Assembly: GCA_963798485.1 (NCBI GenBank)
Contig: CAWCTR010000004.1
Span: 32,001 to 96,000 of the forward strand
From: an uncultured delta proteobacterium
GTDB lineage: Bacteria; Desulfobacterota; Desulfomonilia; UBA1062
DNA length: 64,000 nt
Direction: 5' to 3'
Shown: piece after piece, positions 1 through 64,000 of the stretch
Numbering within the stretch: position 1 is the stretch's first letter
Layout of the letters: every line of letters begins with the position of its first letter
Made by a program: the position numbers and the translations under genes
The notes under the pieces: generated by a model
Database searches by the model: none
Told to the model about the DNA's origin: nothing
Seen by the model: only the letters and a program-made list of their open reading frames with translations

Positions 1-599
1 ACCTTGTAAATATTGTTCAAAGGTGTACTGGGTTCCGGAACATATTGATAGTGAAAGAAAAGATCAACAGCATTGGCATTAAGTTCGGGTTTAAAAGGCA
101 GTATAGAGATGAGGGTTTTTAACTCTGAAGCAAAATAGAAAGTATGATCACAAAAAAAGTAGTAAAGGGGTTTTTCTCCAACACGATCACGAGCCAGGAA
201 TAGCCTTCTTTCAAGAGTATCCCAGATAGCGAAGGCAAACATGCCCCTAAGTTTTTTTAAACAGTCTTTTCCCCACTGTGCATAGGCAGCCAGGAGTACT
301 TCAGTGTCAGACCTGCTGATAAAGACATGCCCAAGACCTTCTAAAACCTCCCTGAGCTCAAGATAATTATATATTTCTCCATTAAATGTTATGACATAAC
401 GTCCACCATGATAACTCATAGGTTGGTGACCCAGGCTGCTCAGATCCAATATGGCTAAGCGGGTATGTCCCATATGAATATGCTTATCATAAAAAATCCC
501 ATAATCGTCTGGCCCGCGATGTTTGAGCATTCGAAGAGCAGGAGTGAGATCTCTATGAGGACTCTTGTTGCGTGAAAGGATTCCGATAATGCCACACAT
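1..599 (-). CDS. asnB: Asparagine synthase (glutamine-hydrolyzing)-like amidotransferase, runs off the left window edge
   Basis: Not in the ORF track. Manual translation from ATG at 599 gives MCGIIGILSRNKSPHRDLTPALRMLKHRGPDDYG...GHTRLAILDLSSLGHQPM, with the N-terminal Cys, HRGPD and RLAILD..GHQPM motifs of Ntn amidotransferases. Such genes are common in polysaccharide clusters. Confidence 0.9.
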   Translation of the reverse strand, partial: MCGIIGILSRNKSPHRDLTPALRMLKHRGPDDYGIFYDKHIHMGHTRLAILDLSSLGHQPMSYHGGRYVITFNGEIYNYLELREVLEGLGHVFISRSDTEVLLAAYAQWGKDCLKKLRGMFAFAIWDTLERRLFLARDRVGEKPLYYFFCDHTFYFASELKTLISILPFKPELNANAVDLFFHYQYVPEPSTPLNNIYK

Positions 600-623
600 C
601 CGATTTAACCATTCATGTGCTGT

Positions 624-2078
624 TCAGATCTTCCTGGCGTCTACAATGAGTGATGTATAGTATATATCGCCACGCTTGAAGCGAACCTGTTTGTCAAATC
701 GTAGCGACCGCATAATGCAACCATCTTTTATATCCCAAGACACACTATGGAAGTTCCCATCCACATCGAAATATTCCAAAGGAGTTGCCTGAAACCCACA
801 GCTCTCTATAAGCGGGATGAGTGTATCAACACTGAACAGTAGCTGGTGCCCATCCTTAGGAGGTGTGACCTCAGCAGAGTATTCAGGGTCATTCCTGTAT
901 CCATCCGGAACTGCAATCCTGAGCAGGCCGTCTGTTTTAAGAAATCTATTACATGCTTTCATGGCTGTCCTGCATTCCGGTTCTGTGAGGTGCTCGAAGA
1001 CATGTTCTGCCAGAATACGGTCAATGGATCCCGGATGAAAATATTCTTCCCAGCTGAGGGGGAAGGTTATATCCAGGGTGTCTTTATCGGTGCTGAGCCA
1101 TCCTTCTCTTTTCATGCCTCCAGAACCGATGATGAGATTGATTGGCCTGGCGGAGATCAGCCTCTGTTTCAGCTCCTTCTTCTGTTTTGCGATCGATCGG
1201 TTTGCTGTGAAGAATTCTATCATATATGGGCAATGGAATATTTTTATCAACCTGTGTCTAAGGATATTTCGTTCGAACCTGATAAATTGCCTCAGGTCAT
1301 CTCGTGCAAAGTTCTTCTGGAGGAGACCTGCTTTGAAGGAATAATTACATGCTGATAATGTATAGTCATAAGTCTCTCCAGCGGGGAGATGTTGAAGATT
1401 TATCAAGGCTTCGTTGTCCTGGGTGTAATCTGTGAAATCAATGCTTCGATGTTTGTAATCGTGATCTTGATGATAGACCATTACCGTTTGAGAGAGATCT
1501 ACGACCTTGAAATTTCTCACCCGCCCATCAAATATCATCCATAAATCCCATCCCCCTCTTCCCACAAGTAAGTTCGGCATGCTCTTATACTGGCCTCTGG
1601 GAAAGGCAAAATAATCGCTCCCCAACGGGGGATGGACAGTCATCTTTTGAGAATTTAACTGGTGAAATTTCAGTTCCCAGTTTCTATTAAAATTCAGCAG
1701 CTGATCCAGATTGATATCATACCGCTGCCCCACGAGGAGGTATCTTCCCTTTAGTTTCTGATGAATTTTTATTATTGTTTCTGAAAATGCACCTGTGGCA
1801 ATTATATCGGCATTGATGAAACAGCAGATGTTATGTTCTGCTAATTGCTGTGCCTTGATGAACATATCATCTATATGGGGTGTCCCTTCTGGGGATGTCT
1901 TTATTTCAGGATAAATAAAGATGCCCGGTTGACCCGCCAATTCTTTTATCCCTTCGGTCTTGCCGAAGATGATTATCTGAGCGTTTTCTACCGAATGCTG
2001 CCAGCTCCTGATGGCATTGAGCTGGGCAACTCGGGTTTTCCCGGTGAAATTCTTTGCTGTGGAAAAAAAAGTTATCAT
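624..2078 (-). CDS. Fusion of a glycosyltransferase-like N-terminal domain and a class I SAM methyltransferase-like C-terminal domain (about 484 aa)
   Basis: Likely start MITFFSTAK at 2078; the track start at 2153 overlaps the upstream gene. N-part has CCFINADII (DxD-like) and GRGGWDLW. C-part has INLIIGSGG, ILAEHVFEHL and LKTDGLLRIAVPD. Confidence 0.7.
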   Translation of the reverse strand: MITFFSTAKNFTGKTRVAQLNAIRSWQHSVENAQIIIFGKTEGIKELAGQPGIFIYPEIKTSPEGTPHIDDMFIKAQQLAEHNICCFINADIIATGAFSETIIKIHQKLKGRYLLVGQRYDINLDQLLNFNRNWELKFHQLNSQKMTVHPPLGSDYFAFPRGQYKSMPNLLVGRGGWDLWMIFDGRVRNFKVVDLSQTVMVYHQDHDYKHRSIDFTDYTQDNEALINLQHLPAGETYDYTLSACNYSFKAGLLQKNFARDDLRQFIRFERNILRHRLIKIFHCPYMIEFFTANRSIAKQKKELKQRLISARPINLIIGSGGMKREGWLSTDKDTLDITFPLSWEEYFHPGSIDRILAEHVFEHLTEPECRTAMKACNRFLKTDGLLRIAVPDGYRNDPEYSAEVTPPKDGHQLLFSVDTLIPLIESCGFQATPLEYFDVDGNFHSVSWDIKDGCIMRSLRFDKQVRFKRGDIYYTSLIVDARKI

Positions 2079-2083
2079 GGGGT

Positions 2084-3133
2084 TTATACCGAAAGCTGCA
2101 CGACAAAACTTTCCCCGAGGCCGGCAGCATCCAGGGTGCGGTTTGCAGCACATACCGCAGGGAGGAATCCATATGAATAGAAAGCATTCCGCATTTTCCT
2201 AGGGATAAAATTCCAGAGGCTTTTAACCGGCAGATCATTGGGTGCTCCTGGGTCCCAGAAGGGGTCTCTCTGGCCTCTCACATATAGTATCTGCAGGGTT
2301 CTCATCTGATAGGTCATCCAGGCATCCGGAGTCACAGTGAACAATTTTTTAATTCTGAAACCGCATTTCTCTGCAAGCAGGGTTATGATTTTTTTCGAGA
2401 AATGGTTTATGTGGTAGGGAGGATACCAGTGTAGCCATTTTTCACCAAAGATATGCCTATAGAGGGCATTGACATTGGGAAAACTCAAGATTACCTGGCC
2501 GTTCTCTGCAAGCCGTTCTCTTATCTCGATGAGCAATTGTCCGGGGTTCGGTTCATGTTCAATGACCTGCTGTGCCAGGATATAATTGAAAAGCCCTTTT
2601 TCTGCTGGAAGGTCGGATAACTGGCCGATGTGTACGTCAAGGCCGAGCTGCTTCGCGATAGGGAGGATGTTCAGATCGACATCTACCCCGATAACCTCTC
2701 TGGCACCGTAATGTCGTGCCATCAAAAGCGAGAGGCAGTTCCTACACCCGAGATCGAGAACTTTTTTCCCGGGAGATATATACTGGTAGCAGGCATTTCC
2801 GCCCCCTTGGGCCCAGAGCCTGAAAGGCGATATGTCTTTGATCTTTTTAAATATTGACAAAACCTGCTCACTTGTCTCGCTGGAGCGGGGATAATACTTC
2901 TGGTAAATACGGGAAAGCTCTTCGCGATCCAGAGATGGCCGGGTCCGGCATAAGCCGCAATGATCACACCGGTAAATGGAAAAAAGCCTGGGGTATCCAT
3001 GCCGGTTGTCGAATATGTTTTCGTAGAGTACCCGGGTGTTATGCTGACAAATGATACAGCTTTTTAAAGTTAAAGTTTCTTCCCTGGATGTGTCTGGACA
3101 TTTATTCGGAGAATGATTACGGGAGCCCGGCAT
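2084..3133 (-). CDS. Class I SAM-dependent methyltransferase with N-terminal Zn-ribbon
   Basis: CIIC...CDHCGL zinc ribbon, VLDLGCRNC, GVDVD, QVIEHEPNP, SFPN and WLHWYPPYHINHFS, typical of glycan-cluster methyltransferases. Confidence 0.8.
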   Translation of the reverse strand: MPGSRNHSPNKCPDTSREETLTLKSCIICQHNTRVLYENIFDNRHGYPRLFSIYRCDHCGLCRTRPSLDREELSRIYQKYYPRSSETSEQVLSIFKKIKDISPFRLWAQGGGNACYQYISPGKKVLDLGCRNCLSLLMARHYGAREVIGVDVDLNILPIAKQLGLDVHIGQLSDLPAEKGLFNYILAQQVIEHEPNPGQLLIEIRERLAENGQVILSFPNVNALYRHIFGEKWLHWYPPYHINHFSKKIITLLAEKCGFRIKKLFTVTPDAWMTYQMRTLQILYVRGQRDPFWDPGAPNDLPVKSLWNFIPRKMRNAFYSYGFLPAVCAANRTLDAAGLGESFVVQLSV

Positions 3134-3134
3134 C

Positions 3135-4082
3135 CTAAGATATCTCCAGCGAAAAATAAGATGGGTAGTCTGTCGTCATTGCCAGGATTCGCGATAAATC
3201 ATAATATTCTCCGCATCTCATGGCAAATTCTGATTGATTCTCAATAATGATCAGGAAATATGTCTGTTTTCCAAACAGTAGGCGATGCAGAAATCTTCTC
3301 ATACTTCTTGGTATATAAGGTTCATAAGCAAGGTAAGCAGCAAGAAGAGTGCGCTCTCTATGAAGAGAGGCTGATATTTTATCTACTTCTTGGAGATAAT
3401 CTTTTCTATTTGAGCTCAGCTGCCCTTCAATTTGTCTGAAACAGCTTACATGAGCATTTACAGAATAGAGAGGCACTTTGTCGGCAAAGGCAGTCCAGAG
3501 CCAGTAGTCCCCAGCGTATTTCAAATGGAGCGGTATGCCCCCGATTGCCTTCCAGAGACCTCCCCTCCAGAACGTGCTGTCCTGTTGTATGAAATAGAGT
3601 TCTCTGCCATAAACCCCTTCCTTGAGCCATTGTTGATTATAGATAAAACACCTGCCTGTTTGGGTGATTTCCGAAAGGCTGTTGATATATGACGTGATCC
3701 CTTTGATCCACTGCACATGAGGGAAACGTTCAAAGATACTGGTTATATAAGAAAATGCCCCCGGGAGATAGATGTCGTCGGCATTGATCCATGCGAAAAT
3801 ATCGCCTGATGCCCGATTGAAGCCTTTGTTGATGGCATCGTACATCCCTGTATCTTTCTCGGAAATAAAGTAAAAAGATATTCCCCGGCACTGTATGGGA
3901 TAGGTCCCTGATGTGAGAATATGCTGAAATTCGGAGAGTATTTCTACTGTTCTGTCCTCTGATCCTCCATCTATGATGATATACTCCAGAGAGAAGTCTC
4001 CCCGCTGTGAGATTACACTCTGTATAGTTTCCGCGATATAGGACTCCCCATTGCGGACCGGAGTTACGATGCTGATTTTCAT
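3135..4082 (-). CDS. GT2 family glycosyltransferase (WcaE/WfgS-like)
   Basis: KISIVTPVRN, IIIDGGSED, GMYDAINKG, WINADD and YAGDYWLW motifs. Confidence 0.9.
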   Translation of the reverse strand: MKISIVTPVRNGESYIAETIQSVISQRGDFSLEYIIIDGGSEDRTVEILSEFQHILTSGTYPIQCRGISFYFISEKDTGMYDAINKGFNRASGDIFAWINADDIYLPGAFSYITSIFERFPHVQWIKGITSYINSLSEITQTGRCFIYNQQWLKEGVYGRELYFIQQDSTFWRGGLWKAIGGIPLHLKYAGDYWLWTAFADKVPLYSVNAHVSCFRQIEGQLSSNRKDYLQEVDKISASLHRERTLLAAYLAYEPYIPRSMRRFLHRLLFGKQTYFLIIIENQSEFAMRCGEYYDLSRILAMTTDYPSYFSLEIS

Positions 4083-4178
4083 TGATTGTCCATGCCAGTG
4101 TCGGCCATTATATCAGGATAGATCATGGGTCATCTTGATGGATGTCTAGTCGATGCAACCCCTTGAGGAAGAACGTCT

Positions 4179-6035
4179 CTATCCCCGCTCGGACCTCTTA
4201 CTTTGTAGTAGGGGCGGCCGTGATGCCTGGATGCGGTACAGTGCAAAAGCCGAATTCTCCCAGATCAATTTATATCCAAGATTATTGATATATTCCTCTT
4301 TCATGTATGCCAGCTTATCTTTATCCGTCGAGTTTGATTCGCTCTTGGTCACCGGCCATTTGGGCTCTACCCGGGTATCGGTTTTGGAGAGGACGAAGAT
4401 CCGTGGAAGGCGCTTCTCGTCGAGTAGTTTTTGCTGTCTCTGCCTGATCATATCCACGTTGTCGAGAAACAGCCAGGCATTGTCCATGGCGGGTTTTGTT
4501 CCGGTCAGGTAATAAAATAGGGGGAGGTTATTCGCCATGATGACCTCCTCATTCTTTATGGTGTTCCTTCCGATAGCCTCCAGCACTTCATCCACCGCCC
4601 TTACCCTCTGTGGCGTCGAGAAGATGCCGGCAAGTGCAGAATGAGAAAAGGGTACCGTGAGGGCCAGCCTGTTCGGATTGTCCCGGTAGATGTTCGTGAA
4701 ATGGAACATGACCGCCAGCATCATGGCAACTGTGAGCATACTGTTGTTATATGTGCGTACGATGGACAAAGGGGTGTCATTGTTACATTCCAGCCATTTA
4801 TCCATGCAGAGAAAGGAGAGAGGTAAGATCAGCCACATCCCGAAGCCTATATTCAACAAGCCGCGGTTCGATCCTATAGGAGTTATGACCATAATCGAAA
4901 TGCCCGCGATGAGAAGGAGGTTTAGTTTTCCAGTCACACCTTTATCAAGGACCAGGAACAAAGATGAGAGGATTAATGATATTCCTGCTGCTATCATATG
5001 GATCTTGTAGGCGACCATTTCGTATTCCCAGCCTGTCAACTGGAACAGCTGCTTGACAGTTAAAACGACCGGTATGCAGACGAATAATGCTATAGCAAGT
5101 TTTCTGCCTACACATAGCCCAATTATAATAAGCACGATTGTCAACACCATGTAGTGTTTCAATGATGCGGTTAGGATCTTGAGATGCGATTCATAAAGTG
5201 TCGTTAGTGAATTAAGGTCGTGATGAGTACCTTTCACGGTCAATGTCTTGATGCTCTCAGCAAATAGACCCATCGGCCCATGCTGCAGAAGACCAAGATA
5301 CCAGTACATGAAGGCCATGACAGCAGCCGATAATAGGAATCCCAGGAAAGACATCAATAGAAGACGGATTGCCCTGAAAGCCCTGTCCCTTCTCAAAAAA
5401 AGACAGGTTATAAGGAGTATGGCAGGGCAAATAATAACCGTAGCAAGAGAAACCTTGCTCAGTATAACCGGTACAGCAAGGAGACCGATTAGGAAACCAA
5501 AGACATCAGCTCTCATGGTTCCGGCGAGTGCAGTCATCGACTTGTTGAAAAGCCACAGCTCTGCGGTGAGAAGAAATGTGGGGAAAGTATTGTAGTTGAT
5601 GATGTCTATCCCATAACGCATATTGATGAAGAAGGATGATATAAAGACAACGAGAAAGGACTTGTGTCTGTCGAAGTAGTGTGAAGCGATGAAGAATACG
5701 ATGAGGGCATTCATGGAATACAGGAGGATGCCCCCGATTCTTGCCCAGAGAAGGCTCGGTCTCTGAATGACGCTTAGCCACATGCCGCCAAAAAAGTCAG
5801 AGAGGAATATTAGGGGGTATATCCTGTCAGGGTTGATGTGGAGACTGAATGCCTCTACTTGGTTGGATAGGCTCCATCCTGTATCTGTTACATCCACACC
5901 TTGAAAGATAAAGGGGAGATGGGCGAGGAAGACAACAATGAAGAGGGTAAATGTTAAGCACAAGATACCTGTTTCTGGTTTCTGCAGTAGTTCATTTTGA
6001 GATGAATAATAGGTTACTGATGATGGCATCTCCAT
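4179..6035 (-). CDS. Polytopic membrane protein, probably a GT-C-like glycosyltransferase, polymerase or ligase
   Basis: Many hydrophobic segments, an N-terminal QGVDVTDTG loop and a soluble C-terminal domain (LFYYLTGTKP). Probable start MEMPSS at 6035, just after the wzt stop. Confidence 0.6.
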   Translation of the reverse strand: MEMPSSVTYYSSQNELLQKPETGILCLTFTLFIVVFLAHLPFIFQGVDVTDTGWSLSNQVEAFSLHINPDRIYPLIFLSDFFGGMWLSVIQRPSLLWARIGGILLYSMNALIVFFIASHYFDRHKSFLVVFISSFFINMRYGIDIINYNTFPTFLLTAELWLFNKSMTALAGTMRADVFGFLIGLLAVPVILSKVSLATVIICPAILLITCLFLRRDRAFRAIRLLLMSFLGFLLSAAVMAFMYWYLGLLQHGPMGLFAESIKTLTVKGTHHDLNSLTTLYESHLKILTASLKHYMVLTIVLIIIGLCVGRKLAIALFVCIPVVLTVKQLFQLTGWEYEMVAYKIHMIAAGISLILSSLFLVLDKGVTGKLNLLLIAGISIMVITPIGSNRGLLNIGFGMWLILPLSFLCMDKWLECNNDTPLSIVRTYNNSMLTVAMMLAVMFHFTNIYRDNPNRLALTVPFSHSALAGIFSTPQRVRAVDEVLEAIGRNTIKNEEVIMANNLPLFYYLTGTKPAMDNAWLFLDNVDMIRQRQQKLLDEKRLPRIFVLSKTDTRVEPKWPVTKSESNSTDKDKLAYMKEEYINNLGYKLIWENSAFALYRIQASRPPLLQSKRSERG

Positions 6036-6042
6036 AATACGG

Positions 6043-7323
6043 TTACTTTTTGGGATGTATGGACCAGGAATGATCAATAAACATCAGCCGGGATCTGTCC
6101 GGTATGCTCCCTGTACCGAAGTAATCGCCACTCTCCACTGTAAAGGTTCCGGCATGCTGTATCCAGTCCTGGATACCTGAGCCGGTCATGGCGAAAACGT
6201 TGTAGGCATATGTTCCTGCATTTAATGGGAGCTTCGGTATGAAGCATGAGAAGATCCCTTTGGCCGGGATATCATGAAGAAACAGATCACCTGTTATCAC
6301 ATTGCTAAGATCCGTTATAGCGATGTTCGTGATGGTGGATAGCGCAAAGGATACCTTGAGATTCTGTATCCGACATGCATCGTCAGCAATGTAGCTGGCT
6401 AGAATTTTAAGCGGCCTTCCAGAAGCAGCCGAGGATACGCGGTTGCCCTGTTCATCTTCAATCCATGTATCGGTAAAACGGATACAGCCTTCACCCTGCC
6501 TGTCTTTTCTGTCAGCCAGGGGTGTTCTGGCTGTCTCCGAGACCTGGGACAGATACTGGATGATCACTTCTTCCGTAGGGCCATTTTGGATGATTGAACC
6601 ATTGGACAGGAGGAGAGACCGGGGACAGATGTTCGATACGGCAGCCATGTTATGGCTCACGAACAGGACTGTTCTGCCTTCTTTTGCAACAGTGCCCATT
6701 TTGCCGAGGCATTTCTTCTGGAACTCACTGTCACCGACAGCAAGGACCTCATCGACAAGCAGGATCTCCGGTTCAAGATGGGCTGCAACAGCAAAAGCCA
6801 AGCGCACATACATGCCACTGGAATACCTCTTTACCGGGGTATCAAGAAACTTCTCGATCTCGCTGAAGTCCACGATCGCATCGAACTTGCGATCGATCTC
6901 CGCCTTGCGCATACCGAGGATGGTACCATTTAGATAGATGTTCTCCCTGCCGGTGAGCTCGGGGTGGAACCCTGTTCCCACTTCAAGGAGGCTCGCCACC
7001 CTGCCATGGAGTTTTATTTCGCCAGATGTCGGCTCGGTGATGCGGCTTAGGATCTTGAGCAGGGTGCTCTTGCCAGCACCGTTGCGGCCGATGATGCCGA
7101 CAACCTCACCTGGGAGGATATCGAACGACACATCTTTCAGCGCCCATATGGTGTCAGGACAATCATCCTCAATCCTGGTAAGGCGTCTGAGGTTCCTAAA
7201 ATTCCGCACCGGGGCAGTGAAGGCATCCATAATGGCCTCGCGGAAGGTAAGGTTGGTTCTCTCCTTGACGCCGAGGTGATACAACTTGGAAAGATTGTTG
7301 ACTTCAATAATGGAGTTGCTCAT
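6043..7323 (-). CDS. wzt: Polysaccharide ABC exporter ATP-binding subunit with C-terminal Wzt_C domain
   Basis: GRNGAGKST Walker A, YSSGM signature, LLVDEVLAVGD Walker B, plus a C-terminal beta-rich extension. Confidence 0.93.
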   Translation of the reverse strand: MSNSIIEVNNLSKLYHLGVKERTNLTFREAIMDAFTAPVRNFRNLRRLTRIEDDCPDTIWALKDVSFDILPGEVVGIIGRNGAGKSTLLKILSRITEPTSGEIKLHGRVASLLEVGTGFHPELTGRENIYLNGTILGMRKAEIDRKFDAIVDFSEIEKFLDTPVKRYSSGMYVRLAFAVAAHLEPEILLVDEVLAVGDSEFQKKCLGKMGTVAKEGRTVLFVSHNMAAVSNICPRSLLLSNGSIIQNGPTEEVIIQYLSQVSETARTPLADRKDRQGEGCIRFTDTWIEDEQGNRVSSAASGRPLKILASYIADDACRIQNLKVSFALSTITNIAITDLSNVITGDLFLHDIPAKGIFSCFIPKLPLNAGTYAYNVFAMTGSGIQDWIQHAGTFTVESGDYFGTGSIPDRSRLMFIDHSWSIHPKK

Positions 7324-7325
7324 GG

Positions 7326-8159
7326 TTAGATGACGTCCGCAAAATACCGCTCGACCTGTTTGAAGTAAATCAACCCGATCAGGAAAAGGCCAATACTGAT
7401 GAATGTTGATATCAGAACCATTTCGATGGGAAACGCTACCTTACCCAAGATGGCAGACCTGAACCCCTCAATAATCCCCGTCATGGGGTTGAGTGCATAG
7501 ATCATGCGATACCTTTCCGGGATCATGGATGCCGGGTAGACGATAGGGGTGGCGAACATCCAGAATTGGACAAGGAAGGGGATCATATAACTTACATCCC
7601 GATACTTAGCGCTGAGTGCCGCCAGAACCATTCCGATGCCGCTCGCAATGAGCATCATAAGGATGATGAGCACCGGCAGTATGAATACAAGAATAGATGG
7701 ATAGATATGATAATATATCATCATTCCTATCAGCACTACAAAGGCAATGGCAAAATCAAGCAATCCCGCGACTACCGGTGCGAGCGGGATAAAAATTCGT
7801 GGGAAATAAACCTTGGAGATCAGGCTCCCGGAACCAACGATGCTGTTCGATGATTTATTGATAGCACCGGAGAAATATGTCCATGCTATCATTGCCGTGA
7901 AGTTAAAGATAGGATAGGGGACGCCGTCGGATGGAATCTTTGCGAGCTTGCCAAAAAAGAGGGTGAACACGACCATCATAAAGAAAGGCTGTATAACAGC
8001 CCAGAGACCACCCAGCACGGTCTGCTTGTACTTCACCTTGATGTCCCGTGTTACCAGGAAATATAGCAGGTCTTGGTATTGCTTCAGTTCCCGGAACTCT
8101 ATAAGCTGCAATCCTTTCTTCGGTTTGATATGAATATAGTGTTGAGCGTTCACTGGCAC
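7326..8159 (-). CDS. wzm: Polysaccharide ABC exporter permease
   Basis: RDIKVKYKQTVLG..WAVIQP, LISKVYFPR, ATPIVYP and LNPMTGIIEGFR; adjacent to wzt. Confidence 0.93.
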   Translation of the reverse strand: MPVNAQHYIHIKPKKGLQLIEFRELKQYQDLLYFLVTRDIKVKYKQTVLGGLWAVIQPFFMMVVFTLFFGKLAKIPSDGVPYPIFNFTAMIAWTYFSGAINKSSNSIVGSGSLISKVYFPRIFIPLAPVVAGLLDFAIAFVVLIGMMIYYHIYPSILVFILPVLIILMMLIASGIGMVLAALSAKYRDVSYMIPFLVQFWMFATPIVYPASMIPERYRMIYALNPMTGIIEGFRSAILGKVAFPIEMVLISTFISIGLFLIGLIYFKQVERYFADVI

Positions 8160-8428
8160 GGGCAGGGGTTCCTCTTGTTGAAAATGGCATATAACGGAAA
8201 GAGTGACAAAGCAGCCTTTGTCTGATAAAGATTATTCACAATAGTTTGCCAATCATAAAGCTGGTGTCGAATAATCAGAATATTACTTCATGATTAGTAG
8301 ATCATCCGGCACAGCTCCGCCTACCCGGGTGTGACCTGAGCCGCCAAAGTAATTATTCAGACTATGTACAAACATTCTTTAGGGTAGTACCTATTATCTG
8401 CATGTATCTGGTGAGATACATAACATCT

Positions 8429-9559
8429 TCATTTCTTATTTTCCATAACCAGCTGATTGTAACTGGTAATGAATCCCTTGGCAATGGAGTCCCAAGAGAT
8501 GGAGCTATTCATTTTCCGGCTTTTTTGTTCAAGTACAGCAAGGGGAATGGCCCCTGAGAGTGCCTGGATGACCTTCAGGGCCAGGTCTTGGGCATCTCTT
8601 GGTTTGAATAGGAAGCCATCTTTTCCATCCATTACCAATGGTCTGTTGGCGTCAATATCCGTAACTACCGGGGTCAATCCTGAAGCAATTGCCTCGAGGA
8701 GTGCAGGGGATGTTCCGTCGGCAATGGCCGTAGAGACATAGACGGATGCATGTTTCATGAGTTCGGGAATCTTTTCGGATAGGACATGACCGAGAAAGGT
8801 GATGCTCCCTTTGGTATCTATCTCGTGGGCAACAGCCTTCAGATGTGCTTCCTGGGAACCGGTGCCTGCGATGATGAAGCGGGCATCCGGTATGAGCTCC
8901 GTAACAATAGGAACGCTCCGGATCAATGTCTCGGCATCATAGACAGGTTCAAGGCTTCGGGTATACACGACTGTTTTTGTGTTACGGTCAGGGTTGATCT
9001 CGAAGAACTGCGAATCTACTCCCATGGGGATGACCTCTGAGTTTTGGAGTATTTTTCTACTCCTCATGCTTGGAGAGACAATTATCGTCTTATCTGATAA
9101 TCTTGCTGCAAGATCAAAAAGTGCTCTTATGGGCTGTCGTTCGCTGATGCGGAGGTCCATGCCGTGCGCGGTATTAAGGATAGGTACGCGCAGTATGCGG
9201 CCTGCTATGGCGGCGATAAGGCCGGTGGGGACTATCCAGTTGCCATGTATTACATCCGGTTTGTATTTTAATATAAGGTGCAGTGCCTTAATCATCCCGG
9301 ATACCATGTAGATGGCCATGGGGATTAGGCGGATCGAGTCCATCTGGTTCAGCTGTCTGCTGTTACTCGGAAACCAGAAGCGATAAACCTTTATACCGCT
9401 GTCATCTTCGAAGTATGAGCTTTGACTGAGGATCCTCGGGGTGAGAACCAGGACATCCAGTCCATTCTTCATCAGCTCAAGGCAGAGCTTTCTGATGAAT
9501 ATCCCACGCTGTGAACCGGGAAAATCGGGATAGGATGTTGTGATCAGAAGCACTTTCAC
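8429..9559 (-). CDS. GT4 family glycosyltransferase
   Basis: GT-B fold motifs: PDVIHGNW, TAHGMD, and DGTSPALLEAIASG (E-x7-E-like). Confidence 0.88.
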   Translation of the reverse strand: MKVLLITTSYPDFPGSQRGIFIRKLCLELMKNGLDVLVLTPRILSQSSYFEDDSGIKVYRFWFPSNSRQLNQMDSIRLIPMAIYMVSGMIKALHLILKYKPDVIHGNWIVPTGLIAAIAGRILRVPILNTAHGMDLRISERQPIRALFDLAARLSDKTIIVSPSMRSRKILQNSEVIPMGVDSQFFEINPDRNTKTVVYTRSLEPVYDAETLIRSVPIVTELIPDARFIIAGTGSQEAHLKAVAHEIDTKGSITFLGHVLSEKIPELMKHASVYVSTAIADGTSPALLEAIASGLTPVVTDIDANRPLVMDGKDGFLFKPRDAQDLALKVIQALSGAIPLAVLEQKSRKMNSSISWDSIAKGFITSYNQLVMENKK

Positions 9560-9688
9560 TGCGGATGTCCTATACCATATCGATATAGAAGCACAAGGGG
9601 ATAGCTGGGGGGAATATACTCTGCTTGTTCGGAACGCACAGGGTAATAAGAGTTGTAGTAATGTTGTATTACAAACATATTAAACATG

Positions 9689-9718
9689 TTGACAAGAGCT
9701 GGCATAAGGTACGATAAT
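9689..9718 (+). promoter_or_regulatory. Putative sigma70 promoter of the acyl-CoA operon
   Basis: TTGACA (9689-9694), 18-bp spacer, GATAAT (9713-9718) in the divergent intergenic region. Confidence 0.4.
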
Positions 9719-9897
9719 ACTGTAAGATATATTTAGTAGTTCAATTTTGAAATGCGGCAGCTTATATGAGGATGTTTCTCTCCCATATCTATCAGCCGTG
9801 AGCTTTTTTTACAGCGGTTCTCCATCAAGATGGCGGGGAGTTGCTCCGGGATTTATTTGAAAAGTCAGGTTTGAACTCTTGAAGGCAGGTTTGCGAG

Positions 9898-11094
9898 ATG
9901 GAACCTTTATTGTCAGGTATTAAAATCCTCGATTTCACCTATCTCCTCCCGGGACCTTTTGCCACCATGATCCTATCGGACCTCGGTGCCGAGGTGCTGC
10001 GCGTGGAGTCGCACACACGCCTCGACATGGCACGAGTCGCCCCGCCCTATGTGGATAAGGATGGTACGGTTTCGTGTATGCATGCCTATCTCAACCGGAA
10101 CAAGAGGTCCATCGCGCTTGATCTCAAGTTTGAGGAGAGCATCGCCATTATCAAACGGTTGATTTCGGAAAAAGGATATGACGTAGTGATAGAGCAGTTC
10201 CGACCTGGGGCCATGGGTCGTCTCGGGCTCTCTTATGAGACACTGTCCGGGATCAATCCCGGTTTGATCTACTGCTCTATTACCGGGTACGGCCAGACCG
10301 GACCGCTGCGAGACAGGGCCGGACACGACATCAACTACCTCGCCCTATCGGGTGTAATGAGCTATTCCGGCACAAAGGATGGCGGGCCCAGCCTCATGGG
10401 GATTCAGGTGGCGGACGTTGGCTCTGGGTCAAATAATGCGGCAATCGGTATATTGGCTGCTATTGTCCATCGGATGAAGACGGGAAAGGGCCAGTATATA
10501 GATGTTTCCATGACCGACGGTATATTCCCGTATCATGTAGTGAGCGGCCTGGGAAGCCTCGTAGGCGCACCCGAACCGGGATATGAGACCGAGATTTTGA
10601 ATGGCGGGTCCCTCTATGGTTTCTACAAAACAAAAGATGGGAAATACCTTTCCTTCGGGGGCCTTGAACCGCAGTTCCTGAGTGCATTCCTTACTGCCCT
10701 GGGGCTATCCGAGTATATACCCAGGCTCATGGAGCCTGACTTGACTGAAGAGCTGAGGCGGCGGGTATCTGATGTCATCCTCTCACGAGATCTATCCCAC
10801 TGGGTAAGCGTGTTCAAGGACGTTGATGCCTGTGTGGAACCGGTGCTCACGGTCCTGGAGGCCACATCGACTGAGCACGCCAAAGCACGCGGGCTCGTTG
10901 TCGAGGTGCCGGGGCCTGATGGATCCCCCATCAGGCAGATCGCCTACCCCATACGGTTTTCAAACTACAAACCTGAATACCTGCATGCAGGACCTGCACT
11001 GGGGCAGGATACACGAAATGTCTTGAATGCACTCGGTCTGTCCGAGGCTGAGATAGCGGATTTGAAATCTAAGAGAATCATTAACGGGGTATAG
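9898..11094 (+). CDS. CaiB/BaiF family III CoA-transferase fold protein, alpha-methylacyl-CoA racemase-like
   Basis: LPGPFATMILSDLGAEV, LNRNKRSIALDLK, FRPG, ITGYGQTGP, AGHDINY and QVADVG motifs. Confidence 0.9.
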   Translation: MEPLLSGIKILDFTYLLPGPFATMILSDLGAEVLRVESHTRLDMARVAPPYVDKDGTVSCMHAYLNRNKRSIALDLKFEESIAIIKRLISEKGYDVVIEQFRPGAMGRLGLSYETLSGINPGLIYCSITGYGQTGPLRDRAGHDINYLALSGVMSYSGTKDGGPSLMGIQVADVGSGSNNAAIGILAAIVHRMKTGKGQYIDVSMTDGIFPYHVVSGLGSLVGAPEPGYETEILNGGSLYGFYKTKDGKYLSFGGLEPQFLSAFLTALGLSEYIPRLMEPDLTEELRRRVSDVILSRDLSHWVSVFKDVDACVEPVLTVLEATSTEHAKARGLVVEVPGPDGSPIRQIAYPIRFSNYKPEYLHAGPALGQDTRNVLNALGLSEAEIADLKSKRIINGV

Positions 11095-11120
11095 AATACC
11101 GTGAAAGGGGGAAGTAAGGT

Positions 11121-12578
11121 ATGGTTGGTATCACAGCATATGGGGGGTACATACCACGCTATAGGCTGAGCAGGATGCTTATCATCCAGAACATGGCGTG
11201 GTACTTTCCGGTGATCATGGCTGTAGCGGGCGGGGAAAAGGCATTAGCCAACTGGGATGAAGATGCCATCAGCATGGCCGTGGCCGCAGCCTATGACTGC
11301 ATGGCGGGTAAGGACCGGAAGAAGCTGGACGGCATCTATCTCGCATCTACGACCCTGCCCTTTGCCGACAGGCTCAACGCAGGCATTGTCGCCGCCGCAC
11401 TGAATGCGCCCGAATACGGGGTGGCGAATGCGGACTTCAGCTCCTGCCTCAAGGCAGGGACTACTGCAGCCATGGCAGCCGTCAATGCGGTTCAGGCAGG
11501 TGACAAGAACACCATACTCGTGGTAGCCACCGACCAGCGCAGGACCAAGATGGCCACCATGCTGGAGATGTTCTATGGCGACGGTGCGGCAGCCCTGCTC
11601 TTCGGCAATAAGGACGTGATCGCGGAGTTCAAGGGCAGCTACTCCATAAGCTGCGACTTTACCGACCACTATAAGGGCTATGGCAAGGAATTCGATTATG
11701 GTTGGGAAGAACGCTGGGTCAGGGATGAGGGTTACGGCAAGATCATCCCGGCGGCAATCAAGGGCTTCTTCAAGAAAACAGGTATGTCCATGGCTGATAT
11801 CGCCAAGGTCATATACCCATGCTACTTTACGGGAACGCATAAATCCATAGCCAAAGACCTCGGCATAGACCCCTCGAAGCTCCAGGATAATCTCCACGGG
11901 ATATGCGGAGATACGGGCACGGCACATCCGGTTGTTATGTTCGCTGCTGCCCTGGAAGATGCCAAGCCCGGCGACAAACTGCTGCTTGCCGGTTTCGGAC
12001 AGGGCTGTGACGTGCTTTGTTTCGAGGCAACGGAGAACATCAAGAAATTCAAACCGGCAAAAGGTATCAAGGGCCACCTTGCCAGCAAGGTTGATTTTAC
12101 CAACTACCTGAAGTTCACCAAATTCAGAGACCTCATAACAGCAGACCTCGGCATCAGGGGTGAGGCAAACCCCAACACCTCACTGACAGCCCTGTGGCGC
12201 AAGAAAAAGATGATAATGGGTTTTGTAGGCCTCAAGTGTACCACGTGCGGTACACCCCAGTTCCCGCCCATGCCTATGTGCGTGAACCCGGCCTGCCATG
12301 CCGCGGGTCAGTTCGTTGACTATGAGTTTGCAGTCAAACCGGGTAAGGTGGAGATGTTCACGGGTGACCTGCTCTCTCCTTCAGTTGATCCGCCTGCCAT
12401 CTACGGCATCGTCTCTTTCGAGGGTGGCGGAAGGGCCTTTGTGGATTTCACTGATTGCGACATGAACCAGGTCAAGGTGGGCATGCCTATCAAGATGTCT
12501 TTCAGGCGTAGATCAAAGGACCAGATGAGGGGCTTTACCGGATATTTCTGGAAGGCCGTACCCCAGGTGGCGGGTTAA
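11121..12578 (+). CDS. HMG-CoA synthase/KAS III-like domain fused to a DUF35 (Zn-ribbon + OB-fold) domain
   Basis: N-terminal MVGITAYGGYIPRYRL, DEDAISMAVAAA, GDGAAA and GDTGTAH; C-terminal CTTC...CVNPAC Zn ribbon and an OB-fold ending YFWKAVP. Confidence 0.85.
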   Translation: MVGITAYGGYIPRYRLSRMLIIQNMAWYFPVIMAVAGGEKALANWDEDAISMAVAAAYDCMAGKDRKKLDGIYLASTTLPFADRLNAGIVAAALNAPEYGVANADFSSCLKAGTTAAMAAVNAVQAGDKNTILVVATDQRRTKMATMLEMFYGDGAAALLFGNKDVIAEFKGSYSISCDFTDHYKGYGKEFDYGWEERWVRDEGYGKIIPAAIKGFFKKTGMSMADIAKVIYPCYFTGTHKSIAKDLGIDPSKLQDNLHGICGDTGTAHPVVMFAAALEDAKPGDKLLLAGFGQGCDVLCFEATENIKKFKPAKGIKGHLASKVDFTNYLKFTKFRDLITADLGIRGEANPNTSLTALWRKKKMIMGFVGLKCTTCGTPQFPPMPMCVNPACHAAGQFVDYEFAVKPGKVEMFTGDLLSPSVDPPAIYGIVSFEGGGRAFVDFTDCDMNQVKVGMPIKMSFRRRSKDQMRGFTGYFWKAVPQVAG

Positions 12579-12589
12579 GGAGGTGAGCC

Positions 12590-13798
12590 ATGGCAAGTGG
12601 AATTAGAGATAAAGTAGCCATCCTGGGTATGGGATGCACAAAGTTCGGCGAGCGGTGGAACGACAGCCCTGAAGACCTTATGGTAGAGGCATTCCAGGAA
12701 TGCATCGCCGATGCCGGGATTGAGAAGAAGGAGATCCAGGCTGCGTGGGTGGGGGTATGTTTCGATGAGATAAATGTGGGAAAGAGCGCACTATCCGCAT
12801 CGCTGGCGTTGCGTCTGCCCAACATAGCGGTAACCCGTGTAGAGAACTTCTGTGCAAGCGGCACTGAATCATTCAGGGGGGCGGTCTATGCCGTTGCCTC
12901 CGGTGCCTGTGACATCGCGCTCGCCCTTGGCGTGGAGAAGCTCAAGGATATCGGTTATGGCGGTCTGCCGGAATTCAGCTCGGCACTCGGCATCGCCAAC
13001 TCACTCTGGTTCCCGAACCTTACGGCGCCAGGCGGGTTTGCCCTGTTGGCCACGGGGTATGCAGCAAAATATGGCCTTGATATTCAGGAGGTAAAGAAGG
13101 CCATGGCCCATGTTTCGGTCAAGAGCCATGCTAATGGCGCATTGAATCCCAAGGCCCATTTACGAAGACCGGTTACTGAGGAACAGGTGTTGATGTCGCC
13201 CATGATCGCCTTCCCGCTTGGGCTTTTTGACTGCTGCGGTGTAAGCGACGGTGCTGCATGCGCCATCGTAACAACTCCCGAGATCGCCAAATCCCTCGGC
13301 AAAAAGGACATCATCTCGGTCAAGGCGCTCCAGCTGGCGCTCAGCAACGGCACAGAATTGTGTTTCAACGACTGGGACGGCGCCCACTTCATTACCACAA
13401 CCAAGGCAAGCACGGCTGCTTACAATGAGGCAGGGATTAAGAACCCCAGGGAGGAGATAAACATGATGGAGGTGCACGACTGCTTCTCCATCACCGAACT
13501 CGTTACCATGGAAGACCTCCACATCTCCGAGCGGGGCAAGGCGCCCAAGGATATCATGGACGGCTTCTTCGACCGTGATGGCAAGATCCCATGCCAGATC
13601 GACGGCGGTCTCAAGTGCTTCGGCCACCCTATCGGTGCATCGGGCTTAAGGATGCTCTATGAGATGTATCTCCAGCTTTTAGGCCGTGCGGACAAGAGGC
13701 AGCTCAAGAACCCGAGATATGGCCTTACCCACAATCTCGGGGGGTTCCCCATGATGAATATCTGCAGCATTGCCATTGTCGGCAGATATGGAAATTAG
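12590..13798 (+). CDS. SCP2-type (SCPx-like) thiolase
   Basis: TRVENFCASG (catalytic Cys), SDGAAC, EVHDCF, GHPIGASG and HNLGG. Confidence 0.9.
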   Translation: MASGIRDKVAILGMGCTKFGERWNDSPEDLMVEAFQECIADAGIEKKEIQAAWVGVCFDEINVGKSALSASLALRLPNIAVTRVENFCASGTESFRGAVYAVASGACDIALALGVEKLKDIGYGGLPEFSSALGIANSLWFPNLTAPGGFALLATGYAAKYGLDIQEVKKAMAHVSVKSHANGALNPKAHLRRPVTEEQVLMSPMIAFPLGLFDCCGVSDGAACAIVTTPEIAKSLGKKDIISVKALQLALSNGTELCFNDWDGAHFITTTKASTAAYNEAGIKNPREEINMMEVHDCFSITELVTMEDLHISERGKAPKDIMDGFFDRDGKIPCQIDGGLKCFGHPIGASGLRMLYEMYLQLLGRADKRQLKNPRYGLTHNLGGFPMMNICSIAIVGRYGN

Positions 13799-13809
13799 GA
13801 GGTTAAGCC

Positions 13810-14259
13810 ATGGCAGATCATACGAAGATCGGAAAAGAATATGCTGCTGTCCAATGGGAAGTGGAGCGCGGGAAGATCCGGGAGCTCGTGAGGGCCATAG
13901 GTGACCCTGATCCCATTTATGTCAGCAAGGATGCCGCCATAAAGGAGGGATACAAAGATTCTCCGGCGCCTGCCACGTTCCTCACCGTGCCCATGATGTG
14001 GTCCTCATCCATGCCGGTGGTGATCACGGACCTGGCCATCAACTTTGTTATGTTGTTGCATGGAGAGGAAGAATACGAATATTACCAGGAGATCTATCCC
14101 GGCGATGTCATCACTGCAACGCCCAAGGTGGCGGCCATCGATGAGAAGACCAGCAAATCAGGTAAGAAGATGGACATGGTGACTATAGAGCTTCTCTATA
14201 AAAATCAACGGGGCGAGAAGGTTGCTAAGGCAAAGACGCTCCTTGTAGAGAGAAAGTAG
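13810..14259 (+). CDS. MaoC-like hot-dog protein (probably the non-catalytic subunit)
   Basis: VERGKIRELVRAIGDPDPIY, APATF and LLHGEEEYEY (HadA/FAS1_DH_N-like). Confidence 0.85.
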   Translation: MADHTKIGKEYAAVQWEVERGKIRELVRAIGDPDPIYVSKDAAIKEGYKDSPAPATFLTVPMMWSSSMPVVITDLAINFVMLLHGEEEYEYYQEIYPGDVITATPKVAAIDEKTSKSGKKMDMVTIELLYKNQRGEKVAKAKTLLVERK

Positions 14260-14268
14260 GAGGACACT

Positions 14269-14703
14269 ATGGCGGACCAGATATATTTTGAAGATGTCGT
14301 GATCGGTACAGAAATGCCCAAGCTCGTCAAAAGCCCCCTGCAGAAGCTCAATCATGTCATCTATGCAGGGGCCTCGGGTGATTTCAACCCGCTGCACACG
14401 GATGATGACTTTGCAAAGGCAGTGGGGATGAAAGATGGGATGATCACCCATGGTATGCTTGTCATGGGATTTGTCGGGCAGGCTGTCACGAACTGGATAC
14501 CCAAGAAAAATCTCAAACGGTTCGGGGTGAGATTTGCCGGAATGACCAAGCCGGGCAACACCATCACCGTAACCGGAAAGGTCATAGATAAAAAAAGCCA
14601 AAGCGGGGTGAAGCTCATCACCTGCGAAGTAACTGCTGTTGATGAGACGGGTGATGTGAAGGTTACAGGGAGTTTTGACGCGGCCCTTCCGACAAAGGGC
14701 TGA
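14269..14703 (+). CDS. MaoC family (R)-specific enoyl-CoA hydratase
   Basis: Hydratase-2 motif YAGASGDFNPLHTDDDFA...ITHGM with catalytic Asp/His. Confidence 0.9.
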   Translation: MADQIYFEDVVIGTEMPKLVKSPLQKLNHVIYAGASGDFNPLHTDDDFAKAVGMKDGMITHGMLVMGFVGQAVTNWIPKKNLKRFGVRFAGMTKPGNTITVTGKVIDKKSQSGVKLITCEVTAVDETGDVKVTGSFDAALPTKG

Positions 14704-14732
14704 TTTAAAGCATACTTCAGGAGGGAAAAGAT

Positions 14733-15641
14733 ATGGCGAAAATCGATTTTACCGGAAGGGTGGCGATCGTGACCGGCGCCGGTGCCGGTCTGGGCAGGCA
14801 GTATGCCCTTGAACTGGCAAAACGTGGTGCCAAGATCGTGGTGAATGACCTCGGGGGTACACGCGACGGTGTGGGGCACAGCGATGCTGCTGCAAACAAG
14901 GTAGTGGATGAGATCAAAGCCCTGGGCGGACAGGCTGTCCCGAACTATGACAACGTGGCAACGGCTTCTGGCGGGGAAAACATCGTGAAGACCGCCATCG
15001 ATGCCTTCGGCAAGGTGGACATTCTCATCAACAACGCCGGGATACTTAGGGACAAGACCTTCAACAAGATGGAAGAGGAGAACTGGGACACGGTCATGGC
15101 AGTGCATCTGCGGGGTGCCTACTGCGTGAGCAAGCCTGCCTTCATCAATATGAGGGAGAACGGCTATGGCCGGATCATCATGACCACATCCGGGGCAGGC
15201 CTGTTCGGCAACTTCGGGCAGAGCAACTACGCATCGGCAAAGATGGGGCTCGTCGGGCTCACCAATGTGCTCAAGATCGAGGGTGCCAAGTACAACATCA
15301 AGACCAATGTGATCGTCCCTGTGGCCGCATCGCGTCTTACCGAAGATGTCCTTCCGCCCCAGCTCTTTGAAAAGATGAAACCGGATTTTATCACCCCAGC
15401 AGTGCTCTATATGTGTTCTGAGCTCTGTGGCGATTCGGGCATGATCATCAATGCCACACTCGGCTACTACAGCCGCTCAGCAATGGTGACCGGCCCCGGC
15501 GTGTTTCTCTCGGACGGGCACAGGGTCCCTGAACCCGAAGAGATCATGGAGGCCTGGGGCAAGATCAAGAGTCTTGATGACCCGAAATACTTCGATCAGC
15601 TCCCCGAGATGTTCGGGGTGCTGGGGCCGTTGCTTCAGTAG
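14733..15641 (+). CDS. SDR oxidoreductase, MFE-2/17beta-HSD4 dehydrogenase-like
   Basis: TGAGAGLG, VVNDLGG, NNAGILRD and GNFGQSNYASAK are characteristic of the MFE-2-like SDR subfamily. Confidence 0.88.
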   Translation: MAKIDFTGRVAIVTGAGAGLGRQYALELAKRGAKIVVNDLGGTRDGVGHSDAAANKVVDEIKALGGQAVPNYDNVATASGGENIVKTAIDAFGKVDILINNAGILRDKTFNKMEEENWDTVMAVHLRGAYCVSKPAFINMRENGYGRIIMTTSGAGLFGNFGQSNYASAKMGLVGLTNVLKIEGAKYNIKTNVIVPVAASRLTEDVLPPQLFEKMKPDFITPAVLYMCSELCGDSGMIINATLGYYSRSAMVTGPGVFLSDGHRVPEPEEIMEAWGKIKSLDDPKYFDQLPEMFGVLGPLLQ

Positions 15642-15668
15642 ACAAGGTTAAGGCTTAGACCGGTGGAT

Positions 15669-16301
15669 TCACTTTCTGCCCAGCTGTAAAAACTGTATTT
15701 CATACTCCTCAGGCAGGAACAGGGCGAGTGATGCCTCCTCAACGGCTCCGACCGTAATTACATAGCGCCTGTTCCTTGAGAGCCTTTTCTTCATCCCTGC
15801 CTTGGCAGGGATTTTTTTTATGATGGTTCCGTCCATCTCAATGATGGATGGCCTATGGGAGTGGCCCCTGAAAAGGATCTTGTACGGGACAATTGAGCCC
15901 AGGTCTATGAGGGGATGGTTGTCAATAATGGGCCAGCTCGTTGCAGCGGGCCAGTCAAAGGGGGCCGAGTGGGCAAGGCAGAAATCATCGATGGTAAGGG
16001 TATAGGGCAGCCCGGAAAGGAAAGAAAGTACCTCGGGGGAAAGGCTGTTTGCATGGCTGCCCTTGCGGTTGACCATGATGGCATACTCATTGTTGCCCAT
16101 AACCGATCTCACGCCATGCTCCTTCAACATCGTCACGGCATCTTCCAGGGCAAGGGGGGCCAGTGAGTCGCAGATATCGCCGAGGTGGAAGATCGTCTGA
16201 ACATCCATGCCTTTAAGCATGAGGATCGCTTCGAGGAGGAGCTCGTTCCTCCCGTGGCTATCTGCGATGATGCCCACTGGGCCTTGCATGCCAAGTTCCA
16301 T
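15669..16301 (-). CDS. Metallophosphoesterase (YfcE/MJ0936-like)
   Basis: IADSHG, HLGDI, MGNNE, AHSAP and GHSHRP. Start likely 16301 or 16289 rather than 16439. Confidence 0.8.
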   Translation of the reverse strand: MELGMQGPVGIIADSHGRNELLLEAILMLKGMDVQTIFHLGDICDSLAPLALEDAVTMLKEHGVRSVMGNNEYAIMVNRKGSHANSLSPEVLSFLSGLPYTLTIDDFCLAHSAPFDWPAATSWPIIDNHPLIDLGSIVPYKILFRGHSHRPSIIEMDGTIIKKIPAKAGMKKRLSRNRRYVITVGAVEEASLALFLPEEYEIQFLQLGRK

Positions 16302-16407
16302 TGCCCAGGCATAGAGGATGGGTTTTTTATTTGCAAGGGAAATGAGACCCCTGTGCAGGATATGACAATCCTCGCTTGACATCATTAACCCGCAAGGGCT
16401 ATAAAGC

Positions 16408-16424
16408 TTAAAGTGAAACTTTAA
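16408..16424. promoter_or_regulatory. Perfect 7-3-7 inverted repeat, putative operator
   Basis: TTAAAGT-GAA-ACTTTAA, just downstream of TTGACA(16376)...TATAAA(16400) and upstream of the ATG at 16451. Confidence 0.4.
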
Positions 16425-16450
16425 TATATCCCTTCCCAAGGGGGTTCTCT

Positions 16451-17944
16451 ATGCCCGACTATGATGTGGTGGTTATCGGCGCAGGCAACGGCGGTATGAC
16501 GGCGGCGCTCACCCTTGCCAAGGCAGGCCGCAAGGTCCTTCTCCTCGAAAGGCACAATATCCCCGGAGGGTGCGCCACGAGCTTTATCCGGGGCAGATTC
16601 GAGTTCGAGGTCGCACTCCACCAGCTCAGCGGCATGGGATCAGTGGATAAGCCCGGTCCCTTACGGTCTGTTCTCGGCGAGATGGGGGTCCTCGACAGGC
16701 TCGAGTTCGTGGAGATAGAGAACCTTTACCGGGTCGTGTTCCCCGGCACCTTCGATGTGACGCTCAAGGCAGATCGGGAAGAGGCCATCAAGGAGCTTAT
16801 AAGAAGATTTCCGAAAGAGAACGATTCCATCCGCAGGTTCTTCGATTTGATCTATGATTTCTGCATGCAGCTCGTACAGGGGCTTTTCTTCCACGACCCC
16901 GATATCTCCAAGGAGAAGTACCCGCTCTATTTCAAGTATGCCCTGAAGAACTCCCAGGAGGTACTGGATGAATACTTCGATAACCCCTTTCTGAAGGCCA
17001 TCCTGAGTGTTTACTGGGGGTATGTGGGCGTCCCGCCCAGCCGGTTGCCCTTCGGCGATCTGGCCATCATGTTGTGGGCCTACATCGAGTTCAAGCCCTA
17101 CCACCTCAAGGGAGGGTCCCAGGCGCTGTCCAATGCACTCCTGGATGTTTTCCTCCAGGCCGGCGGCGAGGTGCGCTTCAATTGTGCCGCGCAAAAGATC
17201 ATCGTTGAAAACGGTGCGGTAAAGGGTGTCATCACCGAGCAGGGCGATCGTGTGGATGCGGGGTACGTGGTCTCCAATGCGAGCTCGATCCAGACCTATA
17301 TCGACCTTATCGATCGCAGTGAAGTCCCGAAAAGCCAGCTCGATACCTTCAGGAGCTCTACTATCGGTCCGTCCGCCTTCACGGTGTATATGGGGCTCGA
17401 TTGTGAACCCGGCGATATCGGCATCCACGAGACCACAAACTTCCTTACCACGACCACGGACATGGACAGGGCCTTTGATCTCTGGAAGACCATGGAGCCC
17501 CAGGGGTGGGCGCTTCTCACCTGCTACGACGTGTCCGACCCTGATTTCTCTCCCCCGGGTACGTGCCAGGCGGCCCTCGTTGCATTGCAGTATGCAGACC
17601 CATGGTATACGGTCTCTCCCCGGCAGTATGCGGACGCAAAATATCGCTATGCAGAGGCTATGCTGAGTCTTGCCGAGCGGGTTTTCCCAGGGCTGCGCGA
17701 CCGGATCGAAGAGCTGGAGGCAGCCACCCCCCTTACCCATATGCGCTACCTGAATCATCCGGGCGGGGCCATCTACGGGTTCGATCAGTATGCCAAGGAC
17801 TCTGCGTATTTCCTCTCGGGCAAATCCGTGATCAAGGGGCTCTACCACGCGGGTGCATGGGCGGGCAGCGGCGGGTTCCAGCCCACGCTGACCTCGGGCA
17901 GGTCCGCGGCACGCTCAATCCTGAAGGCAATGAGGAACAAGTGA
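16451..17944 (+). CDS. Phytoene dehydrogenase-like FAD-dependent oxidoreductase (COG1233)
   Basis: VIGAGNGG, LLERHNIPGGCATSF, GGSQALS, ATPLTH..Y...PGGAIYG and GLYHAG. Confidence 0.88.
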   Translation: MPDYDVVVIGAGNGGMTAALTLAKAGRKVLLLERHNIPGGCATSFIRGRFEFEVALHQLSGMGSVDKPGPLRSVLGEMGVLDRLEFVEIENLYRVVFPGTFDVTLKADREEAIKELIRRFPKENDSIRRFFDLIYDFCMQLVQGLFFHDPDISKEKYPLYFKYALKNSQEVLDEYFDNPFLKAILSVYWGYVGVPPSRLPFGDLAIMLWAYIEFKPYHLKGGSQALSNALLDVFLQAGGEVRFNCAAQKIIVENGAVKGVITEQGDRVDAGYVVSNASSIQTYIDLIDRSEVPKSQLDTFRSSTIGPSAFTVYMGLDCEPGDIGIHETTNFLTTTTDMDRAFDLWKTMEPQGWALLTCYDVSDPDFSPPGTCQAALVALQYADPWYTVSPRQYADAKYRYAEAMLSLAERVFPGLRDRIEELEAATPLTHMRYLNHPGGAIYGFDQYAKDSAYFLSGKSVIKGLYHAGAWAGSGGFQPTLTSGRSAARSILKAMRNK

Positions 17945-17958
17945 GGAGGTCATAAGCC

Positions 17959-19120
17959 ATGGCGCTCAAGGATGTATTGAAGGACATGGAAGGTTACCAG
18001 GAGATCGCACGCGAGATACAGGTGCTGAGGAAATACGGCTCTGACTACAGCTCAACCAAGGGTATTGTGGAGCACATCATATCGCTACTCCACCCCAAAA
18101 GGATCACCCTGAAGCTCTCTGAGGTGATCAATGAGACAAGTTCCAGCAAGACCTTCAGGTTTGCGGCAAAAGGGGGCTATCTGCCGCCCTTCCAGGCAGG
18201 CCAGTATGTCAACATCTTCGTGGATGTGGGAGGAATAAGGACAAGCAGGCCCTACAGCATATCTTCCTCACCCACCCAACTGGGATACTATGACATCACC
18301 ATCCGGAACGTCGAAGACGGTTTTGTCTCGGGCTTTTTCCTTGAGGAGGTTGCGAAGGGCACCGAGTTCGAGGCCACATCACCCTCGGGGAATTTCATCT
18401 ACAACCCGCTCTTCCACGGTGAAGACCTTGTGTTTCTTGCAGGGGGCAGCGGGGTGACCCCCTTCATGAGCATGATCCGGGAAGTGGCGGACCGGGGTCT
18501 CTCACGCCGGATCCACCTGATATACGGCAGCCGGAACCCCGATGATGTCATCTTCTCGGGCGAGCTGAAGGCTATAACTCAAAAACATCCGAATATCTCC
18601 TTCAGCCTGGTCATATCGAACCCGCCCAAGGGTTACAAAGGTTTGACCGGCTTTATCACCGCAGAGCTCATGAAAAAGGTCCTGGGCGATGTCACAGGAA
18701 AGACCTTTTACCTGTGCGGGCCCGATGCCATGTATGCCTTCTGTTTGAAGGAGTTGGAAAAGCTCGGTATCCCCAGGAGGAAGATCCGCACCGAGGTCTA
18801 TGGACCGCCCAAGGATGTTACCTCCCAGCCCGGGTGGCCCAAAGATGTGAAACCGGGTGATGGTCTTCACGGTAAGGATCAAGAGGGGCAAGGCTATACC
18901 GGCAAAGGCATCCGAGCCGTTGATGATCTCGCTGGAAAGAAGCGGGGTCGTGATCCCGGCGCTCTGCAGATCGGGAGAATGCAGCCTGTGCAGGACCAAG
19001 CTTCTCTCCGGCAGGGTGTTCCAGCCAGAAGGGGTCAGGTTGAGAAAATCCGACAGGCAGTTCGGTTACATCCACCCATGTATGGCGTATCCGCTGACCG
19101 ACCTGGAGATCCTGCTGTAA
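17959..19120 (+). pseudogene. FAD/NAD-binding (FNR-type) oxidoreductase with C-terminal 2Fe-2S ferredoxin, split by a 1-nt frameshift near 18862
   Basis: The first frame has RPYSISS, GFVS, LAGGSGVTP and YLCGP. The ferredoxin motif CRSGECSLC...HPC is in the 18857..19120 frame. Removing one G from GATGGTC joins them into a protein of about 386 aa. Confidence 0.8.
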
Positions 19121-19144
19121 GCATCCCCCATCTTTACATATCAA

Positions 19145-19183
19145 CCCCCCTCTCCCCTCGCGGGAGAGGGCCGGGGAGAGGGG
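19145..19183. repeat. REP/BoxC-like palindromic element
   Basis: CCCTCTCCCCTCGCGGGAGAGGGCCGGGGAGAGGGG between convergent genes; resembles the widespread CCCTCTCCC..GGGAGAGGG..GGGGTGAGGG repeat. Confidence 0.6.
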
Positions 19184-19195
19184 AAACGTTTATCC

Positions 19196-20353
19196 TTATC
19201 CCCCCGAAGCAACAAGCCGGGCAGGCTGCTCGAGCACATCCAATATCCCCTGGGCGCAGTACACACGGTCGCGCCTGGTCTGCCTGATCTCCTTTACAAT
19301 ACCCAGGCTCACCAGCTTGTCGATGGCCCGTTGGGCGGTGGTGAAGGCAATGCCCAGGTCGCTGGAGAGCTTCTTGGCCGTGATATACGGGTTTGCGGCA
19401 AGGCAGTCCAGTGTCTGGGGCAGCACCCGCGACGGTATCATTGCCACTTCCGAGCGCCACCTGGCCATGAGGTCGTTGATGGTCTCCGCGCGGGTCAATG
19501 CATCTTCTGCCTGGCGCGCAATACCGTTGAAGAAATAGATAAGCCATGCCTCCCAGTTGCCTTCATTGCTGACGCTGCGCAGCCTTTCATAGTAATGGTT
19601 CCGGGTCGCCTCGAAAAATGCGCTCAGATAGAGCATGGGTGTGGGCAATACACCCCGCTCCACCAGGAACAGGGTGATGAGGAGGCGTCCCACCCTGCCG
19701 TTGCCGTCGAGAAAGGGGTGGATCGCCTCGAACTGGTAGTGGGCCAGGGCGATCTGCACCAGGGGCGGCAGTGTCGTATCCTGGAGAAAGGCTTCAAGTC
19801 CTGCCATGCATTCGGCCAGCATGTCCGGAGGGGGCGGCACATAGGTGGCGTCCATGAGCGTGCAGCCCGGCGCGCCGATCCAGTTCTGAGCCCGGCGGAA
19901 CTCGCCCGGTGTGGCATGTTCCCCCCGCACGTCGTGCATAAGCTTCTCGTGGATTTCTAAGATGAGCGGGGTCGAGAGTGAAAGGGTTTTCAACCGCTCG
20001 ATGCCATAGTCGAGCGCTGCCACATAGTTGGCCACCTCCTTGAGGTCATCGGGGCTGCGGTCGACCACGGCCCCTGCATCCGAGGCCAGTATTTCACCCA
20101 GGGTGGCCTGGGTACCCTCGATGCGGCTCGACAGCACCGCCTCGCGGGTAAGGAACGGCCGCATGAGCAGGTGCGGGTTGGCAAGCCTCCCGCCTTCGCC
20201 TGCCAGCCACCCGATGAGCCGGTCTGCCTCGGAAAGGGCGCGGAGCAGCTCAGGAGTCCAGGTGAGCACTGGCGGTAACCTGTCCGGCATGAATGCGGTG
20301 ATGCCGGGCTTGATCTTTACTGCACGCCCCGGGCTTTTTGATGGTTTTGCCAT
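19196..20353 (-). CDS. Fic family protein (class II-like, with C-terminal wHTH)
   Basis: Canonical HPFLDGNGRVGR, N-terminal inhibitory motif SSRIEG, and a C-terminal HTH (ITAKKLSSDLGIAFTTAQRAI). Confidence 0.92.
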   Translation of the reverse strand: MAKPSKSPGRAVKIKPGITAFMPDRLPPVLTWTPELLRALSEADRLIGWLAGEGGRLANPHLLMRPFLTREAVLSSRIEGTQATLGEILASDAGAVVDRSPDDLKEVANYVAALDYGIERLKTLSLSTPLILEIHEKLMHDVRGEHATPGEFRRAQNWIGAPGCTLMDATYVPPPPDMLAECMAGLEAFLQDTTLPPLVQIALAHYQFEAIHPFLDGNGRVGRLLITLFLVERGVLPTPMLYLSAFFEATRNHYYERLRSVSNEGNWEAWLIYFFNGIARQAEDALTRAETINDLMARWRSEVAMIPSRVLPQTLDCLAANPYITAKKLSSDLGIAFTTAQRAIDKLVSLGIVKEIRQTRRDRVYCAQGILDVLEQPARLVASGG

Positions 20354-20507
20354 GGTTCCTCCTTATGTGCAGCAATGAAAATAGCGCAGGCTGCTATTAG
20401 CGATATCGTATGTATTCGAAAATAGCAAGGGTATGTCGGACATAATCAGGTACGCATTACTTTCCCTGATCTCATAAACCACTCAACCCATCGATATTTT
20501 ATTTTAC

Positions 20508-21971
20508 CTGGAGTTTCCTGAGTTTTATCACTGAACAGTAGATAACCTATTGAAATAAAGTAAGAAGCTTATTTTATCAAGATAACAACGTCTAAGCGTA
20601 AAAGATTCCTGAGATTCACCGGCTGATATGGTAGAAAGTAGCTCACATACAGGAGATGGAGACGATATGGCCGGGAACTCCAGGATAGCAGCGGATATAA
20701 AAGGGCAGATAACGAGATTCTCAGGAATCATTTCCAAGGGATTACCCAAGTCGAAGCAGAAGCTCATTCGAGAGATGGTGTATGGGATACAGGCCGGGAA
20801 GGACATCAAGTTGTCCAGTGTGAGTCGTAGCCTGAATGAGGCCATACCCCTGATCAAGACGGAGGACCGGTTATCGAGGAATCTGGATGATCGGGATTTT
20901 ACGGATGCGATCAACCATGAGATATGCCGCCTTGGGAGCACGAAGGTGCTTGATGATATGGTGATAGCCATAGATCCTGGAGATATCCGCAAGAAGTATG
21001 CCTCGAAGATGGAGTGTCTGTGCAAGGTACATGATGGAAGTGAACATGAGATTGGTGAGGGGTACTGGCTCTGCAAAGGGGTGGCCGCGGACATTGAGCA
21101 TAAGAAGGTGATACCGTTGTACCTGGAGGCATATTCGCAGGAAGCCGAGGATTTCAAGAGCGAGAACGATCAGCTCTTCAAAGTGATCGACACTGTGAGC
21201 GCCCATGTGGGGAGCAAAGGTATCTATGCCATCGACCGCGGAGGGGACAGGGGTAAGCTCTATGACAAATTTCTTGAAAAGGGGAAGGCGAAGCGGTTTG
21301 TGATCCGTCTTAAGAAGAACAGAGATCTCATCCATAAAGGCGTCAAAAAGAATTGTCACTTTCTTGCCACGGCCTTGCCCTGTCCGCATGAAGCGGTCAT
21401 GATCAAGTATGAGGAAGGGAAAGAACGCCAGGCAAGCGTTTTCTACAATGCCGTGGCGGTGAAACTACCCGGCCATGATGCTCCGTTGTTTCTCGTGGTG
21501 GCGAAAGGGTTCGGCAAGGAGCCGATGATGCTTTTGACAAGCTGCCCGGTTCACCTGAAGGACCGTGAGACCATCTGGAGAATCATTGAGATATACCTCA
21601 CCCGCTGGAAATGCGATGAATCCTTCAGGTACATCAAGCAGTGCTACAATCTTGAAGATATCCGGGTGCGCCATTACACCAGTATCCGGAACATGGTGGT
21701 CCTTGTCCTTGCCGTCAGCTATTTCGCGGCAGTATATTTAGGGGATAACCTGAGACTCAAAATGCTGGTTGAGAGAGTGTATATCGTATCCAAGAGGTTC
21801 TTCGGCATCCCCACCTTTTTCAATTATGCCATCGCTGATGGGCTCTATAAGCTCCTCTTCTCCGATAAAACCGGATTCAACAAGACGGCAAAACCAAAAT
21901 ATCCCGAGTTCCAACTGTGCTTCAGCTTCCTGGAGTGAGTGGGGTTAATTTGAAAACTCAGGAAACTCCAG
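20508..21971 (+). mobile_element. Complete IS4-family-like insertion sequence (1464 bp)
   Basis: Perfect 19-bp TIRs CTGGAGTTTCCTGAGTTTT (20508-20526) and AAAACTCAGGAAACTCCAG (21953-21971), flanked by the 10-bp direct repeat TTTATTTTAC (20498-20507 and 21972-21981). Confidence 0.93.
20667..21938 (+). CDS. DDE transposase, IS4-like
   Basis: IAIDPGD, AIDRGGD and YLTRWKCDESFRYIKQ (YREK-like). Probable start MAGNSR at 20667, after a GGAG RBS. Confidence 0.9.
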   Translation: MAGNSRIAADIKGQITRFSGIISKGLPKSKQKLIREMVYGIQAGKDIKLSSVSRSLNEAIPLIKTEDRLSRNLDDRDFTDAINHEICRLGSTKVLDDMVIAIDPGDIRKKYASKMECLCKVHDGSEHEIGEGYWLCKGVAADIEHKKVIPLYLEAYSQEAEDFKSENDQLFKVIDTVSAHVGSKGIYAIDRGGDRGKLYDKFLEKGKAKRFVIRLKKNRDLIHKGVKKNCHFLATALPCPHEAVMIKYEEGKERQASVFYNAVAVKLPGHDAPLFLVVAKGFGKEPMMLLTSCPVHLKDRETIWRIIEIYLTRWKCDESFRYIKQCYNLEDIRVRHYTSIRNMVVLVLAVSYFAAVYLGDNLRLKMLVERVYIVSKRFFGIPTFFNYAIADGLYKLLFSDKTGFNKTAKPKYPEFQLCFSFLE

Positions 21972-21984
21972 TTTATTTTACGTA

Positions 21985-22012
21985 TTGACATTTAGGTTAA
22001 TCATATTAATTT
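21985..22012 (+). promoter_or_regulatory. Putative sigma70 promoter of the tpsA-tpsB operon
   Basis: TTGACA (21985-21990), 16-bp spacer, TAATTT (22007-22012); AT-rich 5' region up to the ATG at 22242. Confidence 0.4.
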
Positions 22013-22241
22013 GTTTGTAAGATTTAAGATTACGTTATGGTCACTACATAACCCAAGGCGTTACAGACAAAAAGCTGATTTATAAGAAATAATTCATCTC
22101 CATACTTCAAGATGTTCTTCATGAGTTAAAGTCTAGCGGTATGAATTGGCAATGACAATGCCTGGTGGGGGATTTGAATTTACTCATAATAAAAAAACAG
22201 TATCCCGATTATAAAGGTATATATTTCCGGGGGGGTGAACG

Positions 22242-25200
22242 ATGAGAAACACTCTTGCCAATATGGGGCAAATTGACAGTCTACCAAAAATATCACGAAT
22301 CGTAGCTTATGTGTCTGCCTTACTCATATTTATAATGTTTGCCCCTTTGAGTGTCATGGCAAACCCCTCAGGCGAACAGGTAGTGGCAGGATCCGCCTCT
22401 TTCGGCCGCACCGGGAATACCCTGACTGTAACACAGGGAAGCGAAAGGGCCATCATTAATTGGCAGAACTTTTCCATCCCTGGCGGACAAACCACAAACT
22501 TTGTCCAGCCCGGGATAGCAAGCGCCATTCTCAACCGGGTGGTTTCGAACAATCCTTCCGAGATCTATGGGACCCTGAATGCCAACGGAAAGGTCTATCT
22601 GATCAACCAGAACGGCATTCTCGTCGGACCCGGCGGGGTGATCAACACCGAGAGCTTCATCGGCTCGACCCTCGATGTCGACAACAACCGGTTCATGGCG
22701 GGTGGTGACCTGTCCTTCCTTGGTGACTCTGCTGCCGGAATAAAGGTGCTGGGCAACATCAAGGCAATAGGTGGCGACATATTTCTCATAGCCCGTGATG
22801 TGGAGAACTCGGGCCGGATATCGGCCCAAGGCGGTACGGTAGGCCTGGGGGCCGGCAGCGAGGTGCTCCTTACGGCATCCGGTGACGAGCGGATCTTTAT
22901 CCAGAGCGGTTCCGATACCGGCACACTTGATAATTCCGGCCTGATCGAAGCTGCAGGCGCCGAACTGAAAAGCGCGGGCGGGAATGAATATGCCCTGGCC
23001 ATCAACAACACGGGTGTTATCCATGCAACCGGCACCGAGACCCGGGGCGGACATGTCTGGCTGGTGGCGGACAAAGGGACTGTCCTGAGTAGCGGAGAGA
23101 TAACGGCACACAAGGGGGATGACGGGGGCGAGGTCGGCATCCTCGGCGAACATGTCGGCCTGACCGGCGAAGCCTTAGTGGATGTATCCGGTGCGACAAA
23201 TGGCGGCACCGCCCTTATAGGCGGTGATCTGCATGGGGAGAACCCTGCTGTAGAAAACGCCCAGGAAACCTTTGTAGGCAGCAACGCCGTCATCAAGGCC
23301 GATGCGGGCGTGATGGGCAACGGCGGCAAGGTAATCGTCTGGTCGGATGATACGACCCGGTTCCAGGGGGGCATTTCCGCGAAAGGCGGCTCTTTATCCG
23401 GAAACGGCGGGTTCGTTGAAACCTCCGGGAAAGAATTGCTGAGCTTTAGCGGCATGGTAAATGCCGGTGCGAAGGACGGCACCGAAGGCACCCTGCTGCT
23501 GGATCCGAATAACATCACCGTTGATGCTGCTGGTGCGGCTTTAATAAGCGATGTCGCCGCCTTTACTACAAACCCATCAAGTGATGCCACTATCGCACCG
23601 AGCACCATTACTGCCGTAACGAATACAGGGACTGCTGTCGTCCTGCAGGCAAACAACGACATCACGGTGAACAGCAGCATCATATCCAACAACCCGGCCG
23701 GCAACGGCGGGGATCTCACCTTCCAGGCCGGCAGGAGCATCACGCTCAATGCGAATATAAACTCAGATAATGGCAACGTGATTTTTAAGCTCAATGATGA
23801 GACGGCCCAATCGGCTGACCGTGATGCAGGGGCAGCGACCTTTGTCAACAACAGCCTCGTGGACGCAGGGAGCGGCAATGTGTCCATCACCATGGGGACC
23901 CAGTCCACCAGTGGCAGCATCAATACGGGTCAGATCACGGCCAACAACCTTACCATCACCCATAACGGCCCTACCGCAGGTGCAGACACCGGGCAGATAG
24001 ATCTGGGCGAGGTCGAGATCAACACCAATCTCAATGTTACGGCCAATGCAGATAGGAATGTGGTCAACTCCATCGGCGCGGTGACCGTGCGTGGAGAAGC
24101 GGCCTTCGATGTGGGGGCAGGCGATGTTACCATCAACCGGACAACGACCGACTTCAACATCCTTGCGCTCACTCATGCGGGAAATGTGAACATCTACGAC
24201 GCCAATGCCATGCGCTTCGGCACGAGCAATATCAGCGGTACACTGACTGCAGTAACCAACGGCCCGCTCGCCTCAGTCGGTGCGCTCACGGTGGGCGGCC
24301 TCGCCACCTTCACCGCCAATAACGGCGGATTCGGGTATGCAGACCCATATATAAACCTTTCCTATAGTAATAACTTCCAGGGAGGCATCGCACTGAGTGT
24401 CGCGAGTACCGGACAGACAGGCACCGGCGGCTATGCAACGATCAATAATATCAATGCGATCGCCCTCGGTAATGTAACCCTTGGCGGTTATCTTCAGCTC
24501 ACGGCAGGCGGCAATGTCACCCAGCAGACCGGAACGACCATCACCGTCAACGGCTCTACGTCGATCACTGCAGGCAACGGAACCACGAACTATGATGTGA
24601 CCCTCGACGGTACCAACAACGACTTCGGAGCGAACAATACAGGCCTCTATTACGACTACAACATGCTGAGCATTACCAATGGGAATAACGTCACCATCGT
24701 GGACAAGAACAGGCTGGAATTCGGCACATCAACGATATCCGGCAACCTGTCCGTAACGGCCGGCGGTGACATTTACCAGTACTATTACCCATACTACGAT
24801 GAAGCACCGATCACCGTGGGGGGCACCGCGACGTTCACGGTCACCGCTGCCAACAGCAACCTGCTGCTCGGACCGACACAAAGTTCCTATAACCAGGGCT
24901 ATACAGGGGCGACCAACTCCTTCGGCGGCACGGTGACCATGGCAACATCCGGTGCGGGAAGCTATAGCGACGTGCAAATACGAAATACCAATGCGAATGC
25001 TGCAGTCATTTCAGGCCTGGGCTCCGGGCTGAACAATGTCCTTTTCTATTTTGACAATGCCGCGGCCATCAACCTGCCGGCCATGACCTTGAACGGAAAC
25101 CTCATCGTCGACGTGCCGAACGGAGGCATAACGCAATCCGGGGCTATTGTCGTGAACAACAGCGCAGGAGGCTACGGGTACAGCACATTCCGGGCGAATG

Positions 25201-28200
25201 CGGCCAGTGACATCAACCTCAGCGATGCAGGCAATAATTTCTACTGCGTGACGGTGCGGAACGGCCGTGACGTCACCCTTGTTGATCAGGACGCCATTGA
25301 GCTTTACGGCAACAGCTATGTGTTCAATGTCCAGCGCAACCTCAACGTGACCGCCGGTGGAAATATCACCGACGGGAGCACCTATAACTATTACTACTAT
25401 CTCAATGTGCCCAGCGGAACGACAACACTCAGCGCCGGGTCCGGAAACAACATTACCTTGAGTAATCCCTACGACCGCTTTAACATCGTTGCCATCCCTG
25501 CAGCGAACAACGTGACCATAACCCCGTACTCGAACCTGACGCTCGGCAACTGCACCATCAACGGCGCGCTCTCCCTCACCTCCTCCACAGGTGGAAATAC
25601 CCTGAACCAGAGTTCAGGGACCGCTGTCACCGTCGGAAGCGGCACCACTACCACCTTCAACAACTTCAGCACGGTCAACCTGCCGGAGTCGGGCAACGTT
25701 TTCGGCAATATCGCAACGAACAGCAGCACCATCACCATCCGTGAGAACGACCCCATCACCCAGGCCTCTGCCTGGTCCGCAGGCGGAGCCGTCAGCCTGA
25801 CCACCTCCAATGACCAGGCCATCACTTTAGACCAGGCCAACTACCTGGGCAATCTGACCATCACGCAGATCAACAGCGGAGCAGGCAGTGCGGGCGCCGT
25901 ATATGTCAACGAGACGGCCGACGGCAACGGCATTACCCAGGGCGGCGCCTGGACCGTCCACGGCACTACCACGCTCAATTCCGGGAGCTACTCCATCAAC
26001 CTCAACAACGCAAACAATGTCTTCGGTCCGTTGCAGGTATTGGGCGGCACCGGCGCAAGCCAGTCCGTCACCATCTATGCAAAGGACACCGCCACCACCA
26101 ACGCCATCACCGACGTCGGCGGTACCGGGGCCTGGAACACCGGCACCGGCACCGTCAAACTCATCGCCTACGATACCACCGGCACCACTGCGGGGGGCGG
26201 CACCATCAACCTGACCAATACCGGCAATGTCCTCGGTGACCTATACATCAAGGCCGCGAACGCCACGATAACCGAGAACGACAGTATAACCGACGGCCCC
26301 AGCGCCGTGTGGGATTCCAACAGCGACACAGGCTGGATCACCACCGGAAATACAATCCTTATTGTCGCCAACCCGACGGGTAAATCGATTACGCTCGACA
26401 ACCTGAGCAATCAGCTCGGTCCCGTGGGCCTCGGTGTAGCCGGCGCGGCAGGCACCCTCAACTCGGTTATGATCACCGACAACTCCAACCTTACCCAGGC
26501 CTCGGCCTGGACCGTAGGTGCAGCCCCTGTCACGGTCGATGCGCGCAACCACGCAATCGATCTCAGTACCAGCGGCAATGTGATGGGTGATATCAACATC
26601 AATACCGCCAATGGCGTTCCGACCTCCGTCAGCATCCGCGAGAACGACCCGATCACCCAGGGCAGCGCGTGGGGCCTTCTTGGCGTCCCCATCACCCTGT
26701 ACGCCGAGAACGGCAACAGCATCACGCTTACCCAGGCAGCCAACCAGATGGGCAATCTCACCGTCACCGGCGGAACCGTCAGCATCACCGAGAACGACAA
26801 CATCACCCAGGGCGGGGCATGGACCACCACCGGGACCACCACGCTGGACCCCACCGAACATGCAATCACCCTGACCAACACCGGGAACGTGCTTGGCCCC
26901 CTGGCCATCGGCAGCTCGGCCACCTCGGTCAATATCACCGAGAACGACAACATTACCCAGGCCTCAGCCTGGAGCCTCCCAACAACCCCCATAACCTTGA
27001 ACTCCCAGACCCACGATATCCTGCTGACACAGGCCTCAAATCAGTTGGGCGACCTGACGCTCACGGGACAGAACGTTTCGGTTACGGAGAACCACACCAT
27101 CAGCGACGGCAGCGCCTGGACGGTACCGGGACTGACGACGCTCACCGCAGGAACCAATGCCGTCGTGCTGGACGCCAACCCTGCGAGCGATTTCGGGACC
27201 ATGAAGATCGTTTCCGCCTCCGGTGCGGATATCACGGATGCCAACGGCATCATCTTCGACACGTCCAATGTGACAGGCACCCTGACCGTCACCGCGGCAG
27301 GGGCGATTACCCAGACCGGACCCATCACTGCCGATTCGCTCCGTCTTATCGGCACGGGCTATGCCACACTGACCAATGTCAACAACGACGTGGCGAATAT
27401 TGCTGCCGGATTTTCCGGAGGCGATTTGGCATACACGGATTCGAACGACTTTGCCGTGGCGACCATCGGCGGCACTTCGGGTGTGAATATCGGCGCCCAT
27501 AACGTGACGCTGACCTCCGTAGGCGGCACGGTGACAGGCCTTACCAGTGTCAATGCAAGCAGCAGTTCACTCACGGTCCATACCGGCACTGCGCTCACCC
27601 TGCCGCAGATGACCATCGCCGGAGCCCAGACCTATACGGCAGACGCCGGGGGAATTGACCTCACTGCAGGCATCCTCAGCACTGCATCCGGGCCCATCAC
27701 CTTCAACAGCCCCTTGACCCTCGATGCCGATCTCACGATTCAGTCGTCCAATTCACCGATCACATTCAACAGCACCGTTGCCGGGGCAACCCACCAGCTG
27801 ATCGTGAATGCCGGCAGCAGCGGGACGGTCGATTTCCAGCAGGCCGTGAGCGATCTGGGCATAACATCCAGCGCCAGCACCGCCCTGCAGCTTACTTCGG
27901 GCGGGGCCACCTTCCACAGCACCCTGGCGGCCAACAACGGTCTTAGCATCACCGGACCGGTGGTCTTTATGGATGATGTCACCCTGGCTGACGGCAATGC
28001 CGGTTCGGTATTCGCCGATCATGTGACGCTGGGCAAACTCGGCGGCATGAGCCTTTCCGGGTACGACGGCATGACCTTCAACAACGGCGTGCTGTTGCAG
28101 AGCGGCCCGGCCACGATCAATACCAATGACTCACCCCTTACCTTCCAGACCGCAGGCACCATCCACGGCCCTTACGCACTAACCCTCAATTCAGGCACCC

Positions 28201-31200
28201 AGACCATAACGGGCTTAAGCCGCCTGGGCACCGACCTGACAAGCCTGAACGTGACGGCCAACACGCCGACCATACCGTCGGGTGGTATTTCCATCGCCGG
28301 TCCACAGAGCTACACCGCCACCTCAGGCACAAGCATTGTCCTGAGCGGCAATGTGTCCAGCAGCGCTTCAGGCGCGATCATCTTCAACAGCCCTGTAGCG
28401 CTCAATACCGATTCCACTGTCTCTTCCACCGATTCGGCCATTACCTTTTCAGGCATCGTGGACGGCACCGTGTACGGTTCCCGTGACCTGACAGTCAGCT
28501 CAGGCGCCGGCCTCAAGAACTTCGCCGGCAAAGTAGGCAGCCTCTTTGCCGTAGGCGACGGCACAGGCGCCAGCATCATCCTGCAGGGAAGCGGACTCAC
28601 GACCTTTTCTGATACGGTAGCGACACGCTCCGGTATTACCGCAGCGGGACCGGTCACCTTCCAGAACGATGTAACCATGGCCAACGGTGATACCGGTTCG
28701 ACCTTTAATGGTATGGTGACTCTCGGAGATCCCACCATAAGCGGTTATGACGGGCTGACCTTCAATGCCGGCCTGACCCTGACCGACGAGCCGGTGACCG
28801 TTATCTCCCACGGCAGCACTATCAGCTTCGGCGGGCCCGTGACCGGAGCCCAGGCATTAACACTCAACTCGCTGGAAGGTGGTTCCGGCACGGTAACCGG
28901 GCTTGACCATATCGGGACAGACCTGACCGGGCTGACTATTACCGGCCAGACCTTGAGTCTCCCTGCCGTCGGCCTTGCCATTTCAGGCCCCATGGACTTC
29001 ACCGCCCCGGGAGGGATTACCCTCAATGGTGCGGTAGGCAGTACGTCTGGGCCTGCCACGGGCACGATAGATTTCAAAAGCCCGGTGACCCTGGCCACCG
29101 GAGCGATCAGTGTTTCAAGCGCCGATGCGGCCATAACCTTTGAAGGAACCATTACCGGGGCGGAGAACCTTACCGTCAATGCCGGCACAGCGGCCAAGGA
29201 TTTCAAGGGCAACCTGAGCAACATCGGCACCGGCACCGGTGCTGCAATCACGCTTTCAGGCAGCGGCACGGCCACCTTTGAAGACACGGTGGGAGCCAAC
29301 TCCGGCATGACCGTTCAGGACGGCGGCAATGTCATTTTCCAGAACAATGTTACTTTGGGTAATGGCGATACCGGCTCCGATTTCGGCACCGGGACTCTGA
29401 CCATCGGTCGGAGCAGCGGAACCACGACCCTGAGCGGTTATGACGGATTGACCTTCGGCGGGCCGGTCGTTCTTACAAACGGTCCGGTCAGCATTGTATC
29501 GAACAGCTCCCCCATCGGGTTTAACGGAACGGTTGACGGGGCCCAGAACCTGACCGTCAACTCCGGAACGTCCACGACCATATTCGATGAGGCTGTCGGC
29601 GGGACGACGCCGATCGGCACCGGTATCGGCGTTTCGCTGACCCTTGCAAGCAGCGGCCTCACTACCGTGGGTAGCACCCTGGCCACGGCCTCGGGCATGA
29701 GTGCCGCAGGTCCGGTTGTTTTCAATGACGATGTTACCCTGGGTGACGGCAATACAGCTTCCACCTTCTCAGGCGCCGTAACCATGGGTAAGGCCGGTGG
29801 GATGACCGTCAGCGGTTATGACGGGATCACCTTCGGCGGTGCGGTCACGCTCGCCGGCGGACAGACCACGGTCGACAGCAACAGTTCGGCACTCACCTTC
29901 AACGCCACGATTCAGGGTGGAGAGCCTTTGGTGGCGAACGCCGGCAGCGCTTCATTGCAGTTTAATGCCGAAATCGGAGGCAGCGGCAACCCCCTGGCCT
30001 CCCTCGTTGCAACCGGCAATACCATCGTTGCGAACAAGGTAACCACTACAGGCACCCAGAGTTATACCGCTACGGGAGGATTGACCCTTGAGGACAACCT
30101 TACAAGCGGCAACAGCGATATCACCATAACCGGCCCTACCACCTTAGGCGGCGATGTGACCATTTCGACCGGCCCCGGGGCAGGGAACATCGACTTTTCC
30201 GGTGTGACCAGCACCATTGATGGCGCCCACAACCTGGTATTGAGCGCCGGAACCGGCGATGTAATCCTTGACGGCGTTGTCGGCGGGATTACGCCCCTGA
30301 CCTCCATCACCATATCCGGTAACAATCTGAGGCTGCCGCTGATTTCGGCTGCCACCCAGACCTATTCGGCCTTGAATGACCTGACACTCAGCCAGAGCCG
30401 TACATCCAGCGGCCCCATGACCTTTAGGGCCGACTCGGACAATGATGGCAACGGTTCATTTATTTTGCTGAACGGGGTGGCGCTGTCTTCCTCAAATCAG
30501 CCCATCACGATTACCGCAGCGGATCTGGACCTGCAGGGGAACAGTTCGATCAGTTCCGGCAGTGGTTTGATTACGATCACTGCAACGAACGACCGCAATA
30601 TCTATCTCGGCGGTACGGATGCGCCCGGCCAGTTGACCATAACAGGCAGCGAGCTCAGCCGTATCGACACCTCGGGCGGGCTCGACCTCAAGACCACCGG
30701 CATAGGGTGGATCAAGGCGAGCGGGATTGCCCCGACCGACAGCCAGAATATAACGGGCGTACTCGGGTTCAAGGCACAGGGGAGTGGCGATGTCAGCTTC
30801 ACCGTCTCGCCGTCGACCTTCAACGCCGTCACGGCGCAGTCGGGCAGCGGCACCATCAATATCGACACAGACCTGACCACAACCGATGACCCGATTACGT
30901 TTGCAACAAAGGGTGCAGTTACCAGTGCTGCCACGGTAAACAGCGGCGGAGGCGCCATTGCCTTCGAAAACACCCTCGAGGTTGACAATCCGCTTACCCT
31001 GACGACAGGCGGCGGAGCCCTCTCATTCGGGGGCAGTGTGAACGGCGCCTCGACACTTGCAATCAACCTAGGCAGCGGCTCCGTGACCGGTCTCGATCAA
31101 TTGCAGAGCGCCTTGACCGGGCTGACCTTGAGCAATACCGGTTCGGTGACACTCCCGGCCATCACTATCAACGGCCCGCAGGTATACAACGGACCGGTAT

Positions 31201-34200
31201 CCATCCATGGCAACCTCACAGGCACCTCCCTGACCTTCAACAACCCGGCGCAGATAACCCAGAATAACCTGGTGCTGAATTCCGGCACCGGTACAATAGC
31301 TTTCAATGACACGTTGAATGCCAATGCAAACAACCTTACCCTGACCGGGGATGAGATCAATTTCGGGGCAGCGGTGAGCGGTACGGGTAACCTGATACTG
31401 CAACCTTTTACGACGGACCTGAATGTGATCGTAGGCGGGAGTGCGTCTACAGCAGATCTCGACTTGACAGCAGCCGATCTTGGCTGGCTCCCGAGCACCC
31501 TGGCCGGACTGACCATAGGCCGCTCAGGCGGCACCGGCACCGTGGCGATCGCCGGCGATACCGATTTCGGCACCATGCCGCTCACATTAAACGGCAATGG
31601 GGGCATCAGCCAGACCGGGACTTTACGTGCCGGCACCCTCACGCTTCGTACGGCAGGTAACTCCATAACCTTAAGCAATACAGGCAATAACCTGGGCGCC
31701 ATAACGATACTCGGCACGCCCACATCGGTTACCATCGCCGACTCCACGGATATCACCCAGGGCTCGGCATGGGTACTCGGCGCTGCCCCGGTAACGCTCA
31801 ATGCCGGCAGCCATGACATTACGTTGCTTCAGCCCGGCAATACCTTCGGGTCCCTTATGCTCACCGGCCATGATGCACAAGTGTATGAGTTCTCGGATAC
31901 CGATCTCGGCACCTCGACCATCAGCCATGATCTGACTGTGGTATCCACAGGCGCCATAAGTACCAGCGGCACCCTCACAGTTACCGGTGCAGGCTATTTC
32001 GAAACGCTCAATGATCCGGGAAAGAATATCACAATAGCAAACAGCAGCACCTTCGGGTCGATAAGTGCGCTTTCTTTAGGCTCGGCAAATGCAGGGGGCG
32101 CTATCTCTCTGGCGCCCGGCTCATCGACTGTCGTCGAGGCGTTGTTTACCACAGGAAATATCACCCTGACCGTTGCAAATGGAGCTACTATCAGCCAGGA
32201 TGGAACCAGCACCCTTTCTGCGGCAGGCCTCGAACTTCTTGGCGCCGGCACATTCGATCTCACTGCAGGCACGAACGCCATCACCACCCTGGCAGGCAGC
32301 GCCGGGACAGTGAGCTTTGCCGATAACAGCGGTTTTGCCATCGGGACGGTGAACACGGTAGGGATGACGACGAGCGGGAACCTGACGTTGAGTACCACGG
32401 GTACGGTGACGCAGGGCCAGGCGATCACGGCTTCCGGGCTTGAGCTTTTGGGTACGGGCGGGACATTCACCCTGACGAACACCGGGAATGCCATTACCAC
32501 GCTGGCAGGCAACACCGGCACGGTGAGCTTCCTTGAGAACAGCGGTTTTGCCATCGGGACGGTGAACACGGTAGGGATGACGACGAGCGGGAACCTGACG
32601 CTGAGTACCACGGGTACGGTGACGCAGGGCCAGGCGATCACGGCCTCCGGGCTTGAGCTTTTGGGTACGGGCGGGACATTCACCCTGACGGATACGGGCA
32701 ACGCCATCACCACCCTGGCAGGCAACTCCGGGACAGTGAGCTTTGCCGATAACAGCGGTTTTGCCATCGGGACGGTGAACACGGTAGGGATGACGACGAG
32801 CGGGAACCTGACGCTGAGTACCACGGGTACGGTGACGCAGGGCCAGGTGATTACGGCTTCCGGGCTTGAGCTTTTGGGTACGGGTGGGACATTCACCCTG
32901 ACGAACACCGGCAACGCCATCACCACCCTGGCAGGCAACACCGGGACAGTGAGCGTTGCCGATAACAGCGGTTTTGCCATCGGGACGGTGAACACGGTAG
33001 GGATGACGACGAGCGGGAACCTGACGCTGAGCACCACGGGCACGGTGACGCAAAGCCAAGCCATTTCTGCCTCCGGGCTTGAGCTTTTGGGTGTGGGCGG
33101 GACATTCACCCTGACGGATACAAACAATGCCATCACCACGCTGGCAGGCAACACCGGCACGGTGAGATTCCTTGAGAACAGCGGTTTTGCCATCGGGACG
33201 GTGAACACGGTAGGGATGACGACAAGCGGGAACCTGACGTTGAGTACCACGGGTACGGTGACGCAGGGCCAGGCGATCACGGCTTCCGGGCTTGAGCTTT
33301 TGGGTACGGGCGGGACATTCACCCTGACGGATACGGGCAACGCCATCACCACCCTGGCAGGCAACTCCGGGACAGTGAGCTTTGCCGATAACAGCGGTTT
33401 TGCCATCGGGACGGTGAACACGGTAGGGATGACGACGAGCGGGAACCTGACGCTGAGTACCACGGGTACGGTGACGCAGGGCCAGGCGATCACGGCTTCC
33501 GGGCTTGAGCTTTTGGGTACGGGCGGGACATTCACCCTGACGGATACGGGCAACGCCATCACCACCCTGGCAGGCAACTCCGGGACAGTGAGCTTTGCCG
33601 ATAACAGCGGTTTTGCCATCGGGACGGTGAACACGGTAGGGATGACGACGAGCGGGAACCTGACGCTGAGTACCACGGGTACGGTGACGCAGGGCCAGGC
33701 GATCACGGCTTCCGGGCTTGAGCTTTTGGGTGTGGGCGGGACATTCACCCTGACGGATACAAACAATGCCATCACCACGCTGGCAGGCAACACCGGCACG
33801 GTGAGCTTCCTTGAGAACAGCGGTTTTGCCATCGGGACGGTGAACACGGTAGGGATGACGACGAGCGGGAACCTGACGTTGAGTACCACGGGTACGGTGA
33901 CGCAGGGCCAGGCGATCACGGCTTCCGGGCTTGAGCTTTTGGGTACGGGCGGGACATTCACCCTGACGAACACCGGCAATGCCATCACCACCCTGGCAGG
34001 TAACACGGGGACGGTGAGCTATCGAAATTCAGGTGCACTACAGATTGGGACTGTCAATACCGCAGGCTTCAGCACTACGGGCGACCTGTCTCTTACTGCA
34101 GGAGGGACCATATCCCAGGCAGTGGATGCCCCACTCATAATCGGCGGCAACCTCTCCCTGACCACCACCCATAATGCAGGGGACGTGACCATCAACAATA

Positions 34201-37200
34201 CGGGTGCTTCAGCCACTGTTATCGGAAATACCCTTGTAGGCGGCGATTACACGCTGACCGCCACTGGAGACGCCATCAGCCAGGCATCAGGCACCAGCGC
34301 CAAGGTCGCCGGGACATTCTCGCCGACAGGCTCTTCAGTCAGTATGGGAAACACCGGCAATATCTTCGGTGCATACTCCGGTACCAGCGGCAGCGGCACC
34401 GATCAGAGCATCATTCAGGCTGGGGTTATCCACCTCGATACCATGAATGTAACCGGAAATCTGACGGTCATCAGCGAGGCGAGCAGTGAAAGCTTTAATG
34501 GGTCCACGATCCACGGTGATGCCATTAACCTGAACAATGCATCGAACTCCATAGGCGGTTCAATCACTGTTACCACCGTGGCGCCCGCAATTACCACCGG
34601 TGCCGATCAACAGACAGGCATTGATCAAAAAGCGGGCACAACCCTTACAATAGCAGGTGAGGCCAACTTCACCGCTTCACCGAGTTCCGTGGCAGGCAGC
34701 GGTGTCATCGACCTGACGAACACCGGCAACTCTTTCGGCTCCCTCAAGGTCAACGGCACATCGATTGATGTCAAGACCACAGGTCCTGTAAGCATCGGCG
34801 AAGTTCAGGCCGGCACGCATTTTATTCTTGATGCAGGGGGTGCGGTCACACAGACAGGGGTTATCACCACACCGCTTTTGGGTATAACCTCTTCAGGGGC
34901 GGTGACCCTAAACGGAACGAACTATTGCGATACCATCGCGATAATCGCAAACGGGAACATTGCCTTTACCAATGCATCAGGTTTCGCAATCGGTACCGTG
35001 GGCGGCATCTCCGGGATAAATTCCAATGGCAACAACCTGACCCTGGTTACCGGCGGAAGCGGTGACATAACCCAGTCCGCAGCCCTTCAAAATGTGAACG
35101 CACTTTCAGTGAGCGCAGGCGGGGCTGTTGTACTGGACGGCAGTAATACCATTACATCCATAGGCGCAGTAACGGCGGGAAGCGGCATTAACATCATTGA
35201 CACAGCCGGCGGGCTCACTGCAACCGGCATTGTACAAGCCACCACGGGAGACATTACGATCCGTACCACGGGGGACCTCACCCTGAACAGCGGCTGCAGT
35301 ATCACGGCTACAGACGGTAATATCGTGCTTTCCGCTGAAGGCACCGGCGGACACTTCATCAACAATGCCGGTGCAGACGTGCTCACCGCCGGAACAGGGA
35401 GTCGCTGGCTGGTTTACATAGACAGCATGACAGGCAACACCTTTGGCAACCTTGACAGCGCAAACACCGCTGTCTGGAATGCCACCTACGGCACCTACGC
35501 ACCGGGCAGCGTTACCCAGACAGGTGACCGTTATCTGTTCAACTATCAGCCCACGGCCACCTTAACCGGCAATACACAGCACAAAACCTACGGCGACACA
35601 GTGGATTTGACGAATGCCTACAGTGTCAGCGGACTCGAACCGGGTGTTGCAAATGCCTATCTGGCCGATACGGCAGCAACGGCATACAGCGGAGTTCCCT
35701 CTCTTACGTCTGCCGGCGCCGCGGCTACGGCTAATGTAAGCGGTTCACCCTATGACATCGTTCTCAGTAATGCACCTACCGGCATAAACGGCTACGCCGT
35801 TGTCCTGGCAAACGGGTCACTGATCATCGACAAGCGGACGCTGACCGTCACGGCCACGGGGAACAACAAGGTATATAACGGGCTGACGGGAGCCACGGTG
35901 ACGCTGGGAGACAACCGGGTATCGGGAGACACGCTGAGTCTGAGCTATGGGACTGCTGACTTCGTGAACAAGAACGTGGGTACGGGCAAGACCGTGAACG
36001 TGAGCGGGATAACGGTGGGCGGAGCTGACGCCGGGAACTACACCTACAACACGACCACGAGCACCACGGCGGACATAACGGCAGCGACGCTGACCGTCAC
36101 GGCCACGGGGAACAACAAGGTATATAACGGGCTGACGGGAGCCACGGTAGTGTACGGAGACAACCGGATAGCGGGAGACACGCTGACGATCGGCGGGACG
36201 GCGGCATTCCTTGACAAGAACGTGGGCACGGGCAAGACCGTGAACGTGAGCGGGATAACGGTGGGCGGAGCTGACGCCGGGAACTACACCTACAACACGA
36301 CCACGAGCACCACGGCGGACATAACGGCAGCGACGCTGACCGTCACGGCCACGGGGAACAACAAGGTATATAACGGGCTGACGGGAGCCACGGTAGTGTA
36401 CGGAGACAACCGGATAGCGGGAGACACGCTGACGATCGGCGGGACGGCGGCATTCCTTGACAAGAACGTGGGCACGGGCAAGACCGTGAACGTGAGCGGG
36501 ATAACGGTGGGCGGAGCTGACGCCGGGAACTACACCTACAACACGACCACGAGCACCACGGCGGACATAACGGCAGCGACGCTGACCGTCACGGCCACGG
36601 GGAACAACAAGGTATATAACGGGCTGACGGGAGCCACGGTGACGCTGGGAGACAACCGGGTATCGGGAGACACGCTGAGTCTGAGCTATGGGACTGCTGA
36701 CTTCGTGAACAAGAACGTGGGTACGGGCAAGACCGTGAACGTGAGCGGGATAACGGTGGGCGGAGCTGACGCCGGGAACTACACCTACAACACGACCACG
36801 AGCACCACGGCGGACATAACGGCAGCGACGCTGACCGTCACGGCCGCGGGGAACAACAAGGTATATGACGGGCTGACGGGAGCCACGGTAGTGTACGGAG
36901 ACAACCGGATAGCGGGAGACACGCTGACGATCGGCGGGACGGCGGCATTCCTTGACAAGAACGTGGGCACGGGCAAGACCGTGAACGTGAGCGGGATAAC
37001 GGTGGGCGGAGCTGACGCCGGGAACTACACCTACAACACGACCACGAGCACCACGGCGGACATAACGGCAGCGACGCTGACCGTCACGGCCACGGGGAAC
37101 AACAAGGTATATAACGGGCTGACGGGAGCCACGGTGACGCTGGGAGACAACCGGGTATCGGGAGACACGCTGAGTCTGAGCTATGGGACTGCTGACTTCG

Positions 37201-40200
37201 TGAACAAGAACGTGGGTACGGGCAAGACCGTGAACGTGAGCGGGATAACGGTGGGCGGAGCTGACGCCGGGAACTACACCTACAACACGACCACGAGCAC
37301 CACGGCGGACATAACGGCAGCGACGCTGACCGTCACGGCCACGGGGAACAACAAGGTATATAACGGGCTGACGGGAGCCACGGTAGTGTACGGAGACAAC
37401 CGGATAGCGGGAGACACGCTGACGATCGGCGGGACGGCGGCATTCCTTGACAAGAACGTGGGCACGGGCAAGACCGTGAACGTGAGCGGGATAACGGTGG
37501 GCGGAGCTGACGCCGGGAACTACACCTACAACACGACCACGAGCACCACGGCGGACATAACGGCAGCGACGCTGACCGTCACGGCCGCGGGGAACAACAA
37601 GGTATATAACGGGCTGACGGGAGCCACGGTAGTGTACGGAGACAACCGGATAGCGGGAGACACGCTGACGATCGGCGGGACGGCGGCATTCCTTGACAAG
37701 AACGTGGGCACGGGCAAGACCGTGAACGTGAGCGGGATAACGGTGGGCGGAGCTGACGCCGGGAACTACACCTACAACACGACCACGAGCACCACGGCGG
37801 ACATAACGGCAGCGACGCTGACCGTCACGGCCACGGGGAACAACAAGGTATATAACGGGCTGACGGGAGCCACGGTGACGCTGGGAGACAACCGGGTATC
37901 GGGAGACACGCTGAGTCTGAGCTATGGGACTGCTGACTTTGTGAACAAGAACGTGGGTACGGGCAAGACCGTGAACGTGAGCGGGATAACGGTGGGCGGA
38001 GCTGACGCCGGGAACTACACCTACAACACGACCACGAGCACCACGGCGGACATAACGGCAGCGACGCTGACGATCACGGCCGCGGGGAACAACAAGGTAT
38101 ATGACGGGCTGACGGGAGCCACGGTAGTGTACGGAGACAACCGGATAGCGGGAGACACGCTGACGATCGGCGGGACGGCGGCATTCCTTGACAAGAACGT
38201 GGGTACGGGCAAGACCGTGAACGTGAGCGGGATAACGGTGGGCGGAGCTGACGCCGGGAACTACACCTACAACACGACCACGAGCACCACGGCGGACATA
38301 ACGGCAGCGACGCTGACCGTCACGGCCGCGGGGAACAACAAGGTATATGACGGGCTGACGGGAGCCACGGTAGTGTACGGAGACAACCGGATAGCGGGAG
38401 ACACGCTGACGATCGGCGGGACGGCGGCATTCCTTGACAAGAACGTGGGCACGGGCAAGACCGTGAACGTGAGCGGGATAACGGTGGGCGGAGCTGACGC
38501 CGGGAACTACACCTACAACACGACCACGAGCACCACGGCGGACATAACGGCAGCGACGCTGACCGTCACGGCCACGGGGAACAACAAGGTATATAACGGG
38601 CTGACGGGAGCCACGGTGACGCTGGGAGACAACCGGGTATCGGGAGACACGCTGAGTCTGAGCTATGGGACTGCTGACTTCGTGAACAAGAACGTGGGTA
38701 CGGGCAAGACCGTGAACGTGAGCGGGATAACGGTGGGCGGAGCTGATGCCGGGAACTACACCTACAACACGACCACGAGCACCACGGCGGACATAACGGC
38801 AGCGACACTGACGATCACGGCCGCGGGGAACAACAAGGTATATGACGGGCTGACGGGAGCCACGGTAGTGTACGGAGACAACCGGATAGCGGGAGACACG
38901 CTGACGATCGGCGGGACGGCGGCATTCCTTGACAAGAACGTGGGCACGGGCAAGACCGTGAACGTGAGCGGGATAACGGTGGGCGGAGCTGACGCCGGGA
39001 ACTACACCTACAACACGACCACGAGCACCACGGCGGACATAACGGCAGCGACGCTGACCGTCACGGCCGCGGGGAACAACAAGGTATATGACGGGCTGAC
39101 GGGAGCCACGGTAGTGTACGGAGACAACCGGATAGCGGGAGACACGCTGACGATCGGCGGGACGGCGGCATTCCTTGACAAGAACGTGGGTACGGGCAAG
39201 ACCGTGAACGTGAGCGGGATAACGGTGGGCGGAGCTGACGCCGGGAACTACACCTACAACACGACCACGAGCACCACGGCGGACATAACGGCAGCGACGC
39301 TGACCGTCACGGCCACGGGGAACAACAAGGTATATAACGGGCTGACGGGAGCCACGGTGACGCTGGGAGACAACCGGGTATCGGGAGACACGCTGAGTCT
39401 GAGCTATGGGACTGCTGACTTCGTGAACAAGAACGTGGGTATGGGCAAGACCGTGAACGTGAGCGGGATAACGGTGGGCGGAGCTGATGCCGGGAACTAC
39501 ACCTACAACACGACCACGAGCACCACGGCGGACATAACGGCAGCGACACTGACGATCACGGCCGCGGGGAACAACAAGGTATATGACGGGCTGACGGGAG
39601 CCACGGTAGTGTACGGAGACAACCGGATAGCGGGAGACACGCTGACGATCGGCGGGACGGCGGCATTCCTTGACAAGAACGTGGGTACGGGCAAGACCGT
39701 GAACGTGAGCGGGATAACGGTGGGCGGAGCTGACGCCGGGAACTACACCTACAACACGACCACGAGCACCACGGCGGACATAACGGCAGCGACGCTGACC
39801 GTCACGGCCGCGGGGAACAACAAGGTATATGACGGGCTGACGGGAGCCACGGTAGTGTACGGAGACAACCGGATAGCGGGAGACACGCTGACGATCGGCG
39901 GGACGGCGGCATTCCTTGACAAGAACGTGGGCACGGGCAAGACCGTGAACGTGAGCGGGATAACGGTGGGCGGAGCTGACGCCGGGAACTACACCTACAA
40001 CACGACCACGAGCACCACGGCGGACATAACGGCAGCGACGCTGACCGTCACGGCCACGGGGAACAACAAGGTATATAACGGGCTGACGGGAGCCACGGTG
40101 ACGCTGGGAGACAACCGGGTATCGGGAGACACGCTGAGTCTGAGCTATGGGACTGCTGACTTCGTGAACAAGAACGTGGGTACGGGCAAGACCGTGAACG

Positions 40201-42599
40201 TGAGCGGGATAACGGTGGGCGGAGCTGACGCCGGGAACTACACCTACAACACGACCACGAGCACCACGGCGGACATAACGGCAGCGACACTGACGATCAC
40301 GGCCGCGGGGAACAACAAGGTATATGACGGGCTGACGGGAGCCACGGTAGTGTACGGAGACAACCGGATAGCGGGAGACACGCTGACGATCGGCGGGACG
40401 GCGGCATTCCTTGACAAGAACGTGGGTACGGGCAAGACCGTGAACGTGAGCGGGATAACGGTGGGCGGAGCTGACGCCGGGAACTACACCTACAACACGA
40501 CCACGAGCACCACGGCGGACATAACGGCAGCGACGCTGACCGTCACGGCCGCGGGGAACAACAAGGTATATGACGGGCTGACGGGAGCCACGGTAGTGTA
40601 CGGAGACAACCGGATAGCGGGAGACACGCTGACGATCGGCGGGACGGCGGCATTCCTTGACAAGAACGTGGGCACGGGCAAGACCGTGAACGTGAGCGGG
40701 ATAACGGTGGGCGGAGCTGACGCCGGGAACTACACCTACAACACGACCACGAGCACCACGGCGGACATAACGGCAGCGACGCTGACCGTCACGGCCACGG
40801 GGAACAACAAGGTATATAACGGGCTGACGGGAGCCACGGTGACGCTGGGAGACAACCGGGTATCGGGAGACACGCTGAGTCTGAGCTATGGGACTGCTGA
40901 CTTCGTGAACAAGAACGTGGGTACGGGCAAGACCGTGAACGTGAGCGGGATAACGGTGGGCGGAGCTGACGCCGGGAACTACACCTACAACACGACCACG
41001 AGCACCACGGCGGACATAACGGCAGCGACGCTGACCGTCACGGCCGCGGGGAACAACAAGGTATATGACGGGCTGACGGGAGCCACGGTAGTGTACGGAG
41101 ACAACCGGATAGCGGGAGACACGCTGACGATCGGCGGGACGGCGGCATTCCTTGACAAGAACGTGGGTACGGGCAAGACCGTGAACGTGAGCGGGATAAC
41201 GGTGGGCGGAGCTGACGCCGGGAACTACACCTACAATACGACCACGAGCACCACTGCGAACATTACAACTGCGACAATCACGATTTCGAACGCCAGCGGA
41301 TTGGATAAGGTTTATGACGGGACAACTGCGCTTCCATCAGGATCCCCCGGTTTCTCTTACAGCGGGATCATAAGCGGAGACACCGTGGTGTTCAGCGCAT
41401 CAGGGGCAGCCTATGGCAGCAAGGATGTCGGCTCCTACACGCTCACTATTACCGGCATCTCCCTGGGCGGAGCAGACGCAGGCAACTACACCCTCTCTTC
41501 AACCAGTGCCACCAGTCATGGCTCGATCAGTGCTCGTCCCGTAACTGTCACTCCGACTGTGGGCCAGGGAAAGGTATATGGAAATGCCGACCCGGTATTA
41601 ACCTATACGACATCCAGTCTCGTCGCCGGCGATTCGATATCAATAAGCTTGACGAGGCAATCCGGTGAGAACGCAGGGAATTATGCAATAACGTTAGGTG
41701 CTGCCGGCAACAGCAATTATACTGTAACAGTTGGGAACGGAACGTTTACCATCACACCTGCCATACTGACCTATACCGCCAACTCCGCAAACCGAATCTA
41801 TGGGGCAGTAAACCCGACCCTGAGCGGAACGGTGACCGGGTTCAAAAGCGGAGACACCCTTGCATCGGCCACAACCGGTACACTTGTGTTTACCAGTGGC
41901 GCAACAGCAACAAGCAATGTCGGGAGCTACAGCATCAATGGCGGCGGGCTCACTGCCAACCATGGCAACTATACCTTTGTGCAGGCTAATGGTAATGCAC
42001 AGGCCCTCACTATTACCTCGGCACCATTGACGATCACGGCAGATAACAAGTCACGTGGTTATGGCCAAGAAAATCCTTCCCTTACTTACGCAGCCCAAGG
42101 CTTTGTATTGGGACAGGATGTCTCTGTGATCAACGGATTCACAATAACCACCACGGCAACAGAAACAACCAATCCAGGCAAATACCCGATTACCATGTCG
42201 GGGTCGTCTTCGAACTATGCGATCACGTTTGTGGACGGCACCTTGACAATAACATTGCCATCCATTGTAATCGGAGGTACAACCTATCAGGTCATTGCCC
42301 TTAATGGAACGCCCGTGCTTTCATCGAGTTACGCGGTCGTTGAAAATAATAACCATCTCTCCCTTGTTGATCTCAACGGAGGGCCGAATCAAGAATCCGT
42401 TGAACAGCAGGTCAGCAGGGATTTGGGGCAGGAGACCAGGCATGATACGAACATCATGGCGGGTGCTATCGTGATATCCTACGACAAGTCGGTGAAAGGC
42501 GTCATCGTATCTGGTATAATGGGGTATGAATCAAGCTATGATGTCCTGGGGACAACATCTTATGAAGAGCGTAAGCCAAAGATATTCGGGGGCCAGTAA
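22242..42599 (+). CDS. Giant TpsA filamentous-haemagglutinin-like adhesin (6785 aa) with YDG and MBG-like C-terminal repeats
   Basis: Signal peptide (..SVMA/NPSG), TPS domain (IINWQNFSI, LNRV, VYLINQNG), GGFVETSG, long T/G/N/S-rich beta-helical repeats, KVY(D/N)G repeats and GKVYGNADP/NKSRGYGQENP MBG-like units; directly upstream of TpsB. Confidence 0.93.
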   Translation: MRNTLANMGQIDSLPKISRIVAYVSALLIFIMFAPLSVMANPSGEQVVAGSASFGRTGNTLTVTQGSERAIINWQNFSIPGGQTTNFVQPGIASAILNRVVSNNPSEIYGTLNANGKVYLINQNGILVGPGGVINTESFIGSTLDVDNNRFMAGGDLSFLGDSAAGIKVLGNIKAIGGDIFLIARDVENSGRISAQGGTVGLGAGSEVLLTASGDERIFIQSGSDTGTLDNSGLIEAAGAELKSAGGNEYALAINNTGVIHATGTETRGGHVWLVADKGTVLSSGEITAHKGDDGGEVGILGEHVGLTGEALVDVSGATNGGTALIGGDLHGENPAVENAQETFVGSNAVIKADAGVMGNGGKVIVWSDDTTRFQGGISAKGGSLSGNGGFVETSGKELLSFSGMVNAGAKDGTEGTLLLDPNNITVDAAGAALISDVAAFTTNPSSDATIAPSTITAVTNTGTAVVLQANNDITVNSSIISNNPAGNGGDLTFQAGRSITLNANINSDNGNVIFKLNDETAQSADRDAGAATFVNNSLVDAGSGNVSITMGTQSTSGSINTGQITANNLTITHNGPTAGADTGQIDLGEVEINTNLNVTANADRNVVNSIGAVTVRGEAAFDVGAGDVTINRTTTDFNILALTHAGNVNIYDANAMRFGTSNISGTLTAVTNGPLASVGALTVGGLATFTANNGGFGYADPYINLSYSNNFQGGIALSVASTGQTGTGGYATINNINAIALGNVTLGGYLQLTAGGNVTQQTGTTITVNGSTSITAGNGTTNYDVTLDGTNNDFGANNTGLYYDYNMLSITNGNNVTIVDKNRLEFGTSTISGNLSVTAGGDIYQYYYPYYDEAPITVGGTATFTVTAANSNLLLGPTQSSYNQGYTGATNSFGGTVTMATSGAGSYSDVQIRNTNANAAVISGLGSGLNNVLFYFDNAAAINLPAMTLNGNLIVDVPNGGITQSGAIVVNNSAGGYGYSTFRANAASDINLSDAGNNFYCVTVRNGRDVTLVDQDAIELYGNSYVFNVQRNLNVTAGGNITDGSTYNYYYYLNVPSGTTTLSAGSGNNITLSNPYDRFNIVAIPAANNVTITPYSNLTLGNCTINGALSLTSSTGGNTLNQSSGTAVTVGSGTTTTFNNFSTVNLPESGNVFGNIATNSSTITIRENDPITQASAWSAGGAVSLTTSNDQAITLDQANYLGNLTITQINSGAGSAGAVYVNETADGNGITQGGAWTVHGTTTLNSGSYSINLNNANNVFGPLQVLGGTGASQSVTIYAKDTATTNAITDVGGTGAWNTGTGTVKLIAYDTTGTTAGGGTINLTNTGNVLGDLYIKAANATITENDSITDGPSAVWDSNSDTGWITTGNTILIVANPTGKSITLDNLSNQLGPVGLGVAGAAGTLNSVMITDNSNLTQASAWTVGAAPVTVDARNHAIDLSTSGNVMGDININTANGVPTSVSIRENDPITQGSAWGLLGVPITLYAENGNSITLTQAANQMGNLTVTGGTVSITENDNITQGGAWTTTGTTTLDPTEHAITLTNTGNVLGPLAIGSSATSVNITENDNITQASAWSLPTTPITLNSQTHDILLTQASNQLGDLTLTGQNVSVTENHTISDGSAWTVPGLTTLTAGTNAVVLDANPASDFGTMKIVSASGADITDANGIIFDTSNVTGTLTVTAAGAITQTGPITADSLRLIGTGYATLTNVNNDVANIAAGFSGGDLAYTDSNDFAVATIGGTSGVNIGAHNVTLTSVGGTVTGLTSVNASSSSLTVHTGTALTLPQMTIAGAQTYTADAGGIDLTAGILSTASGPITFNSPLTLDADLTIQSSNSPITFNSTVAGATHQLIVNAGSSGTVDFQQAVSDLGITSSASTALQLTSGGATFHSTLAANNGLSITGPVVFMDDVTLADGNAGSVFADHVTLGKLGGMSLSGYDGMTFNNGVLLQSGPATINTNDSPLTFQTAGTIHGPYALTLNSGTQTITGLSRLGTDLTSLNVTANTPTIPSGGISIAGPQSYTATSGTSIVLSGNVSSSASGAIIFNSPVALNTDSTVSSTDSAITFSGIVDGTVYGSRDLTVSSGAGLKNFAGKVGSLFAVGDGTGASIILQGSGLTTFSDTVATRSGITAAGPVTFQNDVTMANGDTGSTFNGMVTLGDPTISGYDGLTFNAGLTLTDEPVTVISHGSTISFGGPVTGAQALTLNSLEGGSGTVTGLDHIGTDLTGLTITGQTLSLPAVGLAISGPMDFTAPGGITLNGAVGSTSGPATGTIDFKSPVTLATGAISVSSADAAITFEGTITGAENLTVNAGTAAKDFKGNLSNIGTGTGAAITLSGSGTATFEDTVGANSGMTVQDGGNVIFQNNVTLGNGDTGSDFGTGTLTIGRSSGTTTLSGYDGLTFGGPVVLTNGPVSIVSNSSPIGFNGTVDGAQNLTVNSGTSTTIFDEAVGGTTPIGTGIGVSLTLASSGLTTVGSTLATASGMSAAGPVVFNDDVTLGDGNTASTFSGAVTMGKAGGMTVSGYDGITFGGAVTLAGGQTTVDSNSSALTFNATIQGGEPLVANAGSASLQFNAEIGGSGNPLASLVATGNTIVANKVTTTGTQSYTATGGLTLEDNLTSGNSDITITGPTTLGGDVTISTGPGAGNIDFSGVTSTIDGAHNLVLSAGTGDVILDGVVGGITPLTSITISGNNLRLPLISAATQTYSALNDLTLSQSRTSSGPMTFRADSDNDGNGSFILLNGVALSSSNQPITITAADLDLQGNSSISSGSGLITITATNDRNIYLGGTDAPGQLTITGSELSRIDTSGGLDLKTTGIGWIKASGIAPTDSQNITGVLGFKAQGSGDVSFTVSPSTFNAVTAQSGSGTINIDTDLTTTDDPITFATKGAVTSAATVNSGGGAIAFENTLEVDNPLTLTTGGGALSFGGSVNGASTLAINLGSGSVTGLDQLQSALTGLTLSNTGSVTLPAITINGPQVYNGPVSIHGNLTGTSLTFNNPAQITQNNLVLNSGTGTIAFNDTLNANANNLTLTGDEINFGAAVSGTGNLILQPFTTDLNVIVGGSASTADLDLTAADLGWLPSTLAGLTIGRSGGTGTVAIAGDTDFGTMPLTLNGNGGISQTGTLRAGTLTLRTAGNSITLSNTGNNLGAITILGTPTSVTIADSTDITQGSAWVLGAAPVTLNAGSHDITLLQPGNTFGSLMLTGHDAQVYEFSDTDLGTSTISHDLTVVSTGAISTSGTLTVTGAGYFETLNDPGKNITIANSSTFGSISALSLGSANAGGAISLAPGSSTVVEALFTTGNITLTVANGATISQDGTSTLSAAGLELLGAGTFDLTAGTNAITTLAGSAGTVSFADNSGFAIGTVNTVGMTTSGNLTLSTTGTVTQGQAITASGLELLGTGGTFTLTNTGNAITTLAGNTGTVSFLENSGFAIGTVNTVGMTTSGNLTLSTTGTVTQGQAITASGLELLGTGGTFTLTDTGNAITTLAGNSGTVSFADNSGFAIGTVNTVGMTTSGNLTLSTTGTVTQGQVITASGLELLGTGGTFTLTNTGNAITTLAGNTGTVSVADNSGFAIGTVNTVGMTTSGNLTLSTTGTVTQSQAISASGLELLGVGGTFTLTDTNNAITTLAGNTGTVRFLENSGFAIGTVNTVGMTTSGNLTLSTTGTVTQGQAITASGLELLGTGGTFTLTDTGNAITTLAGNSGTVSFADNSGFAIGTVNTVGMTTSGNLTLSTTGTVTQGQAITASGLELLGTGGTFTLTDTGNAITTLAGNSGTVSFADNSGFAIGTVNTVGMTTSGNLTLSTTGTVTQGQAITASGLELLGVGGTFTLTDTNNAITTLAGNTGTVSFLENSGFAIGTVNTVGMTTSGNLTLSTTGTVTQGQAITASGLELLGTGGTFTLTNTGNAITTLAGNTGTVSYRNSGALQIGTVNTAGFSTTGDLSLTAGGTISQAVDAPLIIGGNLSLTTTHNAGDVTINNTGASATVIGNTLVGGDYTLTATGDAISQASGTSAKVAGTFSPTGSSVSMGNTGNIFGAYSGTSGSGTDQSIIQAGVIHLDTMNVTGNLTVISEASSESFNGSTIHGDAINLNNASNSIGGSITVTTVAPAITTGADQQTGIDQKAGTTLTIAGEANFTASPSSVAGSGVIDLTNTGNSFGSLKVNGTSIDVKTTGPVSIGEVQAGTHFILDAGGAVTQTGVITTPLLGITSSGAVTLNGTNYCDTIAIIANGNIAFTNASGFAIGTVGGISGINSNGNNLTLVTGGSGDITQSAALQNVNALSVSAGGAVVLDGSNTITSIGAVTAGSGINIIDTAGGLTATGIVQATTGDITIRTTGDLTLNSGCSITATDGNIVLSAEGTGGHFINNAGADVLTAGTGSRWLVYIDSMTGNTFGNLDSANTAVWNATYGTYAPGSVTQTGDRYLFNYQPTATLTGNTQHKTYGDTVDLTNAYSVSGLEPGVANAYLADTAATAYSGVPSLTSAGAAATANVSGSPYDIVLSNAPTGINGYAVVLANGSLIIDKRTLTVTATGNNKVYNGLTGATVTLGDNRVSGDTLSLSYGTADFVNKNVGTGKTVNVSGITVGGADAGNYTYNTTTSTTADITAATLTVTATGNNKVYNGLTGATVVYGDNRIAGDTLTIGGTAAFLDKNVGTGKTVNVSGITVGGADAGNYTYNTTTSTTADITAATLTVTATGNNKVYNGLTGATVVYGDNRIAGDTLTIGGTAAFLDKNVGTGKTVNVSGITVGGADAGNYTYNTTTSTTADITAATLTVTATGNNKVYNGLTGATVTLGDNRVSGDTLSLSYGTADFVNKNVGTGKTVNVSGITVGGADAGNYTYNTTTSTTADITAATLTVTAAGNNKVYDGLTGATVVYGDNRIAGDTLTIGGTAAFLDKNVGTGKTVNVSGITVGGADAGNYTYNTTTSTTADITAATLTVTATGNNKVYNGLTGATVTLGDNRVSGDTLSLSYGTADFVNKNVGTGKTVNVSGITVGGADAGNYTYNTTTSTTADITAATLTVTATGNNKVYNGLTGATVVYGDNRIAGDTLTIGGTAAFLDKNVGTGKTVNVSGITVGGADAGNYTYNTTTSTTADITAATLTVTAAGNNKVYNGLTGATVVYGDNRIAGDTLTIGGTAAFLDKNVGTGKTVNVSGITVGGADAGNYTYNTTTSTTADITAATLTVTATGNNKVYNGLTGATVTLGDNRVSGDTLSLSYGTADFVNKNVGTGKTVNVSGITVGGADAGNYTYNTTTSTTADITAATLTITAAGNNKVYDGLTGATVVYGDNRIAGDTLTIGGTAAFLDKNVGTGKTVNVSGITVGGADAGNYTYNTTTSTTADITAATLTVTAAGNNKVYDGLTGATVVYGDNRIAGDTLTIGGTAAFLDKNVGTGKTVNVSGITVGGADAGNYTYNTTTSTTADITAATLTVTATGNNKVYNGLTGATVTLGDNRVSGDTLSLSYGTADFVNKNVGTGKTVNVSGITVGGADAGNYTYNTTTSTTADITAATLTITAAGNNKVYDGLTGATVVYGDNRIAGDTLTIGGTAAFLDKNVGTGKTVNVSGITVGGADAGNYTYNTTTSTTADITAATLTVTAAGNNKVYDGLTGATVVYGDNRIAGDTLTIGGTAAFLDKNVGTGKTVNVSGITVGGADAGNYTYNTTTSTTADITAATLTVTATGNNKVYNGLTGATVTLGDNRVSGDTLSLSYGTADFVNKNVGMGKTVNVSGITVGGADAGNYTYNTTTSTTADITAATLTITAAGNNKVYDGLTGATVVYGDNRIAGDTLTIGGTAAFLDKNVGTGKTVNVSGITVGGADAGNYTYNTTTSTTADITAATLTVTAAGNNKVYDGLTGATVVYGDNRIAGDTLTIGGTAAFLDKNVGTGKTVNVSGITVGGADAGNYTYNTTTSTTADITAATLTVTATGNNKVYNGLTGATVTLGDNRVSGDTLSLSYGTADFVNKNVGTGKTVNVSGITVGGADAGNYTYNTTTSTTADITAATLTITAAGNNKVYDGLTGATVVYGDNRIAGDTLTIGGTAAFLDKNVGTGKTVNVSGITVGGADAGNYTYNTTTSTTADITAATLTVTAAGNNKVYDGLTGATVVYGDNRIAGDTLTIGGTAAFLDKNVGTGKTVNVSGITVGGADAGNYTYNTTTSTTADITAATLTVTATGNNKVYNGLTGATVTLGDNRVSGDTLSLSYGTADFVNKNVGTGKTVNVSGITVGGADAGNYTYNTTTSTTADITAATLTVTAAGNNKVYDGLTGATVVYGDNRIAGDTLTIGGTAAFLDKNVGTGKTVNVSGITVGGADAGNYTYNTTTSTTANITTATITISNASGLDKVYDGTTALPSGSPGFSYSGIISGDTVVFSASGAAYGSKDVGSYTLTITGISLGGADAGNYTLSSTSATSHGSISARPVTVTPTVGQGKVYGNADPVLTYTTSSLVAGDSISISLTRQSGENAGNYAITLGAAGNSNYTVTVGNGTFTITPAILTYTANSANRIYGAVNPTLSGTVTGFKSGDTLASATTGTLVFTSGATATSNVGSYSINGGGLTANHGNYTFVQANGNAQALTITSAPLTITADNKSRGYGQENPSLTYAAQGFVLGQDVSVINGFTITTTATETTNPGKYPITMSGSSSNYAITFVDGTLTITLPSIVIGGTTYQVIALNGTPVLSSSYAVVENNNHLSLVDLNGGPNQESVEQQVSRDLGQETRHDTNIMAGAIVISYDKSVKGVIVSGIMGYESSYDVLGTTSYEERKPKIFGGQ
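32275..34020 (+). repeat. In-frame tandem array, 8 x 213 bp (71 aa)
   Basis: GGGACGGTGAACACGGTAGGG recurs at 32343, 32556 ... 33834 (period 213). Unit NAITTLAGNTGTVSF..NSGFAIGTVNTVGMTTSGNLTLSTTGTVTQGQAITASGLELLG. Confidence 0.95.
35836..41271 (+). repeat. In-frame tandem array of 22 YDG-domain units of two types (A 249 bp x8, B 246 bp x14)
   Basis: A contains VTLGDNRVSGDTLSLSYGTADFVN; B contains VVYGDNRIAGDTLTIGGTAAFLD. Spacing of the antisense ORFs (246 vs 495 bp) gives the order ABB AB ABB ABB ABB ABB ABB AB. Confidence 0.95.
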
Positions 42600-42608
42600 A
42601 CGGTACCT

Positions 42609-44378
42609 ATGTTATTTGAGGAGATACCTTCCATGATGAAACGTATCGGTAGAGCGTTGATGAGATATACGAACATTATCATGATCCCGGTGGTTGCCGG
42701 TATGTTTATTGCCGGTTCAACCTTTGCACAGGATCTGGAGCGTCTCACGCCAAAAGAGATGCCCAGCGGTGAAAAGAAGCCGGAAGCCTTGCCGCAAACC
42801 CCTGCCCCGGAAGTATCCCGCGACAAGGGAGAGGAAGTGCTTCTGAAGAATCTTCTTGGTCTCGTTTTCGTGAGCAGCCCTGATAAGGTAATTCCAAAAG
42901 GTCTTACCCAGCAAGGGATCGTGGTTGATGGTTATCACGAGCAAGAATTCTTTCAACAAATGAACATGTATCTTGGTAAGCCCCTTACCATGAACGGATT
43001 GAATGAAATCCTGAAAAAGGTCGTGTTGTACTTCAGGGCCACTGACCGTCCTGTCGTTGATGTATATGCCCCGGAACAGGATATATCCGGCGGAACCGTC
43101 CAGATCGTTGTGTTGGAAGGCAGATTGGGTAAGGTGAAGACCGAGGGCAACAGATGGTTCAGTGATCATTTGTTTACGGATAGGATACGGGTGAAGCCGG
43201 GAGAAGTGGTCTATGGAAAGAACCTCCTAGAGGATCTCGACTGGATCAACAACAATCCGTTCCGGCAGACTGATCTTGTTTTTACCCGAGGGAGCAAGCC
43301 GGGAGAAACCGACATCATCCTGAGGACACAGGACAGTTTTCCGGTTAGGGTCTTTACCGGCTATGAAGACAGCGGTACTGAACTTACCGGGAAAGAACGC
43401 CTGCTGGCGGGGTTCAACTGGGGGAATGTATTTGGCGCTGACCACCAATTGAACTATCAGTTTACCTGTAATTCGGATATCAATAAGTTTAGTGCCCACT
43501 CGGTGAGTTATCAGGCACCGCTGCCCTGGCGCCATACCTTGACCATATTCGGATCCTTTGATGAGAGCAAGCCGGATATCGAGGGTTTTAATTCGAAGGG
43601 GGAAAGCACCGAATTGTTAGGAAGATACAGCATACCTTTGCAAGCCATCGGGGGCTACACCCACAATACTCAGGTGTCCGTCGACTTCAAATCAACCGAC
43701 AACAGCCTGGATTTCTCGAACATACCCGTATTCGATAAAAAGACCCAGGTGTTTCAGTTCATCCTCGGGTACAACGGGATGCTCCCTGATGCAAGGGGAT
43801 CGACGTCGTTCACGGGCAACCTTTTTTACAGTCCCGGCAATCTCACATCTTACAATAAGGACGCCTACTTCAATGATCTCACCTCGGGGGCAAAGGCAAA
43901 ATATACCTATGTACAGATCAATGCAGAAAGACTGACGAAGCTGCCGGCCGATTTCACTTGGGACCTCAAGGCCAATGTCCAATTCGCATCAGGAATCCTC
44001 CTGGGAACTGAGAAAATGGGATTCGGGGGATATAACACGGTACGTGGATATGACGAGCGCGTGGTCAATGGTGACGGCGGTTATCTGTTGGTGAATGAGT
44101 TACGAACCCCGGTAATTCAACTGAACCGCATTGCCAATTCGCAACATCAGTTCGGTACCCTGCAGCTACTCGCATTTTATGACCTTGGGTATGCAACCAA
44201 TCACGACACAGAGGATAATACGGCGCTCTCCAGTGTAGGCCTCGGTCTCCGTTACGTTTTCAGCACCAATATTTCCGCGCGGTTTGATTATGGCTGGCAA
44301 CTCAAGGATCTAGGAGATCTAGGGAATGGCTATACGAATGGTTCCAGGGCGCATGTAGGAGTGGTTGCCGCTTTTTAG
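42609..44378 (+). CDS. TpsB outer-membrane transporter (ShlB/FhaC/HecB family)
   Basis: POTRA region (PEQDISGGTVQIVVLEGRLG), GGYNTVRGYDE (VRGY), NELR, FYDLG, C-terminal Phe. The true start may be a downstream Met. Confidence 0.93.
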   Translation: MLFEEIPSMMKRIGRALMRYTNIIMIPVVAGMFIAGSTFAQDLERLTPKEMPSGEKKPEALPQTPAPEVSRDKGEEVLLKNLLGLVFVSSPDKVIPKGLTQQGIVVDGYHEQEFFQQMNMYLGKPLTMNGLNEILKKVVLYFRATDRPVVDVYAPEQDISGGTVQIVVLEGRLGKVKTEGNRWFSDHLFTDRIRVKPGEVVYGKNLLEDLDWINNNPFRQTDLVFTRGSKPGETDIILRTQDSFPVRVFTGYEDSGTELTGKERLLAGFNWGNVFGADHQLNYQFTCNSDINKFSAHSVSYQAPLPWRHTLTIFGSFDESKPDIEGFNSKGESTELLGRYSIPLQAIGGYTHNTQVSVDFKSTDNSLDFSNIPVFDKKTQVFQFILGYNGMLPDARGSTSFTGNLFYSPGNLTSYNKDAYFNDLTSGAKAKYTYVQINAERLTKLPADFTWDLKANVQFASGILLGTEKMGFGGYNTVRGYDERVVNGDGGYLLVNELRTPVIQLNRIANSQHQFGTLQLLAFYDLGYATNHDTEDNTALSSVGLGLRYVFSTNISARFDYGWQLKDLGDLGNGYTNGSRAHVGVVAAF

Positions 44379-44678
44379 AGATTGCCGGACGGATCATACG
44401 GACGAAAGTCGTCTCTTCTCCTTGCGGGTGTTTCATCCCGAATTGAAACAGCTCTTTCGTAAGGAACACTCATAACCATTGATGGGATATTCCAACTTCA
44501 AAGGGTTATGCAATTACCTCTAAAATAAATTACTTGACTCAGCAATTATTGTGCACTACGGATAGTTAACATCTGAAAAGAATATATCCGACTTGAGTTT
44601 TGACCTGCGAAGAACACCTTCTGTACGGCTCCCCCAAGTCAACATTTCATCGTCGATATCTTCAGATTTGAGGTATGC

Positions 44679-44870
44679 ATGGCTAACAGATCAACGAACA
44701 CCTTTAAAAAGAAGGAACGCGAAGAGGCAAAGAGGCGCAAGAGGATTGCCAAGGAGGCCAAGAAGGTCGAACGCAAAGACCTTAAGGAAAACAAGGACCC
44801 TCTGTTAAATGATGAAGATCCGGATCTCGCGGGCATCGTTCCTGGTCCGCAACCGCGGACAGAAGAATAA
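44679..44870 (+). CDS. Small basic hypothetical protein (63 aa)
   Basis: GAGG RBS; K/R/E-rich helix followed by DEDPDLAGIVPGPQP. Confidence 0.7.
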   Translation: MANRSTNTFKKKEREEAKRRKRIAKEAKKVERKDLKENKDPLLNDEDPDLAGIVPGPQPRTEE

Positions 44871-45151
44871 GGAGCATAGCCCTTAAGTCGTAGTTGTATT
44901 CCCTGCTTGGAAACCTGACCTTGCGGGGCATGTTTTCCTTGACCAATAACTGCCCCTTCTCCGAGGCAGAGAAGTTTTCAACGCTTATCCATAAACAACC
45001 AACGGAATCAATTTCATCTCAAAGGCTTGAAAAATCTTTGTGCACTCATATCTGTTTTGTTGACTAAAAATTATTTCAGGTATAAATTGAATTTTGATTC
45101 AGCTTTCACTTGTTCAGGTAAACAACAAACACAAAACATGAGGAGGGTATA

Positions 45152-47554
45152 ATGGTCAGGAGAATCAATAAGGCCGCGGTTATCGGGTCTGGAATCATGG
45201 GAGGCGGCATCGCTGCGCTCCTAGCCGCTGCAGGCGTGGACATGCTCCTGCTCGACATCGTTCCATTCGACCTGAAGGAAGAAGAGAAGAAGGATAAAAA
45301 GGCCAGAAACCGGATCGTCACCATGGGTCTGGAAGGCGCCATGAAGGCGAAGCCGCCGCTCTTCTACAACAAGGACCATGCAATGCGCATCACTACCGGC
45401 AACCTGGAAGACGATTTCGACAAGCTGGCCGGTTGCGACTGGATTATCGAGGTGGTCGTCGAGAGACTCGACATCAAGCAGCAGTTGTTCGCACGCATCG
45501 ACAAGGTCCGCAAGGCGGATGCCATCGTATCCTCCAACACCTCGGGTATCCCGCTCAAGGCCATGTCCGAGGGTCTCAGCAAGGGCTTCAAGGAGCACTT
45601 CCTGGGCACGCACTTCTTCAACCCGGTCCGGTACATGCACCTGTTGGAGATCATCCCCGGCGAGTCCACCAAGAAAGAGGTTCTGGAATTCGTGGCTGAG
45701 TTCGGCGCGAGCAGGCTTGGAAAAGGAATCGTCTGGGCGAAGGATACACCGAACTTCATCGGAAACCGCATCGGTATTCACGGTATCGGCGCAGCCCTGA
45801 ATACCATGCTTTCAGAGGGGCTCACCATCCCCGAAGCGGACGCCATCTTCGGCGCACCAATGGGCCGTCCCAAGACAGCTATCTTCGCCACCGGCGACCT
45901 GGTTGGTCTGGACACCATGACCCACGTCATGAAGAATACCTACGACCTCTGCCTCGAAGACGAGCAGAGGGAAGTATTCAAGCTTCCCGATTTCCTCCAG
46001 GCAATGCTCGACAAGAAGCTGCTCGGCAACAAGACAAAGGCCGGATTCTATAAGAAGGAAATCATCGATTGGAAGAGGATAAAGAAGGTCATCAACCCAA
46101 AGACCGGCGAGTACGAGACCTACGACAAGGTCAGCTTCCCCTGCATCGATGCGGCAAAAAAGGCCAAGACCCTTCCCGAAAAGCTCAAGGCAGTCCTCTA
46201 CGGTGATGACAAGGGTGCCAAGTTTGCCTGGAAGGTTCAGGCTTCCGCATTCGTTTATGCCGCCAACCGCATCCCTGAGATCTCCAACACGATCGTTGAG
46301 ATCGACAACGCCATGAAGTGGGGTTACAACTTCGAGATGGGTCCCTTTGAGACATGGGATGCCATCGGCGTGAAGGAATCCGTGGCAAAGATGGAAAAGG
46401 AAGGCTTCAAGGTCCCCGAGAACGTCAAGAAGATGCTCAAGAAAGGCGCTGCCTCCTTCTATAAGCTCGAAAAGGGCAAGAAGATGTTTTACGACTTCGC
46501 TGCCGAGGGCTACAAAGAAGTGAAGACGAGCCCCAAGGCCCTGGACCTCAACAACTTCAAGGCCGAGAAGAAGGTGGCCCTCACCTCGGGTTCCTGCTCG
46601 CTCATCGACATCGGTGACGGCGTGTTCTGCCTCGAGTTCCATTCCAAGATGAACGCCATCAACAAGGAGATGGTGGACTTCATGCAGAAGGCCGGCGAGT
46701 ATGTCGGGGTTAACGGCCTCGGCATGGTCATCGGCAACCAGGCAGGCGGCATGCCGGGCGCATTCTCCGCAGGCGGAGACCTGGCATTCATGCTGGGGCT
46801 TGCCAAGGCAGGGAAGTTCGACGAAATCGACTCCTTCATTAAAACCGTTCATGCCGGTATCATGGGTACCCGGTACAGCAAGTACCCCGTGGTTGCAGCA
46901 CCCTACGGGCTCACCCTGGGCGGTGGCTGTGAAATCTGCCTGTCATCCGACAGGATCGTGGCCCATTCCGACCTGTTCATGGGTCTGGTGGAGATCGGCG
47001 CAGGTCTTGTCCCCGGCGGCTGCGGCATGATCAACCTCTGGAGGAAGATCATCACTTCCAAGCCCGAAGATGCCAAGGTTACGGATTACGGCGGATTCTT
47101 CATCAACGCGTTCATGGCAGTGGCACAGGCAAAGGTTTCCAACTCGGCCGAGCAGGCCCGCACCAGGGGATTCATCGGCGCCGCAGACCGCATCGTCATG
47201 AACCGCGACAACCTCATCGGCGAGGCCAAGAAGGAAGTCCTCAAGATGGTGGATGACGGTTATGCACCGCCCATTAAGAAGAACATCCCGGTATTCGGAC
47301 GTGAGGCCCAAGGTATGATCTGGGCCGAGATGAACAACATGAAGGGCGGCGGATACATCACGCCTCACATGGAATTCATCGCCAAGAAGATCTGCGTATG
47401 TATGTCCGGCGGCGATGTCCCCACCGGTACGCTCGTGAGCGAAGAGCACCTCATGACACTCGAGCGCGAGGCCTTTGTTGATCTCTGGAAGACGGAAAAC
47501 ACCCAGAAGATGGCCGAGAACATCATGACCACAGGCAAGCCGTTGTTCCTGTAA
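45152..47554 (+). CDS. 3-hydroxyacyl-CoA dehydrogenase / enoyl-CoA hydratase bifunctional protein (FadN-type domain order)
   Basis: VIGSGIMGGG, SSNTSG, HFFNPVRYM, DTPNFIGNRIG; C-terminal crotonase domain (FSAGGD, LGGGCE, GLVEIGAG). Confidence 0.93.
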   Translation: MVRRINKAAVIGSGIMGGGIAALLAAAGVDMLLLDIVPFDLKEEEKKDKKARNRIVTMGLEGAMKAKPPLFYNKDHAMRITTGNLEDDFDKLAGCDWIIEVVVERLDIKQQLFARIDKVRKADAIVSSNTSGIPLKAMSEGLSKGFKEHFLGTHFFNPVRYMHLLEIIPGESTKKEVLEFVAEFGASRLGKGIVWAKDTPNFIGNRIGIHGIGAALNTMLSEGLTIPEADAIFGAPMGRPKTAIFATGDLVGLDTMTHVMKNTYDLCLEDEQREVFKLPDFLQAMLDKKLLGNKTKAGFYKKEIIDWKRIKKVINPKTGEYETYDKVSFPCIDAAKKAKTLPEKLKAVLYGDDKGAKFAWKVQASAFVYAANRIPEISNTIVEIDNAMKWGYNFEMGPFETWDAIGVKESVAKMEKEGFKVPENVKKMLKKGAASFYKLEKGKKMFYDFAAEGYKEVKTSPKALDLNNFKAEKKVALTSGSCSLIDIGDGVFCLEFHSKMNAINKEMVDFMQKAGEYVGVNGLGMVIGNQAGGMPGAFSAGGDLAFMLGLAKAGKFDEIDSFIKTVHAGIMGTRYSKYPVVAAPYGLTLGGGCEICLSSDRIVAHSDLFMGLVEIGAGLVPGGCGMINLWRKIITSKPEDAKVTDYGGFFINAFMAVAQAKVSNSAEQARTRGFIGAADRIVMNRDNLIGEAKKEVLKMVDDGYAPPIKKNIPVFGREAQGMIWAEMNNMKGGGYITPHMEFIAKKICVCMSGGDVPTGTLVSEEHLMTLEREAFVDLWKTENTQKMAENIMTTGKPLFL

Positions 47555-47588
47555 TCGGAAAACACGAGAAAGAACTAGGAGGAAACCA

Positions 47589-48791
47589 ATGAGAGAAGCA
47601 TATATCGTTCAGGCAGTAAGGACTCCCGGGTGCAGAAGGGGCAGAGGCGCCTTAGCCTTAACTCGCCCTGAAGATCTCTTGAAGGCCGCACTCACCGGGC
47701 TCATGGAGAGGACCAAGGGTGTAGAGAAGAAGGATGTGGAAGATATATTGGTCGGTTGTGCATTCCCCGAGGCAGAGCAGGGGCTCAACATCGGGCGCAT
47801 CATCGCCCAGATGGCAGGGTTCCCGGATGATACCTGCGGCGCTACGGTCAACAGGTTCTGCGCCTCCGGTCTGGAAGCCATTTCACTCCAGGCCATGAGG
47901 ATCATGGGCGGCATGTGTGACGTGGCCATCGGCGCAGGGTTAGAGTCTATGTCCATAGTCCCCATGGGCGGCAACATGCCGCGGCCGCATCCCGAACTGG
48001 CAAAAACATACCCGGATGCCTACATATCAATGGGTATGACCGCAGAGAACGTGGCAACCCGTTACAAGATCACCCGTGAGATGCAGGACAAGTTTGCGTT
48101 CGGCTCACAGGCAAAGGCAGCCGAAGCCCAGAAGAACGGCAAGTTCAAGGAGATCGTGCCGGTAGAGGCAGTAAGGTTCAAGGAAAAGAATGGCATCACC
48201 ATGAAAGAGACCTTCATCCAGGACTTTGATGACGGTGTCAGAGCCACCACTATGGACGGTCTTGCAAAGCTTCGTCCGGCCTTCGCAGCCATGGGTTCGG
48301 TCACGGCCGGCAACTCCTCCCAGACCACCGACGGCGCTGCATGTTCCTTGGTCATGAGCGGCGAGGCGGTCAAGAAGTTTGGTGTGAAGCCCATTGCCAA
48401 GTTCAAGGCATATGTGGTCGCCGGCTGCCGCTCGGATGAAATGGGAGTCGGACCTGCCTATGCGATCCCCAAGCTTTTAAAGGTTGCAGGGCTTAAGGTG
48501 TCCGACATCGGACTGTTCGAGGTGAACGAGGCCTTTGCGTCCCAGGCCATCTACAGCCTCCAGCAGATCGGTCTCTACGATGAGAAGTACTATTCCCACG
48601 AGAGCGATCAGCGGATCGTCAATGTCAACGGCGGCGCCATCGCCCTTGGCCATCCCCTCGGATGCACCGGCGCCAAGCTGTGTTCCCAGCTCATGACCGA
48701 GATGCAGGCACGCGGCAAGAAGTACGGCATCGAGTCCATGTGCATCGGCGGCGGCATGGGTGCTGCGGCACTGTTCGAGCTCTGTGATTAG
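47589..48791 (+). CDS. fadA: Acetyl-CoA C-acyltransferase (3-ketoacyl-CoA thiolase)
   Basis: NRFCASG, NEAFA, GGAIALGHPLG and MCIGGG. Confidence 0.92.
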   Translation: MREAYIVQAVRTPGCRRGRGALALTRPEDLLKAALTGLMERTKGVEKKDVEDILVGCAFPEAEQGLNIGRIIAQMAGFPDDTCGATVNRFCASGLEAISLQAMRIMGGMCDVAIGAGLESMSIVPMGGNMPRPHPELAKTYPDAYISMGMTAENVATRYKITREMQDKFAFGSQAKAAEAQKNGKFKEIVPVEAVRFKEKNGITMKETFIQDFDDGVRATTMDGLAKLRPAFAAMGSVTAGNSSQTTDGAACSLVMSGEAVKKFGVKPIAKFKAYVVAGCRSDEMGVGPAYAIPKLLKVAGLKVSDIGLFEVNEAFASQAIYSLQQIGLYDEKYYSHESDQRIVNVNGGAIALGHPLGCTGAKLCSQLMTEMQARGKKYGIESMCIGGGMGAAALFELCD

Positions 48792-48810
48792 TTTCAGATC
48801 TCTATAAGAT

Positions 48811-48845
48811 AAAAGAGGCTGTCGGAAATGACAGCCTCTTTTTTT
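48811..48845. terminator. Intrinsic terminator, probably bidirectional
   Basis: AAAAGAGGCTGTC-GGAAAT-GACAGCCTCTTTTTTT between convergent genes. Confidence 0.88.
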
Positions 48846-48882
48846 ACCCTTTGAATAGGGCTGCCGGAGGGGAAAAAGGGAT

Positions 48883-49275
48883 TTACTTTTTCTTCAAATG
48901 AGCCGGTTTGATGGATTGTGCCACAAGGAAGCCATCTTTATTGGTGATGTATTGCACCCTCAACAGCTGTCCCTTTTCCAGTTTGTCTATGGATATCGCC
49001 TTCCAGTCCGGTCCGTAAATGGTTGTAGTGGTCCTTACCAGGAAGGTGTAATTTTTTCCATCTTCGCCTGAGACGGTAATTTCAGGTCGGACGCCCTTGG
49101 ATGGCTCTGAAAGGGTGATGGTTTCAACGTTGCCTCTTACCTCCAACGGGGCTACGATTTTCTTAGAAACAGGAGGATGGATTCCCTCTTTTGGTGCGCC
49201 CATGCGTGTATCCTGCCCGAAACACACCGAGGAGAGAATCCCAAGGGCACAGAGTATGATTGCTACCCTTATCAT
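48883..49275 (-). CDS. Secreted small OB-fold-like protein (DUF5666-like)
   Basis: Signal peptide, then EVRGNVETI...TFLVRTTTTIY...LEKGQLLRVQY...AQSI. Confidence 0.65.
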   Translation of the reverse strand: MIRVAIILCALGILSSVCFGQDTRMGAPKEGIHPPVSKKIVAPLEVRGNVETITLSEPSKGVRPEITVSGEDGKNYTFLVRTTTTIYGPDWKAISIDKLEKGQLLRVQYITNKDGFLVAQSIKPAHLKKK

Positions 49276-49315
49276 CCTCCCTATACCTCTTAGTTGTTAA
49301 GCGTTACTATTCAAC

Positions 49316-49669
49316 CTACTTGGTTTCTGCCGGCTTCTCTTCTGCCTTTTTAGCTGCCTTCTTTGCCTTTTCAACCTTCTCGACCTTATCTGCATTCATG
49401 GTTCCGGCGGCCAATGTAACCTTAACCACTTCGCCCTTTTTAAGGGTAGCCATGTCTTCTGCCTTCACGGTGATGGTTTTGCCCTTTACAACGATCGTGT
49501 TCGCTACGGTGTCAATCTTGGAGATCTTGCCAATGACAACATCAGCCTTTGCTACATCAGCCTTTACTGCTGCGGGCGCTGCTGCAGGCTTTGCTGCATC
49601 GGCTGCGAAGACCATCGTAGTGAAGCACACCAGTGCCAATACTGCGATCAAACTGATAACTTTCTTCAT
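49316..49669 (-). CDS. Secreted small OB-fold-like protein (DUF1344/DUF5666-like) with A/K-rich linkers
   Basis: Signal peptide (..VFA/AD), GKISKIDTVANTIVV...LKKGEVVKV; GGAGG RBS. Confidence 0.7.
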   Translation of the reverse strand: MKKVISLIAVLALVCFTTMVFAADAAKPAAAPAAVKADVAKADVVIGKISKIDTVANTIVVKGKTITVKAEDMATLKKGEVVKVTLAAGTMNADKVEKVEKAKKAAKKAEEKPAETK

Positions 49670-49722
49670 AATACATTCCTCCTGGGATTTTTTTATTGAT
49701 GCTGTGCTCTCTACGACAGGGA

Positions 49723-49753
49723 TGATTAAACGATCATTAGAAGAAGATTAAAA
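49723..49753 (-). promoter_or_regulatory. Three 11-bp-spaced direct repeats, putative OmpR-family binding site
   Basis: ATTA cores at 49725, 49736 and 49747 (minus strand TTAAT-N6-CTAAT-N6-TTAAT), upstream of the 49669 gene. Confidence 0.5.
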
Positions 49754-49758
49754 GATTC

Positions 49759-51282
49759 TCATATTGTCTGCTGGAGACAGGGACCATCGGGGTGAAAATC
49801 CGGGGCTACCCCGCCCATGGGAAGCGATATAAGGAAGGTCGTCCCTTGTCTGGGTGTGCTCTCGACCGTTATGGATCCCCCATGGGCCTCAATAATCGAC
49901 AGGGCTATGCTCAGCCCGAGGCCGAATCCTGTAGAACTCCGTGACCGATCCACCTGATAGAACCTATCGAAGATATGCGGGAGATCCCGTTCAGGTATGC
50001 CGATGCCTGTATCGGTAATGGTAATAATTGCATAAGCGTTCTCTCGTATGACCTCAACCGAGATACGCCCTTTTTCCTGGGTATATTTTATGGCATTTTC
50101 GAGGATATTTATGAACGAGCGCATAATTTGATCTTTATCAATGAGTAGAATTATTCCTTCCTGACTTACGAAATCGATCTCGATGCCTTTTTGATGTGCG
50201 AGGATCTCCATGTCGTCAAGGATATCACGCATGATGGCTGATATGTCCGCACTATCCCTTGCGAGGCTCACCGAGCTGCTATCTAATCGTGCCAATGCCA
50301 GAAGATTTTCAAGGAGCTTTCCGATTTTCGCTGTCTCCTCAAGGCTGCTCTGCAGGATCGAACAATACTCCTGTGGAGAGCGTTGTCTCTTCAGCGCTAC
50401 CTCCAGTTCCCCCCGCATGATGGTTAAGGGGGTTCTCAGCTCGTGGGATACATCCTGGATAAACTGTTTCTGAGAAATGAATACTTGTTGTATCTTTTCG
50501 AGCATATCGTTGAAGGTCTCCGCAAGCTCCCTGATCTCGTCCTGGGTTTCAGGGGGTGATATGCGAAGACTTAAATTTTCCGCAGTTATTTGGCGGGCCG
50601 TGGCGATCATGTTTTTGAGAGGTTTTAAGGTTATACTGGCAAGGAATTCCCCTGCAAGCACGCTGGTAAGCACCACTGTTATAGGAAGCAGGAGAAAGAG
50701 GATAAACTTGAGGCCCTTGAGTGTTTCCCAGATGGAATTCAAAGGGCCTCCGACCTGGACAATATATGCCATCTTCCCCTCTTCAAAGACAGGGATCTCT
50801 AGAACGCGCAGATCGAGGGGCTTCTCTTCGCCTTGTGTTACTTGACGGTCTTCATATACAGTCTTATTGGTTGCAAGCCCATGGAGTGAGTTTTTTGATA
50901 TATTCAGGTGAGTCAAGGCGTTCTGCGAGAATGCAATGAGTTCACCATCTGGTTTATAGATCTGGACGATGATATTCATCAGGTCAGGATCGTTCGTGCG
51001 TTCTTCAACCCACCTTCGTGCAATCTTGAGGAAGTTCGCATTATTGATCTTGCTGAATACCGTTCTTCTCGCACCATGCTTGAGGGCATCCATCTTCTCG
51101 GTTTCCCAGTACGTGTTGATCGACCTGGCTATACCCTCTGCCTTGGTGAGCAACAGATCGTCCATTTGGTCTTTCAGCGTAGTGCTTACATTGAAATAGA
51201 GGGCCACAGCGAAAACCGAGAAAGTCACTGCGAGAATAAGCGTGTACCAGAAGAAGAATCTGAGCCTGATGGATTTAAACAT
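49759..51282 (-). CDS. HAMP-domain sensor histidine kinase
   Basis: Two TM segments, HAMP, SHELRTPL, NILENAIKY, DTGIGI and GFGLGL. Confidence 0.93.
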   Translation of the reverse strand: MFKSIRLRFFFWYTLILAVTFSVFAVALYFNVSTTLKDQMDDLLLTKAEGIARSINTYWETEKMDALKHGARRTVFSKINNANFLKIARRWVEERTNDPDLMNIIVQIYKPDGELIAFSQNALTHLNISKNSLHGLATNKTVYEDRQVTQGEEKPLDLRVLEIPVFEEGKMAYIVQVGGPLNSIWETLKGLKFILFLLLPITVVLTSVLAGEFLASITLKPLKNMIATARQITAENLSLRISPPETQDEIRELAETFNDMLEKIQQVFISQKQFIQDVSHELRTPLTIMRGELEVALKRQRSPQEYCSILQSSLEETAKIGKLLENLLALARLDSSSVSLARDSADISAIMRDILDDMEILAHQKGIEIDFVSQEGIILLIDKDQIMRSFINILENAIKYTQEKGRISVEVIRENAYAIITITDTGIGIPERDLPHIFDRFYQVDRSRSSTGFGLGLSIALSIIEAHGGSITVESTPRQGTTFLISLPMGGVAPDFHPDGPCLQQTI

Positions 51283-51283
51283 A

Positions 51284-51952
51284 TCAGCTCTTCAGGACAT
51301 ACCCTCTGCCCCGTACCGTATGGATGAGTTTTGTTTCATGGCCACGATCGATCTTATTTCTCAAGTAACTGATATAGACATCTATCACGTTGGTAAAGGT
51401 GTCGAAGTTGATGTCCCAGACATGCTCGGCAATCATGGTGCGGGTCACAACGCTGCCAGTATTCCTCATAAGGTATTCCAGCAGGGCATATTCTTTGACG
51501 CTTAGTGGGATTTCGCACTCACCCCTGGATACGGTGTGGGTTATTGTATCCAGTACCAGGTCGTCCACCTGAAACCGGGTTTTCTGCTGCAGGGATTTCT
51601 TGCGGAGCAGCGACCTGATCCGTGCCAGAAGCTCTTCAAAGGCAAAGGGTTTTGTGAGATAATCATCCGCACCGGCATCGAGCCCCCTGACCTTGTCCTT
51701 TATTGCGTCCTTGGCGGTGAGCATGAGGATGGGTGTGTGATTATCCTCATACCTCAATTTTGTGCAGAGCGTAAAGCCGTCCATCTTTGGAAGCATAATA
51801 TCGAGCAGGATTACATCATACTCGTTTGTCGTTGCGAGAAAGGAACCCTGGTCTCCATCATGGGCAACATCAACGGCATAACCTTCTTCAGCAAGGCCAT
51901 TGCTGATGAAATCTGCAACCTTCTTTTCATCTTCGATGATAAGGATCCTCAT
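51284..51952 (-). CDS. OmpR/CusR-family response regulator
   Basis: IIEDE, LLDIMLP, GADDYLTKPF and HTVRGRGY. Confidence 0.95.
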   Translation of the reverse strand: MRILIIEDEKKVADFISNGLAEEGYAVDVAHDGDQGSFLATTNEYDVILLDIMLPKMDGFTLCTKLRYEDNHTPILMLTAKDAIKDKVRGLDAGADDYLTKPFAFEELLARIRSLLRKKSLQQKTRFQVDDLVLDTITHTVSRGECEIPLSVKEYALLEYLMRNTGSVVTRTMIAEHVWDINFDTFTNVIDVYISYLRNKIDRGHETKLIHTVRGRGYVLKS

Positions 51953-52026
51953 AATGCCTTGGTTATCTCATTTGATATAGAGAATCAACGAGAATCCCTG
52001 AGAGGACCATGTTCTAAGGAGTGGAT

Positions 52027-52061
52027 AAACAAGGGCTGCCATTATCCGGCAGCCCTTGTTT
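52027..52061 (-). terminator. Intrinsic terminator after the 3-hydroxyacyl-CoA dehydrogenase gene
   Basis: AAACAAGGGCTGCC-ATTATCC-GGCAGCCCTTGTTT, perfect 14-bp stem. Confidence 0.75.
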
Positions 52062-52107
52062 AAATTGATTCAGGATACTATATGTTGGAATTCTTTTTAG
52101 TTGATAG

Positions 52108-53247
52108 CTATACCTTTATCGTTCCTTCTTTCATGGTCTTGGTGGGCCTGAAGGTCTCGATGCCGAACTTATCTGCCAGTTCATTGCACCTTGCCACGAG
52201 CTTGTCATATCCGATGCTCTGGGCCAGGGCAAAGGGCCCGAGTCCTCCTCCTCCGTTGGCAATGGCCAGGTCGATGTCCTTGGGGTCGTTCGTTACGCCT
52301 TCTTCAAGGCACTTGGTGGCCTCGTTCACCTGCAGGGCTACCATGTGGGTGAAGTCGTACTCCGTGGTGGGATTGCTGGTATCAATGGTTGGTCTTCCGG
52401 CTGACCAATCATAAAGACCTTTACCGGTTTTTTTACCCAGGTTCCCGGATGCTACCGCGTCAACAAGGGCCTTTCTCGGGGTGTAGTCCTTGGAAAGGGT
52501 CTCGGAGTAATACTTCTGGGTATGCAGTACGATGTCCAGACCCACATAATCAAACAATTCAAAGGGGGTCATGGGCATGAGGGCCTTGAATGCTGCATCG
52601 AACTGGGCAGGCTTTGGGCTTCCCTTGTCCAGGAGGATCTGAAGAAACAGAGCCGTGGGAGCGTTCACACGGTTGTAAATGAAACCCGGCGAGTCCTTTT
52701 TCACAATGACCGGGACCTTGTTCATCTTCTTGGCTACGTCATAGGTGGTTTTGATGGCATCCTCGGAGGACTGCTTGGCATAGATGACCTCCACGAGCTT
52801 CAACATGACCGCGGGGTTGAAAAAGTGCATGCCCACGACGTTGGCCGGCCTCTTTGTTGCCGAGGCAATCGCGGTGATGCTCATGGACGAGGTGTTGCTG
52901 GCCAGAATGGTCTTGGCCGGGGCAAAGGCATCGAGATCGGCGAAGATCTTCTTCTTGAGGGTCAGGTCCTCGAAGACGGCCTCAATCACCAGGTCAGCAT
53001 CCGCCACTGCCGCCTTGAGGTCAATAGTCGGCAGAAGGCGGGAAAGCATATCCTTGTTCTGGTCCTCGCTTATCTTGCCTTTGCTCGCGAACTTTGCAAG
53101 GCTGTCCTTGATGGTGCTCACGCCTCTGTCAACGAAGCGCTGCTCCACGTCGTGCATGGCAACGGTATAGCCTGCCATGAGTCCGACCTGTGCGATGCCG
53201 TTGCCCATGGCCCCGGCGCCGATGACTGCAATCTTTTTCACATCCAT
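52108..53247 (-). CDS. 3-hydroxyacyl-CoA dehydrogenase
   Basis: VIGAGAMGNG, IEAVFE, ASNTSS and GMHFFNP, with an extended or duplicated C-terminal domain. Start MDVKK at 53247 after AGGAGG. Confidence 0.92.
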   Translation of the reverse strand: MDVKKIAVIGAGAMGNGIAQVGLMAGYTVAMHDVEQRFVDRGVSTIKDSLAKFASKGKISEDQNKDMLSRLLPTIDLKAAVADADLVIEAVFEDLTLKKKIFADLDAFAPAKTILASNTSSMSITAIASATKRPANVVGMHFFNPAVMLKLVEVIYAKQSSEDAIKTTYDVAKKMNKVPVIVKKDSPGFIYNRVNAPTALFLQILLDKGSPKPAQFDAAFKALMPMTPFELFDYVGLDIVLHTQKYYSETLSKDYTPRKALVDAVASGNLGKKTGKGLYDWSAGRPTIDTSNPTTEYDFTHMVALQVNEATKCLEEGVTNDPKDIDLAIANGGGGLGPFALAQSIGYDKLVARCNELADKFGIETFRPTKTMKEGTIKV

Positions 53248-53269
53248 TGTTTCCTCCTGATAAACCTTT

Positions 53270-54040
53270 TCATTCACCCTTGAATTCGGGTTTTCTCTTC
53301 TGCATGAATGCGGTGAAGCCCTCTATGGCGTCCTTGGATGTTGCACAGATCTTGCTCCCGGCCGCCTCGACCTTGAGACCCTCTTCGATCCCCTTGGTTA
53401 TGAACGCGGTGGATGCCTGGATGATGGCGCGTACGGACAGCGGCGCCCTCTCGGAAAGGACAGTGGCAATCTCCATGACCTGAGGCATGAGCTGCTCCGG
53501 GGCGAAAAGTTTTTCCACCAGGCCGATGTCCAGGGCCTCCTTGGCGCTCAGGCGTTTTGCGCCCAGCATGAGGTCAAGGGCCTTGGTCCTTCCCAGGAGC
53601 CGGGTCATCCTCTGGGTCCCGCCCCAGCCCGGCGTGATGCCTAGGTTGATCTCGGGACAGCCCATGAAGGCCTTGGGGTTTTCCGCCATGTACCGGAAGT
53701 GGCAGGCCAGCGCCAGCTCGCACCCGCCGCCCAATGCGTGGCCGTTGATGGCTGCGATGGTGGGTTTCTCGAAGAGGTCGACCTTTGTCCATAAGGCGCG
53801 TCCTACTTCGCCGACATCAGGGTGGCTGATTGCATCAGCCACATCCATGCCGGCGCAGAAACATCGGTCTCCAAAACCGGTGATCACAAGAACCCGAGAC
53901 TCCTTGTCTGCCGCCACCTCGTCAAAGACCTTGTCCAGCTCACCCAGCATGACATAGCTCACCGAATTGGCCGGAGGGCGGTTCAGGGTGAGCACAGCCA
54001 CTTTGCCTTGTTTTTCCAAAATCAAGGTTTCATACCCCAT
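53270..54040 (-). CDS. Enoyl-CoA hydratase/isomerase (crotonase)
   Basis: LNRPPAN, FCAGMD, ALGGGCELA and PEINLGITPGWGGTQR. Confidence 0.93.
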   Translation of the reverse strand: MGYETLILEKQGKVAVLTLNRPPANSVSYVMLGELDKVFDEVAADKESRVLVITGFGDRCFCAGMDVADAISHPDVGEVGRALWTKVDLFEKPTIAAINGHALGGGCELALACHFRYMAENPKAFMGCPEINLGITPGWGGTQRMTRLLGRTKALDLMLGAKRLSAKEALDIGLVEKLFAPEQLMPQVMEIATVLSERAPLSVRAIIQASTAFITKGIEEGLKVEAAGSKICATSKDAIEGFTAFMQKRKPEFKGE

Positions 54041-54122
54041 AAAGAATCCTCCTTATTAAATTAATGAAGACATAAACAGTACAGATGTTTGTAAAAGATA
54101 CTGGAGAGGGTGGCAGTTGTCA

Positions 54123-54155
54123 ATAATTTAGAACGAGCGCTCGGTATTAAATTAT
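54123..54155. promoter_or_regulatory. Palindromic putative TetR-type operator
   Basis: ATAATTTA-GAA-CGAGCGCTCG-GTAT-TAAATTAT upstream of the crotonase operon. Confidence 0.5.
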
Positions 54156-54254
54156 CGTTCGCTGATTCGTTGGTATCCATTTAAAAAGAAATTCGTGGCG
54201 CAGCAGTGGCACAAGAACTGTTCAATAATCAGCTGCTCCACCCCTACAATGGGG

Positions 54255-57137
54255 CTATTTGATGGTGAGGCTGACCCTGGAATTGAAGGCCTTATCAATC
54301 TTTGCAGGTGAAAGGGCATCGGTTTTTACCAGGAAGATCCTTCCCGGGTCGATCTTCCCGTCCTCCACGAGATAATCGCGAACCTTCTGGGCCCTGGCCT
54401 CTGCAAGCCCTTTGAGATCATCATCCGTAACCTTGAGGTTTTCAAGGATGAGCTTCTTCCTTTCCTCATCGGGAAGGTTCTTTGCGAACCCTAAGACATT
54501 TTTCGGCTTGCCCTGGAAGTCAAAGGACTTATATGCCTTTTCAAGATAGAGGCTGTATTCTTTTTGCTCGATGGTGATATCATCCACTGAAGATGCCTGC
54601 CTGCCCTGCCTCAGGATGTCCTTAAGCTTCTGTTCCTTGAGCATGCGCTCGAACAGGTAATCGCTAAGCCCGGTCTTGTCGCTTGTGACATCCACGTATC
54701 CGCTGAGCTCCATAGTAAGGGCGGAACGGTCTGCAAGTATCCGGGTGACCTTATCGAGCTTTTGTTTGCCTGCCCCGTTGAGCGATGATCTCCCGGATTC
54801 GAAATCGATGAAGCTGAGCTCCGTTGATCCCGGGTAAAGCGCTTCCAGCAACGCAAAAGGTGATGTAGCGGCCTTTTCGAGGATATTGACAATGGTATGG
54901 ATGATGATCTTGCCCACATGGAAGTCAGGGTCATCGGTACGGCCGGTAATGGGCAGGTGCAGGTCGATCTTCCCGCTGTTGTCCCTGAGCAGGACAACGG
55001 CCAGCCTCACAGGAAGATTCGTTGCATCTTTGCTCGCTATAGCATTGCCGAAGGTAAGCTGGTCGATGATAACATCGTTTTGGGCCTGGAGCTGTTTCTT
55101 GTCGATGGAGTATTTCAACCCAAGGGAGAGCTTCCCCTTCTCAATGGCATACCCTATAAATTTGCCGGAATAAGGCGTGACCGGGCTCAGTTCGATGTTG
55201 TTCAAGCTGGCGGCAAGATCAACGAAGAGGTCCTTTTTCAGAGGGTTGATGGAACCGGTTATGGTAATGGGGGCCTGATTATCAAGCCTGGCCTTCAGGT
55301 TGACCGTGGCCTTTTTGAATTCATCTGATGACAGACCAGAGATGTCACCGGAGATATTGGTCAAGGATGATAAAAATTTCGGGGTAATGGACCGGTCGCT
55401 GAAGGTGAACCGGCCGTTTTTGAACGTGATCTTTCCAACCGCAATGCGTTCAAGGGCCTTCTTTTCCTTCGATGCCTCAGGTGAGGGCTTGGATGGTTTG
55501 TTGCCGAAGACGGCGGCAAAGTTGTTGCTGCCCTCCGGAGTTATAATGAGAGAGGAGGCGGGAGATACAAATCCAATCTCCCTAATGGTGAGGCGCCCGG
55601 GGTTCAGAGAAAAATCAATTCCGGTCAGAATCAGGCTTTTCCAGGAAATGAGGTCCTCTGCATGGGCCCTGTCTACTGAGGCGAAATCTGAGAACGCTGC
55701 ATCCCCGGCAAAATTGATATGTGGGGGTGTATTGGGTGCAAGAACCATCTTTATCTGTCCCTTGGAAGAGATTGTCCCCCGCCTGATGAGGATGGGCACC
55801 TTATCGATGATATAGGGTTGGATCCATGCAGGCTGGAATCCGTCGAGGCTGAACTTGATGTCTGCCGAAGCGGGATTCATGGTGAATGATGTGCCAAGCG
55901 TAAGTCGCCCTGTCTGATTAAGCGTGCATGCAATATCCACTGAGCCTGAGCCTTGTTTGTCAGTAGTGATTTTTTGTGCCGTGATAGAAAGGTCTCCGGT
56001 TGAGATCTTCACCGGCGAGCTCCCTGAAAGATCGGTATAAAACAACTTCCCGCCGGAGAGGTCGATATTATCAACGCTCAGCAGTAAAGGCTTTGATGGC
56101 GCCTCCTCTTTGGCGGGAAGCGAAGGTTGCTTGGACGTTGTCGTTTGAAGGATCTGCGCCAGGTTAATCCTGCCTTTTTTATCTCTGCTTATGTTCAACT
56201 CAGGCGAGGATATGGTGACCCTGGTTACATGGGCCTGTCTTTTCAGGAGCCGTGAAGGGGCCAGCGATGCGGTCATTTTCAGTACATGCAGGATCGGGCT
56301 CGTTTCGAGGTCTTTTACATCAAGATCCTTGCAGGTAAGGTCTCCCGAGACATCCAGTATGGGCTGTTGCTTGGCCCGGAACTGTTTGAAAGAGAACAGG
56401 GCATTAAGGTCCAGGGAACCCGAATTTATCTGTACCCCGAGCTTCACAGGGAGATAGGCCATATAATATGGCAGATTGATATCCTTCAGATTCAAGGCAA
56501 GGGAGGTTTCCAATGACTCGGAGAAGGGCTTTGTCTTGCCACTGAGCCTGAAAGGCGTTCCGTTTATGATTGCCTGAAAGCTCGGCTGAACAAAGACATT
56601 CGTGTAGTAGGGGATGTTGGACAGGAATGGAATGCTGACGTTGATGTCTTTAACGATATGGGTCTTGCGGAGAGGCCGATCATCCAGAGAGATCCGGCCG
56701 CCTGTGATCTGGATATTGGCTATGGAAAACTCCTGGGGTTTCTCCTTTTTTTTAGTGCCCTTCATGAGATCGGAGAAATTGTATGTCCCGTCTACGAACC
56801 GGATGACCTTGATAGAAGGGTTTTCCAGTTTTATCTCGCGGATGATGGGCGCCCTCTTGAAAAGGGATGCCCATTCGAGGTCGATGGTCAGCGAGGCTAA
56901 AGAGACGAATGAATCAGGGCGTTCCTGATCCTTAATGGACAGGCCCTGGACAATAACCACGAGGGTATAGGGGTTAATTTTTATTTTCTGAATGGTTACT
57001 TCCCGGTGTAGTGCCTGCCTGAGGTTTTTTGAGAGCACTGATGTGAGGACGGGGGGCAGGACGAAGAACCCCGTGATCGTAAAGACGATCCATAGGGAAA
57101 TAACCACGATGGAAATGGTGCGTATCTTCTTTCTCAT
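54255..57137 (-). CDS. DUF748 (AsmA-like) protein with C-terminal OmpA-like domain
   Basis: N-terminal TM, NPYTL, SPYSGKF-like TPYSGKFIGY..EKGKL, KAATSPFALL and LAEARAQKVRDYL. Start likely MRKK at 57137. Confidence 0.85.
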   Translation of the reverse strand: MRKKIRTISIVVISLWIVFTITGFFVLPPVLTSVLSKNLRQALHREVTIQKIKINPYTLVVIVQGLSIKDQERPDSFVSLASLTIDLEWASLFKRAPIIREIKLENPSIKVIRFVDGTYNFSDLMKGTKKKEKPQEFSIANIQITGGRISLDDRPLRKTHIVKDINVSIPFLSNIPYYTNVFVQPSFQAIINGTPFRLSGKTKPFSESLETSLALNLKDINLPYYMAYLPVKLGVQINSGSLDLNALFSFKQFRAKQQPILDVSGDLTCKDLDVKDLETSPILHVLKMTASLAPSRLLKRQAHVTRVTISSPELNISRDKKGRINLAQILQTTTSKQPSLPAKEEAPSKPLLLSVDNIDLSGGKLFYTDLSGSSPVKISTGDLSITAQKITTDKQGSGSVDIACTLNQTGRLTLGTSFTMNPASADIKFSLDGFQPAWIQPYIIDKVPILIRRGTISSKGQIKMVLAPNTPPHINFAGDAAFSDFASVDRAHAEDLISWKSLILTGIDFSLNPGRLTIREIGFVSPASSLIITPEGSNNFAAVFGNKPSKPSPEASKEKKALERIAVGKITFKNGRFTFSDRSITPKFLSSLTNISGDISGLSSDEFKKATVNLKARLDNQAPITITGSINPLKKDLFVDLAASLNNIELSPVTPYSGKFIGYAIEKGKLSLGLKYSIDKKQLQAQNDVIIDQLTFGNAIASKDATNLPVRLAVVLLRDNSGKIDLHLPITGRTDDPDFHVGKIIIHTIVNILEKAATSPFALLEALYPGSTELSFIDFESGRSSLNGAGKQKLDKVTRILADRSALTMELSGYVDVTSDKTGLSDYLFERMLKEQKLKDILRQGRQASSVDDITIEQKEYSLYLEKAYKSFDFQGKPKNVLGFAKNLPDEERKKLILENLKVTDDDLKGLAEARAQKVRDYLVEDGKIDPGRIFLVKTDALSPAKIDKAFNSRVSLTIK

Positions 57138-57276
57138 CTTAATTATATTTATATGCACTCGGAAAGTCAACTTTACCGGTATCGTAAGAAAAGATCAAGG
57201 GAGCGACGTGGGGAACATTGAAAAGAGAAACCGTCGACCTTATCAAAAGTAGTGGAAAGAAAAAGGGAGGAGAACA

Positions 57277-58371
57277 ATGTTCGATTCTTGTTTGGATATT
57301 ACCAAGTTCATGGAAACAGCAACCTACAGGCGCACACCCGAGTTCATTACCCCGAACAGGATTGTCCATGAAGACAAGGCCGTCATTCTCAGGCGGTTTG
57401 ATGAGGGACGGACCGGTGCCCCGCTGCTCATAGTGCCGCCCCAGGCGGGCCACCATTCGAGCATATCCGATTATGCACAGGAGCAAAGCCTGGTCCAGAC
57501 ATGTCTGAGGGAAACGACGCTGCCGGTGTATGTCATTGAATGGAAACCGAGCACCCCAACCAGGCAGCATGAGACCATCAGCGATCTTGTATTGCAGCTG
57601 AGGCTGTGCGTGCATGATGCAGGAGAACCGGTGATCCTCGTGGGGCTCTGCCAGGGCGGGTGGCTCTGCGCCATCTATGCGGCCCTTTACCCTAAGGATG
57701 TCAAGGCACTTATGCTGGCAGCCGCGCCTATTGATTTCACAGCGGGTGGAGGCAAGCTCCAGGATGTGGTCCAGGGCATGCCCATCGATTTCTACCAGTG
57801 GCTCGTTACCATGGGCCTTGGAAACATGCTCGGCGACATGATGCTCATGGGGTGGAAGATCATGAACCCTTATGAGCGGTTCGTAAGCGACTTCATCAAC
57901 CTCTGGGTCAATGTTAGGGATGAAAAATATTTGGAGAGGTCCAAACAGTTTCAGACCTGGTATGAGTATACCCAGAACATATCGGGCAGGTGGTATCTGC
58001 AGGCCGTGGACAAGCTCTTCAAAAAGAATCTCCTCATCCAGGGGAAGTTAAGGATTTTGGGAAAGTATGTGGATCTGCGCACCATCGCGTGCCCCATCGC
58101 CATGCTCGCAGGAGAAAAGGACGATATTACCCTGGTGCCGCAGCTCTTCAATATGAGCTCATATGTGGCAACCCCGCCTGAGGATGTCTTCCAGACAATA
58201 GTGGAGGATGCAGGGCACATCTCCGTATTTATGGGTCGAAAGGCCCTGAAGGACCACTGGCCGCCGGCGCTGAGGTTCACCCTTGAAAAGGCGGGGCTTG
58301 GTGCCGCACTCACCTATGGGGCAAGGCGAAACCAGAATATTGGACCTTCCCGGCAGATGGGCTCTACGTAA
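57277..58371 (+). CDS. Cys-nucleophile alpha/beta hydrolase related to PHA synthase/depolymerase (DUF3141-like)
   Basis: IVPPQAGH, GLCQGGW lipase box, AAAPIDF, GEKDDIT (Asp) and AGHISVF (His); strong RBS. Confidence 0.8.
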   Translation: MFDSCLDITKFMETATYRRTPEFITPNRIVHEDKAVILRRFDEGRTGAPLLIVPPQAGHHSSISDYAQEQSLVQTCLRETTLPVYVIEWKPSTPTRQHETISDLVLQLRLCVHDAGEPVILVGLCQGGWLCAIYAALYPKDVKALMLAAAPIDFTAGGGKLQDVVQGMPIDFYQWLVTMGLGNMLGDMMLMGWKIMNPYERFVSDFINLWVNVRDEKYLERSKQFQTWYEYTQNISGRWYLQAVDKLFKKNLLIQGKLRILGKYVDLRTIACPIAMLAGEKDDITLVPQLFNMSSYVATPPEDVFQTIVEDAGHISVFMGRKALKDHWPPALRFTLEKAGLGAALTYGARRNQNIGPSRQMGST

Positions 58372-58415
58372 AAGAAACCTCTACAAAGAGCATAATGAAG
58401 AGGGTGGATGAAACA

Positions 58416-58892
58416 TTATCTGCCCTTTTTCTTTTTGTTGGTTTTTTCTTGAGTGTGCGGACCTGGTTGAGGAGAGAATCCCGGGAAAGGAGCTATTCCA
58501 TTCATGGCGTTGCGTGCCATCTCCGAGTAATTCATGCCCATATTCAGCCACTTGCCGAACTGCTCGTCAAAGGCCTGCTTGTACTGAAGATAGGAATTTA
58601 TGGAGTCCTGCAGGTGTTTGTCAAAGAATTCGTGGAGAATACTACCGCCATAGCGGATGGCGAGGTGCAGCAGCGGCGGAGGCAACAGGGCATTCCTGTT
58701 CTTCGCCTCCTCCAGGATAATCTGTGTGAGGATGAATGCGGTAACGTCCTCGCTGGTCTTGGCATCAAGGACCTGCACGTCTTTGCCGCCCCTGATAATG
58801 TCCGCCACCTGGTTCAGCGTGACATAAGAGCTGTTTTCCGGGTTGTAAAGCCGCCTGCTCGCATATTTCTTCAGGATAACGGTCTCGCTCAT
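58416..58892 (-). CDS. phaR: Polyhydroxyalkanoate synthesis repressor PhaR
   Basis: ILKKYASRRLYNPENSSYVTL...VQVLDAKTSEDVTAFILTQIILEE matches the PHB-accumulation DNA-binding domain, followed by LLHLAIRYG. Confidence 0.9.
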   Translation of the reverse strand: MSETVILKKYASRRLYNPENSSYVTLNQVADIIRGGKDVQVLDAKTSEDVTAFILTQIILEEAKNRNALLPPPLLHLAIRYGGSILHEFFDKHLQDSINSYLQYKQAFDEQFGKWLNMGMNYSEMARNAMNGIAPFPGFSPQPGPHTQEKTNKKKKGR

Positions 58893-58937
58893 AGCCCACC
58901 CATTCACTATTCTTCCACCAATACATTACCCTACTTA

Positions 58938-58954
58938 TTGTCACAGCGCAACAA
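58938..58954. promoter_or_regulatory. Putative PhaR operator 1
   Basis: TTGTCACAGCGCAACAA (reverse TTGTTGCGCTGTGACAA), 17 bp, upstream of phaR. Confidence 0.55.
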
Positions 58955-59065
58955 AAACCCCGCCGGGGCTCCGCCGGAATCGAGCTTACCACGATCATTA
59001 ATAGTCATATTAAATAGATAAGCTAAACATATCTCGACGACGAAACAACCAGTCAGAAATAATAA

Positions 59066-59117
59066 TTGCTGCAATGCAACAATCGCCCCTTGACAATCCA
59101 TTCTTTGCCACTATTAT
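59066..59117 (+). promoter_or_regulatory. Putative PhaR operator 2 plus sigma70 promoter of the phasin-like operon
   Basis: TTGCTGCAATGCAACAA (59066-59082), then TTGACA (59090-59095), 16 bp, TATTAT (59112-59117). Confidence 0.65.
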
Positions 59118-59164
59118 AGGCTTGATTCCCAAGATAACGCTCATAATAGAGTAAGGAGGCAACA

Positions 59165-59422
59165 ATGGAAAACAAGGAACTCGTAAAACAGATGGTTGAT
59201 TTGCACAAGACATCCTTCGACAACAGCTTCAACATGCTCATTACCCTGCAGGACCAGATGGAAAAGATGGTTAATTCTTTTGTGGAACAAGCGCCATGGC
59301 TTCCAGCAGAGGGAAAGAAGGCAGTGACCAACCTGGTTAGCACCTATAAAAAGGGACGCGAAGACTTCAAGAAGGTCGTTGATGACGGTTATAAAAAGGT
59401 TGAGGAATACATAGCCAAATAG
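59165..59422 (+). CDS. Small amphipathic helical protein, putative phasin (paralog 1)
   Basis: AAGGAGG RBS; 85 aa; KQMV.LHKTSFDNSFN..LQDQ.EK...YKKGREDFKK. Confidence 0.75.
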   Translation: MENKELVKQMVDLHKTSFDNSFNMLITLQDQMEKMVNSFVEQAPWLPAEGKKAVTNLVSTYKKGREDFKKVVDDGYKKVEEYIAK

Positions 59423-59454
59423 GCTAAAAAATTTAAATTAGGGAGGCGATAACA

Positions 59455-59727
59455 ATGGATTATCAAAAAGACATGGCAAAGCAGGTGATTGCGTTTTACA
59501 AGACGACCTTTGACAACAGCTTCAACACAATGATCATGCTTCAGGAACAGGCGGAAAAGTTCATTAAGACCTTTGTCTCACAGGCCCCTGGGATGAACGA
59601 CGAGGGGAGGAAGGTGCTGGACCAGTGGATGGGCGTGTATAAGAAGGGCCGCGATGATTACAAGAAGGCCATGGATGAGGGATATGCCAAGGTAGAAGAG
59701 TTCTTCGATAAATTCTCAAAGAGCTGA
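59455..59727 (+). CDS. Small amphipathic helical protein, putative phasin (paralog 2)
   Basis: GGAGG RBS; 90 aa; aligns with paralogs 1 and 3. Confidence 0.75.
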   Translation: MDYQKDMAKQVIAFYKTTFDNSFNTMIMLQEQAEKFIKTFVSQAPGMNDEGRKVLDQWMGVYKKGRDDYKKAMDEGYAKVEEFFDKFSKS

Positions 59728-59784
59728 TGAAAGGACCTGCCCTGCAGGTTAAAAAAAGAGAAAGCAAGGGAAAGGGGAACCGCC

Positions 59785-60075
59785 ATGGACGAGAAAATTA
59801 TTGTCAAACAGATGCTCGATTTTCATAAAAGCACATTCCAGAACAGTTACAATGCAATGGTAATGCTCCAGGACCAGACCGAAAAGATGCTCAGCACCTT
59901 TTTGAGCCAGGCAAACTGGATACCGCAGGACTTCAAGAAGGTTATGGGAGAGTGGACCACCACCTACAAGAAGGGCCGAGATGAATTCAAGAAATCAATC
60001 GATGAGAACTTCAAGCGCGTGGATGACTATTTCTCAGTTTCAGACAAGCCTCAGACCAAGACAAAGCAGCAATAG
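59785..60075 (+). CDS. Small amphipathic helical protein, putative phasin (paralog 3)
   Basis: 96 aa; same KQM.DFHKSTF.NS.N..LQDQ.EK...YKKGRDEFKK pattern. Confidence 0.75.
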   Translation: MDEKIIVKQMLDFHKSTFQNSYNAMVMLQDQTEKMLSTFLSQANWIPQDFKKVMGEWTTTYKKGRDEFKKSIDENFKRVDDYFSVSDKPQTKTKQQ

Positions 60076-60109
60076 GTTTGCTTGCAGCGAAGACTTTTGC
60101 GGGGGGACT

Positions 60110-61702
60110 ATGGATGACATCAATGAAGCAACCGATCGGGGCTTTGAGTATTATGGGTCTGTTTTCAAAGGGATTGAAAGGCTCATGGGCCTGAGTCTCG
60201 CCTTAGGCGAGGCCTCCCAGGAAAAGCTCAAGGCCAACGGTATATACTTCAATGGCGTGTTCAAGTACCTCAATGAGTTCATGACCCCCTTCTGGATCGC
60301 ATTGAACTCTTTTAATGCCACCGAGCGCGAGAAGCTTGTCCGCCACACCCCCCAGGACAGCTTGCGCGATTACCTCGAGCTCCTCCAGTTCAATATCCAA
60401 GTGGCACAAAGAGGCTATGACAGCTCGATGAAGGCCATGACCGATTTCCATATGAACGAGCTCTCCAGGGCATTCAATTCATGGCTCAACACCATATTCG
60501 ACCGGGACGGGGAGGACATCCAGTCCTTTGTGGAACGACAGGCCAACCTCCTGCAAAAGGTGATCTACGAATATCCCAAGGCCATTGATGATATCGAACC
60601 GGAGTATGGGTTCCACTTCGACACGGATGGTTATAAGAAGATAGCCGAGACAGAGCGCTTTACCGTCTATCAGGTTCTTCCGCAAAAGGGCATAAAGATC
60701 AAGTCGCTTTCAAAGCCGATCCTCATTATCCCGCCTTACGTACTCGGCGCCAACATACTTGGCTTTCTCCCAGGCGAGGGCAAGAGCTATGTCCATGCCT
60801 ACGCCAACCAGGGGATACCCACGTATGTGCGCGTGCTCAAAGATATCGAGACCACGCCTGCCGTCCAGATCATGACCGGTGAAGACGATGCGTTGGACAC
60901 CAGGTATTTCTGCGAGATCCTTCATAAGAAGCACAAGCTGCCTGTAACGCTCAACGGCTTCTGCCAGGGCGGGTTTGTAGCAGTGCTGGACATCGTATCG
61001 GGCGAGCTCGACGGCCTTGTGGATGCGCTTATCACCTGCGTGGCGCCCATGGACGGAACCAGGAGCAAGGCATTAATCGAATATCTTGCTCACCTGCCCG
61101 GCCGCTTCCGCGATCTCGGTTATGCCGTCAAAGACCTGCCGAACGGCAACTCCGTGGTGGACGGCAAGGTAATGAGCTGGGTGTACAAGCTCAAGAGCAT
61201 GGACAGAGAGGCCCCCATTTATACCCTCTACCGCGACCTCATGATGTTCGACGATCCGCTGGGCAAGGATGTGAAGATAACGAAGACCGCTGCGGCGCTG
61301 AACCACTGGCTCATTTACGACCGCAAAGACATTCCGGTGGCCATCACGAAAATGAGCTTCGATTCCTATACCGTTCCGGTGGCCGAAGACGGTACCTTGC
61401 CGGTGAAGCTCTTTGGCCGGAAGCTCAATTTTAAGAGGATCACGGAAAAAGGCATCAAATTCCTCATCTGCTATGCGGAAAATGATGACCTTGTGGACAA
61501 GGAGTCAGCACGGGCACCGCTTGATTATGTGGATGCGGAGGTGACCGTGTTCCCTAAGGGCCATGGCGCTATTGCAACGACCTGGTCCGCGACCGAGACG
61601 GAATATGCCATCCATAAACGCTATGCAAACGGCTCGCGAGGGCCGGTGCGATTCCAGCTTGACCTCGATGAAGAGATCAGAAAGGGGAAATCCCATGGAT
61701 AA
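60110..61702 (+). CDS. Divergent PHA synthase-like alpha/beta hydrolase (530 aa)
   Basis: Start MDDIN at 60110 after a G-rich RBS; KPILIIPPYVLGANIL, NGFCQGG (Cys box), CVAPMD, AENDDLV (Asp) and PKGHGAI (His). Confidence 0.72.
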   Translation: MDDINEATDRGFEYYGSVFKGIERLMGLSLALGEASQEKLKANGIYFNGVFKYLNEFMTPFWIALNSFNATEREKLVRHTPQDSLRDYLELLQFNIQVAQRGYDSSMKAMTDFHMNELSRAFNSWLNTIFDRDGEDIQSFVERQANLLQKVIYEYPKAIDDIEPEYGFHFDTDGYKKIAETERFTVYQVLPQKGIKIKSLSKPILIIPPYVLGANILGFLPGEGKSYVHAYANQGIPTYVRVLKDIETTPAVQIMTGEDDALDTRYFCEILHKKHKLPVTLNGFCQGGFVAVLDIVSGELDGLVDALITCVAPMDGTRSKALIEYLAHLPGRFRDLGYAVKDLPNGNSVVDGKVMSWVYKLKSMDREAPIYTLYRDLMMFDDPLGKDVKITKTAAALNHWLIYDRKDIPVAITKMSFDSYTVPVAEDGTLPVKLFGRKLNFKRITEKGIKFLICYAENDDLVDKESARAPLDYVDAEVTVFPKGHGAIATTWSATETEYAIHKRYANGSRGPVRFQLDLDEEIRKGKSHG

Positions 61703-62297
61703 GCAGTTTTTAGAGTTCTGGGGTAATATGATGCTCTCCTCAGCCAAGGGCCAGCAGCAGTTTGAAGACATCATGAAGTGGTTCTCGGGCAATTTCACGG
61801 AGTTCAAAGACATCACTTCGACCTTCTGCAAGATGTATGGGCTCGACCCGGAGGCCCAAAATGCACCCGGAAACCTTAATATATGGCAGAAGGCCTTTGA
61901 CGAGTTTCAGAGATCCTTTGGCGAACTTGCCATCATGATGGACTTGGTGCCCAGAAAGGAATACATCGCCCTGTCCCGGGAGAACCAGGACCTGAAGAGA
62001 CGCCTTGCCGAGCTGGAAGAAGGTATGGCCCACCAGAGGGCGCTCCTGGCGGAAAAGACCATTGTTTCAAGCGAGGGGCTCAAGGGTTTCCAGGAGCTCA
62101 TCAGCGAGCAGGCAAAACATTATCAGGATTTCATGAAAAATATAGGCAATATCTTCGAGGAGAAACCCTACTCGCCAGAGGCCCGGCCCGCGCCCGCAGC
62201 TGACAAGCCCAAGCCTGCATCCGCAGGGCCGAAAAAGACTAAGACGAAGGCCGAGGTTGCAACAAATACAACTACGAAAGCTACTAAGAAAAAGTGA
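61695..62297 (+). CDS. PhaE-like helical/coiled-coil protein with P/A/K/T-rich tail (200 aa)
   Basis: Start MDKQFLEFW at 61695 overlaps the upstream stop; DLVPRKEY..L..ENQDLKRRLAELEE coiled coil; tail PAPAADKPKPASAGPKKTKTK...KATKKK. Confidence 0.6.
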   Translation: MDKQFLEFWGNMMLSSAKGQQQFEDIMKWFSGNFTEFKDITSTFCKMYGLDPEAQNAPGNLNIWQKAFDEFQRSFGELAIMMDLVPRKEYIALSRENQDLKRRLAELEEGMAHQRALLAEKTIVSSEGLKGFQELISEQAKHYQDFMKNIGNIFEEKPYSPEARPAPAADKPKPASAGPKKTKTKAEVATNTTTKATKKK

Positions 62298-62502
62298 CCC
62301 TTGAATTTCTTTTGCAACTTCTATTACATATTGACATTCATCCAATACGGATTATCATTATTTATTGTATTATTAGTACGTTTCTCTCTGTCGGGATTCT
62401 TTACCTACAATGTGTTTTATCATGTATTCCCGGTTAACCATGAGAGGCTCAAATCTATCCCATGGTTTCGGTGAGGACACCACATGAGAGGGAGGAAGGA
62501 CG

Positions 62503-62811
62503 ATGAAAAACCGCAGGAGAGATAGACGGGTACATTTCCCGGCCAAAATAGATGCAACCATTACCTACAGCGATGCATTGAAGAAGGTTGCAGGCGGCCT
62601 CATCGGAGACATAAGTACGAACGGCATGTTCATGTTGACAGAAGCTGTCCTTGACAAGGATGCCTATGTGACCATGCGGCTTAACAGCGAAAACTATATT
62701 GGGAAATCTGTCTATATCCAGGGACTTGTTGTCCGCACCGATGACCGCGGAATGGCCATCAGGTTTACCCATGCCGACGATGACGATATTACCACACTTT
62801 TGAGTTATTAA
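62503..62811 (+). CDS. Single-domain PilZ protein
   Basis: RRRDRRV (RxxxR), DISTNG (D/NxSxxG) and VVR...GMAIRF. Confidence 0.88.
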   Translation: MKNRRRDRRVHFPAKIDATITYSDALKKVAGGLIGDISTNGMFMLTEAVLDKDAYVTMRLNSENYIGKSVYIQGLVVRTDDRGMAIRFTHADDDDITTLLSY

Positions 62812-64000
62812 TCTGTACACATTGAGATTTAATCAAACCATTTTGATTGAATGGTTGGGAATAGCGGTGAATGTTGTAAGCCCCATACTTTGATATTGTA
62901 AAGGAAGGGGCAGGATTTTCGGATGCAATCATGATCTTGCCGACCCCGTTTTGATAGTGGATGACCGTTTTGAAACTTTTAGAAATATCCATGAGATGTG
63001 TAATGATCTTCTTTGCCGGGGTGCCTCTGACGAGCCTGGGTTGGAACCCGACCTCCTGATTGTTTACATTCAGCGGGTACAGGATTACCTGTACCGGGAC
63101 ATTGCCCTTGAACCTTGTAACCGGAGCAAAGCTGAACGTCGCATTATCACTGATGGCGCCGAAGGCATAGTTACCAAGACTGTAAAAGACAGGCCTGCCC
63201 TTGAATATCTCTATGGGCTGCGGTACATGGGGGTGATGGCCCAGCACGATATCCGCCCCTGCATTTATCGCATGATGGGCAAAATCGATTTGATACTTCT
63301 TGGGCTCGCTCTTCAGTTCCTCACCCCAGTGGAAGCTCACTATGAGGATATCCACCCTTGATCTGGCATCCCTGATATCCTGTCCCACTTGCGCCCAGTC
63401 AGGGTGTGCGGTGCCCGGCTTATGGGGGGTTGCCCAGAACTCCTCGGGAAAGGTCAGCGAATATGCCAGGAGGCCATACCGCACCCCGTGCCTTTTTATG
63501 ACAGCGAGGCTGCCGGCTGATGCCAGGTCAGCCCCTGCCCCGGTAAAGACGAGCCTGTTTTTCCGGCACTGCCTGATGGTATCCCTTAGGCCCTTCTCGC
63601 CATAATCCATGATATGGTTATTCGCCAGTGACAGGAGGTTAAAGCCTGCCTTCCTGATGGCGCCGAGCGATTCCGGATCACCCCTGAAGGTGTACTCCTT
63701 GTCTGTGTAGCGGACCCCCTCCATGGTAATGGGATATTCGAGGTTTGCAAATGCAATATCAGCAGAAGCGATAAGCCTCTCAAGGTTTTCATCCTGGAAA
63801 GGATAATCATATCCCTTTGCCTGAAGAAGAGGTTTTGCGCTGCCGGTAAGCATGATATCGCCGACTGCGAGCACACAGTGTACTTGCAGCGCACTCTCAT
63901 CACCCGTCTTGCTGTGAACATCACCGAATAAGGCACTGGGATACCAGGAAAGCATTGTCAGTATAATGCAGATGGGCAGTATGGGGAGTGTTGCCCGTGA
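62789..64000 (-). CDS. CapA/PGA_cap family metallophosphatase-like protein, start beyond the right window edge
   Basis: AVGDIML, NLEYP, SLANNHIMDYG, FHWGEE, GHHPHV and YSLGNY; the frame stays open to 64000. Confidence 0.9.
   Translation of the reverse strand, partial: SRATLPILPICIILTMLSWYPSALFGDVHSKTGDESALQVHCVLAVGDIMLTGSAKPLLQAKGYDYPFQDENLERLIASADIAFANLEYPITMEGVRYTDKEYTFRGDPESLGAIRKAGFNLLSLANNHIMDYGEKGLRDTIRQCRKNRLVFTGAGADLASAGSLAVIKRHGVRYGLLAYSLTFPEEFWATPHKPGTAHPDWAQVGQDIRDARSRVDILIVSFHWGEELKSEPKKYQIDFAHHAINAGADIVLGHHPHVPQPIEIFKGRPVFYSLGNYAFGAISDNATFSFAPVTRFKGNVPVQVILYPLNVNNQEVGFQPRLVRGTPAKKIITHLMDISKSFKTVIHYQNGVGKIMIASENPAPSFTISKYGAYNIHRYSQPFNQNGLIKSQCVQINNSKVW

Follow-up and report, generated by a model that had tools for sequence, protein, structure and literature searches.

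Class III PHA synthases of the Allochromatium vinosum type combine a PhaC carrying a G-x-C-Q-G-G box with a separate helical partner, PhaE (about 260-350 aa), and Hai et al. in 2004 are said to have reported such a synthase in Desulfococcus multivorans. In class I PhaC, an N-terminal helical region precedes the catalytic domain, and in the class IV system of Bacillus/Priestia megaterium the partner of PhaC is the Bacillus-type PhaR, a small coiled-coil protein of about 160-200 aa. PhaZa1-type depolymerases (TIGR01849) and DUF3141 proteins belong to the same superfamily; they too use Cys as the nucleophile and are associated with PHA loci. Here I compare with these systems a locus from an uncultured delta proteobacterium, found in a 64,000-nucleotide stretch of DNA (the window).

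Results

Positions 57277-62297 of the window are a PHA storage-granule gene cluster, a presumably PhaR-controlled module with the following features:

57277..58371, + strand: H364, a PhaC-like Cys-box (GLCQGG) alpha/beta hydrolase of 364 aa (family scores, aligned triad)
58397..58430, no strand: hairpin resembling a terminator, where H364 and phaR converge (pattern scan only)
58416..58907, - strand: PhaR, PHA-responsive repressor of 163 aa (PF07879)
59064..59084, no strand: candidate PhaR operator, the near-palindrome AATTGCTGCAATGCAACAATC (motif kept in phaR-phasin spacers)
59090..59117, + strand: predicted sigma-70-type promoter of the phasin-C530-CC200 operon (consensus match)
59165..59422, + strand: phasin-like paralog 1, 85 aa (paralog identity, AF2 model)
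59455..59727, + strand: phasin-like paralog 2, 90 aa (paralog identity)
59785..60075, + strand: phasin-like paralog 3, 96 aa (paralog identity, Atlas clusters)
60110..61702, + strand: C530, divergent PhaC-superfamily enzyme of 530 aa with GFCQGG (profiles, triad, AF2 model, structure matches)
61695..62297, + strand: CC200, coiled-coil partner of 200 aa with a Lys-rich tail (hhalign, sub-threshold traces, position after C530)

H364 (+) and phaR (-) are convergent, and the phasin-C530-CC200 operon is divergent from phaR. Every gene described in an earlier, sequence-only reading lies where that reading had placed it, and its claim of a PHA-granule locus is borne out. Among 80 related loci, counting only those with flank enough to judge, a phasin-like gene lies upstream of C530 in 70 of 75, the coiled-coil gene lies downstream in 56 of 70, and 49 of 59 have a divergent phaR. 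The module (PhaR, then divergently the phasin-like genes, C530 and CC200) is kept across Desulfobacterota, with synteny to phaR holding across orders. Such recurrence in related genomes puts the arrangement far outside what chance would give.

PhaR scores 90.1 bits against PF07879 (cut-off 25) and 98.2 bits against TIGR01848, under the cut-off of 109.45. The core of the candidate operator, TGC-N3-GCA at 59070-59078, abuts the -35 box of the operon promoter (TTGACA, 16 nt, TATTAT), which matches 11 of 12 sigma-70 consensus positions. Of 55 phaR-phasin intergenic regions, 54 contain the motif [AT]TnnTGCAnTGCAAcA[AT] with TTGAC 5-8 nt further on; this -35 box is conserved beside the operator in related loci, and the strict operator-plus-promoter composite pattern has one occurrence in the 4.3-Mb genome. 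Judging from these patterns, PhaR would bind the palindrome at 59064-59084 when polymer is absent, occupying TGC-N3-GCA beside the -35 box of what would be a strong promoter of the sigma-70 type. Once PHA appears, PhaR would be titrated onto the granule and the operon transcribed.

The three phasin-like paralogs share 47-49% identity, and the AF2 model of paralog 1 is a helix-loop-helix, a two-helix hairpin (pLDDT 94.8). In profile searches no curated phasin family takes them in over its cut-off, traces of PhaP_Bmeg and Phasin_2 being sub-threshold only (faint PhaP_Bmeg in paralog 1). The Atlas clusters nearest to paralog 3 are confined to Thermodesulfobacteriota, and one of them bears the automatic name 'Phasin family protein'. 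The reading of the paralogs as a possible new phasin type comes from gene context. In a phylum sample of 401 genomes the family occurs in 34, of which 33 also carry C530 and/or class III PhaC; it tracks PHA capacity, whichever synthase is present.

The start codon of C530 is supported by 530-aa homologues at 100% query coverage. Its best NCBIfam match is class III PhaC (TIGR01836), at 30.2 bits against a cut-off of 365.3; the same profile search gave no match to the class I, class II and PhaZ models, and no Pfam family was matched. By hhalign, the C530 family is nearest among the families compared to that of H364 (E 1.6e-7), matches DUF3141 (E 4.4e-4) and, weakly, canonical PhaC (E 5.1e-4, probability 31%), and is the family furthest from the PhaZ-like neighbours (E 0.079). 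The triad C285, D459 and H485 is invariant in 37 family members at identities down to 21%, and W400 is at least 90% conserved in the same alignment. In a profile-profile comparison with the genome's own PhaC, these four residues pair with the canonical Cys (GICMGG), Asp (YDHLVP), His (TGHIG) and Trp (MEKW). The box reads GFCQGG in 76 of 76 members, whereas the PhaZ-like neighbour family carries A[VI]CQP. The canonical DH pair places a His after the catalytic Asp, where C530 has Asp; this replacement, together with the low class III score and the weak hhalign match to canonical PhaC, speaks against C530 as a second synthase. Several homologues carry Lys/Ala/Pro-rich tails, as does CC200.

In the AF2 model of C530 (pLDDT 91.9, pTM 0.88), three helices form an N-terminal domain (about residues 1-161), ahead of a catalytic domain of the alpha/beta-hydrolase type (about 165-527) that contains the triad. 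PhaC structures fill the seven top VIA-align rows (Z 27.0-28.9; 306-315 residues superposed at rmsd 3.0-4.0), followed by gastric lipases (Z 23.6), and Foldseek places PhaC at E 2.5e-12 to 4e-9 and the first non-PhaC match at E 1.3e-7. Solved PhaZa1-type structures are absent from the matches listed by both programs, so the fold match may fail to separate a synthase from a thiolytic depolymerase; no PhaZa1-type structure is known to have been solved. On profiles and structural matches together, C530 is an enzyme of the PhaC superfamily, deeply divergent and falling outside classes I-IV, as the sequence-only reading had proposed.

An 8-nt overlap of the CC200 gene with the C530 stop suggests that the two are translationally coupled. 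The N-terminus of CC200 (MD..FLEFWG) is nearly invariant across 40 homologues. Aligned by hhalign with the canonical PhaE family, CC200 reaches a probability of 59% (E 9.1e-5), with only the C-terminal part of PhaE matched; at E up to 0.1, and all under cut-offs, TIGR01837 appears in 15 of the 40 members and TIGR01834 (PhaE) in 5. In the Atlas, the named cluster closest to CC200 (score 0.85) is a 'PhaR' cluster from Bacillota, where 20% of the proteins have PF09712. The PhaE-like partner suspected earlier therefore does bear a PhaE or granule-protein signal, faint yet recurrent and sub-threshold. That the family signals of CC200 and the phasins all fall under curated cut-offs is a further point against a second synthase.

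PhaR had been thought the only easily recognisable member of the locus, but H364 passes the Pfam cut-offs for DUF3141 (PF11339, 71.1 bits, cut-off 29.7) and PHB_depo_C (PF06850, 46.2 bits, cut-off 27) and reaches 137 bits with the class III PhaC model (TIGR01836, cut-off 365.3). Against TIGR01849 (PhaZ) it reaches 63.5-64.8 bits, under the cut-off, and is the best match in its genome, where this search found no PhaZ over the cut-off. Its C125, D282, H314 and W228 align with the Cys, Asp, His and Trp of the genome's canonical PhaC, and all four are kept unchanged in 11 orthologues; in profile-profile comparison it reaches E 2.6e-29 with canonical PhaC and 6.3e-24 with the PhaZ-like family. In other orders its position is taken by a 460-520-aa PhaZ-like A[VI]CQP protein. 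Such ORFs number 18 among the 80 related loci (Desulfobacterales, Syntrophales), beside the same module; 17 of the 18 carry A[VI]CQP, and TIGR01849 gives 87-117 bits for the six that were scanned. The continuum of PhaZa1-type and DUF3141 proteins takes in both H364 and these neighbours. By its family scores, H364 is a candidate depolymerase or third synthase paralog. Because a PhaZa1-like depolymerase has its position in other orders, it is the likeliest mobilising enzyme.

The same genome also encodes, on another contig (C7), a canonical class III phaE-phaC (437 bits, over cut-off) with genes for a GAF regulator and a MaoC/PhaJ hydratase after it, and a phaE-phaC-GAF-phaJ operon lies directly downstream of the module in 42 of 51 assessable related loci. 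The locus is thus an accessory module rather than the sole synthase, and the suggestion that it replaces a class I-IV system falls; nor is the absence of phaA/phaB, earlier taken as an oddity, odd in a PhaJ-fed class III system. In two genomes (G143 and G344) the module adjoins tandem class I PhaCs, and in a third (G388) one class I-type gene adjoins it (599 bits, just below cut-off) and a second lies on another contig. C530 occurs in 21 of the 401 sampled genomes, 15 of them also with class III PhaC and 3 with class I; with a canonical synthase already in most, a second is not needed to explain granules. Also present in the genome is a locus for a WS/DGAT wax-ester synthase that includes an alpha/beta hydrolase of its own; WS/DGAT was not seen beside the module in the related loci surveyed.

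Three genomes, G142 (99% complete), G159 (94%) and G228 (99%), contain C530 yet gave no match to class I/III PhaC, PhaZ, DUF3141 or canonical PhaC proteins, and class I or III PhaC was undetected in five further C530-module genomes that lack a completeness figure; these are MAGs, in which a canonical operon could hide on a missing contig. The first three all retain PhaR, phasin-like genes, C530 and CC200, and the neighbours of the module there are a thiolase (loci L093, L095) or a MaoC hydratase (L094). Such module-alone genomes, with thiolase or MaoC alongside, favour a true synthase over a depolymerase.

Discussion

C530 and CC200 resemble class III PhaC-PhaE in the Cys box, in the aligned Cys, Asp, His and Trp, and in having a catalytic protein with a separate helical partner gene. 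However, the order is C then partner rather than E then C, C530 scores only 30.2 bits and has an additional N-terminal helical domain of about 160 aa, CC200 is shorter than PhaE, and the pair is predicted to be co-transcribed with phasins under PhaR in a genome that has a true class III PhaEC. Class I PhaCs (Cupriavidus necator 5HZ2/5T6O, Chromobacterium 5XAV/6K3C, Aeromonas caviae 9KNJ-L) are the best structural matches to the catalytic domain and are similar in overall size, but identity is 12-17%, TIGR01838 is not matched, the three-helix N-domain is left unsuperposed in most rows, and C530 has a dedicated small partner gene. Class IV offers a partner of the size of CC200, the nearest named Atlas cluster and the PhaP_Bmeg trace, all sub-threshold signals; its PhaC is about 170 aa shorter than C530, and the regulator here is a proteobacterial-type PhaR (PF07879), not PhaQ. 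From PhaZa1-type and DUF3141 proteins C530 is set apart by its PhaC box and hhalign distances.

What, then, does the module do? I consider it somewhat probable that C530/CC200 is a second, PhaR-controlled PHA synthase of undescribed type. The operon would supply a two-part enzyme and, as phasins, three small helical hairpins. C530, with its own N-terminal helical domain, would be catalytically competent, forming an acyl-Cys285 intermediate with His485 and Asp459 placed as in PhaC; CC200 would complex with it as a short coiled-coil partner resembling PhaE or Bacillus PhaR, and may tether granules by its Lys-rich tail.

The pair might instead be a granule-bound depolymerase, co-expressed with the phasins it requires, in which Cys285 attacks the polyester and CoA or water resolves the acyl-enzyme; CoA thiolysis would yield 3-hydroxyacyl-CoA, saving thioester energy in energy-limited anaerobes. 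There is room for this because the genome has no PhaZ over cut-off, H364 being its best TIGR01849 match, and PhaZa1 of Ralstonia is reported to release 3HB-CoA from granules only with PhaP1 present (review PMC7147478). The frequent coexistence of C530 with a canonical synthase (15/21 class III, 3/21 class I) and the limited power of the fold comparison also fit. I nevertheless regard this role as rather unlikely: the depolymerase slot is already filled where the 18 PhaZ-like ORFs lie beside the module, C530 is furthest from that group and nearest to PhaC-like H364, and three genomes, 94-99% complete, hold C530, PhaR and phasins with no synthase for it to act after.

Less probable still is an auxiliary acyl-enzyme at the granule rather than a bulk polymerase, serving priming, chain transfer or termination or, with CC200, as activator or scaffold of the canonical synthase in the manner of PhaM or PhaF. 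In most loci C530 does adjoin a canonical synthase of class III or class I, and the Lys/Ala/Pro-rich tails of CC200 and several C530 homologues resemble the nucleoid-binding tails of PhaF and PhaM; but a Cys-Asp-His triad invariant down to 21% identity points to catalysis, not scaffolding, and module-alone genomes offer no canonical synthase to assist. It is very improbable that the operon serves a non-PHA inclusion (wax esters, triacylglycerol, polythioester or an unusual hydroxyacid polymer) with PhaR nearby by accident. The WS/DGAT locus, the lipases in the second tier of structural matches and the paralogs' place outside every curated phasin family would suit such an inclusion, yet the module is tied to phaR (49/59 loci) and canonical phaEC-phaJ (42/51), not to WS/DGAT, and 33 of 34 genomes with the phasin-like family have C530 and/or class III PhaC.

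As a second synthase beside class III PhaEC-PhaJ, C530/CC200 would act, for example, as a granule-induced bulk polymerase or on another monomer range. Within the PHA synthase superfamily, C530 represents an unstudied and mislabelled branch; its members are common among sulfate reducers and syntrophs.

Organization and control of the locus

The sequence-only reading took this region for a PHA locus, and rightly so. Every gene that it named is present, with the ORF listing and the family scans in agreement. The window covers positions 32001-96000 of contig C4. The host genome (G000) is a 4.3-Mb MAG, 97.5% complete, and its closest relatives in the public record, among the matches listed, are labelled Desulfomonilia or 'delta proteobacterium'. 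The relevant features, the last of which lies on another contig of the same genome, are these:

57277-58371, + strand: H364, a 364-aa GLCQGG hydrolase (ORF listing, family scans)
58416-58907, - strand: PhaR, convergent with the H364 gene (PF07879, 90.1 bits)
59064-59084: candidate PhaR operator, AATTGCTGCAATGCAACAATC, in the 257-nt phaR-phasin spacer
59090-59117: promoter directly 3' of the candidate operator, TTGACA from 59090 and, after a spacer of 16 nt, TATTAT up to 59117
59165-59422, 59455-59727 and 59785-60075, + strand: phasin-like paralogs 1-3 (pairwise identity 47-49%)
60110-61702, + strand: C530, a 530-aa GFCQGG protein (ORF listing, family scans)
61695-62297, + strand: CC200, a 200-aa coiled-coil protein whose gene overlaps the C530 stop by 8 nt
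Contig C7, L005:5870-13136 (coordinates of locus L005): canonical class III operon for a 260-aa PhaE, a 402-aa PhaC that scores over cut-off (437 bits), a GAF regulator and a MaoC hydratase

From the phasin-like genes to C530 the intra-operon gaps are 32, 57 and 34 nt, and nothing terminator-like was detected on the + strand inside the phasin-C530-CC200 operon. PhaR has the N-terminal PHB_acc_N DNA-binding domain, well over the PF07879 cut-off of 25, and its TIGR01848 score (98.2 bits) falls slightly under the 109.45 cut-off. The motif [AT]TnnTGCAnTGCAAcA[AT], followed after 5-8 nt by TTGAC, occurs in 54 of 55 spacers of related loci, and the strict composite of operator and -35 box has a single occurrence in the whole G000 genome. 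The TGC-N3-GCA core of the motif is similar to PhaR boxes described in Rhodobacter and Paracoccus. PhaR would cover the -35 box until titrated off by polymer.

Upstream, on the - strand (52108-57170), lie genes for a 3-hydroxyacyl-CoA dehydrogenase, a crotonase and a member of the DUF748/AsmA family (971 aa, 929.5 bits); synteny of the crotonase and DUF748 genes is kept in four close relatives (L008, L009, L011 and L076). Downstream (62503-63955), genes for a PilZ-domain protein and a capsule-synthesis protein (PGA_cap) sit in the slot that holds phaJ-GAF-phaC-phaE in relatives.

None of the three paralogs matched a curated phasin model (PF09361, PF05597, PF09602, TIGR01837 and related models) over its cut-off, and among 36 family members there were sub-threshold matches to Phasin_2 (4/36) and PhaP_Bmeg (2/36). 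Paralog 1 is modelled as a helix-loop-helix (pLDDT 94.8), for which Foldseek returned generic helical hairpins only from the PDB (best E 0.54). I regard the paralogs as putative phasins on functional grounds, as small helical proteins encoded 3' of a conserved operator and promoter and tied to PHA capacity. The family is present in 34 of 401 genomes sampled from the phylum, 33 of which also have C530 and/or class III PhaC; 18 of the 34 have C530 and 16 do not, and 15 of these 16 carry class III PhaC, often on the same contig. Because the family follows class III PhaC where C530 is absent, a general phasin is a better fit than a subunit specific to C530. With no curated phasin match on one side and this tie to PHA capacity on the other, it seems very improbable that the operon serves a non-PHA inclusion.

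Family, catalytic residues and fold of C530

The suspicion that C530 belongs to no characterised synthase class is borne out for classes I, II and III, the HMM scores being under cut-off or absent throughout. Its sole NCBIfam match is to the class III PhaC model TIGR01836 (30.2 bits, E 2.3e-7, cut-off 365.3), and spans C530 residues 173-502 and profile positions 37-344 of 350. Neither the class I nor the class II model (TIGR01838, TIGR01839) matches at E up to 0.01, nor does the PhaZa1-type model TIGR01849 (cut-off 300.75); there is no Pfam match at E up to 10, and a sequence search of PDB chains gave no match at E up to 1. C530 was set apart both by these curated models and by profile-profile comparison among the families in the loci, by which measure it is the outlier of the five families compared (hhalign E 1.6e-7 with H364, 5.1e-4 with canonical PhaC, 4.4e-4 with DUF3141 and 0.079 with the PhaZ-like family).

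The C530 family is itself large and discrete. It takes in 2075 proteins at E up to 0.001 among 8000 candidates scored, labelled at source 'metal transporter', 'hypothetical protein' or 'pimeloyl-ACP methyl ester carboxylesterase', and in a library of 1.84 billion proteins the relatives make up 286 clusters (50% identity, E up to 0.001). I found no description of the family in the literature searched. The accessible portion of one preprint (bioRxiv 10.1101/693432) holds, of relevance, only a DUF3141 plus PHB_depo_C protein from a Desulfobacteraceae genome, and nothing on PHA was found in the accessible portions of PMC5109826 and PMC11887813.

At the superfamily level the sequence and fold features of PhaC are in place, namely a Cys elbow in an alpha/beta-hydrolase domain together with the Asp, His and Trp positions. 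The elbow (GFCQGG, of the form G-x-C-x-G-G) is kept in 76 of 76 family members; among 37 members, down to 21% identity, there is no variation at P209, L212, P237, C285, P313, D459 and H485, and conservation of W400 is at least 90%. By hhalign, C285, D459, H485 and W400 fall opposite the Cys, Asp, His and Trp of the canonical PhaC of G000, although the His that follows the catalytic Asp there is replaced by Asp in C530.

The AF2 model (pLDDT 91.9, pTM 0.88) has three long N-terminal helices (2-78, 81-129 and 137-161) and then the alpha/beta-hydrolase domain. Foldseek places PhaC structures at the top (E 2.5e-12 to 4e-9), with the first non-PhaC structure at 1.3e-7, and PhaC fills the seven top rows of VIA-align (Z 27.0-28.9; 306-315 residues at rmsd 3.0-4.0), followed by gastric and lysosomal lipases (Z 23.1-23.6). 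The N-domain lies mostly outside the superposition with these structures, and hhalign tied this region to none of the phasin-like, CC200 and PhaE families (E 0.12-0.58). Some homologues carry Lys/Ala/Pro-rich tails of 37-142 residues; the long C-terminal tails likewise gave no hhalign link to CC200.

CC200

CC200, which has a Lys-rich tail, falls short of membership among the PhaE or Bacillus-type PhaR synthase subunits (PF09712, 12.6 bits, cut-off 25.7). Its PHA-specific sequence signals are weak but recurrent. Sub-threshold matches among 40 homologues are to TIGR01837 (15/40), TIGR01834 (5/40) and PF05597 (5/40), and against 47 aligned canonical PhaE proteins of related loci hhalign gives a probability of 59% (E 9.1e-5) over 68 columns, pairing CC200 profile positions 57-124 with PhaE positions 223-297. 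The closest named Atlas cluster is a Bacillota 'PhaR' cluster (score 0.85) with PF09712 on 20% of its members, a proximity that I take as a lead only. In L021, a locus from a 95%-identical relative, the H364 and CC200 frames (4172-5291 and 8463-9192) are each split into two overlapping ORFs, by frameshifts or assembly errors.

A conserved add-on to canonical PHA systems

A synteny scan with a 13-member C530 alignment, one genome per species, found C530 relatives encoded in at least 565 species genomes. The best 80 of these at least 565 stretches were kept, their ORFs were matched to the window proteins by phmmer, and counts were made only where the flank sufficed. Among these best 80, a phasin-like gene lies upstream of C530 in 70 of 75 assessable loci, CC200 lies downstream and adjacent in 56 of 70, a divergent phaR is present in 49 of 59, and in 42 of 51 the downstream flank holds a canonical class III PhaC. 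Synteny with phaR extends to relatives. The flanking PhaC is usually within a phaE-phaC-GAF-phaJ operon; Syntrophales-labelled records have this operon on the same strand, and in the others it is convergent.

The sequence-only reading had also treated the locus as standing alone, and this part does not survive: G000 has a canonical phaE-phaC-GAF-phaJ operon on contig C7, and the module of PhaR and the divergent phasin-C530-CC200 operon is therefore accessory to a class III system. It is a conserved add-on to canonical systems. In most relatives the canonical operon is directly 3' of CC200; in G000 and in L021 it is relocated and not adjacent to the module, and next to the C7 copy are an ORF that resembles GIY-YIG/UvrC proteins and the reverse transcriptase/maturase of a group II intron (TIGR04416, 355.7 bits).

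A separate neutral-lipid locus of G000 was seen on contig C10 (L006:2097-7788). Its products are a protein of 735 aa in which one region is acyl-ACP-reductase-like, an alpha/beta hydrolase of 626 aa with a PhaC-like C-terminal end, and a wax-ester synthase of the WS/DGAT type (TIGR02946, over cut-off at 391 bits).

H364 and the mobilising enzyme

H364 aligns full length with canonical PhaC (hhalign E 2.6e-29), has its catalytic positions at C125, D282, H314 and W228, and scores over the Pfam cut-offs for DUF3141 and PHB_depo_C. On TIGR01836 (cut-off 365.3) it reaches 137 bits, against 437 bits for the canonical paralog on C7. Nor does it fit the PhaZa1 type, with 64.8 bits on TIGR01849 (cut-off 300.75) and GLCQGG in place of an A-V-C-Q-P type motif; an A[VI]CQP-type nucleophile motif is what I take to be the PhaZa1 signature. 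Among related loci, clear orthologues of H364 are confined to the closest relatives. In other orders the gene converging on phaR encodes a 460-520-aa protein with A[VI]CQP and the PhaZ model as its best match, at 87-117 bits in the six scanned (cut-off 300.75). G000 has no PhaZ over cut-off, and from its position I infer that H364 is the likeliest mobilising enzyme. Thiolysis by PhaZa1 with PhaP1 is described in the accessible portion of PMC7147478.

The true DUF3141 protein of G000 is encoded on contig C14 (253664-255388; 788.8 bits, full-length). In some Desulfobacteraceae-labelled loci phaE lies no more than about 0.7 kb from a gene for a DUF3141 protein (about 720-730 aa; L022:9299-11494, L049:13338-15503), and DUF3141 therefore also looks PHA-linked.

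Synthase or depolymerase

If C530 and CC200 are enzyme and partner, what do they do? A census of 401 genomes of the phylum, with my own cross-tabulations from the listed genome handles, found C530 in 21 (G000 included) and class III PhaC (E up to 1e-60) in 47, 40 of them over cut-off; 15 of the 21 C530 genomes have both. Of the remaining six, G143, G344 and G388 carry PhaC genes of class I type (TIGR01838, 599-763 bits; five of the six genes score over cut-off), as a tandem pair on the C530 contig in G143 and G344, and in G388 as one adjacent gene (599 bits, under cut-off) and another on a different contig. Here the PhaR-phasin-C530 module (L096, that is G143:C355, 6961-13799; G344:C329; G388:C192) stands beside class I-type genes and not class III phaEC; in L096, where no CC200 gene was found, the Lys/Ala/Pro-rich tail of C530 runs to 140 residues.

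G142 (99% complete, 40 contigs), G159 (94%) and G228 (99%) have no TIGR01836 or TIGR01838 match at E up to 0.001, and the canonical PhaC protein, TIGR01849 and PF11339 go unmatched at E up to 0.01, but all three draft bins retain PhaR, two phasin-like genes, C530 and CC200. The module neighbours there are GNAT-thiolase genes (L093, L095) or a MaoC hydratase gene (L094). In L093 (12171-14554) and L095 (11360-16865) genes for a GNAT acetyltransferase and a thiolase come after phaR, with a second GNAT after the thiolase in L093; in L095, genes for a patatin-like phospholipase and a CitMHS-like transporter also stand between the phasin genes. A further search covered 31 locus genomes in whose flank no canonical PhaC was seen. 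Class III PhaC over cut-off lies elsewhere in 22 of them, fragments only in two, a class I-like gene in one and weak matches only in one; in the other five (G404, G406, G410, G415 and G422, completeness not established) neither class I nor class III PhaC was found.

A depolymerase could occupy such a PhaR-controlled operon beside a canonical synthase, yet one kept with phasins and PhaR in genomes that lack a synthase would make no sense, and this is the main reason, drawn from draft bins, why a synthase is favoured and why I think a depolymerase unlikely. An auxiliary acyl-enzyme I rate as improbable, more so than the depolymerase. I lean, with some reserve, towards C530 and CC200 acting as a second PHA synthase. 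The earlier idea of a novel synthase is in this respect plausible and better supported than before.

Implications

PHA synthases have been divided into four classes for decades. C530 and CC200 might, as a bolder proposal that I hold only tentatively and rate somewhat below an even chance, form a fifth, self-sufficient class with a three-helix N-domain, a mini PhaE-like partner and a PhaR-controlled operon with its own phasin family. Such a class would be widespread in Desulfobacterota, in at least 565 species genomes, and now labelled 'metal transporter' or 'hypothetical'. It would divide labour with the coexisting class III or class I synthase: the constitutive canonical enzyme would initiate granules, the granules would titrate PhaR, and C530 would then be turned on as a second polymerase whose monomer range could differ, supplied from beta-oxidation.

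Because curated PhaC models miss an intact PhaC-like clade, surveys under-count or misread the PHA capacity of the sulfate reducers and syntrophs of sediments, peat and digesters. If C530 and CC200 polymerise, they would offer a new enzyme scaffold and a new type of partner for bioplastic engineering, a natural example of two synthases in series through PhaR, and a small new phasin family. If C530 is instead a thiolytic depolymerase, it would supply the missing mobilisation step in energy-limited anaerobes. Either outcome corrects the widespread 'metal transporter' label on the C530 family.
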